Positions 1-64,000 are shown, counted from the first letter of the stretch. The stretch: DNA of 64,000 nucleotides from an uncultured delta proteobacterium (GCA_963733195.1 CAVTCR010000065.1:64001-128000); one strand, 5' to 3'. Notes: generated from the letters alone by a model not told the origin. A program made the numbers and translations.

Positions 1-1
1 A

Positions 2-721
2 CATCCGTGCGACAGGAGCCATCACTGCTGCGCCCATGACACCGGGCGGCGCGTGGGCCGACGACGGGCCGGCGTTGCTGCGCCTCTGGCCATGTGGCTC
101 GACCTCACGCTGCTCAATCGCACGGGACTCACCCAGGTGTTGGAGCGCTATGCGCTGCCGCTGGAGGTGACCACGTACTTTCAGCTCAAGTTTCAATCAC
201 CAAAAGTGATTGCGGTGGATCGTGCCGTGTTTCTGGTCACCGCTGTCGTTGCACCGTCGCCGCGCCAGCTCTTTGTTCTCCATGAGCTGAAGCTCTGTGT
301 CACGCCGACCCTGGTTGCCGGGCTCTATGCGCATGTCCTACGTACCCAGTCGCCGATCGGGTCGATTCTCAGTCAACCTGTAGACTTGTCATCAGGAGGG
401 GTGGCTCGATTTGTGTGGGAGGTGCTGGACGGCGTCGTGGCGTCATACGAGGCTGTGGCCACAACGATCTCCAACCATGGACTAGCGCGGAAAGGAACCG
501 AGGACCTGGGCGTGTGGCAGCAACGCGTAGCGGCATTGGTGGAGGTGATCGGGCAGCAACAGGTGTTTCTCTACAACGTGGCGCGCGCAGGACGTAAGGT
601 TGGCGTAGATGCACAGCAGGAGAAGCGCGCAGCGTTGGACACCCGTCTTGAGCGGCTGATGGGGATCATCAGTGATGTGAGGCAAACAGAACGGGATATG
701 CTCCCGCGTTTCGACACGTGA
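2..721 (+). CDS. CorA/ZntB-like cytoplasmic-domain protein, no transmembrane GMN segment (5' end may lie outside the window)
   Basis: Frame open from position 2. WLDL...P(KV)...ELKLCV...VWEVLDGVVASYE pattern resembles the CorA soluble funnel domain. Ends without hydrophobic helices or GMN. Confidence 0.4.
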   Translation, partial: HPCDRSHHCCAHDTGRRVGRRRAGVAAPLAMWLDLTLLNRTGLTQVLERYALPLEVTTYFQLKFQSPKVIAVDRAVFLVTAVVAPSPRQLFVLHELKLCVTPTLVAGLYAHVLRTQSPIGSILSQPVDLSSGGVARFVWEVLDGVVASYEAVATTISNHGLARKGTEDLGVWQQRVAALVEVIGQQQVFLYNVARAGRKVGVDAQQEKRAALDTRLERLMGIISDVRQTERDMLPRFDT

Positions 722-929
722 AATCAACCAACGAGGAGCACACCAGTGAAAGCGTGGGCGGATGCGGTAGCGCGGTTGGACATCCAATGTACCGATTGCC
801 GATCCGGATTGTGCGGAGCGAATCGCTTGTCTATGACGAGAAGCACCATATCGAACAGCATGTGACGCAGTACGCGTGAGGTCGTTGCGCGTGCGTAAAC
901 GGGCACCACGCAAGCATGCTTACGGGTGG

Positions 930-1500
930 TGCGAGAGCGGTGGAGAGCGCGATCACGAAGAAAACACGGTTGTCATAAGCGGCAACGCAAGAGAGGGAGT
1001 GGAATCGTTATTGCAGCAGGTGGTGTACGTCAAAGAGTTGCTCGAACATGCGTTCGAGGAGTTTGCGCTGAAAGCGCATCATCACCGTGTCACCCTCCGT
1101 TTTATCGCTGGCTGAGACCTTGCCGACCATCATCGTGGATCGCATCCTTCTTATCCGGACACTCCACGTTGCTGATTGATCGCGCATTGGAGGTGACGGC
1201 AGTGGGTGGCGTCGTCGTCCGCGCGAAACGCACAGCGGGTGAGGTCGTGATTGGAGTTGATGATGGTGGGCCGTGGGTGTCGCCACGCGATGTCCCACGG
1301 CTCTTTCTCCCGGGCTCGGCAGAAACAGACCTGCTCGCGGCGGCTGACCTGGCGCGGCAGTTAGGTGGCAGGCTGAGTGCGTCAGGCGGACGGAAACAAC
1401 TCGGCCTACGGGTCAGGCTGCTCGTGCCAACTGCTGCCCGCGCGTGGCGCAGCGCCGGCACGAGAGAGCGTAGGCGATGCCGAAACGCAAGGACAATAAG
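930..1500 (+). CDS. degenerate histidine-kinase-like HATPase domain protein (frameshifted, boundaries approximate)
   Basis: Stitched from ORFs 876..1115 (KELLEHAFEEFALKA..VTLRF) and 926..1735 (LLIDRALEVT..VIGVDDGGPWVS..LFLP..LARQLGGRLS..LRVRLLVP). HATPase_c topology, but N-box Asn and G2 box are lost. Confidence 0.5.
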
Positions 1501-1540
1501 TCGCCACGGTGACGCGCAGGCGAGAGACATGACCGCAAGA

Positions 1541-1735
1541 ATGACCATGCACTGGCTGGATGTGCTTTGCCAACATTGGGACCAGCTCTCTGAAGAGACC
1601 CGAGCGCAGGTCCAGCAGTATGACTTTTGGTGTCTGATAGCCGAGCAGCAGAGCAGGAACGAAGTCCCGGACCTCGCGCGTCAGCTTGAGGACACATTGC
1701 AACGACACGCCCGGACATTCGGGTGGAAACCATAA
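1541..1735 (+). CDS. small Trp-motif protein, paralog 1
   Basis: C-terminal part of ORF 926..1735: MTMHWLDVLCQHWDQLSEETRAQVQQY...QLEDTLQRHARTFGWKP. Aligns end to end with 5416..5604. Confidence 0.65.
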   Translation: MTMHWLDVLCQHWDQLSEETRAQVQQYDFWCLIAEQQSRNEVPDLARQLEDTLQRHARTFGWKP

Positions 1736-1742
1736 GGACACA

Positions 1743-2027
1743 ATGATGGACAGAGTCGTACGCTTTCCGGCGCAGGGACGCAGCCGCGCCACACTATCAA
1801 CGTCCCAACACGAGCAACTGCGGCTCAAAGACTCTGCAAACCTGCTTCAGGCCCTCACCATTGTCACAGAGGCCCGCGACGCGTTCTTGACGTTTGCCGA
1901 AGGGACGCAGAAGCCAGCGGTCTTCGCAACGTTTATTCATCTGGCCCATGCCATGGACCAGGCCGGGGCAGAGATTTACAGGATGCTGCATCAGGAGGGA
2001 GATAACGATCCTCCGTGTTGTGCGTGA
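1743..2027 (+). CDS. hypothetical helical protein
   Basis: AAGGA RBS just before ATG at 1743, directly after the previous stop. 94 aa. Confidence 0.55.
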   Translation: MMDRVVRFPAQGRSRATLSTSQHEQLRLKDSANLLQALTIVTEARDAFLTFAEGTQKPAVFATFIHLAHAMDQAGAEIYRMLHQEGDNDPPCCA

Positions 2028-2146
2028 GGAGAGAGCTGCATGCATCTCTGTATCTATCGTTCGCCGTCATGTCTGATGTGGGTGTCTACATTCATGGCCG
2101 TCACGGGCCGCAGTACTGAGTACACAACGGCAAGCTCCGACCAATG

Positions 2147-2199
2147 TGCCAGAATGGCAGTTTTTTAGCAGAAAACAGTACCAAAGTGCAGAAGTGGCA
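2147..2199. promoter_or_regulatory. putative bacterial enhancer-binding-protein sites (UAS)
   Basis: Palindrome TGCCAGAATGGCA (2147-2159) and a related TGCAGAAGTGGCA (2187-2199), 130-180 bp upstream of a sigma54 motif. Confidence 0.45.
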
Positions 2200-2325
2200 G
2201 TACGTGTTGAGGTTGCTATTCATAACATGCTGAAAATGTCACTGTCGGCAGGATACGCAACCCGCGTAGCCACCGTTGCGCACGGCATTTGTTGATGCGG
2301 CAGGATCTCCGCCCGCTGCTGCCAC

Positions 2326-2341
2326 TGGCACGGTGTATGCT
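2326..2341 (+). promoter_or_regulatory. sigma54 (-24/-12) promoter
   Basis: TGGCACGGTGTATGCT matches TGGCACG-N4-TTGC(A/T) with one mismatch and exact GG/GC spacing. Intergenic, upstream of the malic-enzyme-like gene. Confidence 0.65.
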
Positions 2342-2465
2342 CTCGTTACTGAATATGGCGAGGACGTATGGTAATCCACTGATCAGATCTGACCCAGGAT
2401 GCGGCGACAGGACGTACATGAGTGAACACGAACACAGAACATCGACACCTCGGATATGGAAAAGC

Positions 2466-3844
2466 ATGGAGAAGCTCATGAATAACAATCAGGGAGATCG
2501 GGTGATCAAACAGATCCGCCTTTCGCTGCCGAACGCGACTGGGGCGCTCTCGACGGTCACCACAGCCGTGAGTGGTGCCGGGGGGATCGTCGGCGAGGTG
2601 CGCACCCTGCACAACCATGCACAGCGGCGCGTGGTGCAACTGAACATCCTTGCTGACAAGCGAGCAACAATGGGCGGCAATTAGGCAGGCACTCATGAGG
2701 CTGGAGCACGTACAGGTTGACGCGGAAACCGATCCGATGCTCGATGCGCATCGCGGTGGTCTCATTGGCGTCCAGTCTATCGTCCCGTTTCGTAGTGAAG
2801 AGGACTTCACTACATTCTACACCTCGGGCGCGATAAGCACGGCACGAACGATTGCCCAGTCGCCGCACTTGGTGCCGTGGTACACCGCGATTCCATGCTT
2901 GGTGGCGCTAGTCACCAATGGTGAGAATGTCCCGCACCTCGGGGAGATTGATCCACGTGCGATGATGCCGCTGTTGGAAGGCAAAGCCGTGCTTCTTAAT
3001 ACCATGCTCATGTTGTCGGGGGTGCCGATTCTGCTGGACACACGAGATCCGCACGAGATCGTACGCACGCTTGCCCATATTGCACCGACCTTTGCGGCGA
3101 TCTCCATGGAAGGGATCGCCGCGCCGGCCTGTTTAGCGGTGGAGGAGGCGCTCGTGGCACAGTTACGGCAACCGGTCTGGCACGATGATCAGCATGGGGT
3201 AGCCGTGGTTGTCCTTGCGGCACTGCTCACGCTGGCGAAGCACTCGCAACAGCCACACACACGGATACACGTAGGCGTGGTAGGCTTGGGTGCTTCTGGC
3301 ATTGGCATTGCCAGGCTGCTGCGCGTGGCAGGCGTCCGACAGAGTATGGGGCACTGATCCGCACGAAGACGGGTGCCAACGTTTGACGGAGCTTGGCGGC
3401 AATGCCACCACCGTAGAGGAGATCATGCGCGAAGCGGACGTGATAGTTGTCACCAGCGGGGCTCCGGGTTTCCTCCGAGCCGGAGCTGGTGCGGAGAGGG
3501 CAAACGCTCATTGCCCTCTCTTCTTTCACCCCGAGCTCGCAGAGGCAGAGTGCGCTGCCGAGGCACAGTACATCGCAGATGACCAGCGGCTCATCAGTGC
3601 ACTCGTCTTTCCGGGACTCATACGCGGCGCTCTTGATGCCCGCAGTACCCGCATCACGGATGCGATGAAAATTGCGGCGGCAGTGGCGATTACCCATCAC
3701 AGCCGAGGCGCTGATCTCCTGCCCTCGGTGTTGGACCCGGCTCTGCATCTCCACGTGGCACACGCTGTCCAGGACTGCGCCGCACGAGAACAAATAGAGC
3801 CAGACCGTAGTCCGACAACTGGCCTGCCTCTGGAGAAGGAGTAA
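2466..3844 (+). CDS. ACT-domain NAD(P)-dependent malic-enzyme-like protein, divergent (frameshifted)
   Basis: ACT-like N-terminus (IRLSLPNATGALSTVTTAVSGAGG), MPLLEGKAVL, PVWHDDQHG, GLGASGIG, LVFPGLIRGALD..AMKIAAA..LLPSVLD, across ORFs 2289.., 2650.. and 3290.. Confidence 0.8.
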
Positions 3845-3848
3845 CACC

Positions 3849-4007
3849 ATGTCACACGATGACGACTGGCTCAAACAACTGCTGAGGCAATGGACGACGC
3901 TCTCTCTGGATGTGCGCGAGCAACTGCACCTGTCTATGCAGCTTGCTCTGGGCGACCGTAAAAATCAGTGTCGCTTGGAGCAGAAACGGAAACTGGCTCG
4001 CGGATAG
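3849..4007 (+). CDS. small Trp-motif protein, paralog 2 (not in ORF track, 3' half possibly frameshifted)
   Basis: Manual translation MSHDDDWLKQLLRQWTTLSLDVREQLHL..., preceded by AAGGAG. Same W-x3-L-x2-W-x2-LS motif. Confidence 0.5.
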   Translation: MSHDDDWLKQLLRQWTTLSLDVREQLHLSMQLALGDRKNQCRLEQKRKLARG

Positions 4008-4128
4008 CCCAACGCCTGTTCACTGATGCAGCAAATAGCAATGCCCACTGCTGAACAAGCAAGCGTAAGACGACAACATTAGTGCGTAAGAGAGGAAACT
4101 CGTTAGTGCCCGTACGACGGAGGGATAT

Positions 4129-4461
4129 ATGGCACACGATCTGCGTGTGATCTTGACAAGGACGGAAAGGCGGACCGCACTGATTGGGAAATGGTTTTGC
4201 GGGGTGCGATTTACCAAGGTGGATCTGGCGGAAGCGGTCTTCAATAAGGCCGACCTGGAAGGGACGACCTTTGTCCTGACGGATTTATATGGCGCAGATT
4301 TCTGTCACACCAATCTGCGCCAGGCAACATTCTGCTTATGTGACCTACATGGTGTGGACTTGACCGATGCGTGTTTGGCAGGAACGACGTTTCGTGGCTG
4401 CCTCGGTCTCTCGCCAGCTACCTGTGCCTACATTCATGCGCACGGCGGCCTGGTACTGTAA
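4129..4461 (+). CDS. pentapeptide repeat protein
   Basis: VDLAE AVFNK ADLEG TTFVL TDLYG ADFCH TNLRQ ATFCL CDLHG VDLTD ACLAG. GGAGG RBS. Confidence 0.85.
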   Translation: MAHDLRVILTRTERRTALIGKWFCGVRFTKVDLAEAVFNKADLEGTTFVLTDLYGADFCHTNLRQATFCLCDLHGVDLTDACLAGTTFRGCLGLSPATCAYIHAHGGLVL

Positions 4462-4532
4462 GACCCAGGGAGAAGGGGGTACCCGGGAGAGGATTGGCTG
4501 TACGTCCGCTCAGAGAAAGGAAACCCGTTGCT

Positions 4533-5313
4533 ATGACTCCAGCACTTTTGCAACCCACGATGGTTCAGGATAACGACGGTGGAGACGCAGCTCACTGCCC
4601 TGGTGCAGGGGAGACATAACGTCCATCGTTTGTTGCAACATACCTGCCTGTTGGAACGGCGGCTGCGGGGCGGTGGAGAGCCGACCGATCTGCTACTGCT
4701 TGTGCCAGACATAAAGTTTGCGGTTGAAGAACTCCAAACACTCCTCCAATTTGCTGAGCAAGCAGTATTGCCAGCGCGTCGTAGCGGAGCGCGTACGGCA
4801 GATAAACGAGAACCCCATCCTCCTACTCGGCGACGGCGTGTCGAACTTGGGCCATTGCTCACTCGCTGTGTTTCGGCAGCACGACAGCGATTGCACGGCA
4901 ACGGCGCGTCCGTGCTCTTCCACATTGCTGTTGACCTTCCAGTCTTGACTACCAATCCGGAGACAGTGAGGCACATCCTTTCTTTGCTGTTCGAGCACGC
5001 AATCACGGCGAGTGGAAGAGAAGAGCGAGAAGTGCACGTGCAGTGGACCAACGAGACGTTAGTCGTCGACATCGACGACGCTGGACGAGGGCTCGCTCAA
5101 GAGACCTATACGAGGACTGCGTCAGTTGGTCGAGCAATTAGACGGGACGTTCAGAGTCTCCCACGAACTCGGACAACGGTCGCGTGTAGAACTCACCTTC
5201 GCTCCAGCTGCCCCGAGCGGAAGTGCGGTGGGTCCGGTGGTTCCCCTCCACCGGAAGGGACACGGATGCTGAACAAGAGAGTGGTTATTAATTGGACTGC
5301 TCCTGCCTGGTAG
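4533..5313 (+). CDS. second degenerate histidine-kinase-like HATPase protein (likely frameshifted)
   Basis: RRVELGPLL..FHIAVDLPVLTTNPETVRHILSLLFEHAI..VHVQW..LVVDIDDAGRGL. HATPase-like, with no N-box Asn and no recognisable H-box. Confidence 0.55.
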
Positions 5314-5415
5314 TGGAGATATGGAACAGCGCAACGGGCCGAAGCCGCGGTCCAAAAAATGGAAGAGCGGGTTACTAAACGGATGAGGAAATAGCCGTAA
5401 GCAAGAGGAACCGCT

Positions 5416-5604
5416 ATGACGTGGTTTGATGTGCTCCTTGAGCACTGGTCGGATCTGTCTGTTGAGGTGCAAAAGAAAGTGCACGAGTATCACGAGTTGC
5501 ACGCTGCGGCGGGGCAGTTCGGCAGATGGTTTCTACCGGAGCGAGTGTGGCAGCTTGAGCAGGAATTACAAGTGGAAGCCCGCAAACTCGGCTGGCGCTG
5601 GTAA
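5416..5604 (+). CDS. small Trp-motif protein, paralog 3
   Basis: MTWFDVLLEHWSDLSVEVQKKVHEY...PERVWQLEQELQVEARKLGWRW. GAGGA RBS. Confidence 0.7.
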   Translation: MTWFDVLLEHWSDLSVEVQKKVHEYHELHAAAGQFGRWFLPERVWQLEQELQVEARKLGWRW

Positions 5605-5626
5605 CAACGGGTCCCTGTGACAGTGT

Positions 5627-5986
5627 GTGATGTTACCAAGAAGGCGTCCAGAGAAGGTCAAGGCTATAAACGACGAGGAAGCACTATTGTTTGAGATCAA
5701 ACCGGTTGCCATGTTTGTGGATCGGGGGACGGTCGTGTCGCGGGAATTTATGTCTCACGATGGCCGTGTGATAGCCGGTTATCGTGCGCGTCCAGGCGTG
5801 GTTGGATTTCCCGCTTGGACGCGTTTAGGTGACTTGGTGACTGGACATCGCGAGACGGGCCGTCAGTGGTTCTCTACAGGGGTAGCCGCTTACCTCTGGG
5901 TTTTGTCGCGCGTGAACGGCTGGCACGAATTGTCACCGGTTCCTACGGCTATCTCCGGTGGCACACAATCAACGTGGCAGAAGTAG
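5627..5986 (+). CDS. hypothetical protein
   Basis: 119-aa ORF in operon orientation. No recognised motif. Confidence 0.4.
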   Translation: MMLPRRRPEKVKAINDEEALLFEIKPVAMFVDRGTVVSREFMSHDGRVIAGYRARPGVVGFPAWTRLGDLVTGHRETGRQWFSTGVAAYLWVLSRVNGWHELSPVPTAISGGTQSTWQK

Positions 5987-6109
5987 CGTGAGCGAACACA
6001 GAGAGCTTCAGAGGCAAGGATGCTTGTCTTTCAAGGCGTTTCATGTCGTGAGGTCGAGCACAAAGCGCCATAAATTGAATAGTGTCTCGCCTGAGAAAGG
6101 AGTCGACTG

Positions 6110-6937
6110 ATGACTGAAACATTACCCCGCCTGTTGACGCTACAAGCCTGTGACCAGCGCATCCGAGAGGCGTTGCATACCCTCGAGAGCCTACGAGCCT
6201 CGCTGGCTGTCCTAACAGAGCAAGCAGTTGCCAACGCGCAAGATATGCAAGCCTGCCACGATACAATCCTGGAGGCCACACAGGCGCGTGACGCGCTCGC
6301 CACGCAGCGTGATCAGATCAAAGATCAATTGCGAGAGAAAAAGCGTAGCGAGCATCGTCGCGGTGCTGGAAAGGTGAAAGAGTTCATCCAACAAGAGATT
6401 GCGCTTCTGGACGCGCAGAAGGCTGCCATAGAGGAGGAACTGCGTACCGTGGAGGTGCAGATCACTGAAGACAGCGCCACACTCCACCAGGCTGAAGAAG
6501 CTGCTCCGACGCAGGCGGAGGAACGGCAACGTACTACCGCTGCACTGCTCGATCAGATTGCCGCTACACAAGAAGTGCTCCGCGCGGCGCAAGAGGAGCG
6601 TAGCGCACTGACCTCAGGCATCATGCCGTTCGTTCTCTATAAATATGAGCGGATCTCCGCCCATCGCGGTGGCGTCGCCGTGGTGGCGATCGCACATGAG
6701 ACGTGTCAAGGGTGTCACCTGCACGTGCCAGCGCACCTCTGTCTTGAACTGCAGAAAACCCTCAGACTCGCGTTTTGTCCCAATTGTCATCGTATTGTCT
6801 TTGTGGCGAACGAGGCTCCGATTGCATCGCCGCCCTCCCACCGACCTGCCGCGACCAAACGCCGCACGCCCCGTCCACAACGCTACACGCGGGCGGCAGC
6901 GTGCAACAGCGAAACGATCCCAGCGACAAGTAGCTGA
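6110..6937 (+). CDS. coiled-coil C4-type zinc-ribbon protein (DUF164 / HP0958-CT398 family)
   Basis: LLTLQACD, long coiled coil, YERI..GVAVV..CQGCHL..CPNCHRIV. AAGGAG RBS. Confidence 0.88.
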   Translation: MTETLPRLLTLQACDQRIREALHTLESLRASLAVLTEQAVANAQDMQACHDTILEATQARDALATQRDQIKDQLREKKRSEHRRGAGKVKEFIQQEIALLDAQKAAIEEELRTVEVQITEDSATLHQAEEAAPTQAEERQRTTAALLDQIAATQEVLRAAQEERSALTSGIMPFVLYKYERISAHRGGVAVVAIAHETCQGCHLHVPAHLCLELQKTLRLAFCPNCHRIVFVANEAPIASPPSHRPAATKRRTPRPQRYTRAAACNSETIPATSS

Positions 6938-6992
6938 ATTGAACAAGTTTGCCGTGAGTGTAGCGAGAGAACACTGCGATGGAAAATTGCGA

Positions 6993-7670
6993 TTATCCCC
7001 ACTTCCCGCGTCGGGTTGGGAATGCCAGCGCGTGCTCTAGGCGCTGCAAAAATTCTTTTCGTGATATCTCGTGACTCCCTAAGCGCTGCAAGTGTGGGTT
7101 GGTGATTTGGCAGTCGATGAGTGTGAACTCCCATGCCTGTAGTTGTTGGGACAACGTCGCAAAGGCAACTTTTGAAGCGTTGGTCTCATGTTTGAACATC
7201 GACTCACCAAAGAACGCGCGCCCCAGGCTGACACCATACATGCCCCCAGCGAGTTGCCCATCCAGCCATGCCTCGACCGAATGAGCAAACCCCGCTTCAT
7301 GTAACGCACAGTAGGCTTCGATCATTTCTGAGACGATCCAGGTTCCTTGTCCTTGCTCAATACGCGTTTCGGCACAGGCACGGATAACCTCGGGGAAGGC
7401 TTCATCGAATGACACGACAAAACGCCCTTGCCGTAAGAGGCGTTGTAAACTGCGTGAGACATGAAACTCGGCGGGTTTCATGATGCAGCGCTGTGGCGGA
7501 CTCCACCATAAGATCGGTGTGTCGTCTTCGTACCAGGGAAAGATTCCTAATTGATAAGCAAGTAAGAGACGTTCAACACTGAGATCACCACCGATAGCAA
7601 GTAAACCATCAGGATTTGCCCGTTCTGGATGGGGAAAGCGGAGGGCATTAGTCAGTCGGTATACTGTCAT
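6993..7670 (-). CDS. aat: leucyl/phenylalanyl-tRNA--protein transferase
   Basis: GLLAIGGDLS..AYQLGIFPW..WWSP..AHSVE..GGMYGV..FFGESMF..ASKVA..IDCQ. Confidence 0.97.
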   Translation of the reverse strand: MTVYRLTNALRFPHPERANPDGLLAIGGDLSVERLLLAYQLGIFPWYEDDTPILWWSPPQRCIMKPAEFHVSRSLQRLLRQGRFVVSFDEAFPEVIRACAETRIEQGQGTWIVSEMIEAYCALHEAGFAHSVEAWLDGQLAGGMYGVSLGRAFFGESMFKHETNASKVAFATLSQQLQAWEFTLIDCQITNPHLQRLGSHEISRKEFLQRLEHALAFPTRRGKWG

Positions 7671-7819
7671 GGTGTTCGCACAGGGTGTTTGGAAATGGCT
7701 TTGTCAAACAGTGATGATCATAGTACTGTATCATGACATCTTATCCCATCGTCGGGAAATCCGGTTACACTGTCAATCACTGTCTCAGTAGAGACGCAAG
7801 TGTTGCATCCACCGGTAGG

Positions 7820-8020
7820 TTAGGCACGGTCGAGGGCGCGGTTGAAAAGTTCGAGTTGCTCTTCTGGAGAGAGTGCAGGAGCTTCCGGTTGTACACTCGT
7901 TTGTGGAGGTGGAGTTAGTGGTACGTTGGACGTGCGTCCCAGCGTAGCGCATTGGGTTGTCAAAAAAAGGAAGGGAAGTAAGAGCAGGGAGGAGGAAAAA
8001 TATCGACCGCTCGTATTCAC
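7820..8020 (-). CDS. short secreted or lipoprotein-like ORF, possibly truncated
   Basis: Hydrophobic signal followed by Cys and a Pro-rich linker. Only 66 aa. Confidence 0.35.
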   Translation of the reverse strand: MNTSGRYFSSSLLLLPFLFLTTQCATLGRTSNVPLTPPPQTSVQPEAPALSPEEQLELFNRALDRA

Positions 8021-8091
8021 GGTGTTTTCATTTTCCGCTTATTGTAGGTAAGGATAACGGTAAAAAAACCAGAGAGCAGAAAACCTCCTTA

Positions 8092-8349
8092 TTACTCTCT
8101 CGTCTTTTCCTCTTTTGTTTTCAGTTCAGCGTCGTGTTCATGAATAAAGGACCGAATATCCTCGGCCATATCCAGCAACTTGGTCCATTGTTCCTTGTAC
8201 AACGTCACAGGAAAACGTCCCAAGCCGTAGACGGAGACTCCACCTTTTTCGCTGACTTTCATCGAAACCCCTTTTGACCCACGCGATTTTAAGGCAGCGT
8301 TTTCTGCTTTGAGTCTTTCAAGTTCAGCACGCAAATCATCCTCTGCCAT
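8092..8349 (-). CDS. conserved small hypothetical protein (coiled coil + KVSEKGGVSVYGLGRFPVTLY)
   Basis: AAGGAGG RBS before ATG 8349. I recognise the motif from a widespread uncharacterised family. Confidence 0.8.
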   Translation of the reverse strand: MAEDDLRAELERLKAENAALKSRGSKGVSMKVSEKGGVSVYGLGRFPVTLYKEQWTKLLDMAEDIRSFIHEHDAELKTKEEKTRE

Positions 8350-8377
8350 AGGAACCTCCTTCTTGCTGTTGTCGTTT

Positions 8378-9463
8378 CTACAAAGAGGACCGTTGTGCGA
8401 CTTCCTGAGCGGTTTCCGCGAGAAAGACCGCTCGTTGGCTAAAGTCACTCAAGAGTTCGTCCTGGAGTTGACCGTTTTGATAGAGCACAAAGAGTTGCAT
8501 ACACACAGTTGCAGTTTTCCACAAGGCGAACGTTTCATAAAAAGAAATAGCGCTGACATCGCGCCCACTCTGTTTGGCATAACGCTCAATGACCTCTGCG
8601 CGGGTGTAAAATCCCGGCAGATCGTTTGGCGCCCGCGACAAGTATTTTCGTGCGGGTGGGTCGTTGGGCTCGGTCCAATAGTTGAGCAGTAAGCCAAGAT
8701 CGACCAGAGGGTCACCAAGGGTGCATTGATCCCAATCAAATATGGCAATGATCCGGGCAATATCGTTGGGATCGACCATCATATTGTCGAGCTTATAGTC
8801 GTTGTGGAGGAGCGTCGGTGCAGACGAGCGTGGGATACGGTTTAACAACCAACGGCTCAGTTCGTCCATGAGCGGAATCTCTCTGGCGGTTTTCACACGC
8901 TCCCAGCGTTTGCTCCAACTGTTGACTTGCCGTTCGACGAAGCCCTCAGGTTTCCCTAGCGTTTCTAAGCCCACGGTTTTGTAATCTATAGCGTGAAAGG
9001 CGACGAGGGTGTCGATCATCGCCTCACTCAGACGGCGATACAGCACAGGCTGGTTAAGGTAGACTGGCGGCATCTCTTTATGGATGACCAGGCCTCGTCG
9101 CCGCTCCATGACAAAGAACGGAGCCCCTAAGACACTGACATCATCACAGAAAAAGAACGGTCGAGAGGCAGGAGAAAAGACCGGAGACAGCGCTGACAGT
9201 ACGCGAAACTCTCGGGCCATGTCATACGCACCCGGCGCGAGCGGGCCACTTGGAGGACGTCGCAAGACGTATTCGTGAGGCCCGAAGTTAATGAGATAGG
9301 TGAGATTGGCGCGACCACCAGCAAATTGCACGACTTCGAGCGGGCCATCTGTATATGGCAACCGCTCGCGTAAAAAGGGCTCAAGGATGTGAAGGTCAAG
9401 AACCGCTTCTGGTCGCACTGCGACTGTCTCTGGTTCTGTCCATCCTGTAGGCGTATGTGTCAT
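8378..9463 (-). CDS. phosphotransferase family protein (APH / ACAD10-11 N-terminal-like)
   Basis: GGRANLTY..VLRRPP..DMAREFRVL..PFFVME..LLHNDYKLDN..IFDWD..GDPLVDLG. Confidence 0.92.
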   Translation of the reverse strand: MTHTPTGWTEPETVAVRPEAVLDLHILEPFLRERLPYTDGPLEVVQFAGGRANLTYLINFGPHEYVLRRPPSGPLAPGAYDMAREFRVLSALSPVFSPASRPFFFCDDVSVLGAPFFVMERRRGLVIHKEMPPVYLNQPVLYRRLSEAMIDTLVAFHAIDYKTVGLETLGKPEGFVERQVNSWSKRWERVKTAREIPLMDELSRWLLNRIPRSSAPTLLHNDYKLDNMMVDPNDIARIIAIFDWDQCTLGDPLVDLGLLLNYWTEPNDPPARKYLSRAPNDLPGFYTRAEVIERYAKQSGRDVSAISFYETFALWKTATVCMQLFVLYQNGQLQDELLSDFSQRAVFLAETAQEVAQRSSL

Positions 9464-9578
9464 CCGAATACGTTCCTCAATCGGACGTGCTCTTTATCAT
9501 GGCAAGAACGGAGAATCCAGGAGTCGGAGCATAGAAGAAAACAGCCCGTACTCTACCAGTCACACAGCATACAAGTAT

Positions 9579-9962
9579 TCATGTTGCTAGAAACCTTCCC
9601 AGCCACACGCCCAGGATGACTCCTACAAGTCCCAGAACAACACTACCTGTAATGTTCAGCAGTGCCGCGACAACACTCTGGTCTTGCGCGAGCCGCAACG
9701 TTTCGTAGCTGAAAGTCGAGAAAGTAGTATAAGCTCCAAGGAATCCAACAGCAAAGAAGAGGTGGTAATGAGGAGAGGCCAGTGGTCGAGTATTGAGGCT
9801 CGCCACAAGCAGTCCTAAGAGAAAGCTGCCACTGATGTTAATGACAAAAGTGCCCCAGGGAAATTGCGCGCCCCACAGTTGGGTGAGCCAGCCTCCCACC
9901 AGGTAACGGACATTGGCACCAAGAAAACCGCCGATGCCAATCATTATATATTCCATGCTCAT
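9579..9962 (-). CDS. crcB: fluoride efflux channel FluC/CrcB
   Basis: GGFLGANVRY, FPWGTFVINISGSF, GFLGAYTTFSTF. Confidence 0.96.
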   Translation of the reverse strand: MSMEYIMIGIGGFLGANVRYLVGGWLTQLWGAQFPWGTFVINISGSFLLGLLVASLNTRPLASPHYHLFFAVGFLGAYTTFSTFSYETLRLAQDQSVVAALLNITGSVVLGLVGVILGVWLGRFLAT

Positions 9963-10022
9963 GTGTCATACTGCAGCCGTCCGTTATGGTCTACGTTGTT
10001 CTCTGTGGAGAGAAGAGGGGGA

Positions 10023-10073
10023 TTGACACTTTGTCGTATAGCTTTAGTCTTTAATAGGAATTATTCCTATTAA
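10023..10073 (+). promoter_or_regulatory. sigma70 promoter with Fur/PerR-type operator
   Basis: TTGACA (10023), 16 bp spacer, TAGTCT, then a perfect 11-1-11 palindrome TTAATAGGAAT-T-ATTCCTATTAA (10051-10073) abutting the RBS. A Fur-family gene lies in the same operon. Confidence 0.8.
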
Positions 10074-10086
10074 GGAGGATGTGGAT

Positions 10087-10512
10087 ATGACGAAGTCTTT
10101 GCAAGGTACAAAGACGCACGACAACCTTAAACACGCCTTTGCGGGCGAATCCCAGGCGAACCGCCGATACCTCTATTTTGCCCGCCGCGCTGACATCGAA
10201 GGGTATCCTGATGTTGGTGGATTGTTCCGCGATACGTCAGAAGCGGAAACCGGTCATGCCTTTGGCCATCTCGATTTCCTGAAAGAGGTGGGCGACCCGG
10301 CAACTGGTAAGCCGATTGGCGACACGGAGAAGAACCTGCAAGCGGCTGAGGCCGGCGAAACCTACGAGTATACGGAAATGTATCCAGGGTTTGCGAAAAC
10401 TGCGCGGGACGAAGGTTTTGTCGAAGTCGCCGAATGGTTTGAGACCTTGGCCCGTGCGGAGAAATCGCACGCAGGTCGATTCAGAAAAGGCTTGGATGGC
10501 TTAAAGGCGTAG
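10087..10512 (+). CDS. rbr: rubrerythrin, short form without rubredoxin domain
   Basis: [37 protein letters not shown] diiron motifs. No CxxC domain. Confidence 0.95.
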
Positions 10513-10527
10513 TGGATGGTGATATGT

Positions 10528-10560
10528 TCGTAGAGACGCCCTGGCAGGGCGTCTCTACGA
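10528..10560. repeat. GTAG-type REP-like hairpin
   Basis: TCGTAGAGACGCCCT-GGC-AGGGCGTCTCTACGA, perfect 15-bp stem, intergenic. Confidence 0.75.
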
Positions 10561-10599
10561 AAGATCATATTCCGAGAGGACAATGATAAGGAGCCGTTG

Positions 10600-11175
10600 A
10601 TGCAGAAGGTGACGCTAGACGAGATTATAGGCTCTGAGCGCTATGAGAAAATCCGTGATGACTTTCGTCATCGCATCATCGAGTTAAAGAAACACCGACG
10701 CCTCTCAATTGGTGATCGTATTACTGTGGTATTTGAGAATCATGAGACTGTGCTGTTCCAGATTCAAGAGATGCTGCGTGCAGAACGCATCACCGACATT
10801 GATAAGATTCGCTTTGAAGTCGACACCTATAACGAACTCATTCCTGGCGACGGTGAGCTATCAACAACATTGCTGATTGAAATCACTGAACAAGAACAGA
10901 TCCGGCCAGAACTGGTGAAACTGATCGGTCTCGACAAAGCCGTGTCTTTACAGATCGGTCAACGCTTCACAGTTCCAGGGGTTTTTGAAGGTGGACGAAG
11001 TACAGAAGACAACCTTAGTGCAGTTCAATACGTACGTTTTCCCTTGTCGCCTGAGGCGCGTGCGGCGTTTTGCGATGAGAAAGAAGAGGTGCGATTGGTC
11101 GTTATGCACCCCAATTACCAAGCTCAGGCGCAGTTGCCGACGGCAACACGACAATCCTTAGCGGCTGAGCTATAA
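10600..11175 (+). CDS. DUF3501 family protein
   Basis: [51 protein letters not shown]. Adjacent to rubrerythrin. Confidence 0.9.
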
Positions 11176-11218
11176 AGGCAAGCGAAGAGAACGTACACTG
11201 GTTGCGAAAAGGTCGTGT

Positions 11219-11662
11219 ATGGCAAAGGATATCCGCAAGCGAACAACCCGACAATTGACTGCGGTGTATGAAGCACTCCAGGGTGATCACTCCCACCCGA
11301 GCGCCGAAGAAATCCACCGACGAGTGCAGAAAATCTCACCGCACGTGAGTCTTGGCACGGTCTATCGTAATTTGCAGCGGCTGACAGAAGAGGGGAAAAT
11401 CCGTACCGTCCATGTCGGTGACCGCAGCGCTCGCTATGATCCAACACTCGAAGGCCATGATCATTTTATCTGCCAACAATGTGGACGCGTAGACGATGTG
11501 TGGCTTAATCGAGATCGACGGATTAACCTCGCCCCGCTCGTTGCTAAAGGGTTCACGATTATTGACCAGAGCTTAGCGATTCACGGGCTTTGCCAACAGT
11601 GCGGACAACAACCCGCACCGCAACGACGTGCTATTGGGGAGCGACACGTGAACGGGCGTTAG
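11219..11662 (+). CDS. Fur-family transcriptional repressor (PerR-like)
   Basis: HPSAEEI..SLGTVYRNL..RYD..HDHFICQQCG..GLCQQC. Confidence 0.95.
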   Translation: MAKDIRKRTTRQLTAVYEALQGDHSHPSAEEIHRRVQKISPHVSLGTVYRNLQRLTEEGKIRTVHVGDRSARYDPTLEGHDHFICQQCGRVDDVWLNRDRRINLAPLVAKGFTIIDQSLAIHGLCQQCGQQPAPQRRAIGERHVNGR

Positions 11663-11844
11663 GATGGCTGCTGGTGCAAAGCGTTTGGCAGAGGAGGGGG
11701 AACGAGATGATAGCACCTTAAGAGGCAGAGACCTTACGAGGGTTCGGCACTCATTACGCACGGTTATAGGTCCCTTCGCCCCGAATGGGAGAAAGAGGAC
11801 AAGGTAGGAGTCGGAGAGTAACGCTTGGGAGGAGGTTTGTTTCT

Positions 11845-12474
11845 ATGATCGTCGATATGCACGATGTGTTGCAGGCTCTGTTGCGGTGGATTCATCTTGT
11901 TGCGGGAATTATCTGGATTGGCATGTTGCTCTTTTTTAATCTGGTGAATGCGCACGTGACGAGTGTGCTCCAAGCCTCGACACGGAGGGAGGTTGTTCCG
12001 CAACTTATGCCTCGCGCTTTGTTTTGGTTTCGGTGGGGGGCGATGTTTACGTTCCTGTCTGGATGGCTGATGATCGTCTGGAAGTACAACGTCCTCGGGA
12101 GTGGTATGCATGGGGACGCCGGCTTGTTGGGATCTGAGGCTGGCTATTGGATCACATTTGGTGCGCTTCTCGGGAGCATCATGTGGTTCAACGTGTGGTT
12201 TGTCATCTGGCCGGCGCAGCAAAAGCTCATTACCTGGGTCAAAGAAGGACAGACGCCCCCAGAGCAGCCGTATGTGGCAAAGACCGCACTCTATGCGTCG
12301 CGGATCAACACGTTTCTATCGGTGCCGATGCTCTTTGGCATGTTTGCTGGCGCGGGGCACTATCCTAGCATTACCTTTTTTCCCTGGTCTTTGATCGTCA
12401 TTGCTGTGGGGGCAGCGGCTGCCTATGTGATGCTGTTCAATCTGGGACCGAAGGTGGCTAAGACCTGGCCGTGA
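11845..12474 (+). CDS. PuuD/DUF989-like membrane protein (no cytochrome c domain)
   Basis: LRWIHLVAGIIWIG..FFN..ALFWFRWGA..IMWFNVWFVIWPAQ..SRINTFLSVPML. Confidence 0.85.
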   Translation: MIVDMHDVLQALLRWIHLVAGIIWIGMLLFFNLVNAHVTSVLQASTRREVVPQLMPRALFWFRWGAMFTFLSGWLMIVWKYNVLGSGMHGDAGLLGSEAGYWITFGALLGSIMWFNVWFVIWPAQQKLITWVKEGQTPPEQPYVAKTALYASRINTFLSVPMLFGMFAGAGHYPSITFFPWSLIVIAVGAAAAYVMLFNLGPKVAKTWP

Positions 12475-12479
12475 CGGGA

Positions 12480-12565
12480 AGCGAAGGCGAACCGGTGATA
12501 GGGCGAAAAGGTGAATCGGAGACCCCTCCTCGCCGATTCACCCATTCTTCCGCTCTCCGTTTCTT
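12480..12565. repeat. imperfect inverted repeat of short tandem units between convergent genes, likely terminator
   Basis: GGCGAACCGGTGATAGGGCGAAAAGGTGAATCGG ... CCGATTCACCCATTCTTCCGCTCTCCG. Confidence 0.5.
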
Positions 12566-12572
12566 CCTTGTT

Positions 12573-13337
12573 TTAACTCCCGCCGAACTTTACTTCGACT
12601 TCTTTCGTTTCCTTTGCATTGAGAGAAACTTTTTGTGATCTCGTGCCGAAGCGTTCATGCCAGGCTTCGAGAGCATACTCCCCTGGTGGGAGATTACGGA
12701 GCGTAAAGGATCCATCAGTTCCACTCACAGCAAAATAGGGATGAGAGAACACTCCGACATATGCCCGCATCCACGGATGAATGTCGCACTTCACTTCGAT
12801 CACTGCTTCAGGTTTGTCGACTTTAATCGTGCGGGTCATACCTTTAACACTGAGGCTGACATTCCATGGTTTGGCTGTCTGAGCAAAGCCGTGGACGTTA
12901 TGGGCGAGTGCATCGCTGTTTAAAAATTTGAGAGGTTGATCGACTTGTACGCCAACAACGCGAGGGAGAAAGATACAACCTTTCTGATCGATACTGATTG
13001 GCTCGGGAGAAACCGCAAACACTCGGTTACCCAATCCATCTTTTATATACACGAGAGCATTCTGCACCTTCCCATCGCTGACCAAGATATCACCGGAGCG
13101 TGGATTTCCTTGTGGATGTTGGGACGCGCATTCCGCCCAGCCACTTAACTGGGCAATGGACTGCTCGGGTGCGGTTCCCTCAAAGCGAACGACTCCAGAA
13201 ATCGTTCCGACGGTAGACATGTCGAGTGGTGTGGGTTGTTGTGCGGGTTTTGCTGACTCTTGTCCACTTCCACCGCAGGCGGAAAATAGCACAAAAAGAC
13301 AGACGCTGATGAATACATAGAAATACCATTGTTTCAT
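12573..13337 (-). CDS. lipoprotein with cupredoxin-like and carboxypeptidase-regulatory-like domains
   Basis: Lipobox LFSAC. IDQKGCIFLP..NSDALAHNVH..KCDIHPWM..HPYFAVS..GEY..AWHE. Confidence 0.85.
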   Translation of the reverse strand: MKQWYFYVFISVCLFVLFSACGGSGQESAKPAQQPTPLDMSTVGTISGVVRFEGTAPEQSIAQLSGWAECASQHPQGNPRSGDILVSDGKVQNALVYIKDGLGNRVFAVSPEPISIDQKGCIFLPRVVGVQVDQPLKFLNSDALAHNVHGFAQTAKPWNVSLSVKGMTRTIKVDKPEAVIEVKCDIHPWMRAYVGVFSHPYFAVSGTDGSFTLRNLPPGEYALEAWHERFGTRSQKVSLNAKETKEVEVKFGGS

Positions 13338-13419
13338 AAGGACAGCTTGCCAGAGAGGAAGCCAAGATCAAGGACGGGAACACTCCAGCTTCAATTCCTG
13401 CCAGACAATCGTAGCAGCC

Positions 13420-13570
13420 CGTCATTCCGGCAAGGCCGTAGGCCGCGACCCGGAATCCAGGAAGATTCATTATCGGTCTGTAGCAGTGCCCCTTGGATTC
13501 CCGCCGAAGCCTGTCCTGCCTGCGCCAGTGCCGTAGGCACAGGTGAGTCTGTCGAAGGGCGGGAATGACG
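13420..13570. repeat. composite palindromic repeat (GTCATTCC...GGAATCC / GGATTCCC...GGGAATGAC family)
   Basis: Ends CGTCATTCC...GGAATGACG are inverted. Related copies at 32194-32219 and 45223-45320. Confidence 0.7.
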
Positions 13571-13596
13571 CCTCCTCTGTCCACCTCTCAGAGTTA

Positions 13597-14595
13597 TTAC
13601 GACGGGCCTCTAGTGTCTCTGACTTCCCGCTGTACCGCTTCAACCTCACTCCGATTCACACAATTGATCAGTGGCTCACCGGCTCGTAATCGATTCACAT
13701 TGGCAGCCAGCCCGCGTGCAATACTATTGTAGGAGAGGTCGGTGACACCGGCGGTATGAGGGGTAGCGAGAACATTGTAAGCAAAAAGGGGATCGTTAGG
13801 ATCTGCCGGTTCATCCCAGAATACATCCAACCCAGCTCCGGCAAGAGTTCCCTGCGCGAGCGCGGAGACGAGCGCGTCATGCTCGATCACTGGGCCACGT
13901 CCAACGTTGATGAGAAAGGCCGACTTTTTCATCTGCGACAACACAGTCGTGTTGATGAGTCCACGAGTTGTCGGTGTCACTGGCAGTGCAAGAACAACAA
14001 AATCTGCCTCGGCGAGAACTTGAGGCAGGTCCTGTATCCCGCCGAGGAATGCTAACCCCAACTGTTGGCGTAACGTTTCTGACGGATGTTGTTTGATGCC
14101 GAGCAGCCGCATGCCAAAATGATGTAAGCGTTTTACGATTTCGGTACCGATACTGCCGACGCCAAGAATTGCGACAGTCTTGCCCTGTAACGCAGTGCTC
14201 AACGGAGCGCCGAAGAGGCGCTTCTTTACGTTTGCCAATGCAAGGGGAAATTTGCGTGCCAAAGCGAGCATGAGAAAAATGGTGTGTTCAGCAACCGATT
14301 CAGCATTACCAGCCCCTTCGTGTCCTGGAACGTTGGCAACGTAGATCCCACGACGAGTTGCGGCGGGAATATCGACTCCTTCAAGGCCCACTCCAAACTG
14401 GTGGATAATCGTTGCTGACGTTTTGGCTATGACCTTGGCATCAACACGAAACATAGCTGGAATAAGGACATCGACACGTGCTGCCTCTTCCTGGACCTGT
14501 TCTGCCGGGCAAGCGCGAATGTTGTCATGCGGAAGATGCTGGCGCAAAATTTCCGCGCAATGCGGGAAATGAGTGGTGCAGATCAAAATTTCCAT
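13597..14595 (-). CDS. D-isomer-specific 2-hydroxyacid dehydrogenase
   Basis: GVGLEGVD..SVAEH..GVGSIG..LINVGRG..GLDVFWDEP..TPHTAG. Confidence 0.95.
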   Translation of the reverse strand: MEILICTTHFPHCAEILRQHLPHDNIRACPAEQVQEEAARVDVLIPAMFRVDAKVIAKTSATIIHQFGVGLEGVDIPAATRRGIYVANVPGHEGAGNAESVAEHTIFLMLALARKFPLALANVKKRLFGAPLSTALQGKTVAILGVGSIGTEIVKRLHHFGMRLLGIKQHPSETLRQQLGLAFLGGIQDLPQVLAEADFVVLALPVTPTTRGLINTTVLSQMKKSAFLINVGRGPVIEHDALVSALAQGTLAGAGLDVFWDEPADPNDPLFAYNVLATPHTAGVTDLSYNSIARGLAANVNRLRAGEPLINCVNRSEVEAVQREVRDTRGPS

Positions 14596-14686
14596 AGTAA
14601 TAGCTGGGTTATTTTTTGCTCGCAGTGAGAATGAGAGACAACCAGGGGGTACGTCTCTTTTCTTTGTTTCTCATCTCTAAACCTAT

Positions 14687-15574
14687 CTAAAAGTGCTGCG
14701 GCTCGCCTGCTTGCCGATCCTGCGGTTCAAGTTGAATCGTAATGTGGTCAATACCAAAGCGCTCGTAAATCGTCTTCTCAAGAGAATCCAGGAGGGCATG
14801 TTGATCATGGTTGCCGTTGACGACCGCGTGCGCTGTCAGAGTGAACAAATTAGAAGTGAGTGTCCACACGTGTAGGTCATGGATTCGCTTGACACCTTCG
14901 ACTGCTTCCAAGGTGCGCTGCACTTCCGCAAGGTTAATGTGGCGTGGTGTGGCTTGCATGAGGACGTCTACAGACTCTCGGACAAGCTCAAACGAGCTCA
15001 CTAAGATGAGAATTCCGATGAGCACACTGGTCAGAGGGTCCACCCAATACCAGCCAGTCCACATAATGAGAACACCCGCGACGATTGCCCCGATTGAACC
15101 CAGCACATCGCTGAGTACATGTAAAAAAACTCCGCGCAGGTTCAAGTTGGTGTGATGAGAATCGTAGAGTAGCCAAACAGAGACCAAATTGATGACGAGG
15201 CCAACGCTAGCAATGAGGACCATGCCCTGTCCATACACGTCAGATGGCGAGAAGAGTCGGTAGTATGCCTCACGAAAAATCACCCCAGCGATCAGCCAAA
15301 GGGCAAGACCATTGAAGAAAGCTGCTAAAATCTCAGCACGATAGTAGCCAAAAGTTTTTTGTGAATTGACCGGCAGCGTCGCGATATACGCAGCGAAGAG
15401 GGACAACCCCATTGCCGTGACATCGGACAGCATGTGTCCGGCATCAGAAAAGAGGGCAAGACTATTGGTCAGCCAACCGCCAATAAACTCGACCACACAG
15501 TAACCGCCCGTAAGGATGAGCGCGAGTGTTAGCGGTCGGCGGCCGTGGGAATGTTCGTGATCGTGCGCCATCAT
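14687..15574 (-). CDS. cation diffusion facilitator (CzcD/ZitB-like)
   Basis: SLALFSDAGHMLSD..TFGYYRAE..HVLSDVLGS..HDLHVW..HITIQLE. Confidence 0.95.
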   Translation of the reverse strand: MMAHDHEHSHGRRPLTLALILTGGYCVVEFIGGWLTNSLALFSDAGHMLSDVTAMGLSLFAAYIATLPVNSQKTFGYYRAEILAAFFNGLALWLIAGVIFREAYYRLFSPSDVYGQGMVLIASVGLVINLVSVWLLYDSHHTNLNLRGVFLHVLSDVLGSIGAIVAGVLIMWTGWYWVDPLTSVLIGILILVSSFELVRESVDVLMQATPRHINLAEVQRTLEAVEGVKRIHDLHVWTLTSNLFTLTAHAVVNGNHDQHALLDSLEKTIYERFGIDHITIQLEPQDRQAGEPQHF

Positions 15575-15599
15575 CTCTCCTCAGTGTCCCCTCTCCAAT

Positions 15600-17129
15600 C
15601 TAATGAGCCCACGGTGGGAGCGTATCAAGGGAAATACCAAAGACAAAAATGCCGATAAGATACACGAGTGCTGTTAAGAGCAGCGCACCAATGATGTCAA
15701 GGCCAATACCGGCACGTACCATCTGTGGGACGGTGACATGGCCACTAGTAAACACAATCGCATTCGGTCCCGTCGCTGATGGTAACATGAAGTTACAGAC
15801 TGAGGCGGCGAACGTTGCTGGAACCATCAGCAACAAAGGGTCCATACCCATGGCGGGGGCAGTTGCGGCGAGTATGGGCATCATCAACGTTGTCGTTGCG
15901 GTGTTACTGGCGAACTCAGTCACCCAAGCAGTGAGTAGAGTGACGAGAAAAATGACGCTCAGTGGGGACAGATGACCAAAGGAAGAGAGTTGCGATCCCA
16001 ACCAGGAGGCGAGGCCAGTTTTCTCAACGCCTTCGGCGAGGGCAAGTCCGCCACCGAGCAGGATGAGCACTCCCCAGGGCAGACGTTCGGCAGATTGCCA
16101 ATCCATCAAAAATTTTCCACTTTGCCGATTGGCAGGAATAAAGAATAACAGCAATGCCATGACCATCGCGACAGTGGAATCCTGTATCGTGACGGGCATA
16201 GGGAGAAGGCGTGACCACCCTGGGAGAGTCACACTCCCTAACGGCAGATCCGCTCGGAAGATCCATAATAATGCTGTCGTAGCCGCAAGTAGCGCAACTT
16301 TTTTCTCCTCTCGACTCATAGGGCCGAGGGCTTGGAGGCGAGTTTGCAGAAAGTGTTTATCTGCCTGCCATCCCTCAGTGGGATAGGGAAACGAGAGGTA
16401 GGTGAGGTATACCCAGGTCACAAGGGTTAGGAGTACGGCAGCTGGGACCCCGAATAGCATCCACTGCAAAAAGCCGATGGGCGGAGCGTCGGGAAAGAGT
16501 TTGCTGAAAGCCCCAAGAAAAATCACATTTGGTGGTGTTCCGACTGGAGTCCCGATGCCACCGATAGAAGCTCCGTAGGCGATCATTAGCATTAAGGCGG
16601 TCCCAAAGCCCTTCTTGGTGTCGTAGCCTTGAGACGCAGCATGATCAAGAATCGCCAGCGCGATTGGCAGCATGATCAGCGTCGTTGCCACGTTTGAAAC
16701 CCACATCGATATCGCAGCGGTGGTCGCCATGATGCCGAGGGTTAGCGATTGCGGTGATGCGCCAACTCGGTTGAGCACCTGAAGGGCGATGCGATGATGG
16801 AGATGACATTTCTCTATCGCCAGCGCGATAATGAAACCGCCGAGAAAAAGGAAAATGACCTGATCGGCGTAGGCTTGGGAGACCTCCTGTGGTGTCAGAA
16901 TGTGAAGAAACGGGAATAACGCCAGCGGCACGAGTGCCGTCACCGATGGATGTACAGCCTCGCTCACCCACCACACTGCCATCAGCGCGGTGGCTGCGGC
17001 CATGCGCCATGCCTTGGTTTCCATACCAGCAGGTGGAGGGAGAAGAAGAAGGAGAAAGAAAACCCCCAGGCCGAGAAACAAACCAATCAATTGGCGACGC
17101 TCGTAGTGAGGAGAACTCGTATCACTCAT
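15600..17129 (-). CDS. DASS/SLC13 sodium-coupled di/tricarboxylate symporter
   Basis: SMWVSNVATT..GTPVGTPPN..TEFASNTAT..FMLPSATGPNAI. Confidence 0.95.
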   Translation of the reverse strand: MSDTSSPHYERRQLIGLFLGLGVFFLLLLLPPPAGMETKAWRMAAATALMAVWWVSEAVHPSVTALVPLALFPFLHILTPQEVSQAYADQVIFLFLGGFIIALAIEKCHLHHRIALQVLNRVGASPQSLTLGIMATTAAISMWVSNVATTLIMLPIALAILDHAASQGYDTKKGFGTALMLMIAYGASIGGIGTPVGTPPNVIFLGAFSKLFPDAPPIGFLQWMLFGVPAAVLLTLVTWVYLTYLSFPYPTEGWQADKHFLQTRLQALGPMSREEKKVALLAATTALLWIFRADLPLGSVTLPGWSRLLPMPVTIQDSTVAMVMALLLFFIPANRQSGKFLMDWQSAERLPWGVLILLGGGLALAEGVEKTGLASWLGSQLSSFGHLSPLSVIFLVTLLTAWVTEFASNTATTTLMMPILAATAPAMGMDPLLLMVPATFAASVCNFMLPSATGPNAIVFTSGHVTVPQMVRAGIGLDIIGALLLTALVYLIGIFVFGISLDTLPPWAH

Positions 17130-17144
17130 TGAGGCGCGTCATTG

Positions 17145-18146
17145 CTAGCGTTCTGCTTTCGCCAAGGCAGGAAGGGCAGTCGCCAACAGGCGCGCCATCG
17201 CGTCAGCAAACAGTCGTGGTAGTTCCTTAGGACGACAGCCTGCGGCCGCCGGATGTCCTCCGCCGCCAAAGGTTTGTGCGAGTATGGACAAATCCGCCTG
17301 GCAATCGGGCGAACGCCGAAGACTGACACCCTCTCCAGTCAGATCAAAGAACGCGAATACGGTCTGTGTTGCCTGTTTTCCCCACGCGTCGCCAATTTCA
17401 CTCGCATATCCGTCGCACACCGCAGTCACTAGGGTGTAGGGGGTACCAGAAACAGGAATACTCACACGGCTGCGTTCGGCTAAAGCAAAACTGTCACGCA
17501 GCTCCCCTGCAACTTTCTCATAGGCGGCTTGCATGGCTGGCGTATAAGTGACGGCGGCATCAATGTTGAGCATGGCATCATAGCCGTCCAAGCTGTCGTG
17601 CTCGCCTAGCTTACGGAGGGTCCACGCAAGTTCACGAGAGCCGGCAATGGCATGAATCCAACGGTCGGTGTCGTCGGCCATCGCCACTGCCTGAGCAAAG
17701 TCAGCAAAGTGGTCATTTTGTTGTTGCGCGGTGGCGAGCTTACGAGCCAAGTATTCATAGGTAAGACGTGAGGCAGCAAACTCTTCACTGATGACTTTGT
17801 CGGCGAAAGGCACGTTGATGGTCCCCGCTGCATAGCGCTTAATCGCTGTGCGATGGTGGTCGATCCAGTAAATTTTCACTCCTTGTGCAGCAAGCTGGCA
17901 CAAGTGATCATCTGTGGCTTGTTCTGTCCAAGAAATATCGGTGATCCACACTTCGCTCCCAGCGGGTGCAGCTTCTGGAGTGATGGAGCGAATAACTTCG
18001 TTAATCCGTTCGTTCCCGGAGAAGTGCGGGACCACGGTGGTATCCGCATAATAGCGAGCGACGGCGACGGCGGCGGCGACGCCATCAAGACAATAGGGGC
18101 CGTGGCTAACGACATGAACGATGGCAGGGCGCGTAGACTTTTCCAT
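17145..18146 (-). CDS. DHH/DHHA1 family phosphoesterase
   Basis: H..CLDG, ITDIS, WIDHH, SLR, GGGGHPAAAG. Confidence 0.9.
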   Translation of the reverse strand: MEKSTRPAIVHVVSHGPYCLDGVAAAVAVARYYADTTVVPHFSGNERINEVIRSITPEAAPAGSEVWITDISWTEQATDDHLCQLAAQGVKIYWIDHHRTAIKRYAAGTINVPFADKVISEEFAASRLTYEYLARKLATAQQQNDHFADFAQAVAMADDTDRWIHAIAGSRELAWTLRKLGEHDSLDGYDAMLNIDAAVTYTPAMQAAYEKVAGELRDSFALAERSRVSIPVSGTPYTLVTAVCDGYASEIGDAWGKQATQTVFAFFDLTGEGVSLRRSPDCQADLSILAQTFGGGGHPAAAGCRPKELPRLFADAMARLLATALPALAKAER

Positions 18147-18269
18147 AAAATGTTGAACTTTACTTTCTTAATCTGCAAACAAAAGAATCATTATAGAAAA
18201 GTGCGTACCGTTCGGCAAACCGGGGAATGAGATTCGGGGGTTCCTAAGGGATGGGTTGTATCTCTGAGG

Positions 18270-19244
18270 TTACACCATCTGCCGTGCGGCATCCATAACT
18301 TTTTCGATGTCGAGCACGCGCGGGCCATCCCACGACCACTCGATTTCCCAACGATCTTCGGCACTAATCGAAAGTTCTCGTTCGCCATCGAGAGCCAAAA
18401 CTGATGGACTGAAACCCACAGGTATTCGCGTTCTCTGCTGCATGAGGACATGGTGCTGGATACCGACTTGAACAACAAGCCCTGGGGCGATGGCTGCCGT
18501 AATGGATCGGCCATGCTCACTGAGTTGTAAATAGAGCCCCCCTGCCTCCTGCGGATGGATGGGGTGCACCATACCGCCAATTGAAGCCATACCAATGTTG
18601 GTTGGTCGCCCCTGCGTGAGAAACAGTTCTTTCAGGCGGTGGACCTCCCACAGGGCACGGGCACCGATGAACTGATAGTCACAGACTGCTACATCCACCA
18701 AGGCAACATCTTCGAGGGTACCGTTACGATAGATATTCAACCGCTTGGTTGGCTGAGTAAATGCATCAAGAGACAGGCGACGAGTGGCGTAATGTCCTGC
18801 CGCGAGCCCTGCCAAGGTCGATTCGAGAAAACGTGGGAACGCATTATTCGTTCCTGTCGACAAAGGAACAAGCGGCATACTTCCGCAGCCTTTGGCGACA
18901 ACTCGACTCGTACCATCGCCGCCGATGACAATGACACACGCGACCCCTTGTTCATGCATGAGTTGCGCAGCGCGGGTGGAGTCGGCAGCCTCATCGTATA
19001 CCGACATTTCCAAGAAACGGGTTGTGAGGCGTAGCGGCATATTGATCCCGGATAAGGCTTTATTGCAGATGTTCGCAGGATCGGGAAAGAGTACGACCTC
19101 GTCTGCCCCTGCGCTATCAATTCCGAGGACGGCACGACGGACAATGTACACTTTCTCTTGCGTATCGAGCACCGAGCCGTGCGCAACTAAACGACGGATG
19201 TCTTTGCCTGCGCGGGGATTGGCGATGATTCCTACGGAAGTCAT
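18270..19244 (-). CDS. acoX: acetoin catabolism protein X (ATP-NAD kinase family)
   Basis: VGIIANPRAGKDIRRLVA..GGDGTSRVV..STGTNNAFP..ALDGERE. Downstream of E1 genes. Confidence 0.88.
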   Translation of the reverse strand: MTSVGIIANPRAGKDIRRLVAHGSVLDTQEKVYIVRRAVLGIDSAGADEVVLFPDPANICNKALSGINMPLRLTTRFLEMSVYDEAADSTRAAQLMHEQGVACVIVIGGDGTSRVVAKGCGSMPLVPLSTGTNNAFPRFLESTLAGLAAGHYATRRLSLDAFTQPTKRLNIYRNGTLEDVALVDVAVCDYQFIGARALWEVHRLKELFLTQGRPTNIGMASIGGMVHPIHPQEAGGLYLQLSEHGRSITAAIAPGLVVQVGIQHHVLMQQRTRIPVGFSPSVLALDGERELSISAEDRWEIEWSWDGPRVLDIEKVMDAARQMV

Positions 19245-19322
19245 AGGGGTTAGGGGTTGGGGGTTAGGGGTTAGGGGGCTAGGGGAAAAACCAGATTCCC
19301 AGCACCCAACCCCTAGCCCCTA
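19245..19322. repeat. heptamer tandem/inverted repeat (TAGGGG(T/C))n...(CCCCTA)n
   Basis: Fills the whole acoB-acoX intergenic space. Confidence 0.85.
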
Positions 19323-20333
19323 AAAGAGCGAAAGTGCTGCTGCGGTAATTTTCTGCGCGTTTGGGAGGTAGTGATCTTCCAGCGGTGGACTGAAAGGTAC
19401 GGGGGTATGCGGTGCCGTCACCATCTTGATCGGCCCGTTGAGATAATCAAAGCCTTTGTCTGCCACAAGTGCTGCAATGTCTGTGGCCATACTGCACCGT
19501 GGATGAGACTCATCGACTACTACTAAGCGTCCGGTCTTTTTGACTGATCCCAGAACAGTTTCTTCATCAAATGGAGAAAGTGTGCGTGGGTCGATGACTT
19601 CGGTGCTCCTTCCCTGTTTTTGCAAATCATCGGCAGCCTTGAGCGCATGATGGACCATCTTGCCGATCGCAACGATGGTCAGATCATCTCCTGGACGCTT
19701 GATGTCAGCTTTGCCGAGCGGAATAGTATACGGTTCTTCTGGCACCGGCCCTTTCATCGCTCCCAGAGTGATATCTTCAAAGAAAATGACCAGATCGTCG
19801 TCGCGAATCGATGAGATGAGAAGTCCTTTGGCATCGTAGGGCGTTGAAGGGACGACTGTCTTCAAGCCTGGGATGTGGGTAAATAGTGAATATAACACTT
19901 GCGAATGTTGGGCGGCAGCACGATAGCCACCACCGCAGATGGTACGAATGACGACCGGCACTTTGGCTTTGCCACCAAACATGTAACGGAGCTTCGCACC
20001 TTGATTGAGCAGTTGATCGAAGCACACACCCATAAAACCGACGAACATCATCTCCGCAATCGGCCGCAGGCCGGTTACTGCGGCACCGACAGCAGCGCCG
20101 ATAAAGCCCGACTCACTAATTGGCGTATCGATGATGCGCTCACGGCCAAATTCTTTGACCAACCCTTTAGTGACACCCAAAACACCACCCCATGCCTCGT
20201 CACCCTGGAGATGATCAACGTCGGCTCCGCCCGCGACATCTTCACCCATCAAGATGACCTTGGGATCACGTTGCATCTCTTGGCGCATGGCTTCGTTGAG
20301 TGCTTGTCCGAAGTTTAATTCTCGCTCAGCCAT
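19320..20333 (-). CDS. acoB: TPP-dependent acetoin dehydrogenase E1 beta subunit
   Basis: MGEDVAGG..AWGGVLGVTKGL..DTPISE..AAQHSQ..PVPFSPPLE. Confidence 0.92.
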   Translation of the reverse strand: MAERELNFGQALNEAMRQEMQRDPKVILMGEDVAGGADVDHLQGDEAWGGVLGVTKGLVKEFGRERIIDTPISESGFIGAAVGAAVTGLRPIAEMMFVGFMGVCFDQLLNQGAKLRYMFGGKAKVPVVIRTICGGGYRAAAQHSQVLYSLFTHIPGLKTVVPSTPYDAKGLLISSIRDDDLVIFFEDITLGAMKGPVPEEPYTIPLGKADIKRPGDDLTIVAIGKMVHHALKAADDLQKQGRSTEVIDPRTLSPFDEETVLGSVKKTGRLVVVDESHPRCSMATDIAALVADKGFDYLNGPIKMVTAPHTPVPFSPPLEDHYLPNAQKITAAALSLF

Positions 20334-20360
20334 TTTTCCCCCTCTCCAAGCTCCCCACCT

Positions 20361-20434
20361 GGGGGTTGGGGATTAGGGGCTAGGGGTTGGTGGGGATTTT
20401 TTACTAACCCCTAACCCCCAGCCCCTAGCCCCTA
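20361..20434. repeat. heptamer tandem/inverted repeat, second copy
   Basis: GGGGTTGGGGATTAGGGGCTAGGGG ... CCCCTAACCCCCAGCCCCTAGCCCCTA between acoA and acoB. Confidence 0.85.
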
Positions 20435-21400
20435 GTAGTTGACGTAGACATCCGTGAACGTCTCTTTCACATCCGGGAACGGGCTTTCCTCGGCGAATTT
20501 TACGGCATCGTTGATTTGTGTGGCGACACGATCGTCGATCGCTTGCAAGGCGGACTCGCTCACTATACCACGCGCAATGACACTATCCTTAAAAAGTTTG
20601 ATTGGGTCCCGCTCTTTCTGGAATTTTTCCTGATCAGCAGCGATTTTGTAAGTCTGGGCGTCGCCCTCGAAGTGCCCGTTGAAACGATAGGTCTTACATT
20701 CCAATAATGTTGGACCTTGTCCTGCCCGTGCTCGTCTGATGGCCTCACCAGCGGCTTCATACACCGCGAAGATGTCATTCCCGTCGATAGTTACACCCGG
20801 CATGTTATAGGCTGCAGCCCGGTCAGCAATGTTCTCGACGCTGCAGTGATAATGAGCTGGGGTGGATTCGGCGTATCCGTTGTTCTCGGCGACAAAAACG
20901 ATGGGCAACTTCCAAATCGCCGCGAGGTTAAGACTTTCGTGCAAAGTTCCTTGTTCAGAGGCACCGTCGCCGAAGAAACAGATAGTGACTTGATCGGTTT
21001 TGTTGAGTTTAGCCGTCAGGCCAGAACCGCAAGCAAGGGGAGGGCCCCCGCCGACAATGCCATTAGCACCGAGCATTCCTTTATCCATATCGGCAATATG
21101 CATGGAACCGCCTTTGCCTTTGCACGTGCCTGTCGCCTTTCCAAAGAGTTCCGCCATCATTCCGCGTGGGTCCACACCTTTAGCGACGCAATGGCCGTGG
21201 CCGCGATGCGTCGAGGTCATGTAATCAGCATCGGTCAGATGCGCGCAGATACCGACTGCAATCGCCTCTTCCCCGGCGTAGAGATGCACGAAACCGGGAA
21301 TCTTGGCTTTGCCAAACTCCACTTTAACGCGATTCTCGAAGGTTCGTATGAGCTGCATCCGCTCATAGATCCACAGCAGTTTGTCCTTACTGATGTCCAT
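20432..21400 (-). CDS. acoA: TPP-dependent acetoin dehydrogenase E1 alpha subunit
   Basis: IPGFVHLYAGEEA..STHRGHGH..GGSMH..FFGDGA..ENN..GHFEGDAQTY. Confidence 0.93.
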   Translation of the reverse strand: MDISKDKLLWIYERMQLIRTFENRVKVEFGKAKIPGFVHLYAGEEAIAVGICAHLTDADYMTSTHRGHGHCVAKGVDPRGMMAELFGKATGTCKGKGGSMHIADMDKGMLGANGIVGGGPPLACGSGLTAKLNKTDQVTICFFGDGASEQGTLHESLNLAAIWKLPIVFVAENNGYAESTPAHYHCSVENIADRAAAYNMPGVTIDGNDIFAVYEAAGEAIRRARAGQGPTLLECKTYRFNGHFEGDAQTYKIAADQEKFQKERDPIKLFKDSVIARGIVSESALQAIDDRVATQINDAVKFAEESPFPDVKETFTDVYVNY

Positions 21401-21542
21401 GCGTGGTCCCTCCTTCACGGACAGCCAAGTGAGAAACTGTCGCGGTTCATAGCATGAAAGTGAGCGAAGGGTCTACCTGCGTTCGGTAGATCGGCCAAAT
21501 ATTAGCTTTTTCACGTAGGGCAGTCATGCTAGGGTCGCACGT

Positions 21543-22112
21543 ATGAATACCGCACGACGTCGAGCGACGTATGAAGATTTACTGAAAGTCCCTGACATCC
21601 TCATCGCTGAGATTTTTGATGGAGAGTTGGTGACATCTCCACGCCCTGCGTTTCCTCACGCTCGTGCGACCTCTGTCATCAGAGTAGATATTGATCCCTT
21701 TGATCGGCGGTCTGGCGGTCCTGGCGGACCGGGTGGCTGGTGGATTCTCTTTGAGCCCGAGTTGCATCTGGGGGCAGACATCCTTGTTCCCGATCTTGCT
21801 GGTTGGCGCCGAGAGCGTATGCCTGTTCTCGCAGACGAGCCATATAGTAAACTCGCACCAGATTGGGTATGTGAAGTGGTGTCACCTGGTACTGCGCGTA
21901 TCGATCGGGTGCGCAAGATGCCTATCTACGCGCGTGAACGTGTCGGCTATCTCTGGCTGGTTCATCCCGGCTTGCAAACGTTAGAGGTCTATCGCTTAGA
22001 AGGCCAACGGTGGATGGTCGCAAGTTCCCATGTCGGAGCTGAAGGCGCACGCGCGGAGCCATTCGAGGCGATTGAGCTTGACATGAGCCGTTGGTGGCTG
22101 GAAGAAGCCTAA
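21543..22112 (+). CDS. Uma2/DUF820 family endonuclease-like protein
   Basis: ATYEDL..AEIFDGEL..PRP..H..EPELHL..VPDLAGWR..APDWVCEVVSP..D..K..YAR. Confidence 0.93.
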   Translation: MNTARRRATYEDLLKVPDILIAEIFDGELVTSPRPAFPHARATSVIRVDIDPFDRRSGGPGGPGGWWILFEPELHLGADILVPDLAGWRRERMPVLADEPYSKLAPDWVCEVVSPGTARIDRVRKMPIYARERVGYLWLVHPGLQTLEVYRLEGQRWMVASSHVGAEGARAEPFEAIELDMSRWWLEEA

Positions 22113-22306
22113 GCCTAATACCCCAATTCTTCGCTCCACATTTCGGTTTCTTGCCAGGCTTCGGCATTGATGAGTAAGAACGGGACCACATTGGATAACC
22201 TAATTCCCAGGATGACCCAGGCCCAATTTCATCAGAGGGAAAAAAGCGCAACGTGTGACTTCGCAAACTATAACGGTTGGGCGAAGTAGGGATACAGCAG
22301 GAAACT

Positions 22307-22801
22307 ATGCAGATCTCACTAATTGACGCGAGAACATCCGCGGTTGACCGCGCGTGGCTGACGAACGTGTATCCATTGTATCTCCACGATTTATCAGAGT
22401 TTGACGAGGAGTATTATCGACTGACCGACCACGGCCTGTGGGAACCTGACTATCTACCTTCTTGGCTCGACGAACAGGATGATTGGCCACTGCTGATTAT
22501 GGCCGACAGGCAACGGATCGGCTTTGCGTTGGTGAACCAGGCCCCAAGTCCCCACCTGACACCGGGCATGGATTACCGGATGAGCGAATTCTTCATTCTT
22601 CGTCGTTATCGCAGGGGTGGCGTTGGAAAACGTGCGGCTTTTGCGGTCTTCGATCGGTTTCCGGGGCAATGGGAGTTGAGTGAGTTACCGCGGAACACAG
22701 GAGCCATCGCTTTCTGGCGGCGGATCATCGCGGAGTACACCGGCGGACACTATACTGAACAGCGCATTAACGGCGCAGTGCAGCAGTGTTTTCACACCTG
22801 A
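22307..22801 (+). CDS. GNAT family N-acetyltransferase
   Basis: YLHDLSEF..IGFALV..MSEFFILRRYRRGGVG..N..AIAFWR. Confidence 0.9.
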   Translation: MQISLIDARTSAVDRAWLTNVYPLYLHDLSEFDEEYYRLTDHGLWEPDYLPSWLDEQDDWPLLIMADRQRIGFALVNQAPSPHLTPGMDYRMSEFFILRRYRRGGVGKRAAFAVFDRFPGQWELSELPRNTGAIAFWRRIIAEYTGGHYTEQRINGAVQQCFHT

Positions 22802-22827
22802 CAATATCCATATTTAAGGAAGTCACC

Positions 22828-24230
22828 ATGCTGAAATTTTCGGGAGGGTTGTGGGGGTTTGCCTTGGTGCTCTTTTGTCTGATGGGTTGGGAGGGACAAG
22901 CGATGGGCCAAGTGAAAGGAACCGCTACGTACCGGGAGCGTATGGCGCTGCCGCCCGATGCGGTGTTTGAAGCTACGCTGGAAGATGTCTCAAAAGCCGA
23001 TGCCCCGGCTGACGTGATTGGCCAAGCCCGCCTCGACCGGCCCGGCAATCCGCCGTTTCGGTTCGAGATTCCCTATGACCCTTCACGTATCAATCCGCGC
23101 CACCGGTACGTAGTGCGGGCTCGTATCCTGGTTAGTGGAAAGCTGTTCTTCACCACCGACCAGAGTTACCCCGTGCTCACCGGGGGGCACGGCAATGAGG
23201 TGGCGCTGCTGTTGCGCCGGGCGGGCTCTTCGGGTCCGGTTGGTAAAGGTGCTGAGCCTTTGGGGACTCTGCCCGCGACCTTTGTCGGTGATCTGCCCTG
23301 TGCCGATTGCTCGGGCATTCGCCATCAACTGGAACTGTTTCCGGACCAGGCTTTCTTCCTGACGAATGACGTACCTTGGCAAGGGCGAGGACGCTCTCTT
23401 CGATGACATCGGCAGCTGGATGGTTGCGAGCGATCAGCGCACCTTGGTGCTCTTCGGCGGCCGAGAGGCACCGCTGAAGTTTGCTATTAAGGATGCCAAT
23501 ACGCTGCGCAAGCTGGACCTGGAGGGACGCGAGATCGCTTCGTCACTTAACTACGACTTGAGAAAGACTCAGGACCTAGCAGCCCCTGGAACCGCGGTTG
23601 CGGATGCGTGGGATGTACAAGTACTTCGCTGATGCCGGGCGGTTTACCGAATGCCTGACCCGTCAGAACTGGCCGGTAGCCCAGGAACAGGACAATGCGG
23701 CGTTGGAGTCCGCCTATGCCAAGGCCCGGCGCCAGCCAGGCGAGGAACTACTCGTGAACGTGGAAGGGCGTGTGGCGCTGCGGCCCAAGATGGAAGGCGC
23801 AGGGCAGCAATCTACGCTGGTGGTCGAGCGGTTCAGTGGCATCTGGCCTGGAGAAACCTGCGGGACGCGCTTCGCCACCGAGCCACTGGAAAACACCTAC
23901 TGGAAACTGACCCGCCTGGGCGATGCAGCCGGTCATGGTGGGCGAGAAGCAACGGGAACCGCATTTCATTCTCAATTCGGAGACTCGGCGCGTCGGTGGC
24001 TCGGGGGGCTGCAACCGGCTGGTGGGCAGCTACGAGTTAAAGGGCGACAAGCTGACCTTCGGCCAGATGGCGGGCACCATGATGGCCTGTCTGGAAGGCG
24101 GCGACACTGAGAAGGCATTCCTGGGGGCGCTGGGGCAAGTGAGCAATGGAAGATCGTGGGACAACACCTCGAGTTGTTTGACGCCGCTGGCACCCTGCTG
24201 GCCCGCTTTGAAGCCCGTCACATGAAGTGA
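22828..24230 (+). CDS. YbaY(YscW)-NlpE-META multidomain envelope protein (frameshifted)
   Basis: GTATYRERMALPPDA (YbaY), FVGDLPCADCSGI (NlpE-N), MRGMYKYFADA..ECLT (NlpE-C), LENTYWKL..GSGGCNRL..GTMMAC (META), in successive frames. Confidence 0.88.
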
Positions 24231-24370
24231 TCTAGTCGCCATAGTTTCTGGAGAATCCCTCAGCCGAAATGCTAAGAGTCACTCCTGCCGGGGGCATCGA
24301 CAGGTACCGTCGCTACTACATGAGTCAAAGTAACAAGGCCGACCTGGCCGGTTAGCGTCTTCCTGCGTTC

Positions 24371-27300
24371 TCATGTACGTAGCGCCTCAAGGAGCGCCTT
24401 CGCCTCTTGCAGATCGGTCGTATCAAACCCTTCGGTGAACCAGCCATAGATTTCTGCCAGAAGTTCTCTGGCTTTTTTCTCTTTCCTTGTTGCTGCCATA
24501 ACCGACTCAGGCTCATCGCTGCCCGTAACTCTAACGATTTTGCGTCTTGCTGGCGAGCAATCTCGATCGCTTTGTGAAAACACGCTTCGGCCTCCGCCTG
24601 CGCGGAACGATGAACGATGAATGATGAGGGATGAATAGGGGAAGCTGCTCGTCCCTTTTTCTTGGTTTTCCGTTCATCATTCTGCATTCTGCGTTCTGCG
24701 TTCAGAAGTAGCTCACCCTTGAGGCGGTACACCTCTGCTGCCCAAAAGGCAGTGGCACTCGTCTCAGTCGTGTGCAACGCTTCCGCTATTGTGGCCAGCC
24801 CCTCCTCGACGCGATCCACTTGCTGATAGGCGTCCGCCAGAGAAGAGAGATGTAGGGGAAACAAGTGCAATATCTCAGCTCTACGATACTGCGCTACCAT
24901 TTCCGCAAGCAGGGAGATCCCTCCTTCAGGCTCTCCACGCCGCACTCGGATACAGGCGAGAAGAATATCTCCCGCCCTGATAAACTCCACGACGCCGTCT
25001 TCACGCGCTAAACTCGCACCTTCCTCAGCAAACCGCTCTGCGTCATTGACTTCACCGCACCAGAGGTGAACCCGCGCCGCATGAATAACGGCTAGGATGA
25101 GCGAGAAGCGATGATCCAGCTCCCTGGCCTGGTGACACGCTTGGTGCGCACGGGCGCGCGCTTGATCAGGCCATCCTGCCAACCACAAGCTCCAGCACGA
25201 GACGGCACCAGCCGTCACCGCTGGATCTATACCAAAGCGTATCACGAGCTCTTGGTGCCACTGGGGATTGTACAGTTCCAACACCCGGGCATGATACTCT
25301 AGGGCTTGTCTCAATGCTCCGCGCGCCATGCTGCTTGTACCCAGATGGGTGTGCAGTTGAATCGCTAACATAGGCTCCTGGATACGTCCCAGCAGACGAA
25401 GTTCTTCACCCATGAGCTGCTCGATGGCTTCGCGGTCCGCCCGTCGATCGTAAAAGCGGCCCAGGCCCACCAGCACGGACACCAACGTCGCGTCGTCGTT
25501 GAGCGCCTGACAGAGTTCGCGGGCACGCGCGAGATTCTGTACTAACTCGTCCGTCCCAAAACCTCGGCTTGCGGTGAGGGTCGCAGAGAGAATCATGCGT
25601 AGCGCCAGCTCCTGCCGCTGACGCTCGGGTGTGTCGGGCAATCGCTCCAGCAGGGCGAGCCCTTCGAGACAATGGTCGGTCGCTTGCTGATAGGCACTGC
25701 GTCGGAGTGCACTCTCTGCGGCCTGGCCATGATACTGCGCTGCCCGCCGGTAATCCCGCCCCTCGGTGAAATGGGCTGCCAATTCACTGGCACTCTCCGC
25801 TGCCCGCGCCCCATAATGTTCCTCTTTCCACTCCCCCAACTGCCGGTGCAACCGTATCCGCTGCCCCTGCCCCAGCTGCTCATACACCACCTGCTGATAC
25901 AAAGCATGCCGAAACTCGTACCGCACCGTCACTATCCCCTCTACCTCCTCAGCAAGCCCGACCTCCGTAATGAGCTGTTCCTGGCTGGGCTAAGCGGTCA
26001 TACCCCGCTTCCACTTCTTCGAGGGGCCGTTCCAGCACGCCCGCCATCTCGGCCGCCGTGAACGTCATCCCGCCCACACTCGCCACTCTTATAGCTGTTG
26101 CTCGTCCCCCGCTAAGCGCTCGAGCTGCCGCAGAATCACTTTCTGCAGTTGGTGGGCACGAGCCGTTTGAGGGTGCTGCGGTCCGCTGTATCTTTACCTG
26201 CCGTCACCTTCACTGAGTACCTCCTGCTGCAGCAGCGCGTCCACAAAACTCACCAGAATAAGGCATTGCCTGGTCGGCGGTAGAGCAGCTGGCTGAGCTC
26301 TGTGAGCGCGGCACTCCGACCAAAGCGCTGCACCAGATACTCCTCCGCTTCTGCTTCGGTGAAAGGGTCGAGCCCTAGTTCCTCACATTGCCGCCGTCCA
26401 GCTAGTTCCTGCACGACCTGCCGCAACGGATGTACTCTCACCACCACGTCTGCGGACCGATACGTTCCCAAAATGTACACCTGCACCGACCGCCGTCGCT
26501 GCGCCAAATACTCTATGGCCGCCAGGGTGGCGCCATCACTCCACTGTAAGTCCTCTAGGACCAGCACCAGGACGGAGTCAGCGGCGAGTGCCTCCACCGC
26601 CTCGGCGAATTCTCGTAACATGCGCTCCTGCCCGCTGCTCTGTACCTGACGCTGTACCGCTTCCTGCTCATCCGCTGGCAACAGGCCAGCGAACTGCACC
26701 AGCCATAGCGGTGCATAGCGGCGCAGCACGGCCAGGATCTCCTCACCATGCGGCCCCTTACACAACTGCCCTAACGCCTCCAGCAGCGGTAAATAGGCTT
26801 CGCCCGGCCCATAGTGTTCAATACATTGCCCGCGGCCAATCCGCACCTGTCCGTCTCCCCGTACTTGATCAAGCAAGCGATCGACCAAGGTGGTCTTGCC
26901 GATCCCGGGCTCGCCGAAGAGGAACACCGTCTGGCGCTCGCCTCGTCGCACACGTTCGAATAACTCACGCAACCGGGCCAGTTCCCGCTCGCGGCCCACA
27001 AAATAAGTTGTCCGTTGCCCGTTCGCAGTTCGCAGTTGTTGAGAGGGAGAGTGCGGCGGTGGGCTACTGGCGACTGGGTACTGACTATTGACTTCTGGCT
27101 GGGTAGTCGTGAGCGAGGCGATGAAGCGATACCCCTGTCTGCCCACTGTCTCGATAAACCGTGGGACAATTGGGTCCTCCTCCAACGCTTGCCGCAACTC
27201 CCGCACACAGACTCTGAGGACCGTCTTGGTGACGTAGATGTCAGGCCATATGCGTTTGAGCAACTCCTTGCTGGTAATGATCTGGCCCGGCCGCTCGGCA

Positions 27301-27449
27301 AGGTAGCGCAAGACGGTTAAGGGCCGCGGCCGCACGGCCATCAAACGGTCTCCCTGCCACAGCCGCTGGGTTCCTTCTACGCGAAAGGGCCCGAAGTACA
27401 GGTCAGCCGCAGTCTGCGTCTGGGTCGGCAGTTGTCTCCTCTGCGCCAT
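24371..27449 (-). CDS. winged-helix (OmpR/ToxR-type) - AAA ATPase - TPR transcriptional regulator (frameshifted)
   Basis: [56 protein letters not shown]-terminal [17 protein letters not shown]. Confidence 0.9.
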
Positions 27450-27492
27450 CACGACTTTCTTCTTGTCCTCCTTTGCCCCTTCCTGTGTACCC

Positions 27493-27525
27493 AATCTGAA
27501 CCGAAATCTGAACGATAACCCGAAC
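27493..27525. promoter_or_regulatory. direct repeats, candidate wHTH binding site
   Basis: AATCTGAAC (27493), AATCTGAAC (27505), AACCCGAAC (27517), 12-bp period, in the divergent promoter region. Confidence 0.55.
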
Positions 27526-27625
27526 TATAGCTACTACTCCTGAACCATAGCCAGACATAAAGTATCCGCCAGGAAAGGGCAACTCTTGCGTGCGGCGATG
27601 AAGCAACAGGGATGAAGGCAGGACT

Positions 27626-27652
27626 GCTGGCACGCGGTAACCGCGTGCCAGC
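27626..27652. repeat. perfect 13-1-13 palindrome
   Basis: GCTGGCACGCGGT-A-ACCGCGTGCCAGC. Confidence 0.6.
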
Positions 27653-27963
27653 GACTTATGGCGCTCGAAACTGACAACGGAGGAGAAACCGTGAACGACA
27701 GGAGATTGTCTCAAGCGAGGCCAAAGGCGGTTCGGCGGTCTCGAGCGGAGGGAAGACCATTATGACCATAGCCGAACTCATATCCTTATGCCGCTTGGAG
27801 GAGACGCCAGCACGGTGAGATCGCCGGTGGAGTAACAGTGGAGCGATGAAGAGGCCCTGGCAGGGCAGTACACCATCAAGAGAAAGAGGAGTCTAAGATG
27901 TCGAAAAGAGATCCCCCTACGAACACGCTGCACACGGTCACAATCGCCTGCAACGGGACAACC

Positions 27964-28010
27964 CGTTCGTGCTGAGTCCTGAGCCCAGTCGAAGGATCGA
28001 AGCACGAACG
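27964..28010. repeat. palindromic REP-like element
   Basis: CGTTCGTGCT...CCTGAGCCCAGTCGAAGG...AGCACGAACG. Core is related to the reverse complement of CCTTCGAC..GCTCAGGAC at about 33675. Confidence 0.6.
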
Positions 28011-28043
28011 ACTGAGAACAACTAAAATTAAAAGGAGACTCCT

Positions 28044-29558
28044 ATGGCAGAGCAAACACAAAAGAAGCCGAACATTCTCGTTATCTGGGGCGATGACATC
28101 GGCGTCCACAACATCAGCGCCTACAACCACGGCGTCATGGGTTACCGCACGCCCAACATCGATCGCATCGCAAGGAGGGCGCGCTCTTCACCGACGCCTA
28201 CGCGCAGCAGAGCTGCACCGCCGGCCGGGCGTCGTTCATCCTCGGGCAGCACCCGTTCCGAACCGGACTTCTCACCATTGGGATGCCGGGATCGGAGCAC
28301 GGGATCCCGGACTGGTCGCCGACCATCGCCGACCTGCTCAAGGAGCAGGGCTATGTCTGCGGCCAGTTCGGCAAGAACCACCTCGGCGACCGTGACAAAC
28401 ACCTGCCGACCGCGCACGGCTTCGACGAGTTCTTCGGCAATCTCTATCACCTCAATGCCGAGGAAGAACCCGAGACCTACTACTACCCGAAGAATCCCGA
28501 GTTCAAGAAGAAGTACGGGCCGCGCGGCGTGCTCCACTCATTTGCTGGCGGCAAGATCGAAGATACCGGCCCGCTCACGACGAAGCGCATGGAGACAATC
28601 GACGACGAGATCCACGGCGCCGCCAAGTCCTTCATCGATCGCTCGGTCAAAGATGGCAAGCCGTTCTTCGTGTGGTTCAACACGACGCGCATGCACGTCT
28701 GGACCCACCTGAAGAAAGAGACCTATGGCCGTACCGGCGTCGGCATCTACGCCGACGGCATGTGCGAGCTCGACGACAAGGTCGGCGCTCTGCTCAAGCA
28801 GCTCGATGACCTGAAGATCGCCGACAACACCATCGTGGTGTTCTCGACCGACAACGGCGCCGAGACATTTTCCTGGCCCGATGGCGGGACGACTCCTTTC
28901 CACGGCGAGAAGGGCACCACCTGGGAAGGAGGTTTCCGCGTGCCGCTGGTCGTGCGCTGGCCGGGCGTCATCAAGCCCGGCACGATCTACAACGACATCA
29001 TCTCGCAGGAAGACTGGATGCCAACGCTGCTCGCGGCGGCAGGCGAGCCGGACATCGTCGAGAAATTGAAGAAGGGGTACAAGGCCAACGGGAAGACCTT
29101 CAAGATTCACGCCGACGGCTACAACTTCCTGCCCTATTTCAAAGGAGAGGTGAAGACGGGGCCACGCCAGGAGATCTACTACTTTAGTCAGGGCGGGGAG
29201 TTGAACGCCATTCGCGTCCTAAACTGGAAGATTCATTTCGCCACCCAGGTCGGCAACATCGCGACCGGGACGCGCTCGACACCTGGCTGGCCGCTGCTCG
29301 TCAACCTGCGCGCAGACCCCTACGAGAAGGGTCCCGAACGAGGCGGACCTTGGGGTACCTCCGTTGGTACGGGGACAACCTGTGGACCTTTGTTCCCGCC
29401 CAGGAGTACATCAAGAAATTCCTGGCGACCATCCCGACTACCCATTCCAGGAAGGCAGCAGCCTGAACGCCGCGGGAATCAACTACCAGACCTTGAAGGC
29501 GGGCGCGGCCCTGAAACGCCTGCACGAACTCGAGACGCTCTCGCTTCCGGCAGCCTGA
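28044..29558 (+). CDS. arylsulfatase (frameshifted)
   Basis: [31 protein letters not shown] (Cys-type FGly motif), [33 protein letters not shown]. Confidence 0.93.
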
Positions 29559-29724
29559 GCGATTCTGTGTACAGAGGCGGACGTACTCGGCGTGGGTCTC
29601 CTGATCCCGCCGAAAACGCCGACCGTAGGTCTCTGGTGCACCCAGTGGAACGGTCAAGAGACCGAGCTGCAGGTCATCAGGCAGCGGCGGTACATGGTTC
29701 CGTCGCTGCCCCAAGGAGCACAAC

Positions 29725-30597
29725 GTGGAAAATCTCCCGGCTTATGTCAAACTCCTCTCCTTCCTCTTCATCATCATTTATATGATCTCGGTCATGTTAG
29801 AGACGACCCGCAGGGACCTGATCGAAACGCTCGGGGATTGGAGCCTGACGGGCCGGGCGCTGGTGGCCAACGTCGTGCTGGTCCCACTGCTCGGCCTTGG
29901 CCTGGCACAACTGTTCGAGTTGCGCCCGGAAGTGCGCCTCGGCTTCCTCTTGCTCGCCCTCACCCCGGGGGGGCCCTTTGCCCTGCAATTCGCCCGTGTC
30001 TCCAAAGGCAATCGTGTCCTTGCCGTAGCACTCTTAATTCTCCTGTCCATCGTCGCTGTTTTATTTACGCCGACGCTCTCCGAGTGGCTCTTTCCCCCGG
30101 GAACAGGTAGGGTGCCGTTCGTGTGGCTGCTCATGCTGTTGCTAGTGCTGATTATCGCGCCGCTGCTAGTGGGGCGGGCGCTGCAGCGACTCATGCCCGA
30201 GATTGCGCCAAAACTCGGCCGCTTCCTAGGCACGTTGTCGATCGTGATCTTCATCATCGGGGCAGTGAGTACCGGGAGGTACAAAACGCCGGCCGTCAAG
30301 TCAATGGGCGTGGAGGGGCTCGTGGCGATTATCGCCTTGACCGCCGGCGCATGGATTATCGGCTGGCTGCTGGGTGGGCCGGAGATCAGAAATCGCAAGG
30401 TGTTCGCGATCAGCACGAGTATGCGGAACGTCGGAGTGTGTTTCCCGATCGCGGTCAACTACTTTCCCGGCACGGAGGTCGTTGCCCCCATCCTGGCCTT
30501 CAGTGGTATTTCGATCCCGATGAATATGCTATTCGCGCTCATCACGGGCCGTACGTTGCGTGACCCGGAGGCAAGCGCCAGACCGGTCAAGGCGTGA
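29725..30597 (+). CDS. bile acid:sodium symporter (BASS) family transporter
   Basis: ALVANVVLVPL..PGGPF..KGN..GWLLGGP..TSMRNVG. About 9 TM segments. Confidence 0.85.
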   Translation: MENLPAYVKLLSFLFIIIYMISVMLETTRRDLIETLGDWSLTGRALVANVVLVPLLGLGLAQLFELRPEVRLGFLLLALTPGGPFALQFARVSKGNRVLAVALLILLSIVAVLFTPTLSEWLFPPGTGRVPFVWLLMLLLVLIIAPLLVGRALQRLMPEIAPKLGRFLGTLSIVIFIIGAVSTGRYKTPAVKSMGVEGLVAIIALTAGAWIIGWLLGGPEIRNRKVFAISTSMRNVGVCFPIAVNYFPGTEVVAPILAFSGISIPMNMLFALITGRTLRDPEASARPVKA

Positions 30598-30662
30598 ATT
30601 CAAGAGTCGTCAGGATAAACAAAAAGAAGATAAAAGGCGCAGCGGTACGGGAGGAGACACTG

Positions 30663-31112
30663 ATGGGAGAGCCAGGAGCGCAGACCGGTGAAGCCACCGT
30701 CACTGCGATCACGAGGTGGGTGGAACACGCCGCGACGGGGATCGAGTTACTCGCCGTCGTGATCATCGTGGCGGTGATCCTCACAGCGACCGTCCTGTAT
30801 GTGTCCCAGGTCCTGGCCCAGCAGGCGGACGTACTCACCTACAAGAACTACCGTCAGCAGGTCGCACGCGCCTTGCTCCTGGGGCTGGAAATCCTGGTGG
30901 CCGCCGATGTCATCCGCACCGTCGCTCTGGAGCCGACATTACAGAACGTGCTTGTCCTGGGTCTACTGGTGCTGATCCGCACTTTCTTGGGATGGTCACT
31001 CGTGGTTGAGATTGAGGAACGCTGGCCTTGGCAGCCGTTACGAGTGGAAACAGAAGGTAGTCACGCTGGCAGCAAAGGGGCACGCGAGGCTCGCAGTGAA
31101 GAGCGCGGGTGA
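30663..31112 (+). CDS. DUF1622 membrane protein
   Basis: YRQQVARALLLGLEILVAADVIRTV..LGLLVLIRTFLGWSL.VEIEERWPWQ. Confidence 0.92.
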   Translation: MGEPGAQTGEATVTAITRWVEHAATGIELLAVVIIVAVILTATVLYVSQVLAQQADVLTYKNYRQQVARALLLGLEILVAADVIRTVALEPTLQNVLVLGLLVLIRTFLGWSLVVEIEERWPWQPLRVETEGSHAGSKGAREARSEERG

Positions 31113-31367
31113 AGGCGGCAGTCGAGAGAACAAGAACAACAGTTTGAGTGAAAGTGGCTTCATCTGTAAAAGTCAAGACTTGATCTGACAAAGTGTGAGA
31201 TTTCTCTTCGTTGTCAGGTTGATCACAGTGTCCGCTCGACTACGCCGCTTCGCAGCGTAGAGGGTGCTTCAGAAGCGCACAATTTTGGCATAGAGACACT
31301 AGTAGGAAATGACTTACTCGCCGTGCAGCCCCGGCGACAAAGATGGCACCAGGTATGAGAATGTTTC

Positions 31368-32219
31368 TTGGTCATTGTCCTGATAAGCGTGCTGACAACG
31401 GCTTGCCGCTTAACTGGCGTCCAACCCCTTGTTGCCGCTCACCGTCGAGCAACAGTCGCTTCCCCCCGCATCACCATCGTCAGTTGGAACGTTCACAAAC
31501 AGCGCGACACGCGCCTGCAAGCGGATCTCCACGCCCTCCTTCGTCAGCAGCGTCCAGCGTTGGTGTTTCTCCAGGAAGCTACGGCGGCGTTGCTAGACTC
31601 AACGCCTATGCCTGGCCACTTCGCTCCCAGTTGGCAATACCCATTGCTTGATGGGTCTGCGTCTGGGGTGCTGACCTTCTCGCAGGTCGCTCCGACCCGG
31701 AACGAGGTGATACCGACGCGCTGGCGGGAACTCTTTCTCGCCACGCCCAAGGTGGCCTTGGCCACGGAGTATCTCCTGCCCGATGGCGCCCGGTTGCTGA
31801 CTGTCAACGTGCATTGCCTGAATTTCGAGCGTTGGGGGACGTTGAAGTTCCGCTCGCAGCTCACTGCGCTCCAGGGGCTGATGGCCAAGCATACGGGCCC
31901 GATTCTTCTGGTCGGGGATTTCAACACCTGGAATCAGCGGCGGCTGCGGCTCGTGACGGCCCTGGCGCGGGACCTCCAGCTGATGGAAGTGAGAGGGTTT
32001 TCCGGCGCCCTCAAGACGGGGGATCGCCAGTCCGCGGCTTTGAACTGGCTTTTGGGCATTGATCGAGATCTCTCGCTTGATCGGGTCTACTATCGTGGCT
32101 TATCTCTCCTCTCTGCCACGGTGTTGCCCTTTACGTCGTCTGACCATCGCGCACTGCAGGTGACCTTTGCCGTGGAGGGTGAGGTCCTACGCCCTGGATT
32201 CCCGCTTTCGCGGGAATGA
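31368..32219 (+). CDS. endonuclease/exonuclease/phosphatase family protein (YafD-like)
   Basis: VSWNVHK..FLQEA..VNVHCLNF..GDFNTW..LDRVYYRG..SSDH. The last residues derive from a palindromic repeat. Confidence 0.9.
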   Translation: MVIVLISVLTTACRLTGVQPLVAAHRRATVASPRITIVSWNVHKQRDTRLQADLHALLRQQRPALVFLQEATAALLDSTPMPGHFAPSWQYPLLDGSASGVLTFSQVAPTRNEVIPTRWRELFLATPKVALATEYLLPDGARLLTVNVHCLNFERWGTLKFRSQLTALQGLMAKHTGPILLVGDFNTWNQRRLRLVTALARDLQLMEVRGFSGALKTGDRQSAALNWLLGIDRDLSLDRVYYRGLSLLSATVLPFTSSDHRALQVTFAVEGEVLRPGFPLSRE

Positions 32220-32358
32220 TCTTCCCTGGTGCATTTCGGGAAAAACTTGCTTCTAAAAGAAGGGAAAGATAGGAAGATCTTGCAGCCCGCGGTCTATAGC
32301 CTTAAGCCTTGCCCATGGTGACTATTGACTGCTCGATTATACAAAAGGAGGAGAAGTT

Positions 32359-33562
32359 ATGACTAGTCGTTTGCCGTTTATCGACAGTGATGCGCATGTC
32401 ATAGAGCCGGTCGGACATGTTCGAGAAATATCTGGAGCCCAAATTTCGCGATCGGATGCCATACGCCTGCGCCGATTATCAAGGAGAACCGTTGGCGTTC
32501 GGTTTTGAGTTAAGAATTCCCGCACCCAATGGCGGCGAATACGTGATGCCCTTTGGTCGTGATCCGCTGACGGGTAAGAATACCATCGATCAGCATTCTC
32601 ATTTTGCTTCGCTTGAGGCGGGGTCGCGTATCGCGTTACCCGGCCAGGATGATGCCTATGCGGAATTCGCACGTCAGGGATTTCCGCCTGAGATGTATAA
32701 ACTGGCGATGGAGCGGACAGGGATCGATTACATGGTTGTGTATCCCTCGGCTGGGTTATTGACGACGGCGGTTCCCGACCTCGAAGCGGATAGAGCCGCA
32801 GCATATCGTCGCGCCTATAACAATTGGCTGCACGATTTTTGTTCAGCGACAGAAGGGCGCGTCTTCGGCGCAGCCTCTGTGGATTTGCGCGATGCAGAAG
32901 AAGCCGCTCGCGAAGCCCGCCGGTGTGTGAAGGAGTTCGATTTCAAGGCCGTGCACATCAACCCGGTGCCAGTCGGCGAGCACCGGCTCTACGACGATTT
33001 CTATGAACCCTTATGGAATACGTTGGAAGATCTGAACGTACCGCTCGCGGTCCATACCGGCACCGGAACTACCGCTGATGAGATGCTCTATTACTATCTG
33101 CCGCGGTTGCGGACAGCGCAAACGACAGTGGCCTTTACGATGGGTAACATGCTGGCGTGTACGGCCTTGATCATGGGTGGAGTGCTCGAACGTCATCCCA
33201 AGCTTAGGGTCGTGCATTTGGAGTCTGGCGCCGGCTGGGTGCCGTTTTGGCTCGATCGTCTTGCCGCGAGCGTACAAGGCGGCTTCCGCGGCTTGGATAT
33301 TCCAGGTCTGAAGCTGCATCCCATGGAGTACTTCAAGCGGCAGTGCTTCGTCTCCGCCGATCCTGATGATCCGGGGATCAAACAAGTCATTGACTATCTT
33401 GGCGACGAGAACATTGTGACCGCCACCGATTTCAGCCATCCAGAAGGACGCCGCTATGAGGTCGCGGTCAAAGAGATTATGGAGCTGCCGGGCGTGTCGC
33501 TCGAAAGCAAGAAGAAAATCATGTGGGACAATGCGCTGAAGTTGTATCCAATTCGCCCGTAG
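32359..33562 (+). CDS. amidohydrolase_2 family protein (one frameshift near 32415)
   Basis: FIDSDAHVIEP..AYNNWL..LAVH..LESGAGW..ATDFSHPEG..DNALKLY. Confidence 0.92.
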
Positions 33563-33574
33563 AAAGAGAACCCT

Positions 33575-33785
33575 GTAGGGCGGGCTATGCCTGCCAGTGA
33601 GGGGCTAAATCGAACCACAGGAGATTGGCACAGTCCCTGACAGAAATCCCCCCGCGCGAAGCCTGTAGTGAGCCCTTCGACTCCGCTGCGCTGCGCTCAG
33701 GACAGGCTTTGCGAAAGGGGCATTTGGGTTCCTTCCTTTGGCCTGCCACCGGCCACAGGTGGAAAAGGAGGGACAGGGAGGATTT
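33575..33785. repeat. cluster of REP-like palindromes
   Basis: GTAGGGCGGGC..., and AAATCCCCCC...GGAGGATTT enclosing CCTTCGACTCC..GCTCAGGACAGGC. Confidence 0.55.
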
Positions 33786-33885
33786 CACAGCAAGTGTAAA
33801 TGTCTGTGGAGAAATCGAAGCATCCCTCTGCGTAGGCAGCGAAGCAGCAGCGCGGCATGCATTCAGACAGAAGGAAGAGAGCTTT

Positions 33886-35089
33886 ATGACAAGCAAGACG
33901 TACGACATCATCACAGTTGGTGGTGGCTTAGGCGGTGCAGCTTGGCCAAGGCGATGGCCGAACATGGGCACGGGTGCTGGTAGTCGAGCGCGAGACAGCA
34001 GTTCAAGGATCGAGTGCGGGGAGAGTTCTTGGCACCCTGGGGTGTGGCCGAAGCACGGGAACTCGGTATCTACAACCTCCTACGGGACACTTGTGGACAA
34101 GATTTACCCTGGTTTGACCAATATTTTGGAGTGGTGCGAGGAGAGCGCCGGGACTTTGCCGCCACGACCCCGCAGCATCTGCCAGCTTTCACCTTTTACC
34201 ATCCTGCAATGCAAGAAGTGTTACTGCAAGCTACTAGTGAGGCAGGAGCAGAGGTCCGCCGAGGTGCTCACGTGCGCAACGTGAAGCCAGGAAGGACACC
34301 ATCGGTGACGGTGGAATACGACGGCAACGAGGAAGAACTTCATCTCGGCTCGTCATCGGAGTCGATGGCCGAGCCTCGATGGTACGCAATTGGGCGGGCT
34401 TTCCTGTGCAGCATGACCCGGAACAGTTGCTCATAGCCGGAGTGTTGCTTGAGGGGATGAGGGTGCTTGAAGACAATGTCTTCCACATTGTCTCTACCCC
34501 AGGAGTGAGTGGGGTCTTTTTGGCTCCGCAGGGGAATCAGCGAGTGCGCGCATATCTAGTCTGGCATAGAGAGGCGCAATACCGATTGCAAGGGGAAAAG
34601 GACTTGTCACGTTTCATCGCGGAATCAGTCAGAACTGGTGGCGCAGCAGAATGGTATGCTGGTGTGAGAGCGAACGGTCCACTTGCTACTTTTGAAGGAG
34701 CTGACACGTGGGTGGAGCATCCGTACAAGGAGGGAATAGTCCTTGTCGGAGATGCAGCAGCCGCGACCGATCCAACTTATGGGCAAGGCTTGTCTCTAAC
34801 CGTGCGCGACGTGCGAGTCTTACGCGATGCCCTCCTCAATCACGAGGACTGGGACGTGGCAGGGCATGCCTATGCAGTGGAACGCGACCGATACTACAAC
34901 GCAATCCACACCATCACGCGCTGGTCAACGCAGGTGTTTTACGAGCCGGGACCGACTGCCGATGCCCGCCGCGCTCAAGCGCTCCCCCTCATTGCGCAAG
35001 ACCCCACCCGTGTACCTGACCACGTTTTCAGCGGACCGGAACTGCCAGTGAATGAGACCGTCAGACGACGATTTTTCGGAGAGGAATAG
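33886..35089 (+). CDS. FAD-dependent oxidoreductase/monooxygenase (frameshifted)
   Basis: YDIITVGGGLGG, VLVVERE, RVRGE, DG, LVGDAAAATDPTYGQGLS. Confidence 0.9.
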
Positions 35090-35165
35090 AAAAATACCCT
35101 ACAGCCTGGGAATTTTGTCTCCGCTACTTGATTCCTAGCCGTTTACTTTGTGAAACGTATGAATC

Positions 35166-35498
35166 ATGAAATTGCCTAACGGAGGACGTGCATACCTTGG
35201 AACGAAATTGGAAGAGTACACTCTCAATCCGCTCCATCGCGATGGCAGAAACAAGGCGCGTGTATTTGATTCAGTGCTCGGCATCACCCTCGCTAATGCC
35301 GATGTTTTACGCGACGCGCTTCACAGCGCTGCGGCTCATACTGACAGTGCTGAATCGAGAGGCGACAATGGCTTTGGCAATGTCTATGTCGTGCGGTTTC
35401 CTCTGAGAACAACGAAGGGTGCTGCGACCATAATAAGTGGGTGGATTATTCGTCACGGAGAAGACTTTCCTCGACTGACCACTTGCTATATCGTGTGA
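35166..35498 (+). CDS. DUF6883-like protein (putative toxin/nuclease)
   Basis: MKLPN..KLEEYTLNPLHRDGRNKARVF..LGI..FG..Y..W..PRLTTCY. Confidence 0.8.
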   Translation: MKLPNGGRAYLGTKLEEYTLNPLHRDGRNKARVFDSVLGITLANADVLRDALHSAAAHTDSAESRGDNGFGNVYVVRFPLRTTKGAATIISGWIIRHGEDFPRLTTCYIV

Positions 35499-35501
35499 GG
35501 T

Positions 35502-35747
35502 ATGAATGACGATATCCATCTGCATGATGTCGTGGCTTTGTTAGAAGACTTAGCAGCCGCGCATTTCGAAACAGGGCAGCCACTCCGCTTGCGCCGCGGT
35601 CAAATCGGTACAGTTGTCATGACCTACGACGGTGCGACGTTCGAGGTGGAATTTTCTGGGCCGGACGGGCATGCCTACGCGATTCTGCCAGTTGCTGCGA
35701 ATAAGCTCATAGTCCTGCGGGACACACCCGAGGAGGCCGCTGCGTGA
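35502..35747 (+). CDS. DUF4926 domain protein (putative antitoxin/immunity)
   Basis: LHDVVALLEDL..LRRGQIGTVV..FEVEFS..G.AYA. Confidence 0.88.
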   Translation: MNDDIHLHDVVALLEDLAAAHFETGQPLRLRRGQIGTVVMTYDGATFEVEFSGPDGHAYAILPVAANKLIVLRDTPEEAAA

Positions 35748-35809
35748 TCGACGCGCGAGTCTTTCACCGATAGCTTTCTTTCAATACCTTAGAAGAGTTG
35801 ATTGCCCAT

Positions 35810-35878
35810 TTATGATAATTCCTCCAGCAGCCCCTTCGCCTCTCGCAAGTCCTTCGTGTCAAACCCCTCAGTGAACCA
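35810..35878 (-). pseudogene. 3' remnant of AAA-TPR gene
   Basis: Manual translation [22 protein letters not shown]. Confidence 0.85.
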
Positions 35879-35951
35879 AGTGTTCAATGCACTGTCCCTG
35901 ACCCACCCAGAGGGCAGGCTTGAGACTTTGGGATATAGGATTTAGATGAAG

Positions 35952-36024
35952 AGTAGGGTGGGTACCTCCCACCGTGCCTACCCCGGCGAACTCCTCTTCA
36001 TGGTGGGCCAAGCTCACCCTACGT
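35952..36024. repeat. inverted pair of GTAG-type REP-like elements
   Basis: GTAGGGTGGG... and ...CTCACCCTAC. Confidence 0.6.
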
Positions 36025-36128
36025 TGAGAGAGGCTCTGTAAAAATTAGAGGAATTGGTGGCGTTCTTTGTTCACATTCTGGGGCAAGAGCAGTGGCCATG
36101 CGGGCCATAACCGGGAATACCCTGAAAA

Positions 36129-36169
36129 TGTTCAGTCGGAATGAACAATTTGTTCACCCTATTGTTACG
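36129..36169 (+). promoter_or_regulatory. shared operator/promoter motif, copy 1
   Basis: TGTTCA-N7-TGAACA-N3-TGTTCA-N8-TTACG. Confidence 0.6.
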
Positions 36170-36218
36170 CTTACATCATAAGCAAACCAAAAAAATCCTA
36201 ACGAAGGAGGGATATCAT

Positions 36219-36593
36219 ATGGCAGCAGGAAAACAGGTCGGGGAATTTTCGCTCAAGACCACCTCACTCACCTTGACGCCTGGACCAGGTGGTAGTGTTC
36301 TCGTGCAAGGGAATTTCGAAGGATCCTCCGCAGCCTTTGGGACCATCCTCCGCACGGCAACGTTCGTGAGTGTGGGGGCTAAGAGCGGGACCTATAGTGT
36401 GTGTGCGGCGGCGTACCTGGAGAATGGTGACAGCCTCACTGGCAACGGTCAGGGGACCTTTGAGAGTATCGGCCGCCACAAATGGCGTGCCCAGGAGTTG
36501 ATCCACATCTCCGATGGCCGGACCTTCAATGTCGAAAGTGAGATTGACTTTGCCACGCGCACGTGGACCGGGAAGATCTTCGAGAGAAGCTGA
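36219..36593 (+). CDS. hypothetical beta-rich protein
   Basis: AAGGAGG RBS. MAAGKQVGEFSLK...WTGKIFERS, 124 aa. Confidence 0.75.
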   Translation: MAAGKQVGEFSLKTTSLTLTPGPGGSVLVQGNFEGSSAAFGTILRTATFVSVGAKSGTYSVCAAAYLENGDSLTGNGQGTFESIGRHKWRAQELIHISDGRTFNVESEIDFATRTWTGKIFERS

Positions 36594-36660
36594 GCGGACT
36601 GAGGGTCACCGGTCGGGTGGGTCACGACCCATCCGACCGGGCTCTGTGAGGAGTGAAACT

Positions 36661-37442
36661 ATGGAGCTTGTCGAACGAGTGAGCGCTGCCTATGCGTGGC
36701 AGCGCGCCCTGGGCCACCAGGCCGTACAGGATTCCCTCTGCTGTATCGTGAGGGACCCTGAGCATCCAGATGTATGGGACGCTAATCACGTCAGTAGCGT
36801 GCGTGCAAGCGCAACGGCAGAAATCGACCAGGTGCTACAGCGGGGAGACGAGGCCCTGCCCATTGCCACCACCGTCTCTTTATCATCGATCCGCTCACCC
36901 CACCGGCGTTCGTGGCACGGCTGGCATTAGATGATTACCAGGAGCTGACACCTACGATTCAGCTCGTACTGGATGGCTCGTTGCGAGCCAAACCTCGAAG
37001 CATTGATCTTCGTCCGGTGATAACCGAGGCAGACTGGCAATCTCTTTCCATGCTCGTCCGACACAACCATGCCGAAGGAGCGAGTACCCAAGGCGTGAGT
37101 GTCCCTCCGGAAGTCACGCAAGGACTCGTCGCCAGCTATCGCAAGAAATGGCCAGCGTGTCAGTTTTTCCTGGTGCATGAGGACGGCGTAGACTGTGCCT
37201 ATGGTGCTGGTGTGCTCTGTGCCAATGGGATGGGTATGGTTGAAGACTTGTTTACCCTGCCAGACTTTCGCAAGCGTGGCATTGCGACGGCGATCATCGC
37301 ACAGGCGATCTCTCATGTGCGCAGTCAAGGTGCAGAACAAATCTTGATCGGAGCCCTCGCGACCGAAGCGCTAAAACGGCTCTATGTCGCGCTCGGATTT
37401 ATACCTATCTGTGTGACACGGGAATATATCAAGCATTTATGA
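36661..37442 (+). CDS. GNAT family N-acetyltransferase (frameshifted)
   Basis: MELVERV..PDVWDANH, then VEDLFTLPDFRKRGIAT..LYVALGF. Confidence 0.85.
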
Positions 37443-37653
37443 CAAAGAATTCTTCGCAAGGTTGGAGTGGCGTTGATCGGCGACGCTGCAGCAACGTGCA
37501 ACCCGAATCTCTGGCCAGGGACTTTCTCTCACCCTGCGTAGCGTTCGGCTCTTACGCCATCAGCTCCTCAATCATGAAAATTGAGACGTCGCTGAGCATG
37601 CGTCGCCGCCATTACCATGTGAGGCTGAATGTCGTATAGATTGTCTCTCGTGC

Positions 37654-37667
37654 ATTACCGTGGTAAT
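37654..37667. promoter_or_regulatory. TA operator palindrome
   Basis: ATTACC-GT-GGTAAT immediately upstream of the AbrB-type antitoxin. Confidence 0.6.
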
Positions 37668-37679
37668 TGCCATAGCATT

Positions 37680-37940
37680 ATGACGATTGCACATTCAAAA
37701 CTCACCGCTCAGGGACAAATCTCCGTACCAGTAGAAGTGCGGCGGAGACTGGGCATTGGTCCAGGGTCGGTACTGGAATGGGACGAAGACGATGGGCAGA
37801 TCATTGTTCGTCGTGTGGGCCGCTACACTTCGGAGGAGGTGCATAAAGCGTTGTTCCCAGAATCGCCGAAGCCGCGGACGCTCGATGAGATGAAAGAAGG
37901 AGTACGACGATATATGAAGGGGCGCTATGCGCGCCGTTGA
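37680..37940 (+). CDS. AbrB/MazE/SpoVT-family antitoxin
   Basis: SKLTAQGQISVPVEVRRRLGIGPGSVLEW. Confidence 0.92.
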   Translation: MTIAHSKLTAQGQISVPVEVRRRLGIGPGSVLEWDEDDGQIIVRRVGRYTSEEVHKALFPESPKPRTLDEMKEGVRRYMKGRYARR

Positions 37941-38307
37941 CACCAACGTCTTGGTGCGGCTCGCGACACGGGACGATGCCAAGCAAGTGGCGGCAGCAGA
38001 GGCGTTCATCGCTACAGGAGCATGGGTATCGCATCTCGTTCTGGTGGAGGCCATGTGGGTGTTGGCCTCGGTGTACGACCTTGGTCCAGCAGCCATTGCA
38101 ACCGCAGTCGAGATGTTTCTCAACCACAGAGATCTCTCATTGCAAGATGCAGACGTAGTCGCGGCTGCGCTTGCGCATTTTCGCAAACGGCCCAAGCTCG
38201 GCTTCTCTGATTGCCTAGTGCTGGAAGTGGCTCGGAAGGCTGGTCATGTGCCGCTCGGTACGTTTGACCACGAGCTGAGTAAACTCGATGGTGCACAGCG
38301 ATTGTGA
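37927..38307 (+). CDS. vapC: PIN-domain toxin (VapC family)
   Basis: VDTNVLVR..E..WVL..FSDCL..TFD. Overlaps the antitoxin. Confidence 0.92.
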   Translation: MRAVDTNVLVRLATRDDAKQVAAAEAFIATGAWVSHLVLVEAMWVLASVYDLGPAAIATAVEMFLNHRDLSLQDADVVAAALAHFRKRPKLGFSDCLVLEVARKAGHVPLGTFDHELSKLDGAQRL

Positions 38308-38352
38308 TTCTATCGGGAAAACGCACCAATTGATAAAGAAGGAGCGAGCAGG

Positions 38353-38495
38353 ATGAAGTTCTCCGAGATGGCAGCAGCAAGGCAAGAAGGACAAAGCCCG
38401 ACAGATGTTGGCGGAGGTTTACAACTGGTTCACTGAGGGGTTTGTTACGAAGGATTTGCAGGATGCAAAAGCGCCTTCTCGATGAACTCCAATAG
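38353..38495 (+). pseudogene. internally deleted AAA-TPR gene (first codons joined to last codons)
   Basis: MKFSEM joined at TGG to [35 protein letters not shown]. Confidence 0.85.
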
Positions 38496-38519
38496 ACAAC
38501 CAGAAAGGATCGACAAGGT

Positions 38520-38807
38520 ATGACCCGTATCCATATCGAGTCCGACCAAAAAGAAACAGTTGCTACACTCGTGGGAAATTCGCTGGTGATGCAGCAAAAG
38601 CTGCTGCTGGCTGGACTCAGACGCACCAAGGCCCGACTTAAAGCCTTCGAGAAAGAATTTGGTCAATCCAGCCAGAAGTTCTACCGCGCCTACCAAGCAG
38701 GAACGATGGGAGACGAGGAAAAAATCATGGAATGGGCAGGGGAGTGGGAAACCTACCAAGAGCTGACAAGGGCTCTGGCGTTGCTGAAGGAAGCTGAAGT
38801 TTGTTGA
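38520..38807 (+). CDS. putative antitoxin paired with DUF6516
   Basis: RLKAFEKEFGQSSQKFYRAYQAGTMGD..MEW. Overlaps the next gene. Confidence 0.75.
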   Translation: MTRIHIESDQKETVATLVGNSLVMQQKLLLAGLRRTKARLKAFEKEFGQSSQKFYRAYQAGTMGDEEKIMEWAGEWETYQELTRALALLKEAEVC

Positions 38808-39202
38808 TCGACCAGTACTTTGTTCGTCTGGAGCAGACGCTTGCTTCTCACCCTCATGTGGTGCAGACGACCCTTATTAAGGACAAACGTGCTCCTCACA
38901 TTGGTTTTGTGAAGGGGACCATCCTGTTTTCCCAAGGAATTCAGCTCTCCCTGATGGAATTCGTTCAGACCGAACCGCGACTGGTGAAGACCAAGTACCG
39001 CTATCACTGCCAAGATGCCAAGGGGAAACTCCTGTTCCGGTACGACAATGCTCCTCATCACCAGACCAGCACGTTCCCGCACCATAAGCATATACGGATG
39101 GGCGCCAAGGGAGAAACAATCGGTGCCAGCTCGCCCCCTTCGATAGAGGTTCTCTTGGATGAGGTCGTAGACCTTCTAGAGCAAGAAACTCACGATTCTT
39201 GA
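38801..39202 (+). CDS. DUF6516 / TumE-like toxin
   Basis: KYRYHCQD..LFRYDNAPHH..TFPHHKH. Confidence 0.85.
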   Translation: MLIDQYFVRLEQTLASHPHVVQTTLIKDKRAPHIGFVKGTILFSQGIQLSLMEFVQTEPRLVKTKYRYHCQDAKGKLLFRYDNAPHHQTSTFPHHKHIRMGAKGETIGASSPPSIEVLLDEVVDLLEQETHDS

Positions 39203-39356
39203 AAGGAGGGATGTCAGCTAATCTCTGTTGCGCCATTACATCGCACCACGAGCAAACAATGTCATAAACCCTAATCACAATACTATAGGAGTTGCTCATG
39301 AAGCTCGCACGCTTCACCAAAGAGCATGAAAATCTATTTTCATGGGAGGGACCTAT

Positions 39357-40417
39357 ATGAAAGCACTGGCCTTTTTAGGCATTGGGAAAGTTGGCATCGT
39401 TGAGAAGCCTATTCCCGGACCCGGGGCCGAATGACGCAGTCATTAAAACTACGGCGTGCATTGATCTGCACGTCAGATGTCCATATGGTGCGCGGTGTTA
39501 TTCCGCCTGCCGGAAGGACGTGGGCTCGGGCACGAAAGCGTTGGCATTGTCTATAAAGCGGGTGCGAATTTCTCGCGTTGTAAAGAAGGCGATCGCGTCA
39601 CGGTTTGCGCCATCACGCCATGTGGTAAATGCAAGGATTGTCAGCGTGGCTTTCCCTCACAGTGTGGCGGAGTCATGCTCGGCGGGATACAAGTTCACGA
39701 CCCAACGTGAGGGAAATATGGCGGAATACTTTTTCGGTCAATGATGCTAACTACAATCTGACGCCAATTCCGAAGACCCTCACTGACGAACAAGCCTTGT
39801 ACATAACGGACATGCTGACCACTGGATTAGCGGGCGCGGAGAATGCTGAGATCCCTCCTGGTGGGACTGTCGCAGTTTTTGCCCAAGGGCCAGTTGGTTT
39901 GTGTGCGACGATGATGGCGAGGCTGTTGGGCGCGGGCTTCGTGATCGCTGTTGAATCAAAACCTGATCGCAAAGCGTTCGCGCAGAAAGTTGGGGCTGAT
40001 GTAGTGGTTGATCCCAGTCAAGGTGATGTGGTCGAACAGATTAGACAACTGACTGGTGGGGAAGGCGTGGATTCTGCCATTGAGGCGCTCGGTCATCCGG
40101 TAACGTTCGAGAATTGCCTCAAGGTGACACGCCCAGGCGGGGTGATTTCCAACATTGGCTTTCATGGCGAGGAGGGCAATACCTTGAGTATTCCACTACC
40201 CGAGTTCGGCCTCGGCATGGGCGACAAGAAGATTCGCACGGCGCTCTGCCCAGGCGGGCGCGAGCGCATGAGCCGTCTCTTACGGCTGCTGGAAAACGGG
40301 CGCGTCGATCCTACCCCGCTCACGACACATCGGTTCCCGTTCACTCAGGTCGAGCGCGCGTTTCATATGATGGAGACAAAGGAAGATAACATCATCAAGC
40401 CACTGATTACGTTTTAG
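39357..40417 (+). CDS. zinc-dependent NAD(P) alcohol dehydrogenase (frameshifted)
   Basis: CTSDVH, LGHE, PCGKCKDCQRG, DMLTTG, FAQGPVGL, LCPGGRERM, IIKPLITF. Confidence 0.93.
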
Positions 40418-40510
40418 ATGGCAGGTCAGCGCAGAAACTTGCATCGACGGATACATCTCTGGTAACCAAAAGAGTGGCACCCACCGCTTGATAAAGAGGG
40501 AGCGAGCAGG

Positions 40511-41042
40511 ATGAAGTTTTCCGAAATGGTCGATCAAGCCAGGGAGTTTCTGCAACGCAGAGAACGCGTTTCGTATAGGGTGCTGAAACGCGAATTCGAC
40601 CTGGATGACGAGTCACTCGAAGATCTGAAAGCGGAACTGATCGATGCCCAGCGCAGCGCCGTCGATGAAGATGGGAAAGTGTTCGTCTGGGCAAACAGTT
40701 TAGCGTCTAGTGTCCAGAGTCTAGGGTCTGGAGTCCGAACAAATCAGAGAGGGTAAAGAGCAAAAATCAAAAGTCAGAAAATACCGATCCCCGACCCCTA
40801 ACCCCCGATCCCCAAAGCCGAAGCCGAGATGTGTTTCCTCAAAGCTATAGAGATCTCAGAAGCAACAGGCCAAGTCGCTCGAACTCCGTGCGTCAACCAG
40901 CCTTGCGCGTCTGTGGCAGCAGCAAGGCAAGAAGGACGAAGCCCGACAGATACTGGCGGAGATTTACAACTGGTTCACCGAAGGATTTGATACGAAAGAC
41001 TTGCAAGAGGCGAGGACGTTGTTGGACGAGTTGAAAGGTTAG
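40511..41042 (+). pseudogene. internally deleted cyclase/AAA-TPR gene (N-terminal domain joined to C-terminal TPR through a heptamer repeat)
   Basis: MKFSEMVDQAREFLQRRERVSYRVLKREFDLDD..DEDGKVFVW, repeat tract, [43 protein letters not shown]. Confidence 0.85.
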
Positions 41043-41063
41043 CAACCAGATTCATACCGCTGG

Positions 41064-41663
41064 CTACTGCAGCTTGTCCAGTTCGCGTAAATACTCGGCA
41101 GTAGATGGGAGCCCACCAAGAGAACCGGTGGTGTGCACGTAGCGAATCAGACCGGCTTTATCAATGAGAAAGACCGCCTGTTGTTCCATATCTGTCAAAC
41201 CGTAACGTTTCATAGGAACCATAGGAAAAGCGGTCTTTTCACCACGGAACAAGCGATCACTCACCATCGCCACCATACCGCTAGCCATCTCAGCGGTACG
41301 CTCTCCGATTCCCACGCGCACGATACTCACTCCATAAAGAGGGTATACGGCTCGGTCGGCATCACACAAATAGGGGAACGAGAGCGGATATTGACGGAAG
41401 TATAATTGAGCCTCCGGCTGAGTGCTCCAGGTGACCTGTAGGATCTCGGTGTTTCGCTCCTGGAGTTCGCGATATCCAAAGCGCAGCTGTGTCATGTACC
41501 GCCGACAGAATGGGCAAAAGAGCCCCTTCGATAACCACAAGAGTACGTTGCGTTGTCCGCGGTAATCTTCTAGCGCGATGTCAGGTCCCTGAGCCGAAGC
41601 GAGACAGAAGTTAGGAGCTAACGTGCCAACAGAGAGGACACCAGTTGTCTCTTGTTGCTCCAT
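41064..41663 (-). CDS. peroxiredoxin-like AhpC/TSA family protein
   Basis: VGTLAPNFCL..LEDYRG..GLFCPFCRR..FPYLCD..AVFLIDKAGLIRY. Confidence 0.9.
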   Translation of the reverse strand: MEQQETTGVLSVGTLAPNFCLASAQGPDIALEDYRGQRNVLLWLSKGLFCPFCRRYMTQLRFGYRELQERNTEILQVTWSTQPEAQLYFRQYPLSFPYLCDADRAVYPLYGVSIVRVGIGERTAEMASGMVAMVSDRLFRGEKTAFPMVPMKRYGLTDMEQQAVFLIDKAGLIRYVHTTGSLGGLPSTAEYLRELDKLQ

Positions 41664-41693
41664 CTTTATCCTCCCCTTTTCCCAGCCGTTCTC

Positions 41694-44600
41694 TCAACAG
41701 AGGAACGGTAGCATGATCAACGTGTCCGGCGAATAGCCGGTTTTCTGACAAATCTCCTGACCCTTTGCCAGGTATTCCTCGGCTTTGACCGTGTCTCCTC
41801 GGGCAAGGGAGAGCGTAGCCAGCCCGTCGTAACATGGAAACAGTTGCTGTGGTTCACCAACCTCTTCGGCAATGGCGCATGCCTCCAAATAATAACGCTC
41901 ACTTTCGTCCAGGCGATCCTGGCATTGATAGATCTGCGCTAGCAAGATCAACGGAATCGGCAGATGGTTGCGTTGGCCAAGTTGCTGATCGAGCGCGATA
42001 GAAGCCTCGGCCGCTTCGATTCCTTGGGAGCAATCTCCTACCAGCGAACAGAAGCTGCTAGCCACGCTAGCGTGGAGCCAAGATTGTTGAGAAAGGTCTC
42101 CGATCTTCTTGGCCAACGCTAGACCTTCGTGACAGTAGGACAACGCCTGTTCCCGATCAATTGCCGCCAGCAGCATTCCTAAGTTCGTGTAGGCTCGGCA
42201 GGCGGCCGCGAGATAGTCGTGCTGCAAAGCAACCTGCAGGCTCTGTTCGACTTTGGCGATTCCTTCTTCCAATTCGCCCCGACGGGCGAGAGAGATCCCG
42301 AGCGTATTGAAGGCGTGGGAGAGGACCTCTGGCGCACTGAGTCGTTGTCCCGCCTCTAAAGCTTTTTGCGCCCACACGATCGCTTGTTGATCATCGCCGC
42401 TGCGGAAGTGAAGACGACCCATCTCGTGATATAAGAGTGCCGCCTCACTGTTTTCCGGCTGTTCAGCGAGGAGATCAAGGCCGTGCTGAAAATACGCAAT
42501 GGCCTTTTCTCGATTGCCCTGTCCCCACCAGTGCAGGCCGATCTTCCGATGCACAGCCGCTAAGCGTTCCTTCTGCCCTAATGTTTCATAACGTGCCAAG
42601 GCAGCCTGCCAGAATTCCAAAGCAGCCTCTGGCTCTCCCAAGGAGTCGTGAGTGTCGGCCAGCTTTTCCAGGACTTCTGCTTTGAGCTCGGGCTGGTCGT
42701 CCTGTTGCGCAAGCAGCTCCAGGGCGCGGCGATAACAACCGACAGCGTCCAGATTGGCATACATCCTGGCGGCGCTATCCCCAAAACGCAGGAGATACTG
42801 GAGAGCCCGCACTCGATCGTCACTCCGACTATAATGATGCGCGAGTTGAGGAAGATATTTATCGAGATGCTGGGCATAGAGACGTTCCATAGCCTCAGCG
42901 CTTTGCTTATGGAGGAGTGCGCGACGTTTTCGCAACAGGCTGTTATACGCCACTTCTTGAATCAGCGTATTGCGAAAACGATATTCAGTCGGCTGTCCAG
43001 CAGTTCCGGGGATTTCGCTCAGGAGATCAGCACGGAGTAACGTTTCCAAATGGGTTTGTAGTTCTTGGGGTCGAGTGGCGATCTGTCGGAGCAGTGCAAG
43101 CTCAAAGTTGGTCCCGATCACAGCGGCTTCTAGCAGAAGCTGCTTCGCTGCCGCTTCTAGACTATCTAAGCGGGAGAGAACAACCCCCTGAACTGTGGTG
43201 GGAACCTCCAGGTTTGTCAAATCTCCGGAGAAACGAGTCCCTTCAGCAGTCTTCTGGAGAATACCGGTGTCAATGAGTGAGTGGACCGCTTCTTCCAGAA
43301 AGAAGGGATTCCCAGCAGCGCGACGGGTCAGCAAATCTCGTAGGGTAGGTTGGAAAGGTGAGACCAACGGACCAATCAACGCTTCTAAGAGAGCTTCGCT
43401 GTCCTCCGCAGTCAACGGTTGGAGATGGATGTTCGTTGAGTCCACTTTGGCGCCATACATCACGCTTATCTGTGCCGTCGGCCTGGCTACGAGGAGCAAG
43501 AGCAGTGGACGGTCAGAAACTCGATCAACCAAGGAACGGAGCAGTTCCACAGAAGCGGCATCGGCCCATTGGAAGTCTTCTACAACCAGAACGACAGGGC
43601 GCTGTTCACACTGGCACTGGCAAATCTCTTTCATAGCCAAGAAGAGTTGGCGTTTGAGCTGTTCAGGATCAAGATGCTCAAAGTGCAGCTCTTTCGCCGC
43701 AAAACCGAGCAGGTTCTCCACTACCGGGATGATCGGTTCACTCGGAGCGCCTATTGCCTGTAGGATCGTTGCAATTTTGTCTCTGGCCTGTGTCGCGCTA
43801 TCTTCCGGCGTGAGGGCGAAGCATGTCCGAAAGAAGTCGATCAGAACGTGATAAGCTTCACTTCCCAAAGCTGAACACACGGTCTGATACACAGTGATCT
43901 GGTTCAGCAGACCGTCGGTGCTCAATTGGTGAAGGAACTCAGCCAAGAGCCGAGATTTCCCGATACCGGCTTCGCCAATGAGACTGACTACCTGAGTCCT
44001 TCCCTTACGGGCCCGTGCGAATAACTCCATGAGTTGCCGCAGTTCCTCATCACGTCCGATCAAGGGAGATCTCAGTAATTCAGCTTCCAGGATAGAAGCG
44101 CGCCCCACCCTGGGGCCGATCACCTCAAAGGCCTGAGTCGGCTGTGCCTTCCCTTTTAACGAAACCGCACCCAAGGGGCGACAGTCAAAGGATTTGCGGA
44201 TGAATCGATGCGTCTCCTCACTAATAGTCACCTGTCCCGGCGCTCCAATCTGCTGCATCCGAGCTGCCACATTGACCGCATCTCCAACGACCCCGTAGTC
44301 TTTTCCTTCGCCCACCGTGCCAGCAACCACCAAGCCGGTATTGATGCCGATGCGCATGGTGAGCGCTCCAGCAGTCGCACCACTTGTGCTGGTCCGTATC
44401 TGCTGCAACCGGACTTGCATGCCTAATGCCGCTCTCACTGCTCGCTCAGGATCATCTTCGTGGGCAACTGGTGCGCCGAAGACAGCCAAAATAGCATCAC
44501 CGATGAATTTCTCGATGAAGCCACCGTAGTGACGGATTTCCTCGGCTAGCGTTTGGAAGCAGCCCATCATCAGGCTTCTGAGTTCCTCTGGGTCGAGCTG

Positions 44601-44918
44601 TTCAGCCAGACTGGTGAAACCCACGACGTCAGCAAACAATACTGTGACTGGCCGCCGTTCCGCCTCGACAACTATCGGGTGCGTACCTGCGACAGAAGCT
44701 ATCTCTGTCTGTTGAACTGTAGGATGATGAACAGGAGCCGAGCGTTCGGGTGTCGTCGCACTTCTTGGCGAAATCCCCGTGCCGCACTTGGGGCAATAAA
44801 GAAACTCCAAAGGACAAACGTAGCCACACTGTGGACAGTCCCGGCTCAGCTTATTGCCGCACTTGGGGCAGAACTGAAAGTCCGCTGCAACTTCGAATTG
44901 GCAAGTAGGACAAGACAT
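41694..44918 (-). CDS. double zinc ribbon - class III adenylate/guanylate cyclase - AAA ATPase - TPR protein
   Basis: CPTC..CPKCG..CPQC..CPKCG, VTVLFADVVGFT..FIGDA..GDAVNVAARMQ, GEAGIGKS, EDFQWAD, TPR helices. Intact frame. Confidence 0.95.
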   Translation of the reverse strand: MSCPTCQFEVAADFQFCPKCGNKLSRDCPQCGYVCPLEFLYCPKCGTGISPRSATTPERSAPVHHPTVQQTEIASVAGTHPIVVEAERRPVTVLFADVVGFTSLAEQLDPEELRSLMMGCFQTLAEEIRHYGGFIEKFIGDAILAVFGAPVAHEDDPERAVRAALGMQVRLQQIRTSTSGATAGALTMRIGINTGLVVAGTVGEGKDYGVVGDAVNVAARMQQIGAPGQVTISEETHRFIRKSFDCRPLGAVSLKGKAQPTQAFEVIGPRVGRASILEAELLRSPLIGRDEELRQLMELFARARKGRTQVVSLIGEAGIGKSRLLAEFLHQLSTDGLLNQITVYQTVCSALGSEAYHVLIDFFRTCFALTPEDSATQARDKIATILQAIGAPSEPIIPVVENLLGFAAKELHFEHLDPEQLKRQLFLAMKEICQCQCEQRPVVLVVEDFQWADAASVELLRSLVDRVSDRPLLLLLVARPTAQISVMYGAKVDSTNIHLQPLTAEDSEALLEALIGPLVSPFQPTLRDLLTRRAAGNPFFLEEAVHSLIDTGILQKTAEGTRFSGDLTNLEVPTTVQGVVLSRLDSLEAAAKQLLLEAAVIGTNFELALLRQIATRPQELQTHLETLLRADLLSEIPGTAGQPTEYRFRNTLIQEVAYNSLLRKRRALLHKQSAEAMERLYAQHLDKYLPQLAHHYSRSDDRVRALQYLLRFGDSAARMYANLDAVGCYRRALELLAQQDDQPELKAEVLEKLADTHDSLGEPEAALEFWQAALARYETLGQKERLAAVHRKIGLHWWGQGNREKAIAYFQHGLDLLAEQPENSEAALLYHEMGRLHFRSGDDQQAIVWAQKALEAGQRLSAPEVLSHAFNTLGISLARRGELEEGIAKVEQSLQVALQHDYLAAACRAYTNLGMLLAAIDREQALSYCHEGLALAKKIGDLSQQSWLHASVASSFCSLVGDCSQGIEAAEASIALDQQLGQRNHLPIPLILLAQIYQCQDRLDESERYYLEACAIAEEVGEPQQLFPCYDGLATLSLARGDTVKAEEYLAKGQEICQKTGYSPDTLIMLPFLC

Positions 44919-45184
44919 TTTGTAAGCTCTTAGCTGCTCAGCTAGCAGCAACACGAAGAAAATTTCTCGATTTCCTCAGTTGTCTAGTTTGGCAATAGCA
45001 GGTCGAGGCTCATCTTTCCATGTCTTTGCTAAGAGCTGAGGGCTGAAAGTTGAATACAAAGCTGATATTACCTGAGTTCGGCTTCGTCGCTCCGATCTGG
45101 AAATACAACGGATTATTGACAGTGTGCTGCCGCTCGATGACTCGCAATGCGCGTCAGGAATGGGGTTGGGAGCCCACGTATACA

Positions 45185-45358
45185 CTAGTATTTCATCTCA
45201 TTGATTCGGATGGGTCTGATTTCGTCATGCCAGCGAAAGCTGGCATCCAGGAGCATACTGCACTGGCCTCTGGTTCTGCCTCCTGGATTCCGGGTCTCGC
45301 GCTGCTCGCCCGGAATGACGCCGCCTCACCCCTCAAATCCATTGGGATGGAATACTAG
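45185..45358. mobile_element. MITE-like element with CTAG-bounded terminal inverted repeats and a REP-like core
   Basis: Left end CTAGTATTTCATCTCATTGATT. Right end reverse complement CTAGTATTCCATCCCAATGGATT. Internal CGTCATGCC...GGAATGACG. Confidence 0.6.
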
Positions 45359-45437
45359 AGCGCATGGTGGAAGATTTTCTCGACAAACTACGGACGTATC
45401 CGCAGCCGCTGCCAAATGGTGATGTCTGAGCGTTGTC

Positions 45438-45510
45438 CAGATTGTCCCTTGTACACTACCGTGGTAATTGCCGTAGCCTTATGACGATTGCGCATTCAAA
45501 ACTCACCGCA
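45438..45510 (+). pseudogene. truncated copy of the AbrB antitoxin promoter and first 10 codons
   Basis: AGATTGTC..TACCGTGGTAATTGCC.TAGC.TTATGACGATTGC.CATTCAAAACTCACCGC matches 37638-37709. Confidence 0.85.
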
Positions 45511-45652
45511 CCTGAAAATATCGATATTTAATGAAAACTCTTGTTCTTGATACTCATTTATCAATGCCGCCGCCACACGCTATCCATCAAATCTCAATTG
45601 ACTGCCTCTAATCTTACAGTTCTTCAATCAGCACTTTCGCCTCCTGTAAACC

Positions 45653-46340
45653 TTATCCAAGACAGGACGACGACTTTTTCCGTGTGGCACGAATCTTATC
45701 CGCCGGGACAGCTGCGCTGACTAACCGATGAAACGGTTGCGCTTCGTGGGCTGTAGAGAGAACCAGAGATTGAAATCTATCCCATGGAAAATGTATCCCT
45801 GGATCAACGCGACGCTTGGGATCAAGTCTAGCGTGTGACACGATGTGACGCAGATTGGGATACTTGGCCCAACAGTAACGCACAATCTGTGCTGTGATCA
45901 TGATTTGCCAGTCAGAAAACGCGTCAGTGCCTGCTTGGATATTCACAAGCTCGATGCCAAGCGACCAATGATTCACGCGATCTTTTCCGCCATTTACAGC
46001 GGGGTGTGATTTATCGTTGCGCACATGCCAGGCGGCGAGTGCTTCTGGTGCACAGGCCCAGACGAGTTGCCCGTGTTGAGGCTCGTCTTCATCTGGCACT
46101 AACCAATGGAAACTGGCCGTGCCAGCCTTCATGACCGAGACCGCTCCGGCCGAGTTCCCTCCGGCTGTGGCGTGGATAACAATCGCACGAATGCCATTAA
46201 TCGGATGGACCGAACGTTTCGTGGTACAGACTGACCAGAAATCGCGAATACCAGGGTACCAGGTTTCTGGGAGGTTCACGTCCGTTGGTCGGCCAGTGGT
46301 GGGAAGATCGAATTGATAGGTTTTCGGGATCGTTTGGCAT
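45653..46340 (-). CDS. N-acetylmuramoyl-L-alanine amidase (Amidase_2), 5' frameshift
   Basis: IVIHATAG..SFHWLV..AWHV..NHWSLGIELVN..IVSHARL..RRVDPG..FPW. No signal peptide. Confidence 0.92.
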
Positions 46341-46474
46341 AGCGGTTGTCCTTTCCGATGGTGTCATTCTGCTTGTGGTTGGTGTGCCCAACGGGGACGG
46401 TTGCCGAATGCTCTCTTAAATGCCTGTGGAGGTCGTAATGTAAAAGGCTGACAGGTTATCCTATTTCCCGCAGC

Positions 46475-46684
46475 TTATTCCTTCTTTGTCGATTGCCTGA
46501 CCTTCTGGCCATGTGGCCGTAGCCCTGCCCAACGAAGTAGCTCTGCCCCTACCAATGAACGATGTTCGCTGTGGCCTATCGGCGGAATGGGAGTGCCGAA
46601 GCGAAGCCAAGTATTGAGGGCTTCGTAGTTGACGAATACCGCTCCCCGCTTAACTGGGTCTCTTGTTTCTTCTCTGTCTCTCAT
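46475..46684 (-). CDS. small hypothetical protein
   Basis: 69 aa. GAGGT/AAGGGGG RBS, directly downstream of the shared motif. Confidence 0.35.
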   Translation of the reverse strand: MRDREETRDPVKRGAVFVNYEALNTWLRFGTPIPPIGHSEHRSLVGAELLRWAGLRPHGQKVRQSTKKE

Positions 46685-46707
46685 GAATTCCCCCTTACCT
46701 CATTCTA

Positions 46708-46748
46708 CGTAAAAAAGGTCAGAACAGATTGTTCATTTGGGATGAACA
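46708..46748 (-). promoter_or_regulatory. shared operator/promoter motif, copy 2
   Basis: Minus strand TGTTCA-N7-TGAACA-N3-TGTTCT-N8-TTACG, followed by TAGAAT. Confidence 0.6.
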
Positions 46749-46922
46749 AATGTCAGGTCTTCCGGTGTAGTTGCCGGGTGAAGCAGAGGGAGAAGGTGTC
46801 GTGCCCTTGCTCTTTACCCTCATCAGTGACTACCCGAGGATCCGTATGGCAAAGATGTCGAGTGCCCGCGTGGTACTCAGTGCCCCCTATGTTCATTCGC
46901 ACTGAACGCATGACGACCGCAG

Positions 46923-47975
46923 CTAAAAAATGCGATAAATGTCGGTTGCCTCGGTAAAGTTTTTTAAGTGCTGGCGTCCGACTTTTTCGACCTGATAGCG
47001 ATTCTCGAGTCGCTGCACGGTCTCCGGACCGACCAAAATCTGATTGGTTGTTGCCGTTCCCGCGAGCCGGGCAGCCAGGTTTGTTACTGGGCCGCTCGCA
47101 GTGAAAGTCCAACGCGTACTGTGGAGCCCTTCGAAGCGTACAGAGCCGACCAAGGCGACGCCGGAGTTGATTCCCATGTGAATGGACAATGGCGGTTCAC
47201 CGCTCGTCTGGTTCAAGACTGCGGTGGTCGCGAGCAGTGCAATCGCGGTCTCTACTGCCTTCTGTGAATGCAGACGGTGATCTGCAGCCTGGAAGATTGC
47301 CATAAAGCCGTCGCCAGCCGTTTCATTGATGTCACCTCCGGCTTCTTGGATATCGTCCAGGAACGCCGAAAAATAACGTTCTACTAATCGGTTCAGGGTG
47401 TTCGGAGGCAACTGTTCACTCAGGTGCGTATAATCACTGATATCGACAAACAGGACCGATACGTCGTATTCGTGCAAGGCAAGATCTGGTACTTGTGGGT
47501 TGGCGATGACCAGACGTTTCACCATCTCTGGCACGAACTTAGCGAAGTGGTCTTTGATGCAGTGCAGCTCACCAACTTTGTTCTCCACCGCTCGCTTCCA
47601 TCTCACGGCTGTTTGAATCCTGGCTTGTAACTCTCGGGGGTTCACTGGTTTGGTGAGGAAATCATCGGCTCCAGCCTCGATTCCCTGGATGCGGTCTTCC
47701 GGTGCGCCTAGGGCAGTCATCATCACAACCGGGATAAGCTGGGTTTCCACCTGCTCCTTCAAGCGGCGGCAGACGGTAAACCCATCCATGCCGGGCATCA
47801 TGACGTCCAACAGAATCAGGTCAGGAGTTTCAGATGCGACCTTTGCTAACGCTTCTTCCCCGCTTTTTGCACTTACTGTTTGATATCCTAGATCTTCTAG
47901 CTCCTGTTCCAGATAGTCGACGTTCAAAGGCACGTCATCGACGATCAGGATTTTAGGCGGCAGATTCATGTTCAT
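46923..47975 (-). CDS. response-regulator receiver - class III adenylate/guanylate cyclase
   Basis: KILIVDD..LILLDVMMPGMDG..DFLTKP, VSVLFVDISDYT..TAGDGFM..GINSG..GPVTNLAARL. Confidence 0.95.
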   Translation of the reverse strand: MNMNLPPKILIVDDVPLNVDYLEQELEDLGYQTVSAKSGEEALAKVASETPDLILLDVMMPGMDGFTVCRRLKEQVETQLIPVVMMTALGAPEDRIQGIEAGADDFLTKPVNPRELQARIQTAVRWKRAVENKVGELHCIKDHFAKFVPEMVKRLVIANPQVPDLALHEYDVSVLFVDISDYTHLSEQLPPNTLNRLVERYFSAFLDDIQEAGGDINETAGDGFMAIFQAADHRLHSQKAVETAIALLATTAVLNQTSGEPPLSIHMGINSGVALVGSVRFEGLHSTRWTFTASGPVTNLAARLAGTATTNQILVGPETVQRLENRYQVEKVGRQHLKNFTEATDIYRIF

Positions 47976-47985
47976 ATAAATCAGG

Positions 47986-48024
47986 CGTAAAAAGAGAGAG
48001 AACAAAATGTTCATGGAGTGAACA
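47986..48024 (-). promoter_or_regulatory. shared operator/promoter motif, copy 3
   Basis: Minus strand TGTTCA-N5-TGAACA-N3-TGTTCT-N8-TTACG. Confidence 0.55.
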
Positions 48025-48039
48025 ACGGAGGGAAGCACT

Positions 48040-48160
48040 CAGCCGTCAGCTTTCAGCTTTTACTGGAGTCTTGAGGTCCGCCTCTTTTGGCTGACCACTG
48101 ACTGCTGATCACTGAGTACTTCTTCTGCTGGCTGGCTGCTGAGAGCTAATAGCTGAATGC
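48040..48160. repeat. heptamer tandem/inverted repeats
   Basis: TCAGCCG TCAGCTT TCAGCTT ... GCTGACC ACTGACT GCTGATC ACTGA, then GCTGGCT GCTGAGA GCTAATA GCTGAAT. Confidence 0.7.
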
Positions 48161-48181
48161 TTGCTTGGAGGGCAGAAGAAT

Positions 48182-48556
48182 CTAGGGACCGGGGCGTACC
48201 CCAAGATACTGGGCCAGTTTCTGAAACAACAGTTCTTCATCGAGTGGTTTACTGAGGTAGTCATCACAACCAGCCTGTCGGGCTTTTTCCTCATCCCCGC
48301 GCATGGCGTGGGAAGACAGAGCAATAATCGGAATACGCTGGAGCGTGGCATTGGCTTTGATACGGCGAGTGGCTTCCCATCCATCGATCCCAGGTAATGA
48401 GAGATCCATGATAATCAGATCCGGCTGTTCACGTTCGGTTGTCGCGATTCCAGTTGCACCATCAGGGGCGGTGAGAACTTTGTAGGTGTCCTCTAGAAGT
48501 TGAACGAGCAGGTCACGGTTGAAGTCGATGTCTTCGACAATCAGGATGCGTTTCAT
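48182..48556 (-). CDS. single-domain response regulator (DivK/CheY-like), copy 2
   Basis: KRILIVED..PDLIIMDLSLPGIDG..IIALSSHAM..GCDDYLSKP. ATGA overlap with the upstream kinase. Confidence 0.95.
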   Translation of the reverse strand: MKRILIVEDIDFNRDLLVQLLEDTYKVLTAPDGATGIATTEREQPDLIIMDLSLPGIDGWEATRRIKANATLQRIPIIALSSHAMRGDEEKARQAGCDDYLSKPLDEELLFQKLAQYLGVRPGP

Positions 48557-51500
48557 GTGTTTCCACTTTCTGCTGATAGCGATTGTTGCTTGTGATAGAC
48601 GACTGGAACGGTAACCGTAAACGTTGAACCCTTGCCAAGATCACTCTCGACTGCAATTGATCCGCCTAACAACTCGGCCCACCGTTTAGCAATTGGCAAT
48701 CCCAGCCCCGTGCCTTGGCGTCCCTGCGCCTCCTGGGGTAACTGTTTGAACTCTTCGAAGATATCCTCAAGGGCCTCAGCGGCGATGCCCACCCCGGTGT
48801 CAGCAACAGCAATCACGAGTCGTGCTTCGCCTCGCGCCCACTCTACTTGGCGCGCACGAACCACCACTTCGCCAGCTTCGGTAAACTTAATCGCGTTGCT
48901 CAAGAGATTGAGCACGATCTGTCGCAGTCCGTCTTCGTCTGTATACGCTTGCCTGACCTCGTCGGAAACCTCATGCCGCAGTTGTACCCCCGGTTTGACT
49001 AGGGGAACCACGGTATCACAGCACGTCTGAATAAATCGCTCGATAGCGAAATCGATCGGACGCACCTCCATCCGCCCCGCTTCGATCTTCGAGAGATCAA
49101 GAAGATCGTTGATAAGATTGAGCAGGTGGTCGGCGCTCTCTTTGACTTTGACCAGATTGTCCCGCTGACGCTCTGGGAGTACATCTCCGGTCCGCCGCAA
49201 GACGAGGCGAGTGAAACCAATAATGGCATTCATCGGCGTGCGTAGCTGGTGCGACATCCCAGCCAGGAACTGTGATTTCCGTCGGGTCACTTCCATGACC
49301 TGCTGATTGGCCATCTCCAGTTCCCAGTTCTTCTCCTCTAACGCCCGTGTCCGTTCTTCGACCTTCTGTTCCAGGGTCTTACTGTAATCTGCTAACTGCG
49401 TGTTAGTCTCTTCGAGACTTCCGTACAGACGGGCATTCTCGATCGCAATCGCTGCCTCAGCACCTAACAGGTGCAAAACCTCCAACCGATCAGGGGTAAA
49501 AGCTCCCGTGGTCAGATTGTTCTCCAGATACAGAAGGCCGGTGAGTTTGCCCTGTGCAACAAGGGGCGTGCATAAGATAGATTTTGGTTGTACTGCACTA
49601 ATGTACGGATCAGTTGCGAATCTTGCTTCCTTTGTTGCATCAGTCAAGACAACCTGCTCCTTCATTCTTTCGACGTAGCGGAGAATGGCAAGCGGCAAGT
49701 CATTCTGCGTTTCCACTGGAACAGATTGCAGGGTTTGTACTTCGCTGCGTTCAATCGCCTTTTCGGCTTCGATGACCAAATGTCCATCTTTTTCGAGGAT
49801 AAGAACGCCTCTTTGCGCCCCCGCATTTTCAATCATGAGGGCCATCAATTTAGTGAGGAGTTTATCCAGGTGAATCTCGCTCGAAATAGCCTGCGAGGCG
49901 TGAAGGATACTGGTGAAGTCGAAAGCGTTTGACAGCCGTTGCTCAGTACTGGCAGTAAACATGCCCCCTCCAGATTGAGAAAAACTAGGGCTAGTGTGAG
50001 CAAGAAGTTGAGGATAGCGGGTTTCTAAGTCTTTAACCTTTGCTAACGCACCCCAGCGCACATAGGCATAGTGAGCATCTCGCAGATAGTGTTGCGCAAG
50101 TCGGACTGGCCTCTGGCCAGATAAAATTTGCCGCCAGTTCATTGGCTAAGGCTTCTTCGTTGACATATTCATGTCTTGCGCCAGATCGATGGCTTGGTCG
50201 TAGTATTCTCTGGCATCGCGATCATTCCCCAACACCCGCGCACGTTCCGCTTCCACCAGATAGAATTTATGCAGATAAGTTCATCGGGGCGTGCTGCGCC
50301 CAGAGCTTCATCTTTTCCTGGTTGGCCGCAACCTTTTCAAGGATGCTTTTCTGTTCAGACTCCTGGTGTCGGGAAATATGGCCAGCCTGGCCAGGGAATC
50401 GTACAAGTGAAAGGCGGGAACAGCCGCGGTTCCGACTAAACTATCCAAATACTTTTCTGCTACGGCCGCATGTTCAATGGCTTGGGCGTATTCTTGAAAC
50501 AGATGACAGAGGACGAGTTTGGTAGATATATGTGGCAAATGGTATTCTCATCGTTAGCTTTAAGTCGAAGAGGTAGATGTAGTCTCCTCGTCGTAGCTTT
50601 CACCGATTAATTGGCATGGATTTTTAGCTCGCCCCAGCAAATTTAGGAAAACTTGCCTATATAATTCATTGAGATTCAGAGCATGACCTTGCTTGAGTTG
50701 GCGTATAGCATCATTGTATTTTGTCATCTCCTGTTCTAGCCCGGTCAGTCCATGCCCATCCAAAATGCCTGAAAACCGTAGCCTTGCAAGTTGAAGGCGG
50801 CAAAAATCAGATCGCCGGTTTCCAGCCCTATTTGATATCCTTCCAGAAAAGGTGGAAGCGTTTCTTTAATATGTTCCTTCCAGTGCCGGATGAAGGCATT
50901 CACCATGTAGGTGACACTCGATTTGAGCCCCCGTGCGTTGAGCCGTTCTACCAGGTTCAATGCTAAGGTGCCGAACTGATAGCCAGCATCGATATCTCCT
51001 ACTGCTCCACAGAGAATAATCCCATACGTGGCATATGCTTGGGCCGAAAGAGGTATATTGCCACGTTGCGCCGACAAATTAACCATACGAAACACAATGA
51101 GGGGAAAGAGCTTAGGGAACGCTACATACGAAGGATGCAGCGTAGCTGAGAGAATGCGCATTTTGGCTATTGCATACGGATCCGTCATGGCTGGCAGATG
51201 AAGAAGCTCTTCGACGCACTTGCCGGCCAGAACTTGCCTTGTCTCTTCGAGACCGCGCAAAATATCTGCCTGGCTCGGCTCCTCAGGGAGCCGCTCCCCT
51301 AATAGCTCCAGAACCTGGAGGCCTGTCTTCAATCCTTCCAAAGATTGCTCTGGGCGGAAGAGGCATGGAGCATCACTTCATAGGCTCTGACTCTATCTAA
51401 CGGAGCTTTCGCCCATCGCAGCACGAGTGCGGTCAAGTGCTCCATCTGCTGAAAGTCGCCGCTGAGATAGGCGGCTTCTGCGGCCTCGACATGAAGCGTT

Positions 51501-53875
51501 AACGCTAGTTCATACTGTTGCTCCCAAGCGTCTTCCGGTAACAACTCCAGACCAGATTGGAAATACCTGAAGGCGGGCTCGTAGGCTGCTGCCGCTTTTG
51601 CTTTCTTCCCAGCCGTCAAGTTTAAGGCCGCCAGTTCATTTTGCTGCCAGGGGTGTCGTATCGACTCTCTCCCTGAGTTCAGATGGTTAGCAATCAGAAA
51701 AATCTTTGCCTCCTGCTCGTCTTGTGAAGTTCGGCGCAAGAGCAGTTGCCCACCTGCCAGTGAACCGCTTGCTTATCCGCTGAGGGAATGAGGGAATACA
51801 CTGCTTGCTGAATACGGTCATGGGCAAACTTGTACTCCACCGAGACTTCATCAAAGAGCCCCTGTACGTCAAGGCCTGCCAATGTGTACGCATCACCAAG
51901 AGGGAGAACGAACCCGTCTGCGAGGGCTGGCCACAGCTCCGTGGCGGTCTCCGAGAACGACTTTTCATAGACAGTGGCGAGGGTGCGCAGATCGAACTGG
52001 TTGCCTAGGCATGCCGCCAGCTTCAGTACCTCTTGCGTCTCTACGCCGAGTTTTTGTACCTTGCCAACCATCAATTCGACGACATTGTCGGTGATATTCT
52101 GTGCACGAATGTGCGCCACATCCCACTGCCACTCACGCCTCTGGGTATCGAAGGCGAGGAGTTCCGCTGTGGAAAGCGATTTGAGAAACTCAGCGACGAA
52201 GAAGGGATTCCCAGCAGTTTTGGCCAGCACCAGTTCCGCCAATGGTGTAGCCTTTTCTGGCGGACAGGTCAGGGTGTCAGCAATGAACTGCTGGAGGTGC
52301 GGGAGGTCTAACGGGCCTAGGGCAATATGATTGACCATTCCTCCCTCTTTGCGAATGTCGTTCACCGTCAACTGTACTGGGTGGGCTTCTGTCACCTCGT
52401 TATCGCGGTAGGCGCAGATGACAAAGAGATAGGAATTCTCCGCGTGCGGTCAGCAAAAGTTGCAAGAGGTGTAACGACGCACTGTCAGCCCACTGCAGAT
52501 CGTCGAGAAAAAGGATCAACGGCCGGTCAGGTCCGGTAAACACGCGGACAAAATTCTGGAAGGCCAGGTGCAAGCGATTTTGCGCTTCTGCTGGTGGGCG
52601 GGGGGAATCGCAGGCTGTGGCCCAACAATCAGTTCAACTTCAGGGATGACATCAATTACAACCTGGAGGTTAGGCCCAAGGGCGACAATCAAGGCATTTT
52701 TCCAAGCAGTGATCTGCTCCTCACTTTCTGTTAGGATCTGTTGGACCAGAGCGCGAAAGGCTTGGGCCAAAGCGGCGTACGGAATGTTTCTCTGGAATTG
52801 ATCAAATTTCCCCGCAATGAAATATCCACGTTGCTGTGCCATGGGTCGGTACACTTCCCGCACTAGGGCGGTTTTGCCGACACCCGCAGAACCGGACACC
52901 AACATAAGCTCACGAGCGCCCTGGCTGACGCGGGTAAACGCTCTCACTAAGGTATCGATATCTTGCTCGCGCCCGTACAGCCTTTGCGGAATCTGGAGTT
53001 GCGCTCTTACTTCCTGCTGACCAAGCGAGAAAGCAACAATCTCTCCTGTCGTTTGCCATTGCCGCAGGCATTCCTGCAAATCGGCAATGAGTCCAGGGGC
53101 CGATTGATACCGATCCTCAGCATTCTTCGCTAACAGCTTCATCACAACCGCAGAGAGAGGAAGGGGAATCTCTGGTACCAATTCATGCGGTGGGGGTGGC
53201 TGCTGCGCAATATGCGCATGGACAAGGGCAAGTGCATCCGTCCCGAGAAAAGGCACGCGACCGGTCAGTAACTCATAGAGTGTGACACCTAGCGAGTAGA
53301 AGTCAGTACGATAATCCACCACGCGATTCATGCGTCCAGTTTGCTCTGGCGACATGTAGGCAAGCGTTCCTTCTAAACCAGTAGGGTGTTGGAAAGGGGA
53401 ATTTTCGCGACTGAGCTGCGTAGCAATGCCGAAGTCGATCAACTTGAGCTGCCCCGTTTGCAGATTTAGCACGAAATTCGTAGGATTCACGTCTTTGTGG
53501 ATCACCTGCTGCTGGTGCACTTGCTCAACAATATCGATAAGCTGGATTGCTAGAGGCAGGAGCGTCGTGAGGGGAACTCGACCATTCCGTAGAAGCTGCA
53601 CCAGCGACTCGCCGCCGAAATCTTCTAATACCATGACTGGACGATGCTGGTCAGCGGTGAGCTCGTAGGCGCGAATGACTCCTGGCAGTTGGAGGCTGCA
53701 GAGCAACTGGTATTCGCGCCGAAAAGCGGCGAGCTTTCGTGGCGAGGGGTATTCTTCTCTAAGCGTTTTGAGAATGACAAACTGCGGCTCTGCTTCCTTG
53801 CGCACGGTAGATGAGCGAGAAGCGACTCTCATAGATTTTTTCCTTAACCTGACAAACCGCAATAGTCGTGATCAT
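48553..53875 (-). CDS. Ser/Thr kinase - AAA ATPase - TPR - GAF - histidine kinase, copy 2 (frameshifted, about 1770 aa)
   Basis: [84 protein letters not shown]. Confidence 0.93.
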
Positions 53876-53949
53876 TGTTGGGATCTCGCGCCTGTTGCAA
53901 TCCTATGCTCGACGAAGCGACATGGTCTGATGACCTTATAAACCGTTAC

Positions 53950-54082
53950 TATTCACTCTACAAACAATATATTAAAGCTCGACGCGGTCTATCAGTTGCG
54001 TTGCGCTTCGGCCCGGCCTTATGCAGCGTGCGACAGTGGTGCACAATCACCTCACCGGCCAAGACCGGACACGCAACAGCTG
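53950..54082 (-). pseudogene. 3' remnant of a PhyH dioxygenase gene
   Basis: Manual translation AVACPVLAGEVIVHHCRTLHKAGPKRNATDRPRRALIY matches AVACPVAAGEAIVHHCRTLHSAGPNKTDKPRRALVV at 59.9 kb. Confidence 0.88.
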
Positions 54083-54170
54083 AGTCTCCACCCCCCGCCG
54101 TTCGTGCGCATGGCGCACGCTACGAGGGACAGGCCAATGGAGCACCTGTACGAATCTCGTGTGGTCTGAT

Positions 54171-54546
54171 TTAGGGACCGGGACTCGCCCCGAGAAACTG
54201 GGTCAGTTTCTCGAACAACAGTTCTTCGTCGAGTGGTTTACTGAGGTAGTCATCGCAACCGGCCTGTCGGGCTTTTTCCTCGTCCCCCCGCATCGCATGT
54301 GAGGACAGGGCGATAATCGGGATATGCTGTAGCGTCGGGTCGGCTTTGATCCGGCGGGTGGCTTCCCAGCCATCGAGAACTGGCAATGAGAGGTCCATGA
54401 TAATCAGGTCCGGGATGTTCACGTTCGGCTGACGTGATCCCGGCTGCTCCATCATTAGCAGTGAGGACTTCGTAGTTATCCTCTAAAAGCTGCACCAGGA
54501 GGTCCCGATTAAAATCTACGTCTTCGACAATCAGAATCCGTTTCAT
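54171..54546 (-). CDS. single-domain response regulator, copy 1 (frameshifted)
   Basis: [23 protein letters not shown] + PDLIIMDLSLPVLDG..DDYLSKP. Confidence 0.93.
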
Positions 54547-57500
54547 TAGTCCGCACTTTCTGCACAGCGATTTCTTGCGGCTTTCGGTAGACGAGCGGAA
54601 TCGTAACGGTAAATGTCGAACCTTTTCCAGGCTCACTCTCTACCGTAATTGATCCGCCCAGCAGTACAGCCCACCGTTTGGCAATCGGCAATCCCAGCCC
54701 CGTGCCTTGGCGTTCCTGCGCATCCCGGGGTAATTGTTTGAACTCTTCGAAGATATCCTCAAGAGCCTCGGCGGCGATGCCGACCCCGGTGTCGGCAACG
54801 GCAATCACGAGCCTTGCTTCGCCGCGCGCCTGCTCTACTTGCCGCGCACGAACCACCACCTCGCCAGCTTCGGTAAACTTAATCGCGTTGCTCAAGAGGT
54901 TGAGCACGATCTGTCGGAGTCCGTCTTCGTCCGTATATGCTTCCCTGACCTCGTCGGAAACCTCATGCCGCAGTTGCACCCCCGACCCGACAAGGGGAGA
55001 CACCGTCTCACAACATGTCTGAATGAAGCGGTTGACATCGAAAGATTCAGGACGCACCTCCATCCGCCCCGCTTCGATCTTCGAGAGATCCAGAAGATCG
55101 TTGATAAGATTGAGCAGGTGGTCGGCGCTCTCTTTGACTTTGACCAGATTGTCCCGCTGACGCTCTGGGAGCACATCTCCGGTCCGCCGCAAGACGAGGC
55201 GAGTGAAACCGATAATGGCATTCATCGGCGTGCGTAGCTGGTGCGACATCCCAGCCAGGAACTGCGATTTCCGTCGGGTCACTTCCATGACCTGCTGATT
55301 GGCCATCTCCAGTTCCCAGTTCTTCTCCTCCAACGCCCGTGTCCGTTCTTCGACCTTCTGTTCCAGGGTCTTACTGTAATCTGCTAACTGCGCGTTAGTC
55401 TCTTCGAGACTTCCGTACAGACGGGCATTCTCGATCGCAATCGCTGCCTCAGCACCTAACAGGTGCAAAACTTCCAACCGATCAGGGGTAAAAGCTCCCG
55501 TGGTCAGATTGTTCTCCAGATACAGAAGGCCGGTGAGTTTGCCCTGTGCGATAAGGGGCGTGCATAAGATAGATTTTGGTTGTACCGCACTAATGTACGG
55601 ATCAGTTGCGAATCTTGCTTCCTTTGTTGCATCAGTCAAGACAACCTGCTCCTTCATTCTTTCGACGTAACGAAGAATGGCAAGCGGCAAGTCGTTCTGC
55701 GTTTCCACTGGAACAGATTGCAGGGTTTGTACTTCGCTGCGGTCAATCGCCTTTTCGGCTTCGATGACCAACTGTCCATCTTTTTCGAGGATAAGAACAC
55801 CTCTTTGCGCCCCCGCATTTTCAATCATGAGGGTCATCAATTTAGTAAGAAGTTTATCCAGGTGGATCTCACTCGAAATAGCCTGCGAGGCGTGAAGGAT
55901 ACTGGTGAAGTCGAAAGCGTTTGACAGCCGTTGCTCGGTACTTGTAGTAAACATGCCCCCTCCAGATTGAGAAAAACTTGGGCTACTGTGAGCAAGAAAT
56001 TGCGGATAGCGGGTCTCTAAGTCTTTGACCTTCGCCAGCGCTCCCCAGCGCATGTAGGCATAACGAGCATCGTGCAGATAATGCTGGGCAATCGGCTCTT
56101 GGCCTCTGGCCAGATAAAATTTGCCGCCAGTTCATTGGCCAAGGCTTCTTCGTTAACGTACTCATGTTTCTTGCGCCAGATCGATGGCTTGGTCATAGTA
56201 TTCTCTGGCATCCCGTCATTGCCCAAGACCCGTGCACGTTCGGCTTCCACCAGATAGAATTTATGCAGAAAGTTCATCGGGGCGTGCTGCGCCCAGTTCT
56301 TCATTTTCTCCTGATCAGCAGTGACCTGTGTGAGAACGTCTCTTGTCGGATACCGGAAGGTCAGACAATATGGCCAATCTCGCTAAAGAACTATGAAATA
56401 GAGACGGGAACGTATGGCCGTCCCCGGCACTCCCTCTAAATAATTTTCTGCTTTATCGGCATGGGCAATGCTTGAGGAAATCGTGAAACATATAACACAG
56501 CATCAATTTGTGGAGTAAATTAGGGATAGCGCATTCCTGTTATTTGCTTCACAGAAGAAGTGGAAGTTTCGTTTCCTCATTGTAGTTGTCGCCGATCAAT
56601 CGACAGGAGTCTGAGACAGGGGTGGTAAATTCAAGACAATTTGATGGTGCAGGGAAATTAAATTAGAGACAGTTTCCTGCTTCAGTTGATCCGCAATCTC
56701 ACTGTATTTCGATATGCTATGTTCTAGCTCTGCCAATTTCTCACCGCTCCAATACGCCTTGAAAGCAATAGTCGAACGCCGCCTGGGTCCAATACTTACA
56801 TCCCCTGTCTCTAAAGCAATTCTGTATGCCTCGAGTGAAGGTTTTAAGGTATCTCTAACATGTCTTTCCAAAGTCTGACAAACCCGTTGACCATAAATAT
56901 AGCACTCGCTTGGATCTCTTTGGCATTGAATCGCTCCCCAAGGGTCAAAGCGAGTTGACCAAACGATAGCCGTGTCAATATCTCCCAGCGATCGTAGATA
57001 AAATAAACCCGTAAGAAGCATACGCTCGGGCCGAATGGGTGTATTGCCATACCACCGATAATTTGACTACGTACACACAATGAGGGGAAAGAGATCAGGC
57101 GCGCCAATGTAGGCGGGGTGAAACAGTCGCATCAGGATCTTCATTGCTGCCAATTGATAGGGATCTGTCATCTCGGGTAGATTGAATAGGTCTTCGATTT
57201 TTTTCCGACCAAAGCTCGCTGTGTTTCCTCCAACCTTGAAAATATCTTCTTGGCTCGGTTTTTCAGGAAGCTGTATCCCCAACAATTCCAAGACCTGTAG
57301 ACCGACTCTAATTCCCTCTTGTTTATCCTGTATAGCATAAGTGGCATAGACGTATCTCGTACACTTTCACTTTGTCGAGCAGAGTTTTGGCTTGTTGCAG
57401 GACAACATCAGTCAATCGCTCCATCTGCTCATAGTCGCCGACAAGGTAGGCTGCTTCCGCCGCCTCGGTATGAAGTGCCAGGGCCAGGTCGTACTGTCGC

Positions 57501-59836
57501 TCCCAGGTATCTTCCCCTAACAGACTCAAGCCAACCTGGAGATAATCGAGGGCCGGCCCATATGCCGCTTCTGCCTTTGCCTTTCTGCCGGCTATGAGAT
57601 TGAGCTCTGCTAACTCATCCTGCCTTGCCTGTTGGCGAGCCAATCGCGTCCCAGATTGAGATGGTTAACAATAGCAAAGATCTTTTGCTCGCGATCGTCT
57701 GCTACACATTCTGCAGGAGCAGTTGACCTATTTGCCAGTGTACACCCTGTTTGTCCGCGTCGGGAACAAGGGAATAGGCGGCGTGTTGGATTCGGTCATG
57801 GGAAAACTGGTACTCAACCGTCACTTTCTCCGCCAACCCTTGAACATCGAGATTCATGAGCATGTAGGCACTCCCCAGAGGCGAGACCAAACCTTCTTCC
57901 ATCGCATCCCACAAATCAGCCGCGGTTTCTCTAGCAGAATGCTCATACACGATTGCGAGCGTTTGCAGGTCAAACTGATTACCCATACACGCTGCTAACT
58001 TCAAGAACTGTTGTGTTTGCTGCCGAGCTTTTGCATCTTTCCGCCATTAGTTCGACGACATTATCGGTTATATGTTGCGCCCGAATATGCGCGAAGTCCC
58101 ACCGCCACTCACGCTGGAAATCGAACGTCAATAGCCCCTCAGTGTAAAGCGATTTCAAGAACGCATGACAAAAAAAGGATTCCCGTCGGTCTTGGCGAGC
58201 ACCAATTCTGCCAACGGACGGCCTCCTCTTTGGTGCACTTGAGTGAGTCAGCAATCAACTGACACACGTCAGGAATCCAGCGGTTGCAGAACAATATGAT
58301 TCACAACCTGCCCGCCTTTCTGAATCTCGTCGAGCGTAATTTCAACGGATGGGCTTCGTCACTTCGTTATCCCGATACGCACCGATAACAAACAGATAAT
58401 GGTTTTCCGGCGCAGTCATAAAGGGTCGAAGCAGATTCAGCGAAGCAGAGTCGGCCCATTGCAAATCGTCGAGGAAGAGTACAAACGGACGTTCGTCCTG
58501 TAAACACGCGAATGAAGTTCTGGAACACCAGGGTAAAGCGATTTTGCGCCTCTGCCGGAGGAAGGCGGCACGGCCGGCTGCGGGCCAACAATCAGTGCGA
58601 TTTCAGGAACGAGGCCAACCATAACCTGACGATTCGGTCCGAGTGCGGCGAGCAGTTTCTCTCGCCACGCGGCAATCTGACTCGCTTTCTGTTAATAGCT
58701 GCCGCATCAGAGACCGAAAGGCCTGCGTTAACGGTGCATAAGGAATTTCTTGTGGAATTGATCGAATTTGCCTGTGATAAAGTACCCTCGCTGTCGTGTA
58801 ATTGGCTTATAGACTTCCTGCACCAAGGTGGATTTGCCAATGCCAGCGTGTCCGGAAACAAGCATCATTTCGCCGGCTCCCTGGCTGACGCGCGCAAAAG
58901 CGGTCAGGAGTGTCTAATATCTCGTTCGCGTCCGTACAGCTTTTGCGGGATACGAAATTGGTCCGCACGTCCTGCCCGCCAAGCGGAAAGAGATCAATCG
59001 CCCTCTCGCTTGCCGTTGCCGATGCATTCCTCTAGGTCTGCCTTCAGGCCATACGCCGACTGGTAGCGATCTTCGGCATTCTTCGCCATCAGTTTCATCA
59101 CGATAGCGGAGAGAAGCTTGAGGAATGTCAGGGAGGAGCTCGTGGGGTGCACGAGGTTGCTTGGCGAGATGGGCGTGCATGAGTTCCAATGCATCGACGG
59201 TCGGAAAGGGTAATTGTCCTGTCAGCAATTCATAGAAACTGACACCGAGCGAATATAAATCGGTCCGATAGTCCATGGTCCGGTTCATACGCCCGGTTTG
59301 CTCCGGCGAGATGTATGCTAACGTTCCTTCCCCTACCGTCGGGTTACGCACGATCTGGATTTTCGCGTGACAGGACTGTGGCAATACCAAAGTCGATCAG
59401 TTTGACTTGGTCCGTTTGCGGATTCCACACGATATTGGAGGGATTCACATCTTATGCATCACATGCTGCTGATGCACGTGGCTCAAAATGTCAGCGATCT
59501 GAATGGCCAGCGGGAAGAAACTCGGCTGGCAGGGAATCGTCTTTGTCTCTTCTTCAGATGCAGTTCGAGCGACTCACCGCCAAAATCCTCTAGCACCATG
59601 ACGGGACGGTGCTGATCAGTTGTCAGGCTATAGGCGTTGATGACCCCTTCCAGTCGAAAGCTCCGGGTCAGTTCGTACTCCCGTCTGAACCAGGCAACTT
59701 TTTCCGGCGGAGGGTAGGGCTGTTTCAGGATTTTAAGGATGACGGACTGCTCTTCCTCCTCCCGACGACCGCGATAGATGAGCGAGTGTTCACTCTCATA
59801 GATCTGTTCCTGAACATGGTAGCCTGCGATAAGCAT
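54546..59836 (-). CDS. Ser/Thr kinase - AAA ATPase - TPR - GAF - histidine kinase, copy 1 (heavily frameshifted)
   Basis: [67 protein letters not shown]. Confidence 0.9.
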
Positions 59837-59872
59837 GGGTATCTCTCGGACCCTCGACTGGCTGCGATCTTT

Positions 59873-60554
59873 CTAGCAGTCTCCTATCACTTGACAGACG
59901 ACCACTAATGCTCGACGAGGCTTATCAGTCTTATTAGGCCCGGCAGAATGTAAGGTGCGACAGTGATGAACGATAGCCTCGCCAGCCGCCACCGGACAGG
60001 CGACAGCTTCCGAGAATTCGACATTCTCTGCCACAAGATGATCATCATGGGGATGATGCGGGAGGACGTCTCCCAAATGCGAGCGCCCTATGTAAGAGAG
60101 ACAACCTACTTTCGGACGTTGCAGGGTCTAATGGCATCCATACACTAGCGCCGTGATACGGAGGTGGACGATACGCGGCGTCTTGGTGCCAGGGAGTCTC
60201 ACTGCCGTGGGCTGGTTTGCAGAATATGCGCCATCCATTGAGAAGGTGTGTTTCCTCGACGTCGAGAAGACGTGCAACCGCCTTGCGTGCGTTCCGCAAG
60301 AAGAGCGTACTTTTCAATGCAGGAACCACTCCTTCGGGTGACAGAATTGCTACCAAGGCAGGAGGTGGGTGTCCACCAAGCAAAAGAGTTAACTCCTCCG
60401 GAGTATACCCTTTCCTCTGCTTGCAAATCATATCGTAGGCATCTTTAAGCCACGCAAGTTCCTGGTCAGTGGTGACGCGACCGAGGTTGAGGAATCCCTG
60501 TTCTTGGAAACAACGGACGTGTTCATCTCTTAAGTCAATACAGGCGTCTTCCAT
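59873..60554 (-). CDS. phytanoyl-CoA dioxygenase (PhyH)-family Fe(II)/2OG dioxygenase (one frameshift)
   Basis: FQEQGFL..KPAHG.ETPWHQDAAY..VWMPLD..GEAIVHHCRTLHSAGPN..RRA (HxD...H triad). Confidence 0.93.
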
Positions 60555-60602
60555 GTTCCGTCGTCTCCTTATTCCTGTGGGCTAAGGTCTGCATGTGAAC
60601 GA

Positions 60603-62874
60603 CTAGAAAAAAAAGTGCCGAGGGTTCAACTGGTCTTCGGCCAAGGGGTTGCACCCGCCAGCCCATTTGTACAGGCACCTCATAGAGTCGGCCACGAGCA
60701 AACCGAGGCCAAAAGTGTCGTAACCCTGGAACAATAACCTTTACGACATGAAGTCCAATGTCCGGTCGGGTCTGGTCCAATACCAGTGTTTCAAGCCCTT
60801 TCTGTGCGGCACTCCCTACGCAGGTCATTACATCCACATAGAGATCATCAGTCCACTGCCGAGGATAGTCACGCTGTTTCTTCGGAGCCAAAGTCTCGTC
60901 AGGCATCAAATAGGGTTGGTTTTCGCGGGTAGCAGTTTTCCACCATGAAATCGCCTCGGGGTCAGCGGACAGATATTGTCCGTCTTGTGCAGGCGAGCAA
61001 GGGGACACAGCCGGCAGCAATTGATTCACTTCCGTCAGGGCGCGAAGAAGAGCGATGTATGGGTCAAAGTGAGTACCGAACCCCAAAAGAATGTCTTCAA
61101 CCTCCTTATCGTTTCGGCGTGAGATCGCGGCAAAGGCGGGGATGTTGAAATCGCTTGTGATATCCAGCACCCACAAGTCGCGATGTAGTATCTTGTAATA
61201 GTCTTGCAGTTCCTGGAAGTATGGTTCGGAAAAACTGGAAAGATCTACCGCCGGTTTTTGTAAGCGGTTGTACCACCATAACGCGACACAATCACGCTCT
61301 ATGAGTTCCATGAAGCCCTGGAGTATGGCTTCTTCTTTGCTGTGGCCAGCGGCGCATCCGTTTGAATCTGCACGGGCGAACCAACTATAGTGCTTTCGCG
61401 AATACCCGTAGTAGCAGTAAGCGGTTGGAACGTAACGCGGTTCGCCATGGGTCAGCGACCACACTGGACTCCACTCGATCTCTTGAGCATCCTCAAAGGG
61501 CTCTGGCACCCAACTCGACGGAGAGCCAATCGCATTCCAGGCTTTACGATCCTTCAACTGGGTCTCACTAAAAAGCATACAGTCACGAGGATGGATAGCC
61601 GCGCCGCCGAAATCTTTGAGCCTGGCGCAGAATACGGGCTTCGTCACCCTGAAAGACACCCGAGTAGCGTTCAATGGCTTCACATAAGGCACTGGCTTTG
61701 GCTTGGCTAGAATCCTGCCCTTGCCGGCTGAAGCATCACGCAAAGTTGCCTGAAGAAAATCCATGTCCCAGGTGTAATCTTTCGACGCATGAATAAAATT
61801 ATGACCCGTGACATAGGACAGCACCAAGCCATGCTCTCCCATCCATGGTGTAGTCGGCTGAATCGTGTGCACGATGCCAGAGATGGACTAATGTGATGCT
61901 CAAGCTTCTTGAGTGTTTCTTCAGGGGAAAGGGTGCGATGTCCACCGTCAATGGTAAACACCTTCTTCCGGCTTTGCAGTATTATTGGCGCAGCTTGTCC
62001 AGATGCAAAAGCGGTCGGATCGCCACAGTGCGAGCACTGAGATCGTCGTACCACTGTATGACTACGTCGTGCCAACGAAAAAGAAGGTTGACAGAAACAA
62101 CATGACTTTCGAGGTCTTCATTTCGTCCACGAACAATCCACTTGGCCGTCTCGGTTGCAGCGATGTTAAGCGCCGTGTGGATCGTTGGAAGGGAGAGCTG
62201 CCACAGCGCGAGCCATTGGGGGAGCAACATTCAACTTTTCTTGTACATAGCTTTCGACTTTACGAGCCCCGCGGAGCCGGTGGGCAAGGCACGCCCAACA
62301 GGCTGTCTTGCTGGAAGAAAGAGCGGCCCTAGCCACACCTCTGTCCCCACCGGTTTGACTAACAACCACGGGCGGTCACTGGCGAGAGCTTGTCGGTTGA
62401 ATGTCTCCAAATCTGGGTGCAGGTAATCCTTGGTGAGAACGACCCAGTATTCCCCATTGTCCACGACTCGAACACCGAGTGACGTCAGAATCGTACGGAA
62501 GGGAAGAGGATCGATGTCGCCACAGGAGATAACGGAGACAGGCACTTCCTGCAGACGCCTGGCAGCCTTTTCTGCGCCCCCATCAAACATGTCCCAGAAG
62601 GCCGCTTGCTCCAAGGGGAGAGACAGGGGTTCATCAACAAGATAACCCCTGCTACGTAACCTCATGAGGGCCGAGAAGATCTCCGAGGCAGGAAACTCAT
62701 CCTGTAGGCGATTGATGATCTCATCGACCATGTGTTGACCGTTGAGAAGTGGCACCAGATAAGTGTACACGCCGCTGCGAAGCGGGACGTGTCCCTGTTC
62801 CGACAAGAGAACACGCCTTCTCCAGGAACAATCGCCCAACGAAACCACGGCTTGAATTGCGGTCGGGGGATCAT
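60603..62874 (-). CDS. TOMM cyclodehydratase, fused RRE/E1-like + YcaO (frameshifted)
   Basis: N-terminal wHTH/RRE (LVPLLNGQH..LMRLRSRGYL), PWLLVKPVGTEVWLGPLF..CWACLAHRL, DGGHR, AGKG..AKASALCEAIERYS, SNGCAAG..EEAILQGFMELIERD, VKVIVPGLRHFW..GRLYEVP..LNPRHFFF*. Confidence 0.95.
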
Positions 62875-62938
62875 GGCTTCTCGGCTCCGTCGTCTTCTCA
62901 TAGCCAAACCGCCGAAAAGATCTATGCTCTCCGCGGGG

Positions 62939-63236
62939 TCAGCAGGTCAGCCGAAGAAAGAACTTAAAAAGAAGCGCTGCTGTACCATCTATGATACTTA
63001 GGAGCTGAGCATCAGAAAAATCGCGAGGGAGCAGGCGGATTAAACAATCTCAAAAAGACTATCAAGTAAGTAATATCAACATTAGCGAGATTTAATATTG
63101 CGGCGCATTTTCTTTGACCGCTTCATTGGGATCTGTCTCGAATAGGTCTTTGAAAGACGCATCGTTGTCAAGCTTGACTACTTCACCAGATAAACGCATA
63201 TATTCGACCCCAATCGTCTGGCTTTATCGCTGTCAT
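62939..63236 (-). CDS. NHLP/TOMM-like precursor peptide B (stitched across indels)
   Basis: GGGAG RBS. MTAIKPDDWGRIYAFIW..DNDASFKDLFETDPNEAV..DFSDAQLLSIIDGTAALLFKFFLRLTC*. Directly upstream of YcaO. Confidence 0.65.
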
Positions 63237-63299
63237 AATCGAGTCTCCCTGTGAAAAATAGCAAATTACTGACCTAACTGAACCAAGCGCATTAAGACT

Positions 63300-63662
63300 T
63301 TCTACAAATAGCTCTCTTAAAGTAGAGCTACTTGCCCTATACCGTACCAGAAAGACCTCAGGGGACTTCTTCAGCTCATTATGCAGTATTGATTTGCCGT
63401 TCATGATAATGGCCAAAAGCTGGGGGCAGTCATCTGGCTAAATTTCGTCTCTCCTTGCGCGAAAATATCGTCTTCATAGAACTCTATGTTGGGGATCACA
63501 GGATGAGGAAGAGGCCCGCCGAATTGCCCCTGAATCTGCCGATATGCTAGAAGCGGGTCGGTTTCGAGTTTCACTTTGAAGGAAGGATCTGTGCCAGCCT
63601 CCCGTAATAGCCTTGGCCCATGCTCGGGCCCAATACTTTCTCTCTAGGTCTCCGTTTGCCAT
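63300..63662 (-). CDS. NHLP/TOMM-like precursor peptide A (3' end uncertain)
   Basis: AAAGGAG RBS. MANGDLERKYWARAWAKA..EAGTDPSFKVKLETDPLLAY..MTAPQLLAIIMNG. Paralogous to precursor B. Confidence 0.6.
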
Positions 63663-63709
63663 AGCTCTTCTCCTTTCTTCCGCTAGGTTTCATCGCCTAT
63701 GGGCCGACA

Positions 63710-64000
63710 TTATCCGTTCATCGCCTTAATGGATGGTGCAAAAAAGTAGCCGCCTCCTGTGGGGATTACCCAACGAGGCTGCGGTAAAGCCACTTCTTCA
63801 GTACCATCTCCAAACGCAATGCGAAACTTCCGAGGGAGGTTTCTATTATTTTGCCCGATGATCGGATCGTAACCTGGCTCCTTCTTATCTCTGAACCAAG
63901 AAGAATTCGCTACGTGTTTGTATATGTTCAAATTGATTTTCAATCGAGGTTTGGTAAGCAATGAAGAAGAGACCTCGGTCAACGGTATCGTCGATAGGGT
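63710..64000 (-). CDS. DyP-type peroxidase, C-terminal part (runs off the window)
   Basis: DRGLFFIAYQTSIENQFEHIQ..ANSSWF..GYDPIIGQ..WVIPTGGGYFFAPSIKA. Confidence 0.88.
   Translation of the reverse strand, partial: TLSTIPLTEVSSSLLTKPRLKINLNIYKHVANSSWFRDKKEPGYDPIIGQNNRNLPRKFRIAFGDGTEEVALPQPRWVIPTGGGYFFAPSIKAMNG

Follow-up and report, generated by a model that had tools for sequence, protein, structure and literature searches.

Does a YcaO-type peptide-modification cluster that is followed by giant cytoplasmic kinases and a nucleotide cyclase constitute a working signalling device, and is such a device new? This question is raised by positions 46,923 to 64,000 of a 64,000-nucleotide stretch of DNA from an uncultured delta proteobacterium (CAVTCR010000065.1:64001-128000, hereafter the window), for which a reading made from the sequence alone had proposed both. 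Taken as a whole, the observations are best explained by the locus being a pseudogenised copy of a conserved cluster, the intact form of which probably pairs the modification of a protein with a kinase-cyclase relay, with the GAF-HisK/REC/cyclase relay having been retained in the window copy (probability approximately 0.75). The window itself is thus chiefly an example of module-wise gene decay.

Searches with Pfam and NCBIfam models identified on the minus strand, in this order, the 3′ end of a DyP gene, a precursor region, an RRE/E1-YcaO fusion, PhyH, a first kinase (K1), a receiver (REC1), a PhyH remnant, a second kinase (K2), REC2 and REC-Guanylate_cyc (Table 1). The gene list and its order on one strand, as given by the sequence-only reading, were thereby reproduced; its assumption that the genes are intact was not, as most of them are pseudogenes. 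Both kinases exhibit the architecture Pkinase-AAA_16-...-GAF-HisKA-HATPase_c, and the window is a composite of two kinase-REC units with PhyH ahead of each. The 14 kb past the end of the window contain the remainder of the DyP gene, a 354-aa REC protein, SnoaL, a DDE transposase and AAA_16-TPR regulators. A 1086-aa cyclase-AAA_16-TPR gene downstream (41694-44954) was considered as a further member and rejected, as it is missing from the clusters of relatives and is one of a large family of paralogues. The window's own genome (G000) contains neither another CD fusion nor another kinase of this type.

Table 1. Features of the cluster in the window, listed in the direction of the coding strand.
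Feature	Position	Strand	Remarks
DyP-type peroxidase pseudogene, 3′ end	63713..64000	-	extends past the window to ~65227 (window numbering)
Fused two-domain precursor gene, broken	62915..63680	-	three-frame reading; no Pfam/NCBIfam match
RRE/E1-like + YcaO cyclodehydratase (CD fusion) pseudogene	60607..62874	-	5 frame changes between 62874 and 61884; YcaO domain 61884-60607 open
Small PhyH-family dioxygenase gene	59873..60554	-	one frameshift near 60130; PF05721
K1 (STK, AAA_16, helical/TPR, GAF, HisKA, HATPase_c) pseudogene	54551..59836	-	3′ GAF-HisK part 56128-54554 open
REC1, stand-alone receiver	54189..54546	-	one frameshift near 54412
Second PhyH gene remnant, C-terminal ~40 aa	53961..54081	-	blastn
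K2 (architecture as K1) pseudogene	48565..53866	-	3′ GAF-HisK part 50103-48565 open; counterpart of G001 kinase
REC2, stand-alone receiver, intact	48200..48556	-	PF00072 8e-27
REC + class III nucleotide cyclase, intact	46926..47975	-	PF00072 1e-32; PF00211 3e-20

Breaks were counted by segment-wise comparison with intact homologues, where G001 denotes a same-genus genome with an intact cluster and L-numbers denote the YcaO loci compared. K2 exhibits approximately 11 frame changes, which are single-base indels relative to the 84.6% identical G001 gene, and one nonsense codon, and K1 approximately 20 frame changes and three nonsense codons. Examples of assembled indels are those at 52602, 52445, 51751, 50276 and 50173. 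The G001 kinase contains Pkinase, GAF, HisKA, HATPase_c and AAA_16; the pieces in the window carry the same domains, split over frames. A chain of frames against the 756-aa G001 protein revealed five frame changes within the first ~1 kb of the CD fusion, so that the E1-like part (TIGR03882 piece, 51.4 bits, cut-off 36.9; PF21084 wHTH) is not in one frame with the YcaO domain (60538-61887; TIGR03604 233.8 bits, cut-off 219.25; PF02624 299.4 bits, 4e-89). In G001 and L003 the E1-like domain is fused and intact, scoring 165.1 bits on TIGR03882 for L003. The DyP pieces lie in at least three frames with 45-52% identity to the intact 483-aa DyP of G001 (TIGR01413 132.9 bits, cut-off 100.5), and the 96-aa piece inside the window has no Pfam or NCBIfam match of its own. 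For the PhyH gene, PF05721 matches the first 178 aa (profile positions 1-139 of 213) and the C-terminal part follows in another frame; intact relatives measure 233-253 aa, the copy in L072 matching the full profile (2e-25). The PhyH remnant resembles the 3′ end of this gene (71.6% over 109 columns, blastn), both sharing the translated stretch AVACPV.AGE.IVHHCRTLH.AGP. REC1 consists of two pieces in different frames with 73% and 85% identity to the 124-aa REC of L003, PF00072 covering only profile positions 43-110 in the 3′ piece. Reading frames are still open in REC2, the REC-cyclase and the YcaO domain, as well as in the GAF-HisK modules of both kinases. With its sole precursor gene, the sensor halves of both kinases, the RRE half of the cyclodehydratase, DyP and PhyH broken, and with no second copy in G000, the cluster in the window cannot function in the way that the sequence-only reading had proposed.

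Whether these breaks exist in the organism had to be weighed against assembly or consensus errors confined to this region, in which case the cluster would be intact and working. The breaks are local and not a genome-wide assembly fault, because G000 contains 62 stop-free frames of 1000 aa or longer (seven of them 1500 aa or longer), frames of at least 200 aa cover 41% of the sequence at 56-66 kb vs. 74% in the median 10-kb window of the genome, and the adjacent 1086-aa frame is open. Confined errors would be consistent with the ratio of indels to nonsense codons (~11:1 in K2, 7:1 in K1), an excess which is more than expected for decay and a signature of consensus errors. They would also fit with the dN/dS against G001, which is 0.16 both in the shredded 5′ part of K2 and in its open 3′ part and implies that the decay is recent or that the breaks are not real, and with other multi-copy signalling genes in G000 that likewise look split over frames. 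Reads bear little on the matter: one public sequencing run shared 6% of sampled words with the genome, and the 11 short contigs that could be placed (151-base) miss every diagnosed indel site, which was counted on the side of errors. However, errors at a rate of one per 200-300 bases would also have struck the two GAF-HisK parts (1.55 kb each), the YcaO part (1.28 kb) and the neighbouring 3.3-kb frame, of which none was hit, and they sit badly with a genome that retains so many long frames. The isolated indels are mostly single bases in conserved, non-homopolymer context, and the four in-frame nonsense substitutions, the stops in the tail of the precursor and the 40-aa PhyH stump are not indel errors at all. 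Sequence error confined to this region therefore appears improbable. Two side observations were counted in opposite directions, namely the PhyH stump and the DDE transposase near the cluster toward local decay, and the openness of the YcaO domain, for which there is no obvious reason, against it.

Decay being the preferred reading, its uneven distribution is informative. No disruption was found in the GAF-HisK parts of K2 (1.54 kb) and K1 (1.57 kb), whereas the 3.7-kb stretches preceding them contain ~11 and ~20 frame changes, respectively. Between K1 and K2 this part exhibits dN 0.044, dS 0.257 and dN/dS 0.17. REC2 is 80.7% identical to the G001 REC (dN/dS 0.07), and the REC-cyclase is 81% identical to its counterpart in G001 and 67% to that in L003 (dN/dS 0.13). 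Both GAF-HisK modules, REC2 and the REC-cyclase, together with the 354-aa REC protein encoded upstream, thus look selectively kept in G000, where the survivor is probably a cut-down relay leading from GAF-HisK to REC to cyclase. Comparison of the REC-cyclase with solved structures yielded only receiver-domain matches among the 60 matches listed. K1 and K2 were also considered as a recent tandem duplicate, which was rejected, as K2 is nearer to the G001 gene (84.6% at the nucleotide level, protein pieces 74-88% identical) than to K1 (75% over the whole gene by blastn; megablast displayed only the 3′ 2.1 kb, with 90% identity); K1 and the G001 gene share 71%. In the 3′ part dS is 0.26 between K1 and K2 and 0.73-0.78 to G001, and by these values the 3′ parts of both kinases look homogenised.

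The intact form of the cluster was found in G001 and L003. The cluster in G001 (contig C220) encodes DyP (483 aa), precursor (248 aa), CD fusion (756 aa), kinase (1774 aa), REC (124 aa) and a REC-cyclase truncated where the contig stops; L003 encodes a REC-x protein (354 aa), precursor (238 aa), CD fusion (756 aa), kinase (1775 aa), REC (124 aa), an animal haem peroxidase (586 aa) and a REC-cyclase (422 aa). As a tblastn search (1e-5) of 56 YcaO loci with the precursor halves, PhyH and DyP of the window yielded nothing for precursors and PhyH and two weak matches for DyP, the proteins of intact relatives were used as queries. Twelve of the 56 loci were left out because their flanks were too short. 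Of the 44 YcaO loci whose flank extends for at least 7.5 kb, 27 carry a homologous STK+AAA kinase downstream on the same strand and 17 do not, some of the latter being cyanobacterial loci that otherwise look alike (L015, L020, L024, L037). The YcaO of the window falls into a clade of six (99% SH-aLRT); of the five other members, all four with sufficient flank carry the kinase. Together with G001 this bears out the conserved YcaO-kinase link for which a co-occurrence check had been suggested. PhyH and a peroxidase of DyP or animal-haem type recur across loci as well, in line with the added oxidative enzymes of the sequence-only reading, and the four closest PhyH relatives (among 80 metagenome loci kept) all lie beside a YcaO 3′ end, an STK-AAA kinase or both. 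L003, G001 and L053, a locus titled Thioploca, each have a REC-cyclase downstream of the kinase, so that the placement of kinase and cyclase on separate genes also stands. The 354-aa REC protein heads the cluster in the window, L003, L070 and L002, and in many cluster kinases of cyanobacteria AAA_35 takes the C-terminal place of HisK.

An alignment of 20 kinases revealed an invariant ATP-binding Lys, HKD..N, DFG, Walker A (GxxGxGK) and Walker B (DD), the middle region being the least conserved part of the protein. By the crude test of a 19-residue Kyte-Doolittle mean, whose maximum was 1.4-1.75, the kinases contain no strong hydrophobic segment, which agrees with the earlier statement that they lack obvious TM segments.

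The two paired precursors of the sequence-only reading (A and B) turned out to be the halves of one broken gene of ~250 aa with several shifts and stops. In a three-frame reading each half contains a W..W/Y NHLP-like helix, the gene as a whole ends in FFLRLTC before a stop, and the remnants are closest to the family members P0022 (E 9e-8) and P0025 (E 7e-6). Intact relatives are single fused two-domain proteins of 238-252 aa that end in L-[S/C/T]-C; a search of 1.84 billion proteins gave 25 representatives of their family (E≤1e-3), and 23 aligned members share two W..(W/Y)A helices and a near-invariant Cys as last residue. In L003, L068, L070 and L002 the precursor gene immediately precedes the CD fusion. 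Both halves of the window copy shift by +1 right after the W-rich helix; programmed frameshifting was nevertheless judged unlikely, because shifts of both signs and stops run through all neighbouring genes. The assignment to TIGR03795 was not borne out: this model (cut-off 41 bits) matched neither the window pieces nor three intact relatives at E≤0.01, nor the cluster loci in six-frame searches of G000, G001, G010, G022 and G018 at E≤10. Nor was the precursor matched by TIGR03793 or TIGR03798 at E≤0.01. Fused NHLP-like halves with a C-terminal Cys beside a CD fusion are nonetheless a trait shared with NHLP-Burk clusters. An AF2 model (pLDDT 92.4, pTM 0.89) predicts a well-packed folded protein, for which Foldseek against the PDB found no match at E≤0.001 (best TM 0.18) and the ESM Atlas, whose own single-sequence model was poor (pLDDT 0.37), no usable feature match. 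A nitrile-hydratase-alpha-like fold was considered and is not indicated by either resource. The substrate would hence be a predicted well-folded protein with a conserved terminal Cys and no PDB fold match by Foldseek.

From the protein families and the conserved gene order, a working scheme for the intact form can be put forward. A globular precursor of ~250 aa with two NHLP-like repeats and an L-(S/C/T)-C end, as in G001:C220 and L003, would be recognised by the fused RRE/E1-YcaO protein, which would activate the last peptide bond(s) with ATP and convert the C-terminal Cys to a thiazoline, as suggested by its membership in the SagD/TIGR03882 family. A haem peroxidase (DyP or animal-haem) and, in one subtype, the small PhyH would probably oxidise the product further. 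The cytoplasmic dual kinase (STK, STAND NTPase, helical/TPR, GAF, HisK) would pass phosphate to the stand-alone REC and the REC-cyclase, as its domain content and the conserved order suggest, with a cyclic nucleotide as output. Thiazoline, oxidation and phosphorelay are thus read from family membership. The modified protein may be a ligand of the kinase, its substrate, or just co-regulated with it; a complex prediction of precursor and kinase residues 560-1300 scored 0.00 in a run without controls and was counted neither for nor against binding. In its strongest form the scheme describes a cytoplasmic signalling device and not a secreted-peptide pathway, in which a folded 25-kDa protein would carry a YcaO heterocycle at its C-terminal Cys, oxidised by peroxidase or PhyH, and this mark, possibly O2- or peroxide-dependent, would be read by the variable helical/TPR region of the kinase and lead to the synthesis of a cyclic nucleotide, by way of a His-Asp relay here and of a fused cyclase in Burkholderiales, the sensing half having decayed in G000 and the GAF-HisK/REC/cyclase relay being re-used. 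This full version is possible but doubtful. If the modified protein were indeed the signal of the kinase, it would be a new role for RiPP-type chemistry.

At a similarly low level of credence, the kinase of the intact cluster might be an ordinary cluster-situated regulator that responds to an unrelated cue, the peptide being cleaved and exported by unlinked genes as a bacteriocin-like TOMM. Related NHLP-Burk clusters are treated as microcin-like TOMMs in the pertinent part of Haft et al. (2010; PMC2887384), the 354-aa REC protein with its unassigned C-terminal half could be a transcriptional output, and G001 and G010 each contain one SagB-type dehydrogenase on a contig other than that of the cluster. 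Against this, no transporter or peptidase lies in the ~7 kb before or the 5 kb after the intact L003/L066 cluster, and no exporter, protease or SagB-type dehydrogenase in the window, in the 14 kb past its end or beside the intact relative's cluster; TIGR03605 (FMN-dependent SagB-type dehydrogenase) has no match anywhere in G000 at E≤0.001. The earlier remark on the lack of such genes therefore extends past 64 kb, and the situation in which the sequence-only reading was to be abandoned, a nearby export set combined with an unconserved kinase link, is not the one found, because the link is conserved and neither the window copy nor the intact relative has an export or processing set beside it. 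In addition, the precursor has no Gly-Gly type leader end, a core would span few residues of a protein predicted to be well-packed as a whole, the variable middle region of the kinase is as expected if it tracks a cluster-specific partner, and the cluster's own outputs are cyclase or AAA_35 domains rather than DNA-binding ones. A role of the intact cluster in anti-phage defence or conflict, with an invader being sensed by the STAND NTPase-kinase and answered with a cyclic-nucleotide signal, is very improbable. The AAA_16/TPR STAND architecture also occurs in Avs-like sensors. PADLOC models of defence kinases (PD-T4-6, mad6) and Pycsar cyclases do match, but these matches are limited to the generic kinase and class III cyclase domains, with none for CD fusion, precursor and DyP, and no effector (nuclease, pore, TIR or similar) was seen in the conserved set. 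The kinase architecture is, moreover, common in cyanobacterial housekeeping signalling, as far as covered by the relevant part of Zhang et al. (2007; PMC2176072). The intact G001:C220 and L003 clusters, rather than the window copy, are the ones worth cloning.

The designation as a candidate new system was overstated. Fused or paired NHLP-like precursors with a C-terminal Cys beside CD fusions and a large Ser/Thr kinase appear in the section of Haft et al. (2010) on such clusters, and the NCBIfam model TIGR03903 is named "TOMM system kinase/cyclase fusion protein". The cluster type, known from genome mining since 2010, is a variant of this NHLP-Burk TOMM plus Ser/Thr kinase (kinase/cyclase) cluster. 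A literature search over main texts retrieved no paper naming TIGR03903 or joining YcaO cyclodehydratase, precursor and DyP, nothing on a YcaO-kinase linkage beyond Haft et al. (2010) and Cox (2015; PMC4603692) and nothing on product or purpose.

The cyanobacterial dual kinases (cbSTKIII; HstK, Pkn40/Pkn41) share with the kinases described here the N-terminal STK, GAF, the C-terminal His kinase and the cytoplasmic location, and tandem duplicates occur among them, according to the corresponding part of Zhang et al. (2007). Unlike the kinases here, which are tied to a YcaO cluster, those in this part of the survey have GAF and HisKA as extra domains, with neither "AAA" nor a YcaO neighbourhood being mentioned. 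RiPPs of the NHLP/Nif11 type (proteusins, prochlorosins) resemble the precursor in their long leader related to a nitrile hydratase alpha helix motif (W..AW.D..F...L..DP) and in the modification of the C-terminal part by YcaO or other enzymes, whereas the precursor here lacks a Gly-Gly leader end, a hypervariable core of 20-30 residues and an ABC transporter/peptidase, its tail being the conserved L-(S/C/T)-C.

Closest is the NHLP-Burk TOMM cluster of Burkholderiales (TIGR03795, TIGR03882/TIGR03604, TIGR03903). Both have a CD-fused YcaO, a giant cytoplasmic Ser/Thr kinase with AAA/TPR (the G001 kinase aligns to TIGR03903 positions 482-936) and a class III cyclase as output, and both have, as far as the matching portions of the two earlier papers go, long NHLP-like precursors that are paired or fused and end in Cys or Cys-Cys (Haft et al., 2010), without a PatA/G-type protease (Cox, 2015). 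In contrast to the Burkholderiales clusters, the precursor here fails TIGR03795, the G001 kinase reaches only 172.7 bits with TIGR03903 (cut-off 705.75) and has no PF00211 domain, the cyclase is separate from the kinase and connected via GAF-HisK, REC and REC-cyclase, peroxidase (DyP/animal-haem) and PhyH genes are added, and the cluster is carried by members of a different bacterial family, by cyanobacteria and by a MAG titled Thioploca. Haem peroxidases and small PhyH proteins are thus recurrent partners in clusters that, where examined, have no adjoining SagB-type dehydrogenase, exporter or protease. The link between YcaO and a giant kinase extends far outside the Burkholderiales, and the cyclase output recurs in two wirings, either fused to the kinase or reached via a phosphorelay.

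Across the minus-strand cluster, which spans ~65.2 kb down to 46.9 kb on a contig extending 14 kb past the window end, searches against Pfam and NCBIfam recovered the domains named in the sequence-only reading, in the layout described there (see table). Its genes are real; most of them, however, are dead, and the precursor is a single gene.

Features of the cluster and its surroundings (window numbering; L001, extended stretch around the cluster)
Feature	Position	Strand	Domains and remarks
Three tandem regulators	~69.3-78 kb (L001:7343-16009)	plus	wHTH-AAA_16-TPR; past window end
DDE transposase	67800-69020 (L001:5800-7020)	minus	DDE_Tnp_1_assoc, DDE_Tnp_1; upstream of cluster, beyond 354-aa REC gene and SnoaL gene
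354-aa REC protein	65424-66485 (L001:3424-4485)	minus	N-terminal REC
Precursor region	63680-62915	minus	
Leader-binding domain		minus	TIGR03882, in pieces, and wHTH
YcaO/SagD domain, open	60607-61884	minus	PF02624 at 4e-89; TIGR03604 233.8 bits, above cut-off
PhyH fragment		minus	
Kinase K1	59836-54551	minus	Pkinase, AAA_16, GAF, HisKA, HATPase_c
K1 GAF-HisK module, open	54554-56128	minus	
Kinase K2	53866-48565	minus	Pkinase, AAA_16, GAF, HisKA, HATPase_c
K2 GAF-HisK module, open	48565-50103	minus	
Two stand-alone REC genes		minus	
REC-class III cyclase gene		minus	
1086-aa protein, intact	41694-44954	minus	Double zinc ribbon, class III cyclase, AAA_16, TPR; directly downstream of cluster

A stop-to-stop map places most cluster genes in many frames, and the damage was counted by chaining frame pieces along intact homologues. 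K2 carries ~11 frame changes and one nonsense codon; compared with the same-genus gene (84.6% DNA identity), its isolated events are for the most part single-base indels in conserved surroundings, a few of them within short G or C runs. Diagnosed K2 indels lie at 53793, 52602, 52445, 51751, 50276 and 50173, and its nonsense codon is at 51114. For K1 the count is ~20 frame changes and three nonsense codons (57933, 57704 and 56719). The fusion of leader-binding and YcaO domains (CD fusion) has 5 frame changes within its first ~1 kb, after which the 426-codon YcaO domain is open. In all three multi-domain pseudogenes the 5′ parts are shredded and the 3′ catalytic module is open. The DyP-type peroxidase gene is spread over at least three frames, the PhyH dioxygenase gene and REC1, the receiver following K1, each have one frameshift, and all that is left of another PhyH gene is a 40-aa stump ahead of K2. 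Intact are REC2, the REC-cyclase and the upstream 354-aa REC protein.

These frame breaks are read as real decay of the cluster, to which we assign a probability of about 85%, and their origin in assembly error is accordingly improbable. Although indels exceed nonsense codons by ~11:1 in K2 and 7:1 in K1, and the shredded part of K2 is still at a dN/dS of 0.16 against the same-genus genome G001, the damage is confined locally: the source genome G000 has 62 frames that run for 1000 aa or more without a stop, its long-frame cover per 10-kb window has a median of 74% vs 41% at 56-66 kb, and the neighbouring 1086-aa gene is open. Nonsense substitutions, the gene stump and the nearby transposase are likewise features other than indel errors. 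No break at all falls into the GAF-HisK modules of K2 and K1 (1.54 and 1.57 kb) or the YcaO domain (1.28 kb), where ~5, 8 and 6 hits, respectively, would be expected at the densities just upstream (arithmetic from break counts). Comparison of the GAF-HisK modules with each other gives 50.5 non-synonymous and 80.5 synonymous changes, a dN/dS of 0.17. This value, together with the open 3′ catalytic modules beside shredded 5′ parts, suggests that real decay was accompanied by module-wise retention in the K1, K2 and CD fusion pseudogenes.

Several genes around the cluster are worth recording. The 354-aa REC protein is conserved and heads the cluster in the window and at three further loci (L003, L070 and L002), and its C-terminal half of ~200 aa is without any Pfam match. 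The 1086-aa protein, whose family is represented dozens of times in G000 with several copies broken into different frames, is missing from the clusters of relatives. Among the tandem regulators past the window end, copy 1 is open (950 aa) and copies 2 and 3 lie in several frames.

Intact counterparts could be found in relatives. Contig C220 of G001 (L068) encodes, tightly spaced on one strand, a DyP (483 aa), a precursor (248 aa, ending …RICLCC), a CD fusion (756 aa), a kinase (1774 aa), a REC (124 aa) and a REC-cyclase interrupted by the contig end. The locus L003 comprises the 354-aa REC protein, a precursor (238 aa), a CD fusion, a kinase (1775 aa), a REC, an animal-haem peroxidase (586 aa; PF03098 at 1e-14) and a REC-cyclase (422 aa). 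It is flanked by ring-hydroxylating dioxygenase subunits, epoxide hydrolase, MgsA and NAD kinase on one side and by a sigma-54 activator, an MBL-fold protein, an O-methyltransferase and a hydrolase on the other. The previously noted absence of export genes extends to this intact cluster, whose flanks include no transporter, peptidase or azoline dehydrogenase of the SagB type. The whole G000 genome likewise has no SagB-type gene, and G001 and G010, another genome, have one each on contigs other than that of the cluster. G000 contains neither another CD fusion nor another kinase of the cluster type. The proposal of a modified peptide as kinase ligand cannot apply to the window copy; the copies worth an experiment are the intact G001 and L003 clusters.

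The genes of the window differ in their distance to G001. Protein identity is 74-88% for K2, REC2 and the REC-cyclase, only 60% for the YcaO domain and 45-52% for DyP. K1 is more distant (71% at the nucleotide level to G001, 75% to K2), and PhyH, which G001 lacks, precedes both K1 and K2. The locus is interpreted as a tandem of two cluster copies that differ in ancestry, one of which no longer has its front genes. K1 and K2 share 90% DNA identity in their 3′ GAF-HisK-REC parts, and dS of the GAF-HisK parts is 0.26 between the two kinases vs 0.73-0.78 to G001, which suggests gene conversion.

Read across frames, the precursor region contains two NHLP-like helices, …YWARAWAKA… and …DWGRIYAFIW…, each followed by …D.SFK..(L/F)ETDP…, and ends in …FFLRLTC before the stop. 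Intact relatives have one protein of 238-252 aa whose two repeats are arranged identically and which terminates in L-(S/C/T)-C; what had been taken for two precursors is one broken gene, with remnants nearest to the P0022/P0025 branch of the family. The family matched no Pfam or NCBIfam model, TIGR03795 included. It is rare: word matching against 5.8 billion proteins yielded 3 hits, and the family profile, run against 1.84 billion representatives, yielded 25 at E<=1e-3. For the G001 precursor (P0001; L068:9209-9952) AlphaFold2 gave a confident model (pLDDT 92.4, pTM 0.89; 23 aligned rows), for which Foldseek returned no PDB match at E<=0.001. The substrate accordingly resembles a folded protein whose tail is short and conserved, rather than a leader-core peptide.

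The linkage of YcaO and kinase, in turn, was borne out beyond the window. A scan with the YcaO piece, one genome per species, yielded 56 loci, with Nostoc and Anabaena strains among the carriers; 12 loci have too short a flank to judge (two of these, L016 and L013, show a kinase start). Among the 44 loci whose downstream flank reaches 7.5 kb or more, 27 have a same-strand kinase homologue with STK and AAA parts and 17 lack one, counts that include kin and are not independent; the homologue lies 21 to ~7200 bases after the YcaO gene. In the YcaO tree, kinase-linked loci are found both in a mostly cyanobacterial group of 39 rows, 26 of which have the kinase, and in the clade to which the window's YcaO belongs (6 rows, 99% SH-aLRT); of the other 5 members of that clade, all 4 with sufficient flank have the kinase. 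Such a kinase is missing from the 8-row sister clade, whose members are mostly Gammaproteobacteria-titled; the upstream peptides inspected there (L049-L051) and at the unplaced L044 belong to the classical NHLP type and have a Gly-Gly-like leader end. Outputs vary between lineages: HisK, REC and REC-cyclase in the window, G001, L003 and L053, a hybrid HisK-REC in L028, and AAA_35 in the Nostoc-type L042. In Nostoc-type cluster kinases AAA_35 stands at the end in place of the His kinase (L042:13849-19659), and a separate AAA_35 protein of ~450-480 aa lies upstream of many cyanobacterial clusters (L015:7460-8869). An amidohydrolase occurs at 38 of the 56 loci, in the window's clade only at L053.

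Peroxidase genes are of two kinds, DyP-like in L019, L027, L053 and G001 and animal-haem in L003, L023, L033 and L074. A metagenome scan with the window PhyH piece kept 80 of 125 relatives. Of these, none but the four closest (64-70% identity) adjoin cluster genes; PhyH is therefore a real member of one cluster subtype. The 3′ end of YcaO is followed by PhyH in L073, L074 (animal-haem peroxidase next) and L075 (STK-AAA kinase next), and PhyH by the kinase in L072, where a transposase-like gene likewise adjoins the two.

An alignment of 20 cluster kinases shows no variation at the catalytic Lys or in the HKD..N, DFG, Walker A and Walker B residues; few columns are invariant over residues ~800-1150, and no strong hydrophobic segment was found in the cluster kinase. 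The same architecture is described for cyanobacterial dual kinases in the part of PMC2176072 consulted. The cluster kinase also aligns in part with TIGR03903 ("TOMM system kinase/cyclase fusion protein"), at a score far under the cut-off. No functional study of this cluster type was found in the literature searched, a search that left supplements and ~1.7 million PMC articles outside. In the consulted portions of Haft et al. (2010; PMC2887384), NHLP-Burk precursors are described near CD fusions, as tandem pairs or, in Delftia and Acidovorax, fused, and as ending in Cys or Cys-Cys, a description restated in the corresponding part of Cox et al. (2015; PMC4603692). The present cluster type shares the logic of the NHLP-Burk clusters. 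It differs from them, however, in its precursor family, in a cyclase that would lie behind a His-Asp relay, in the added peroxidase and PhyH genes, and in its set of hosts.
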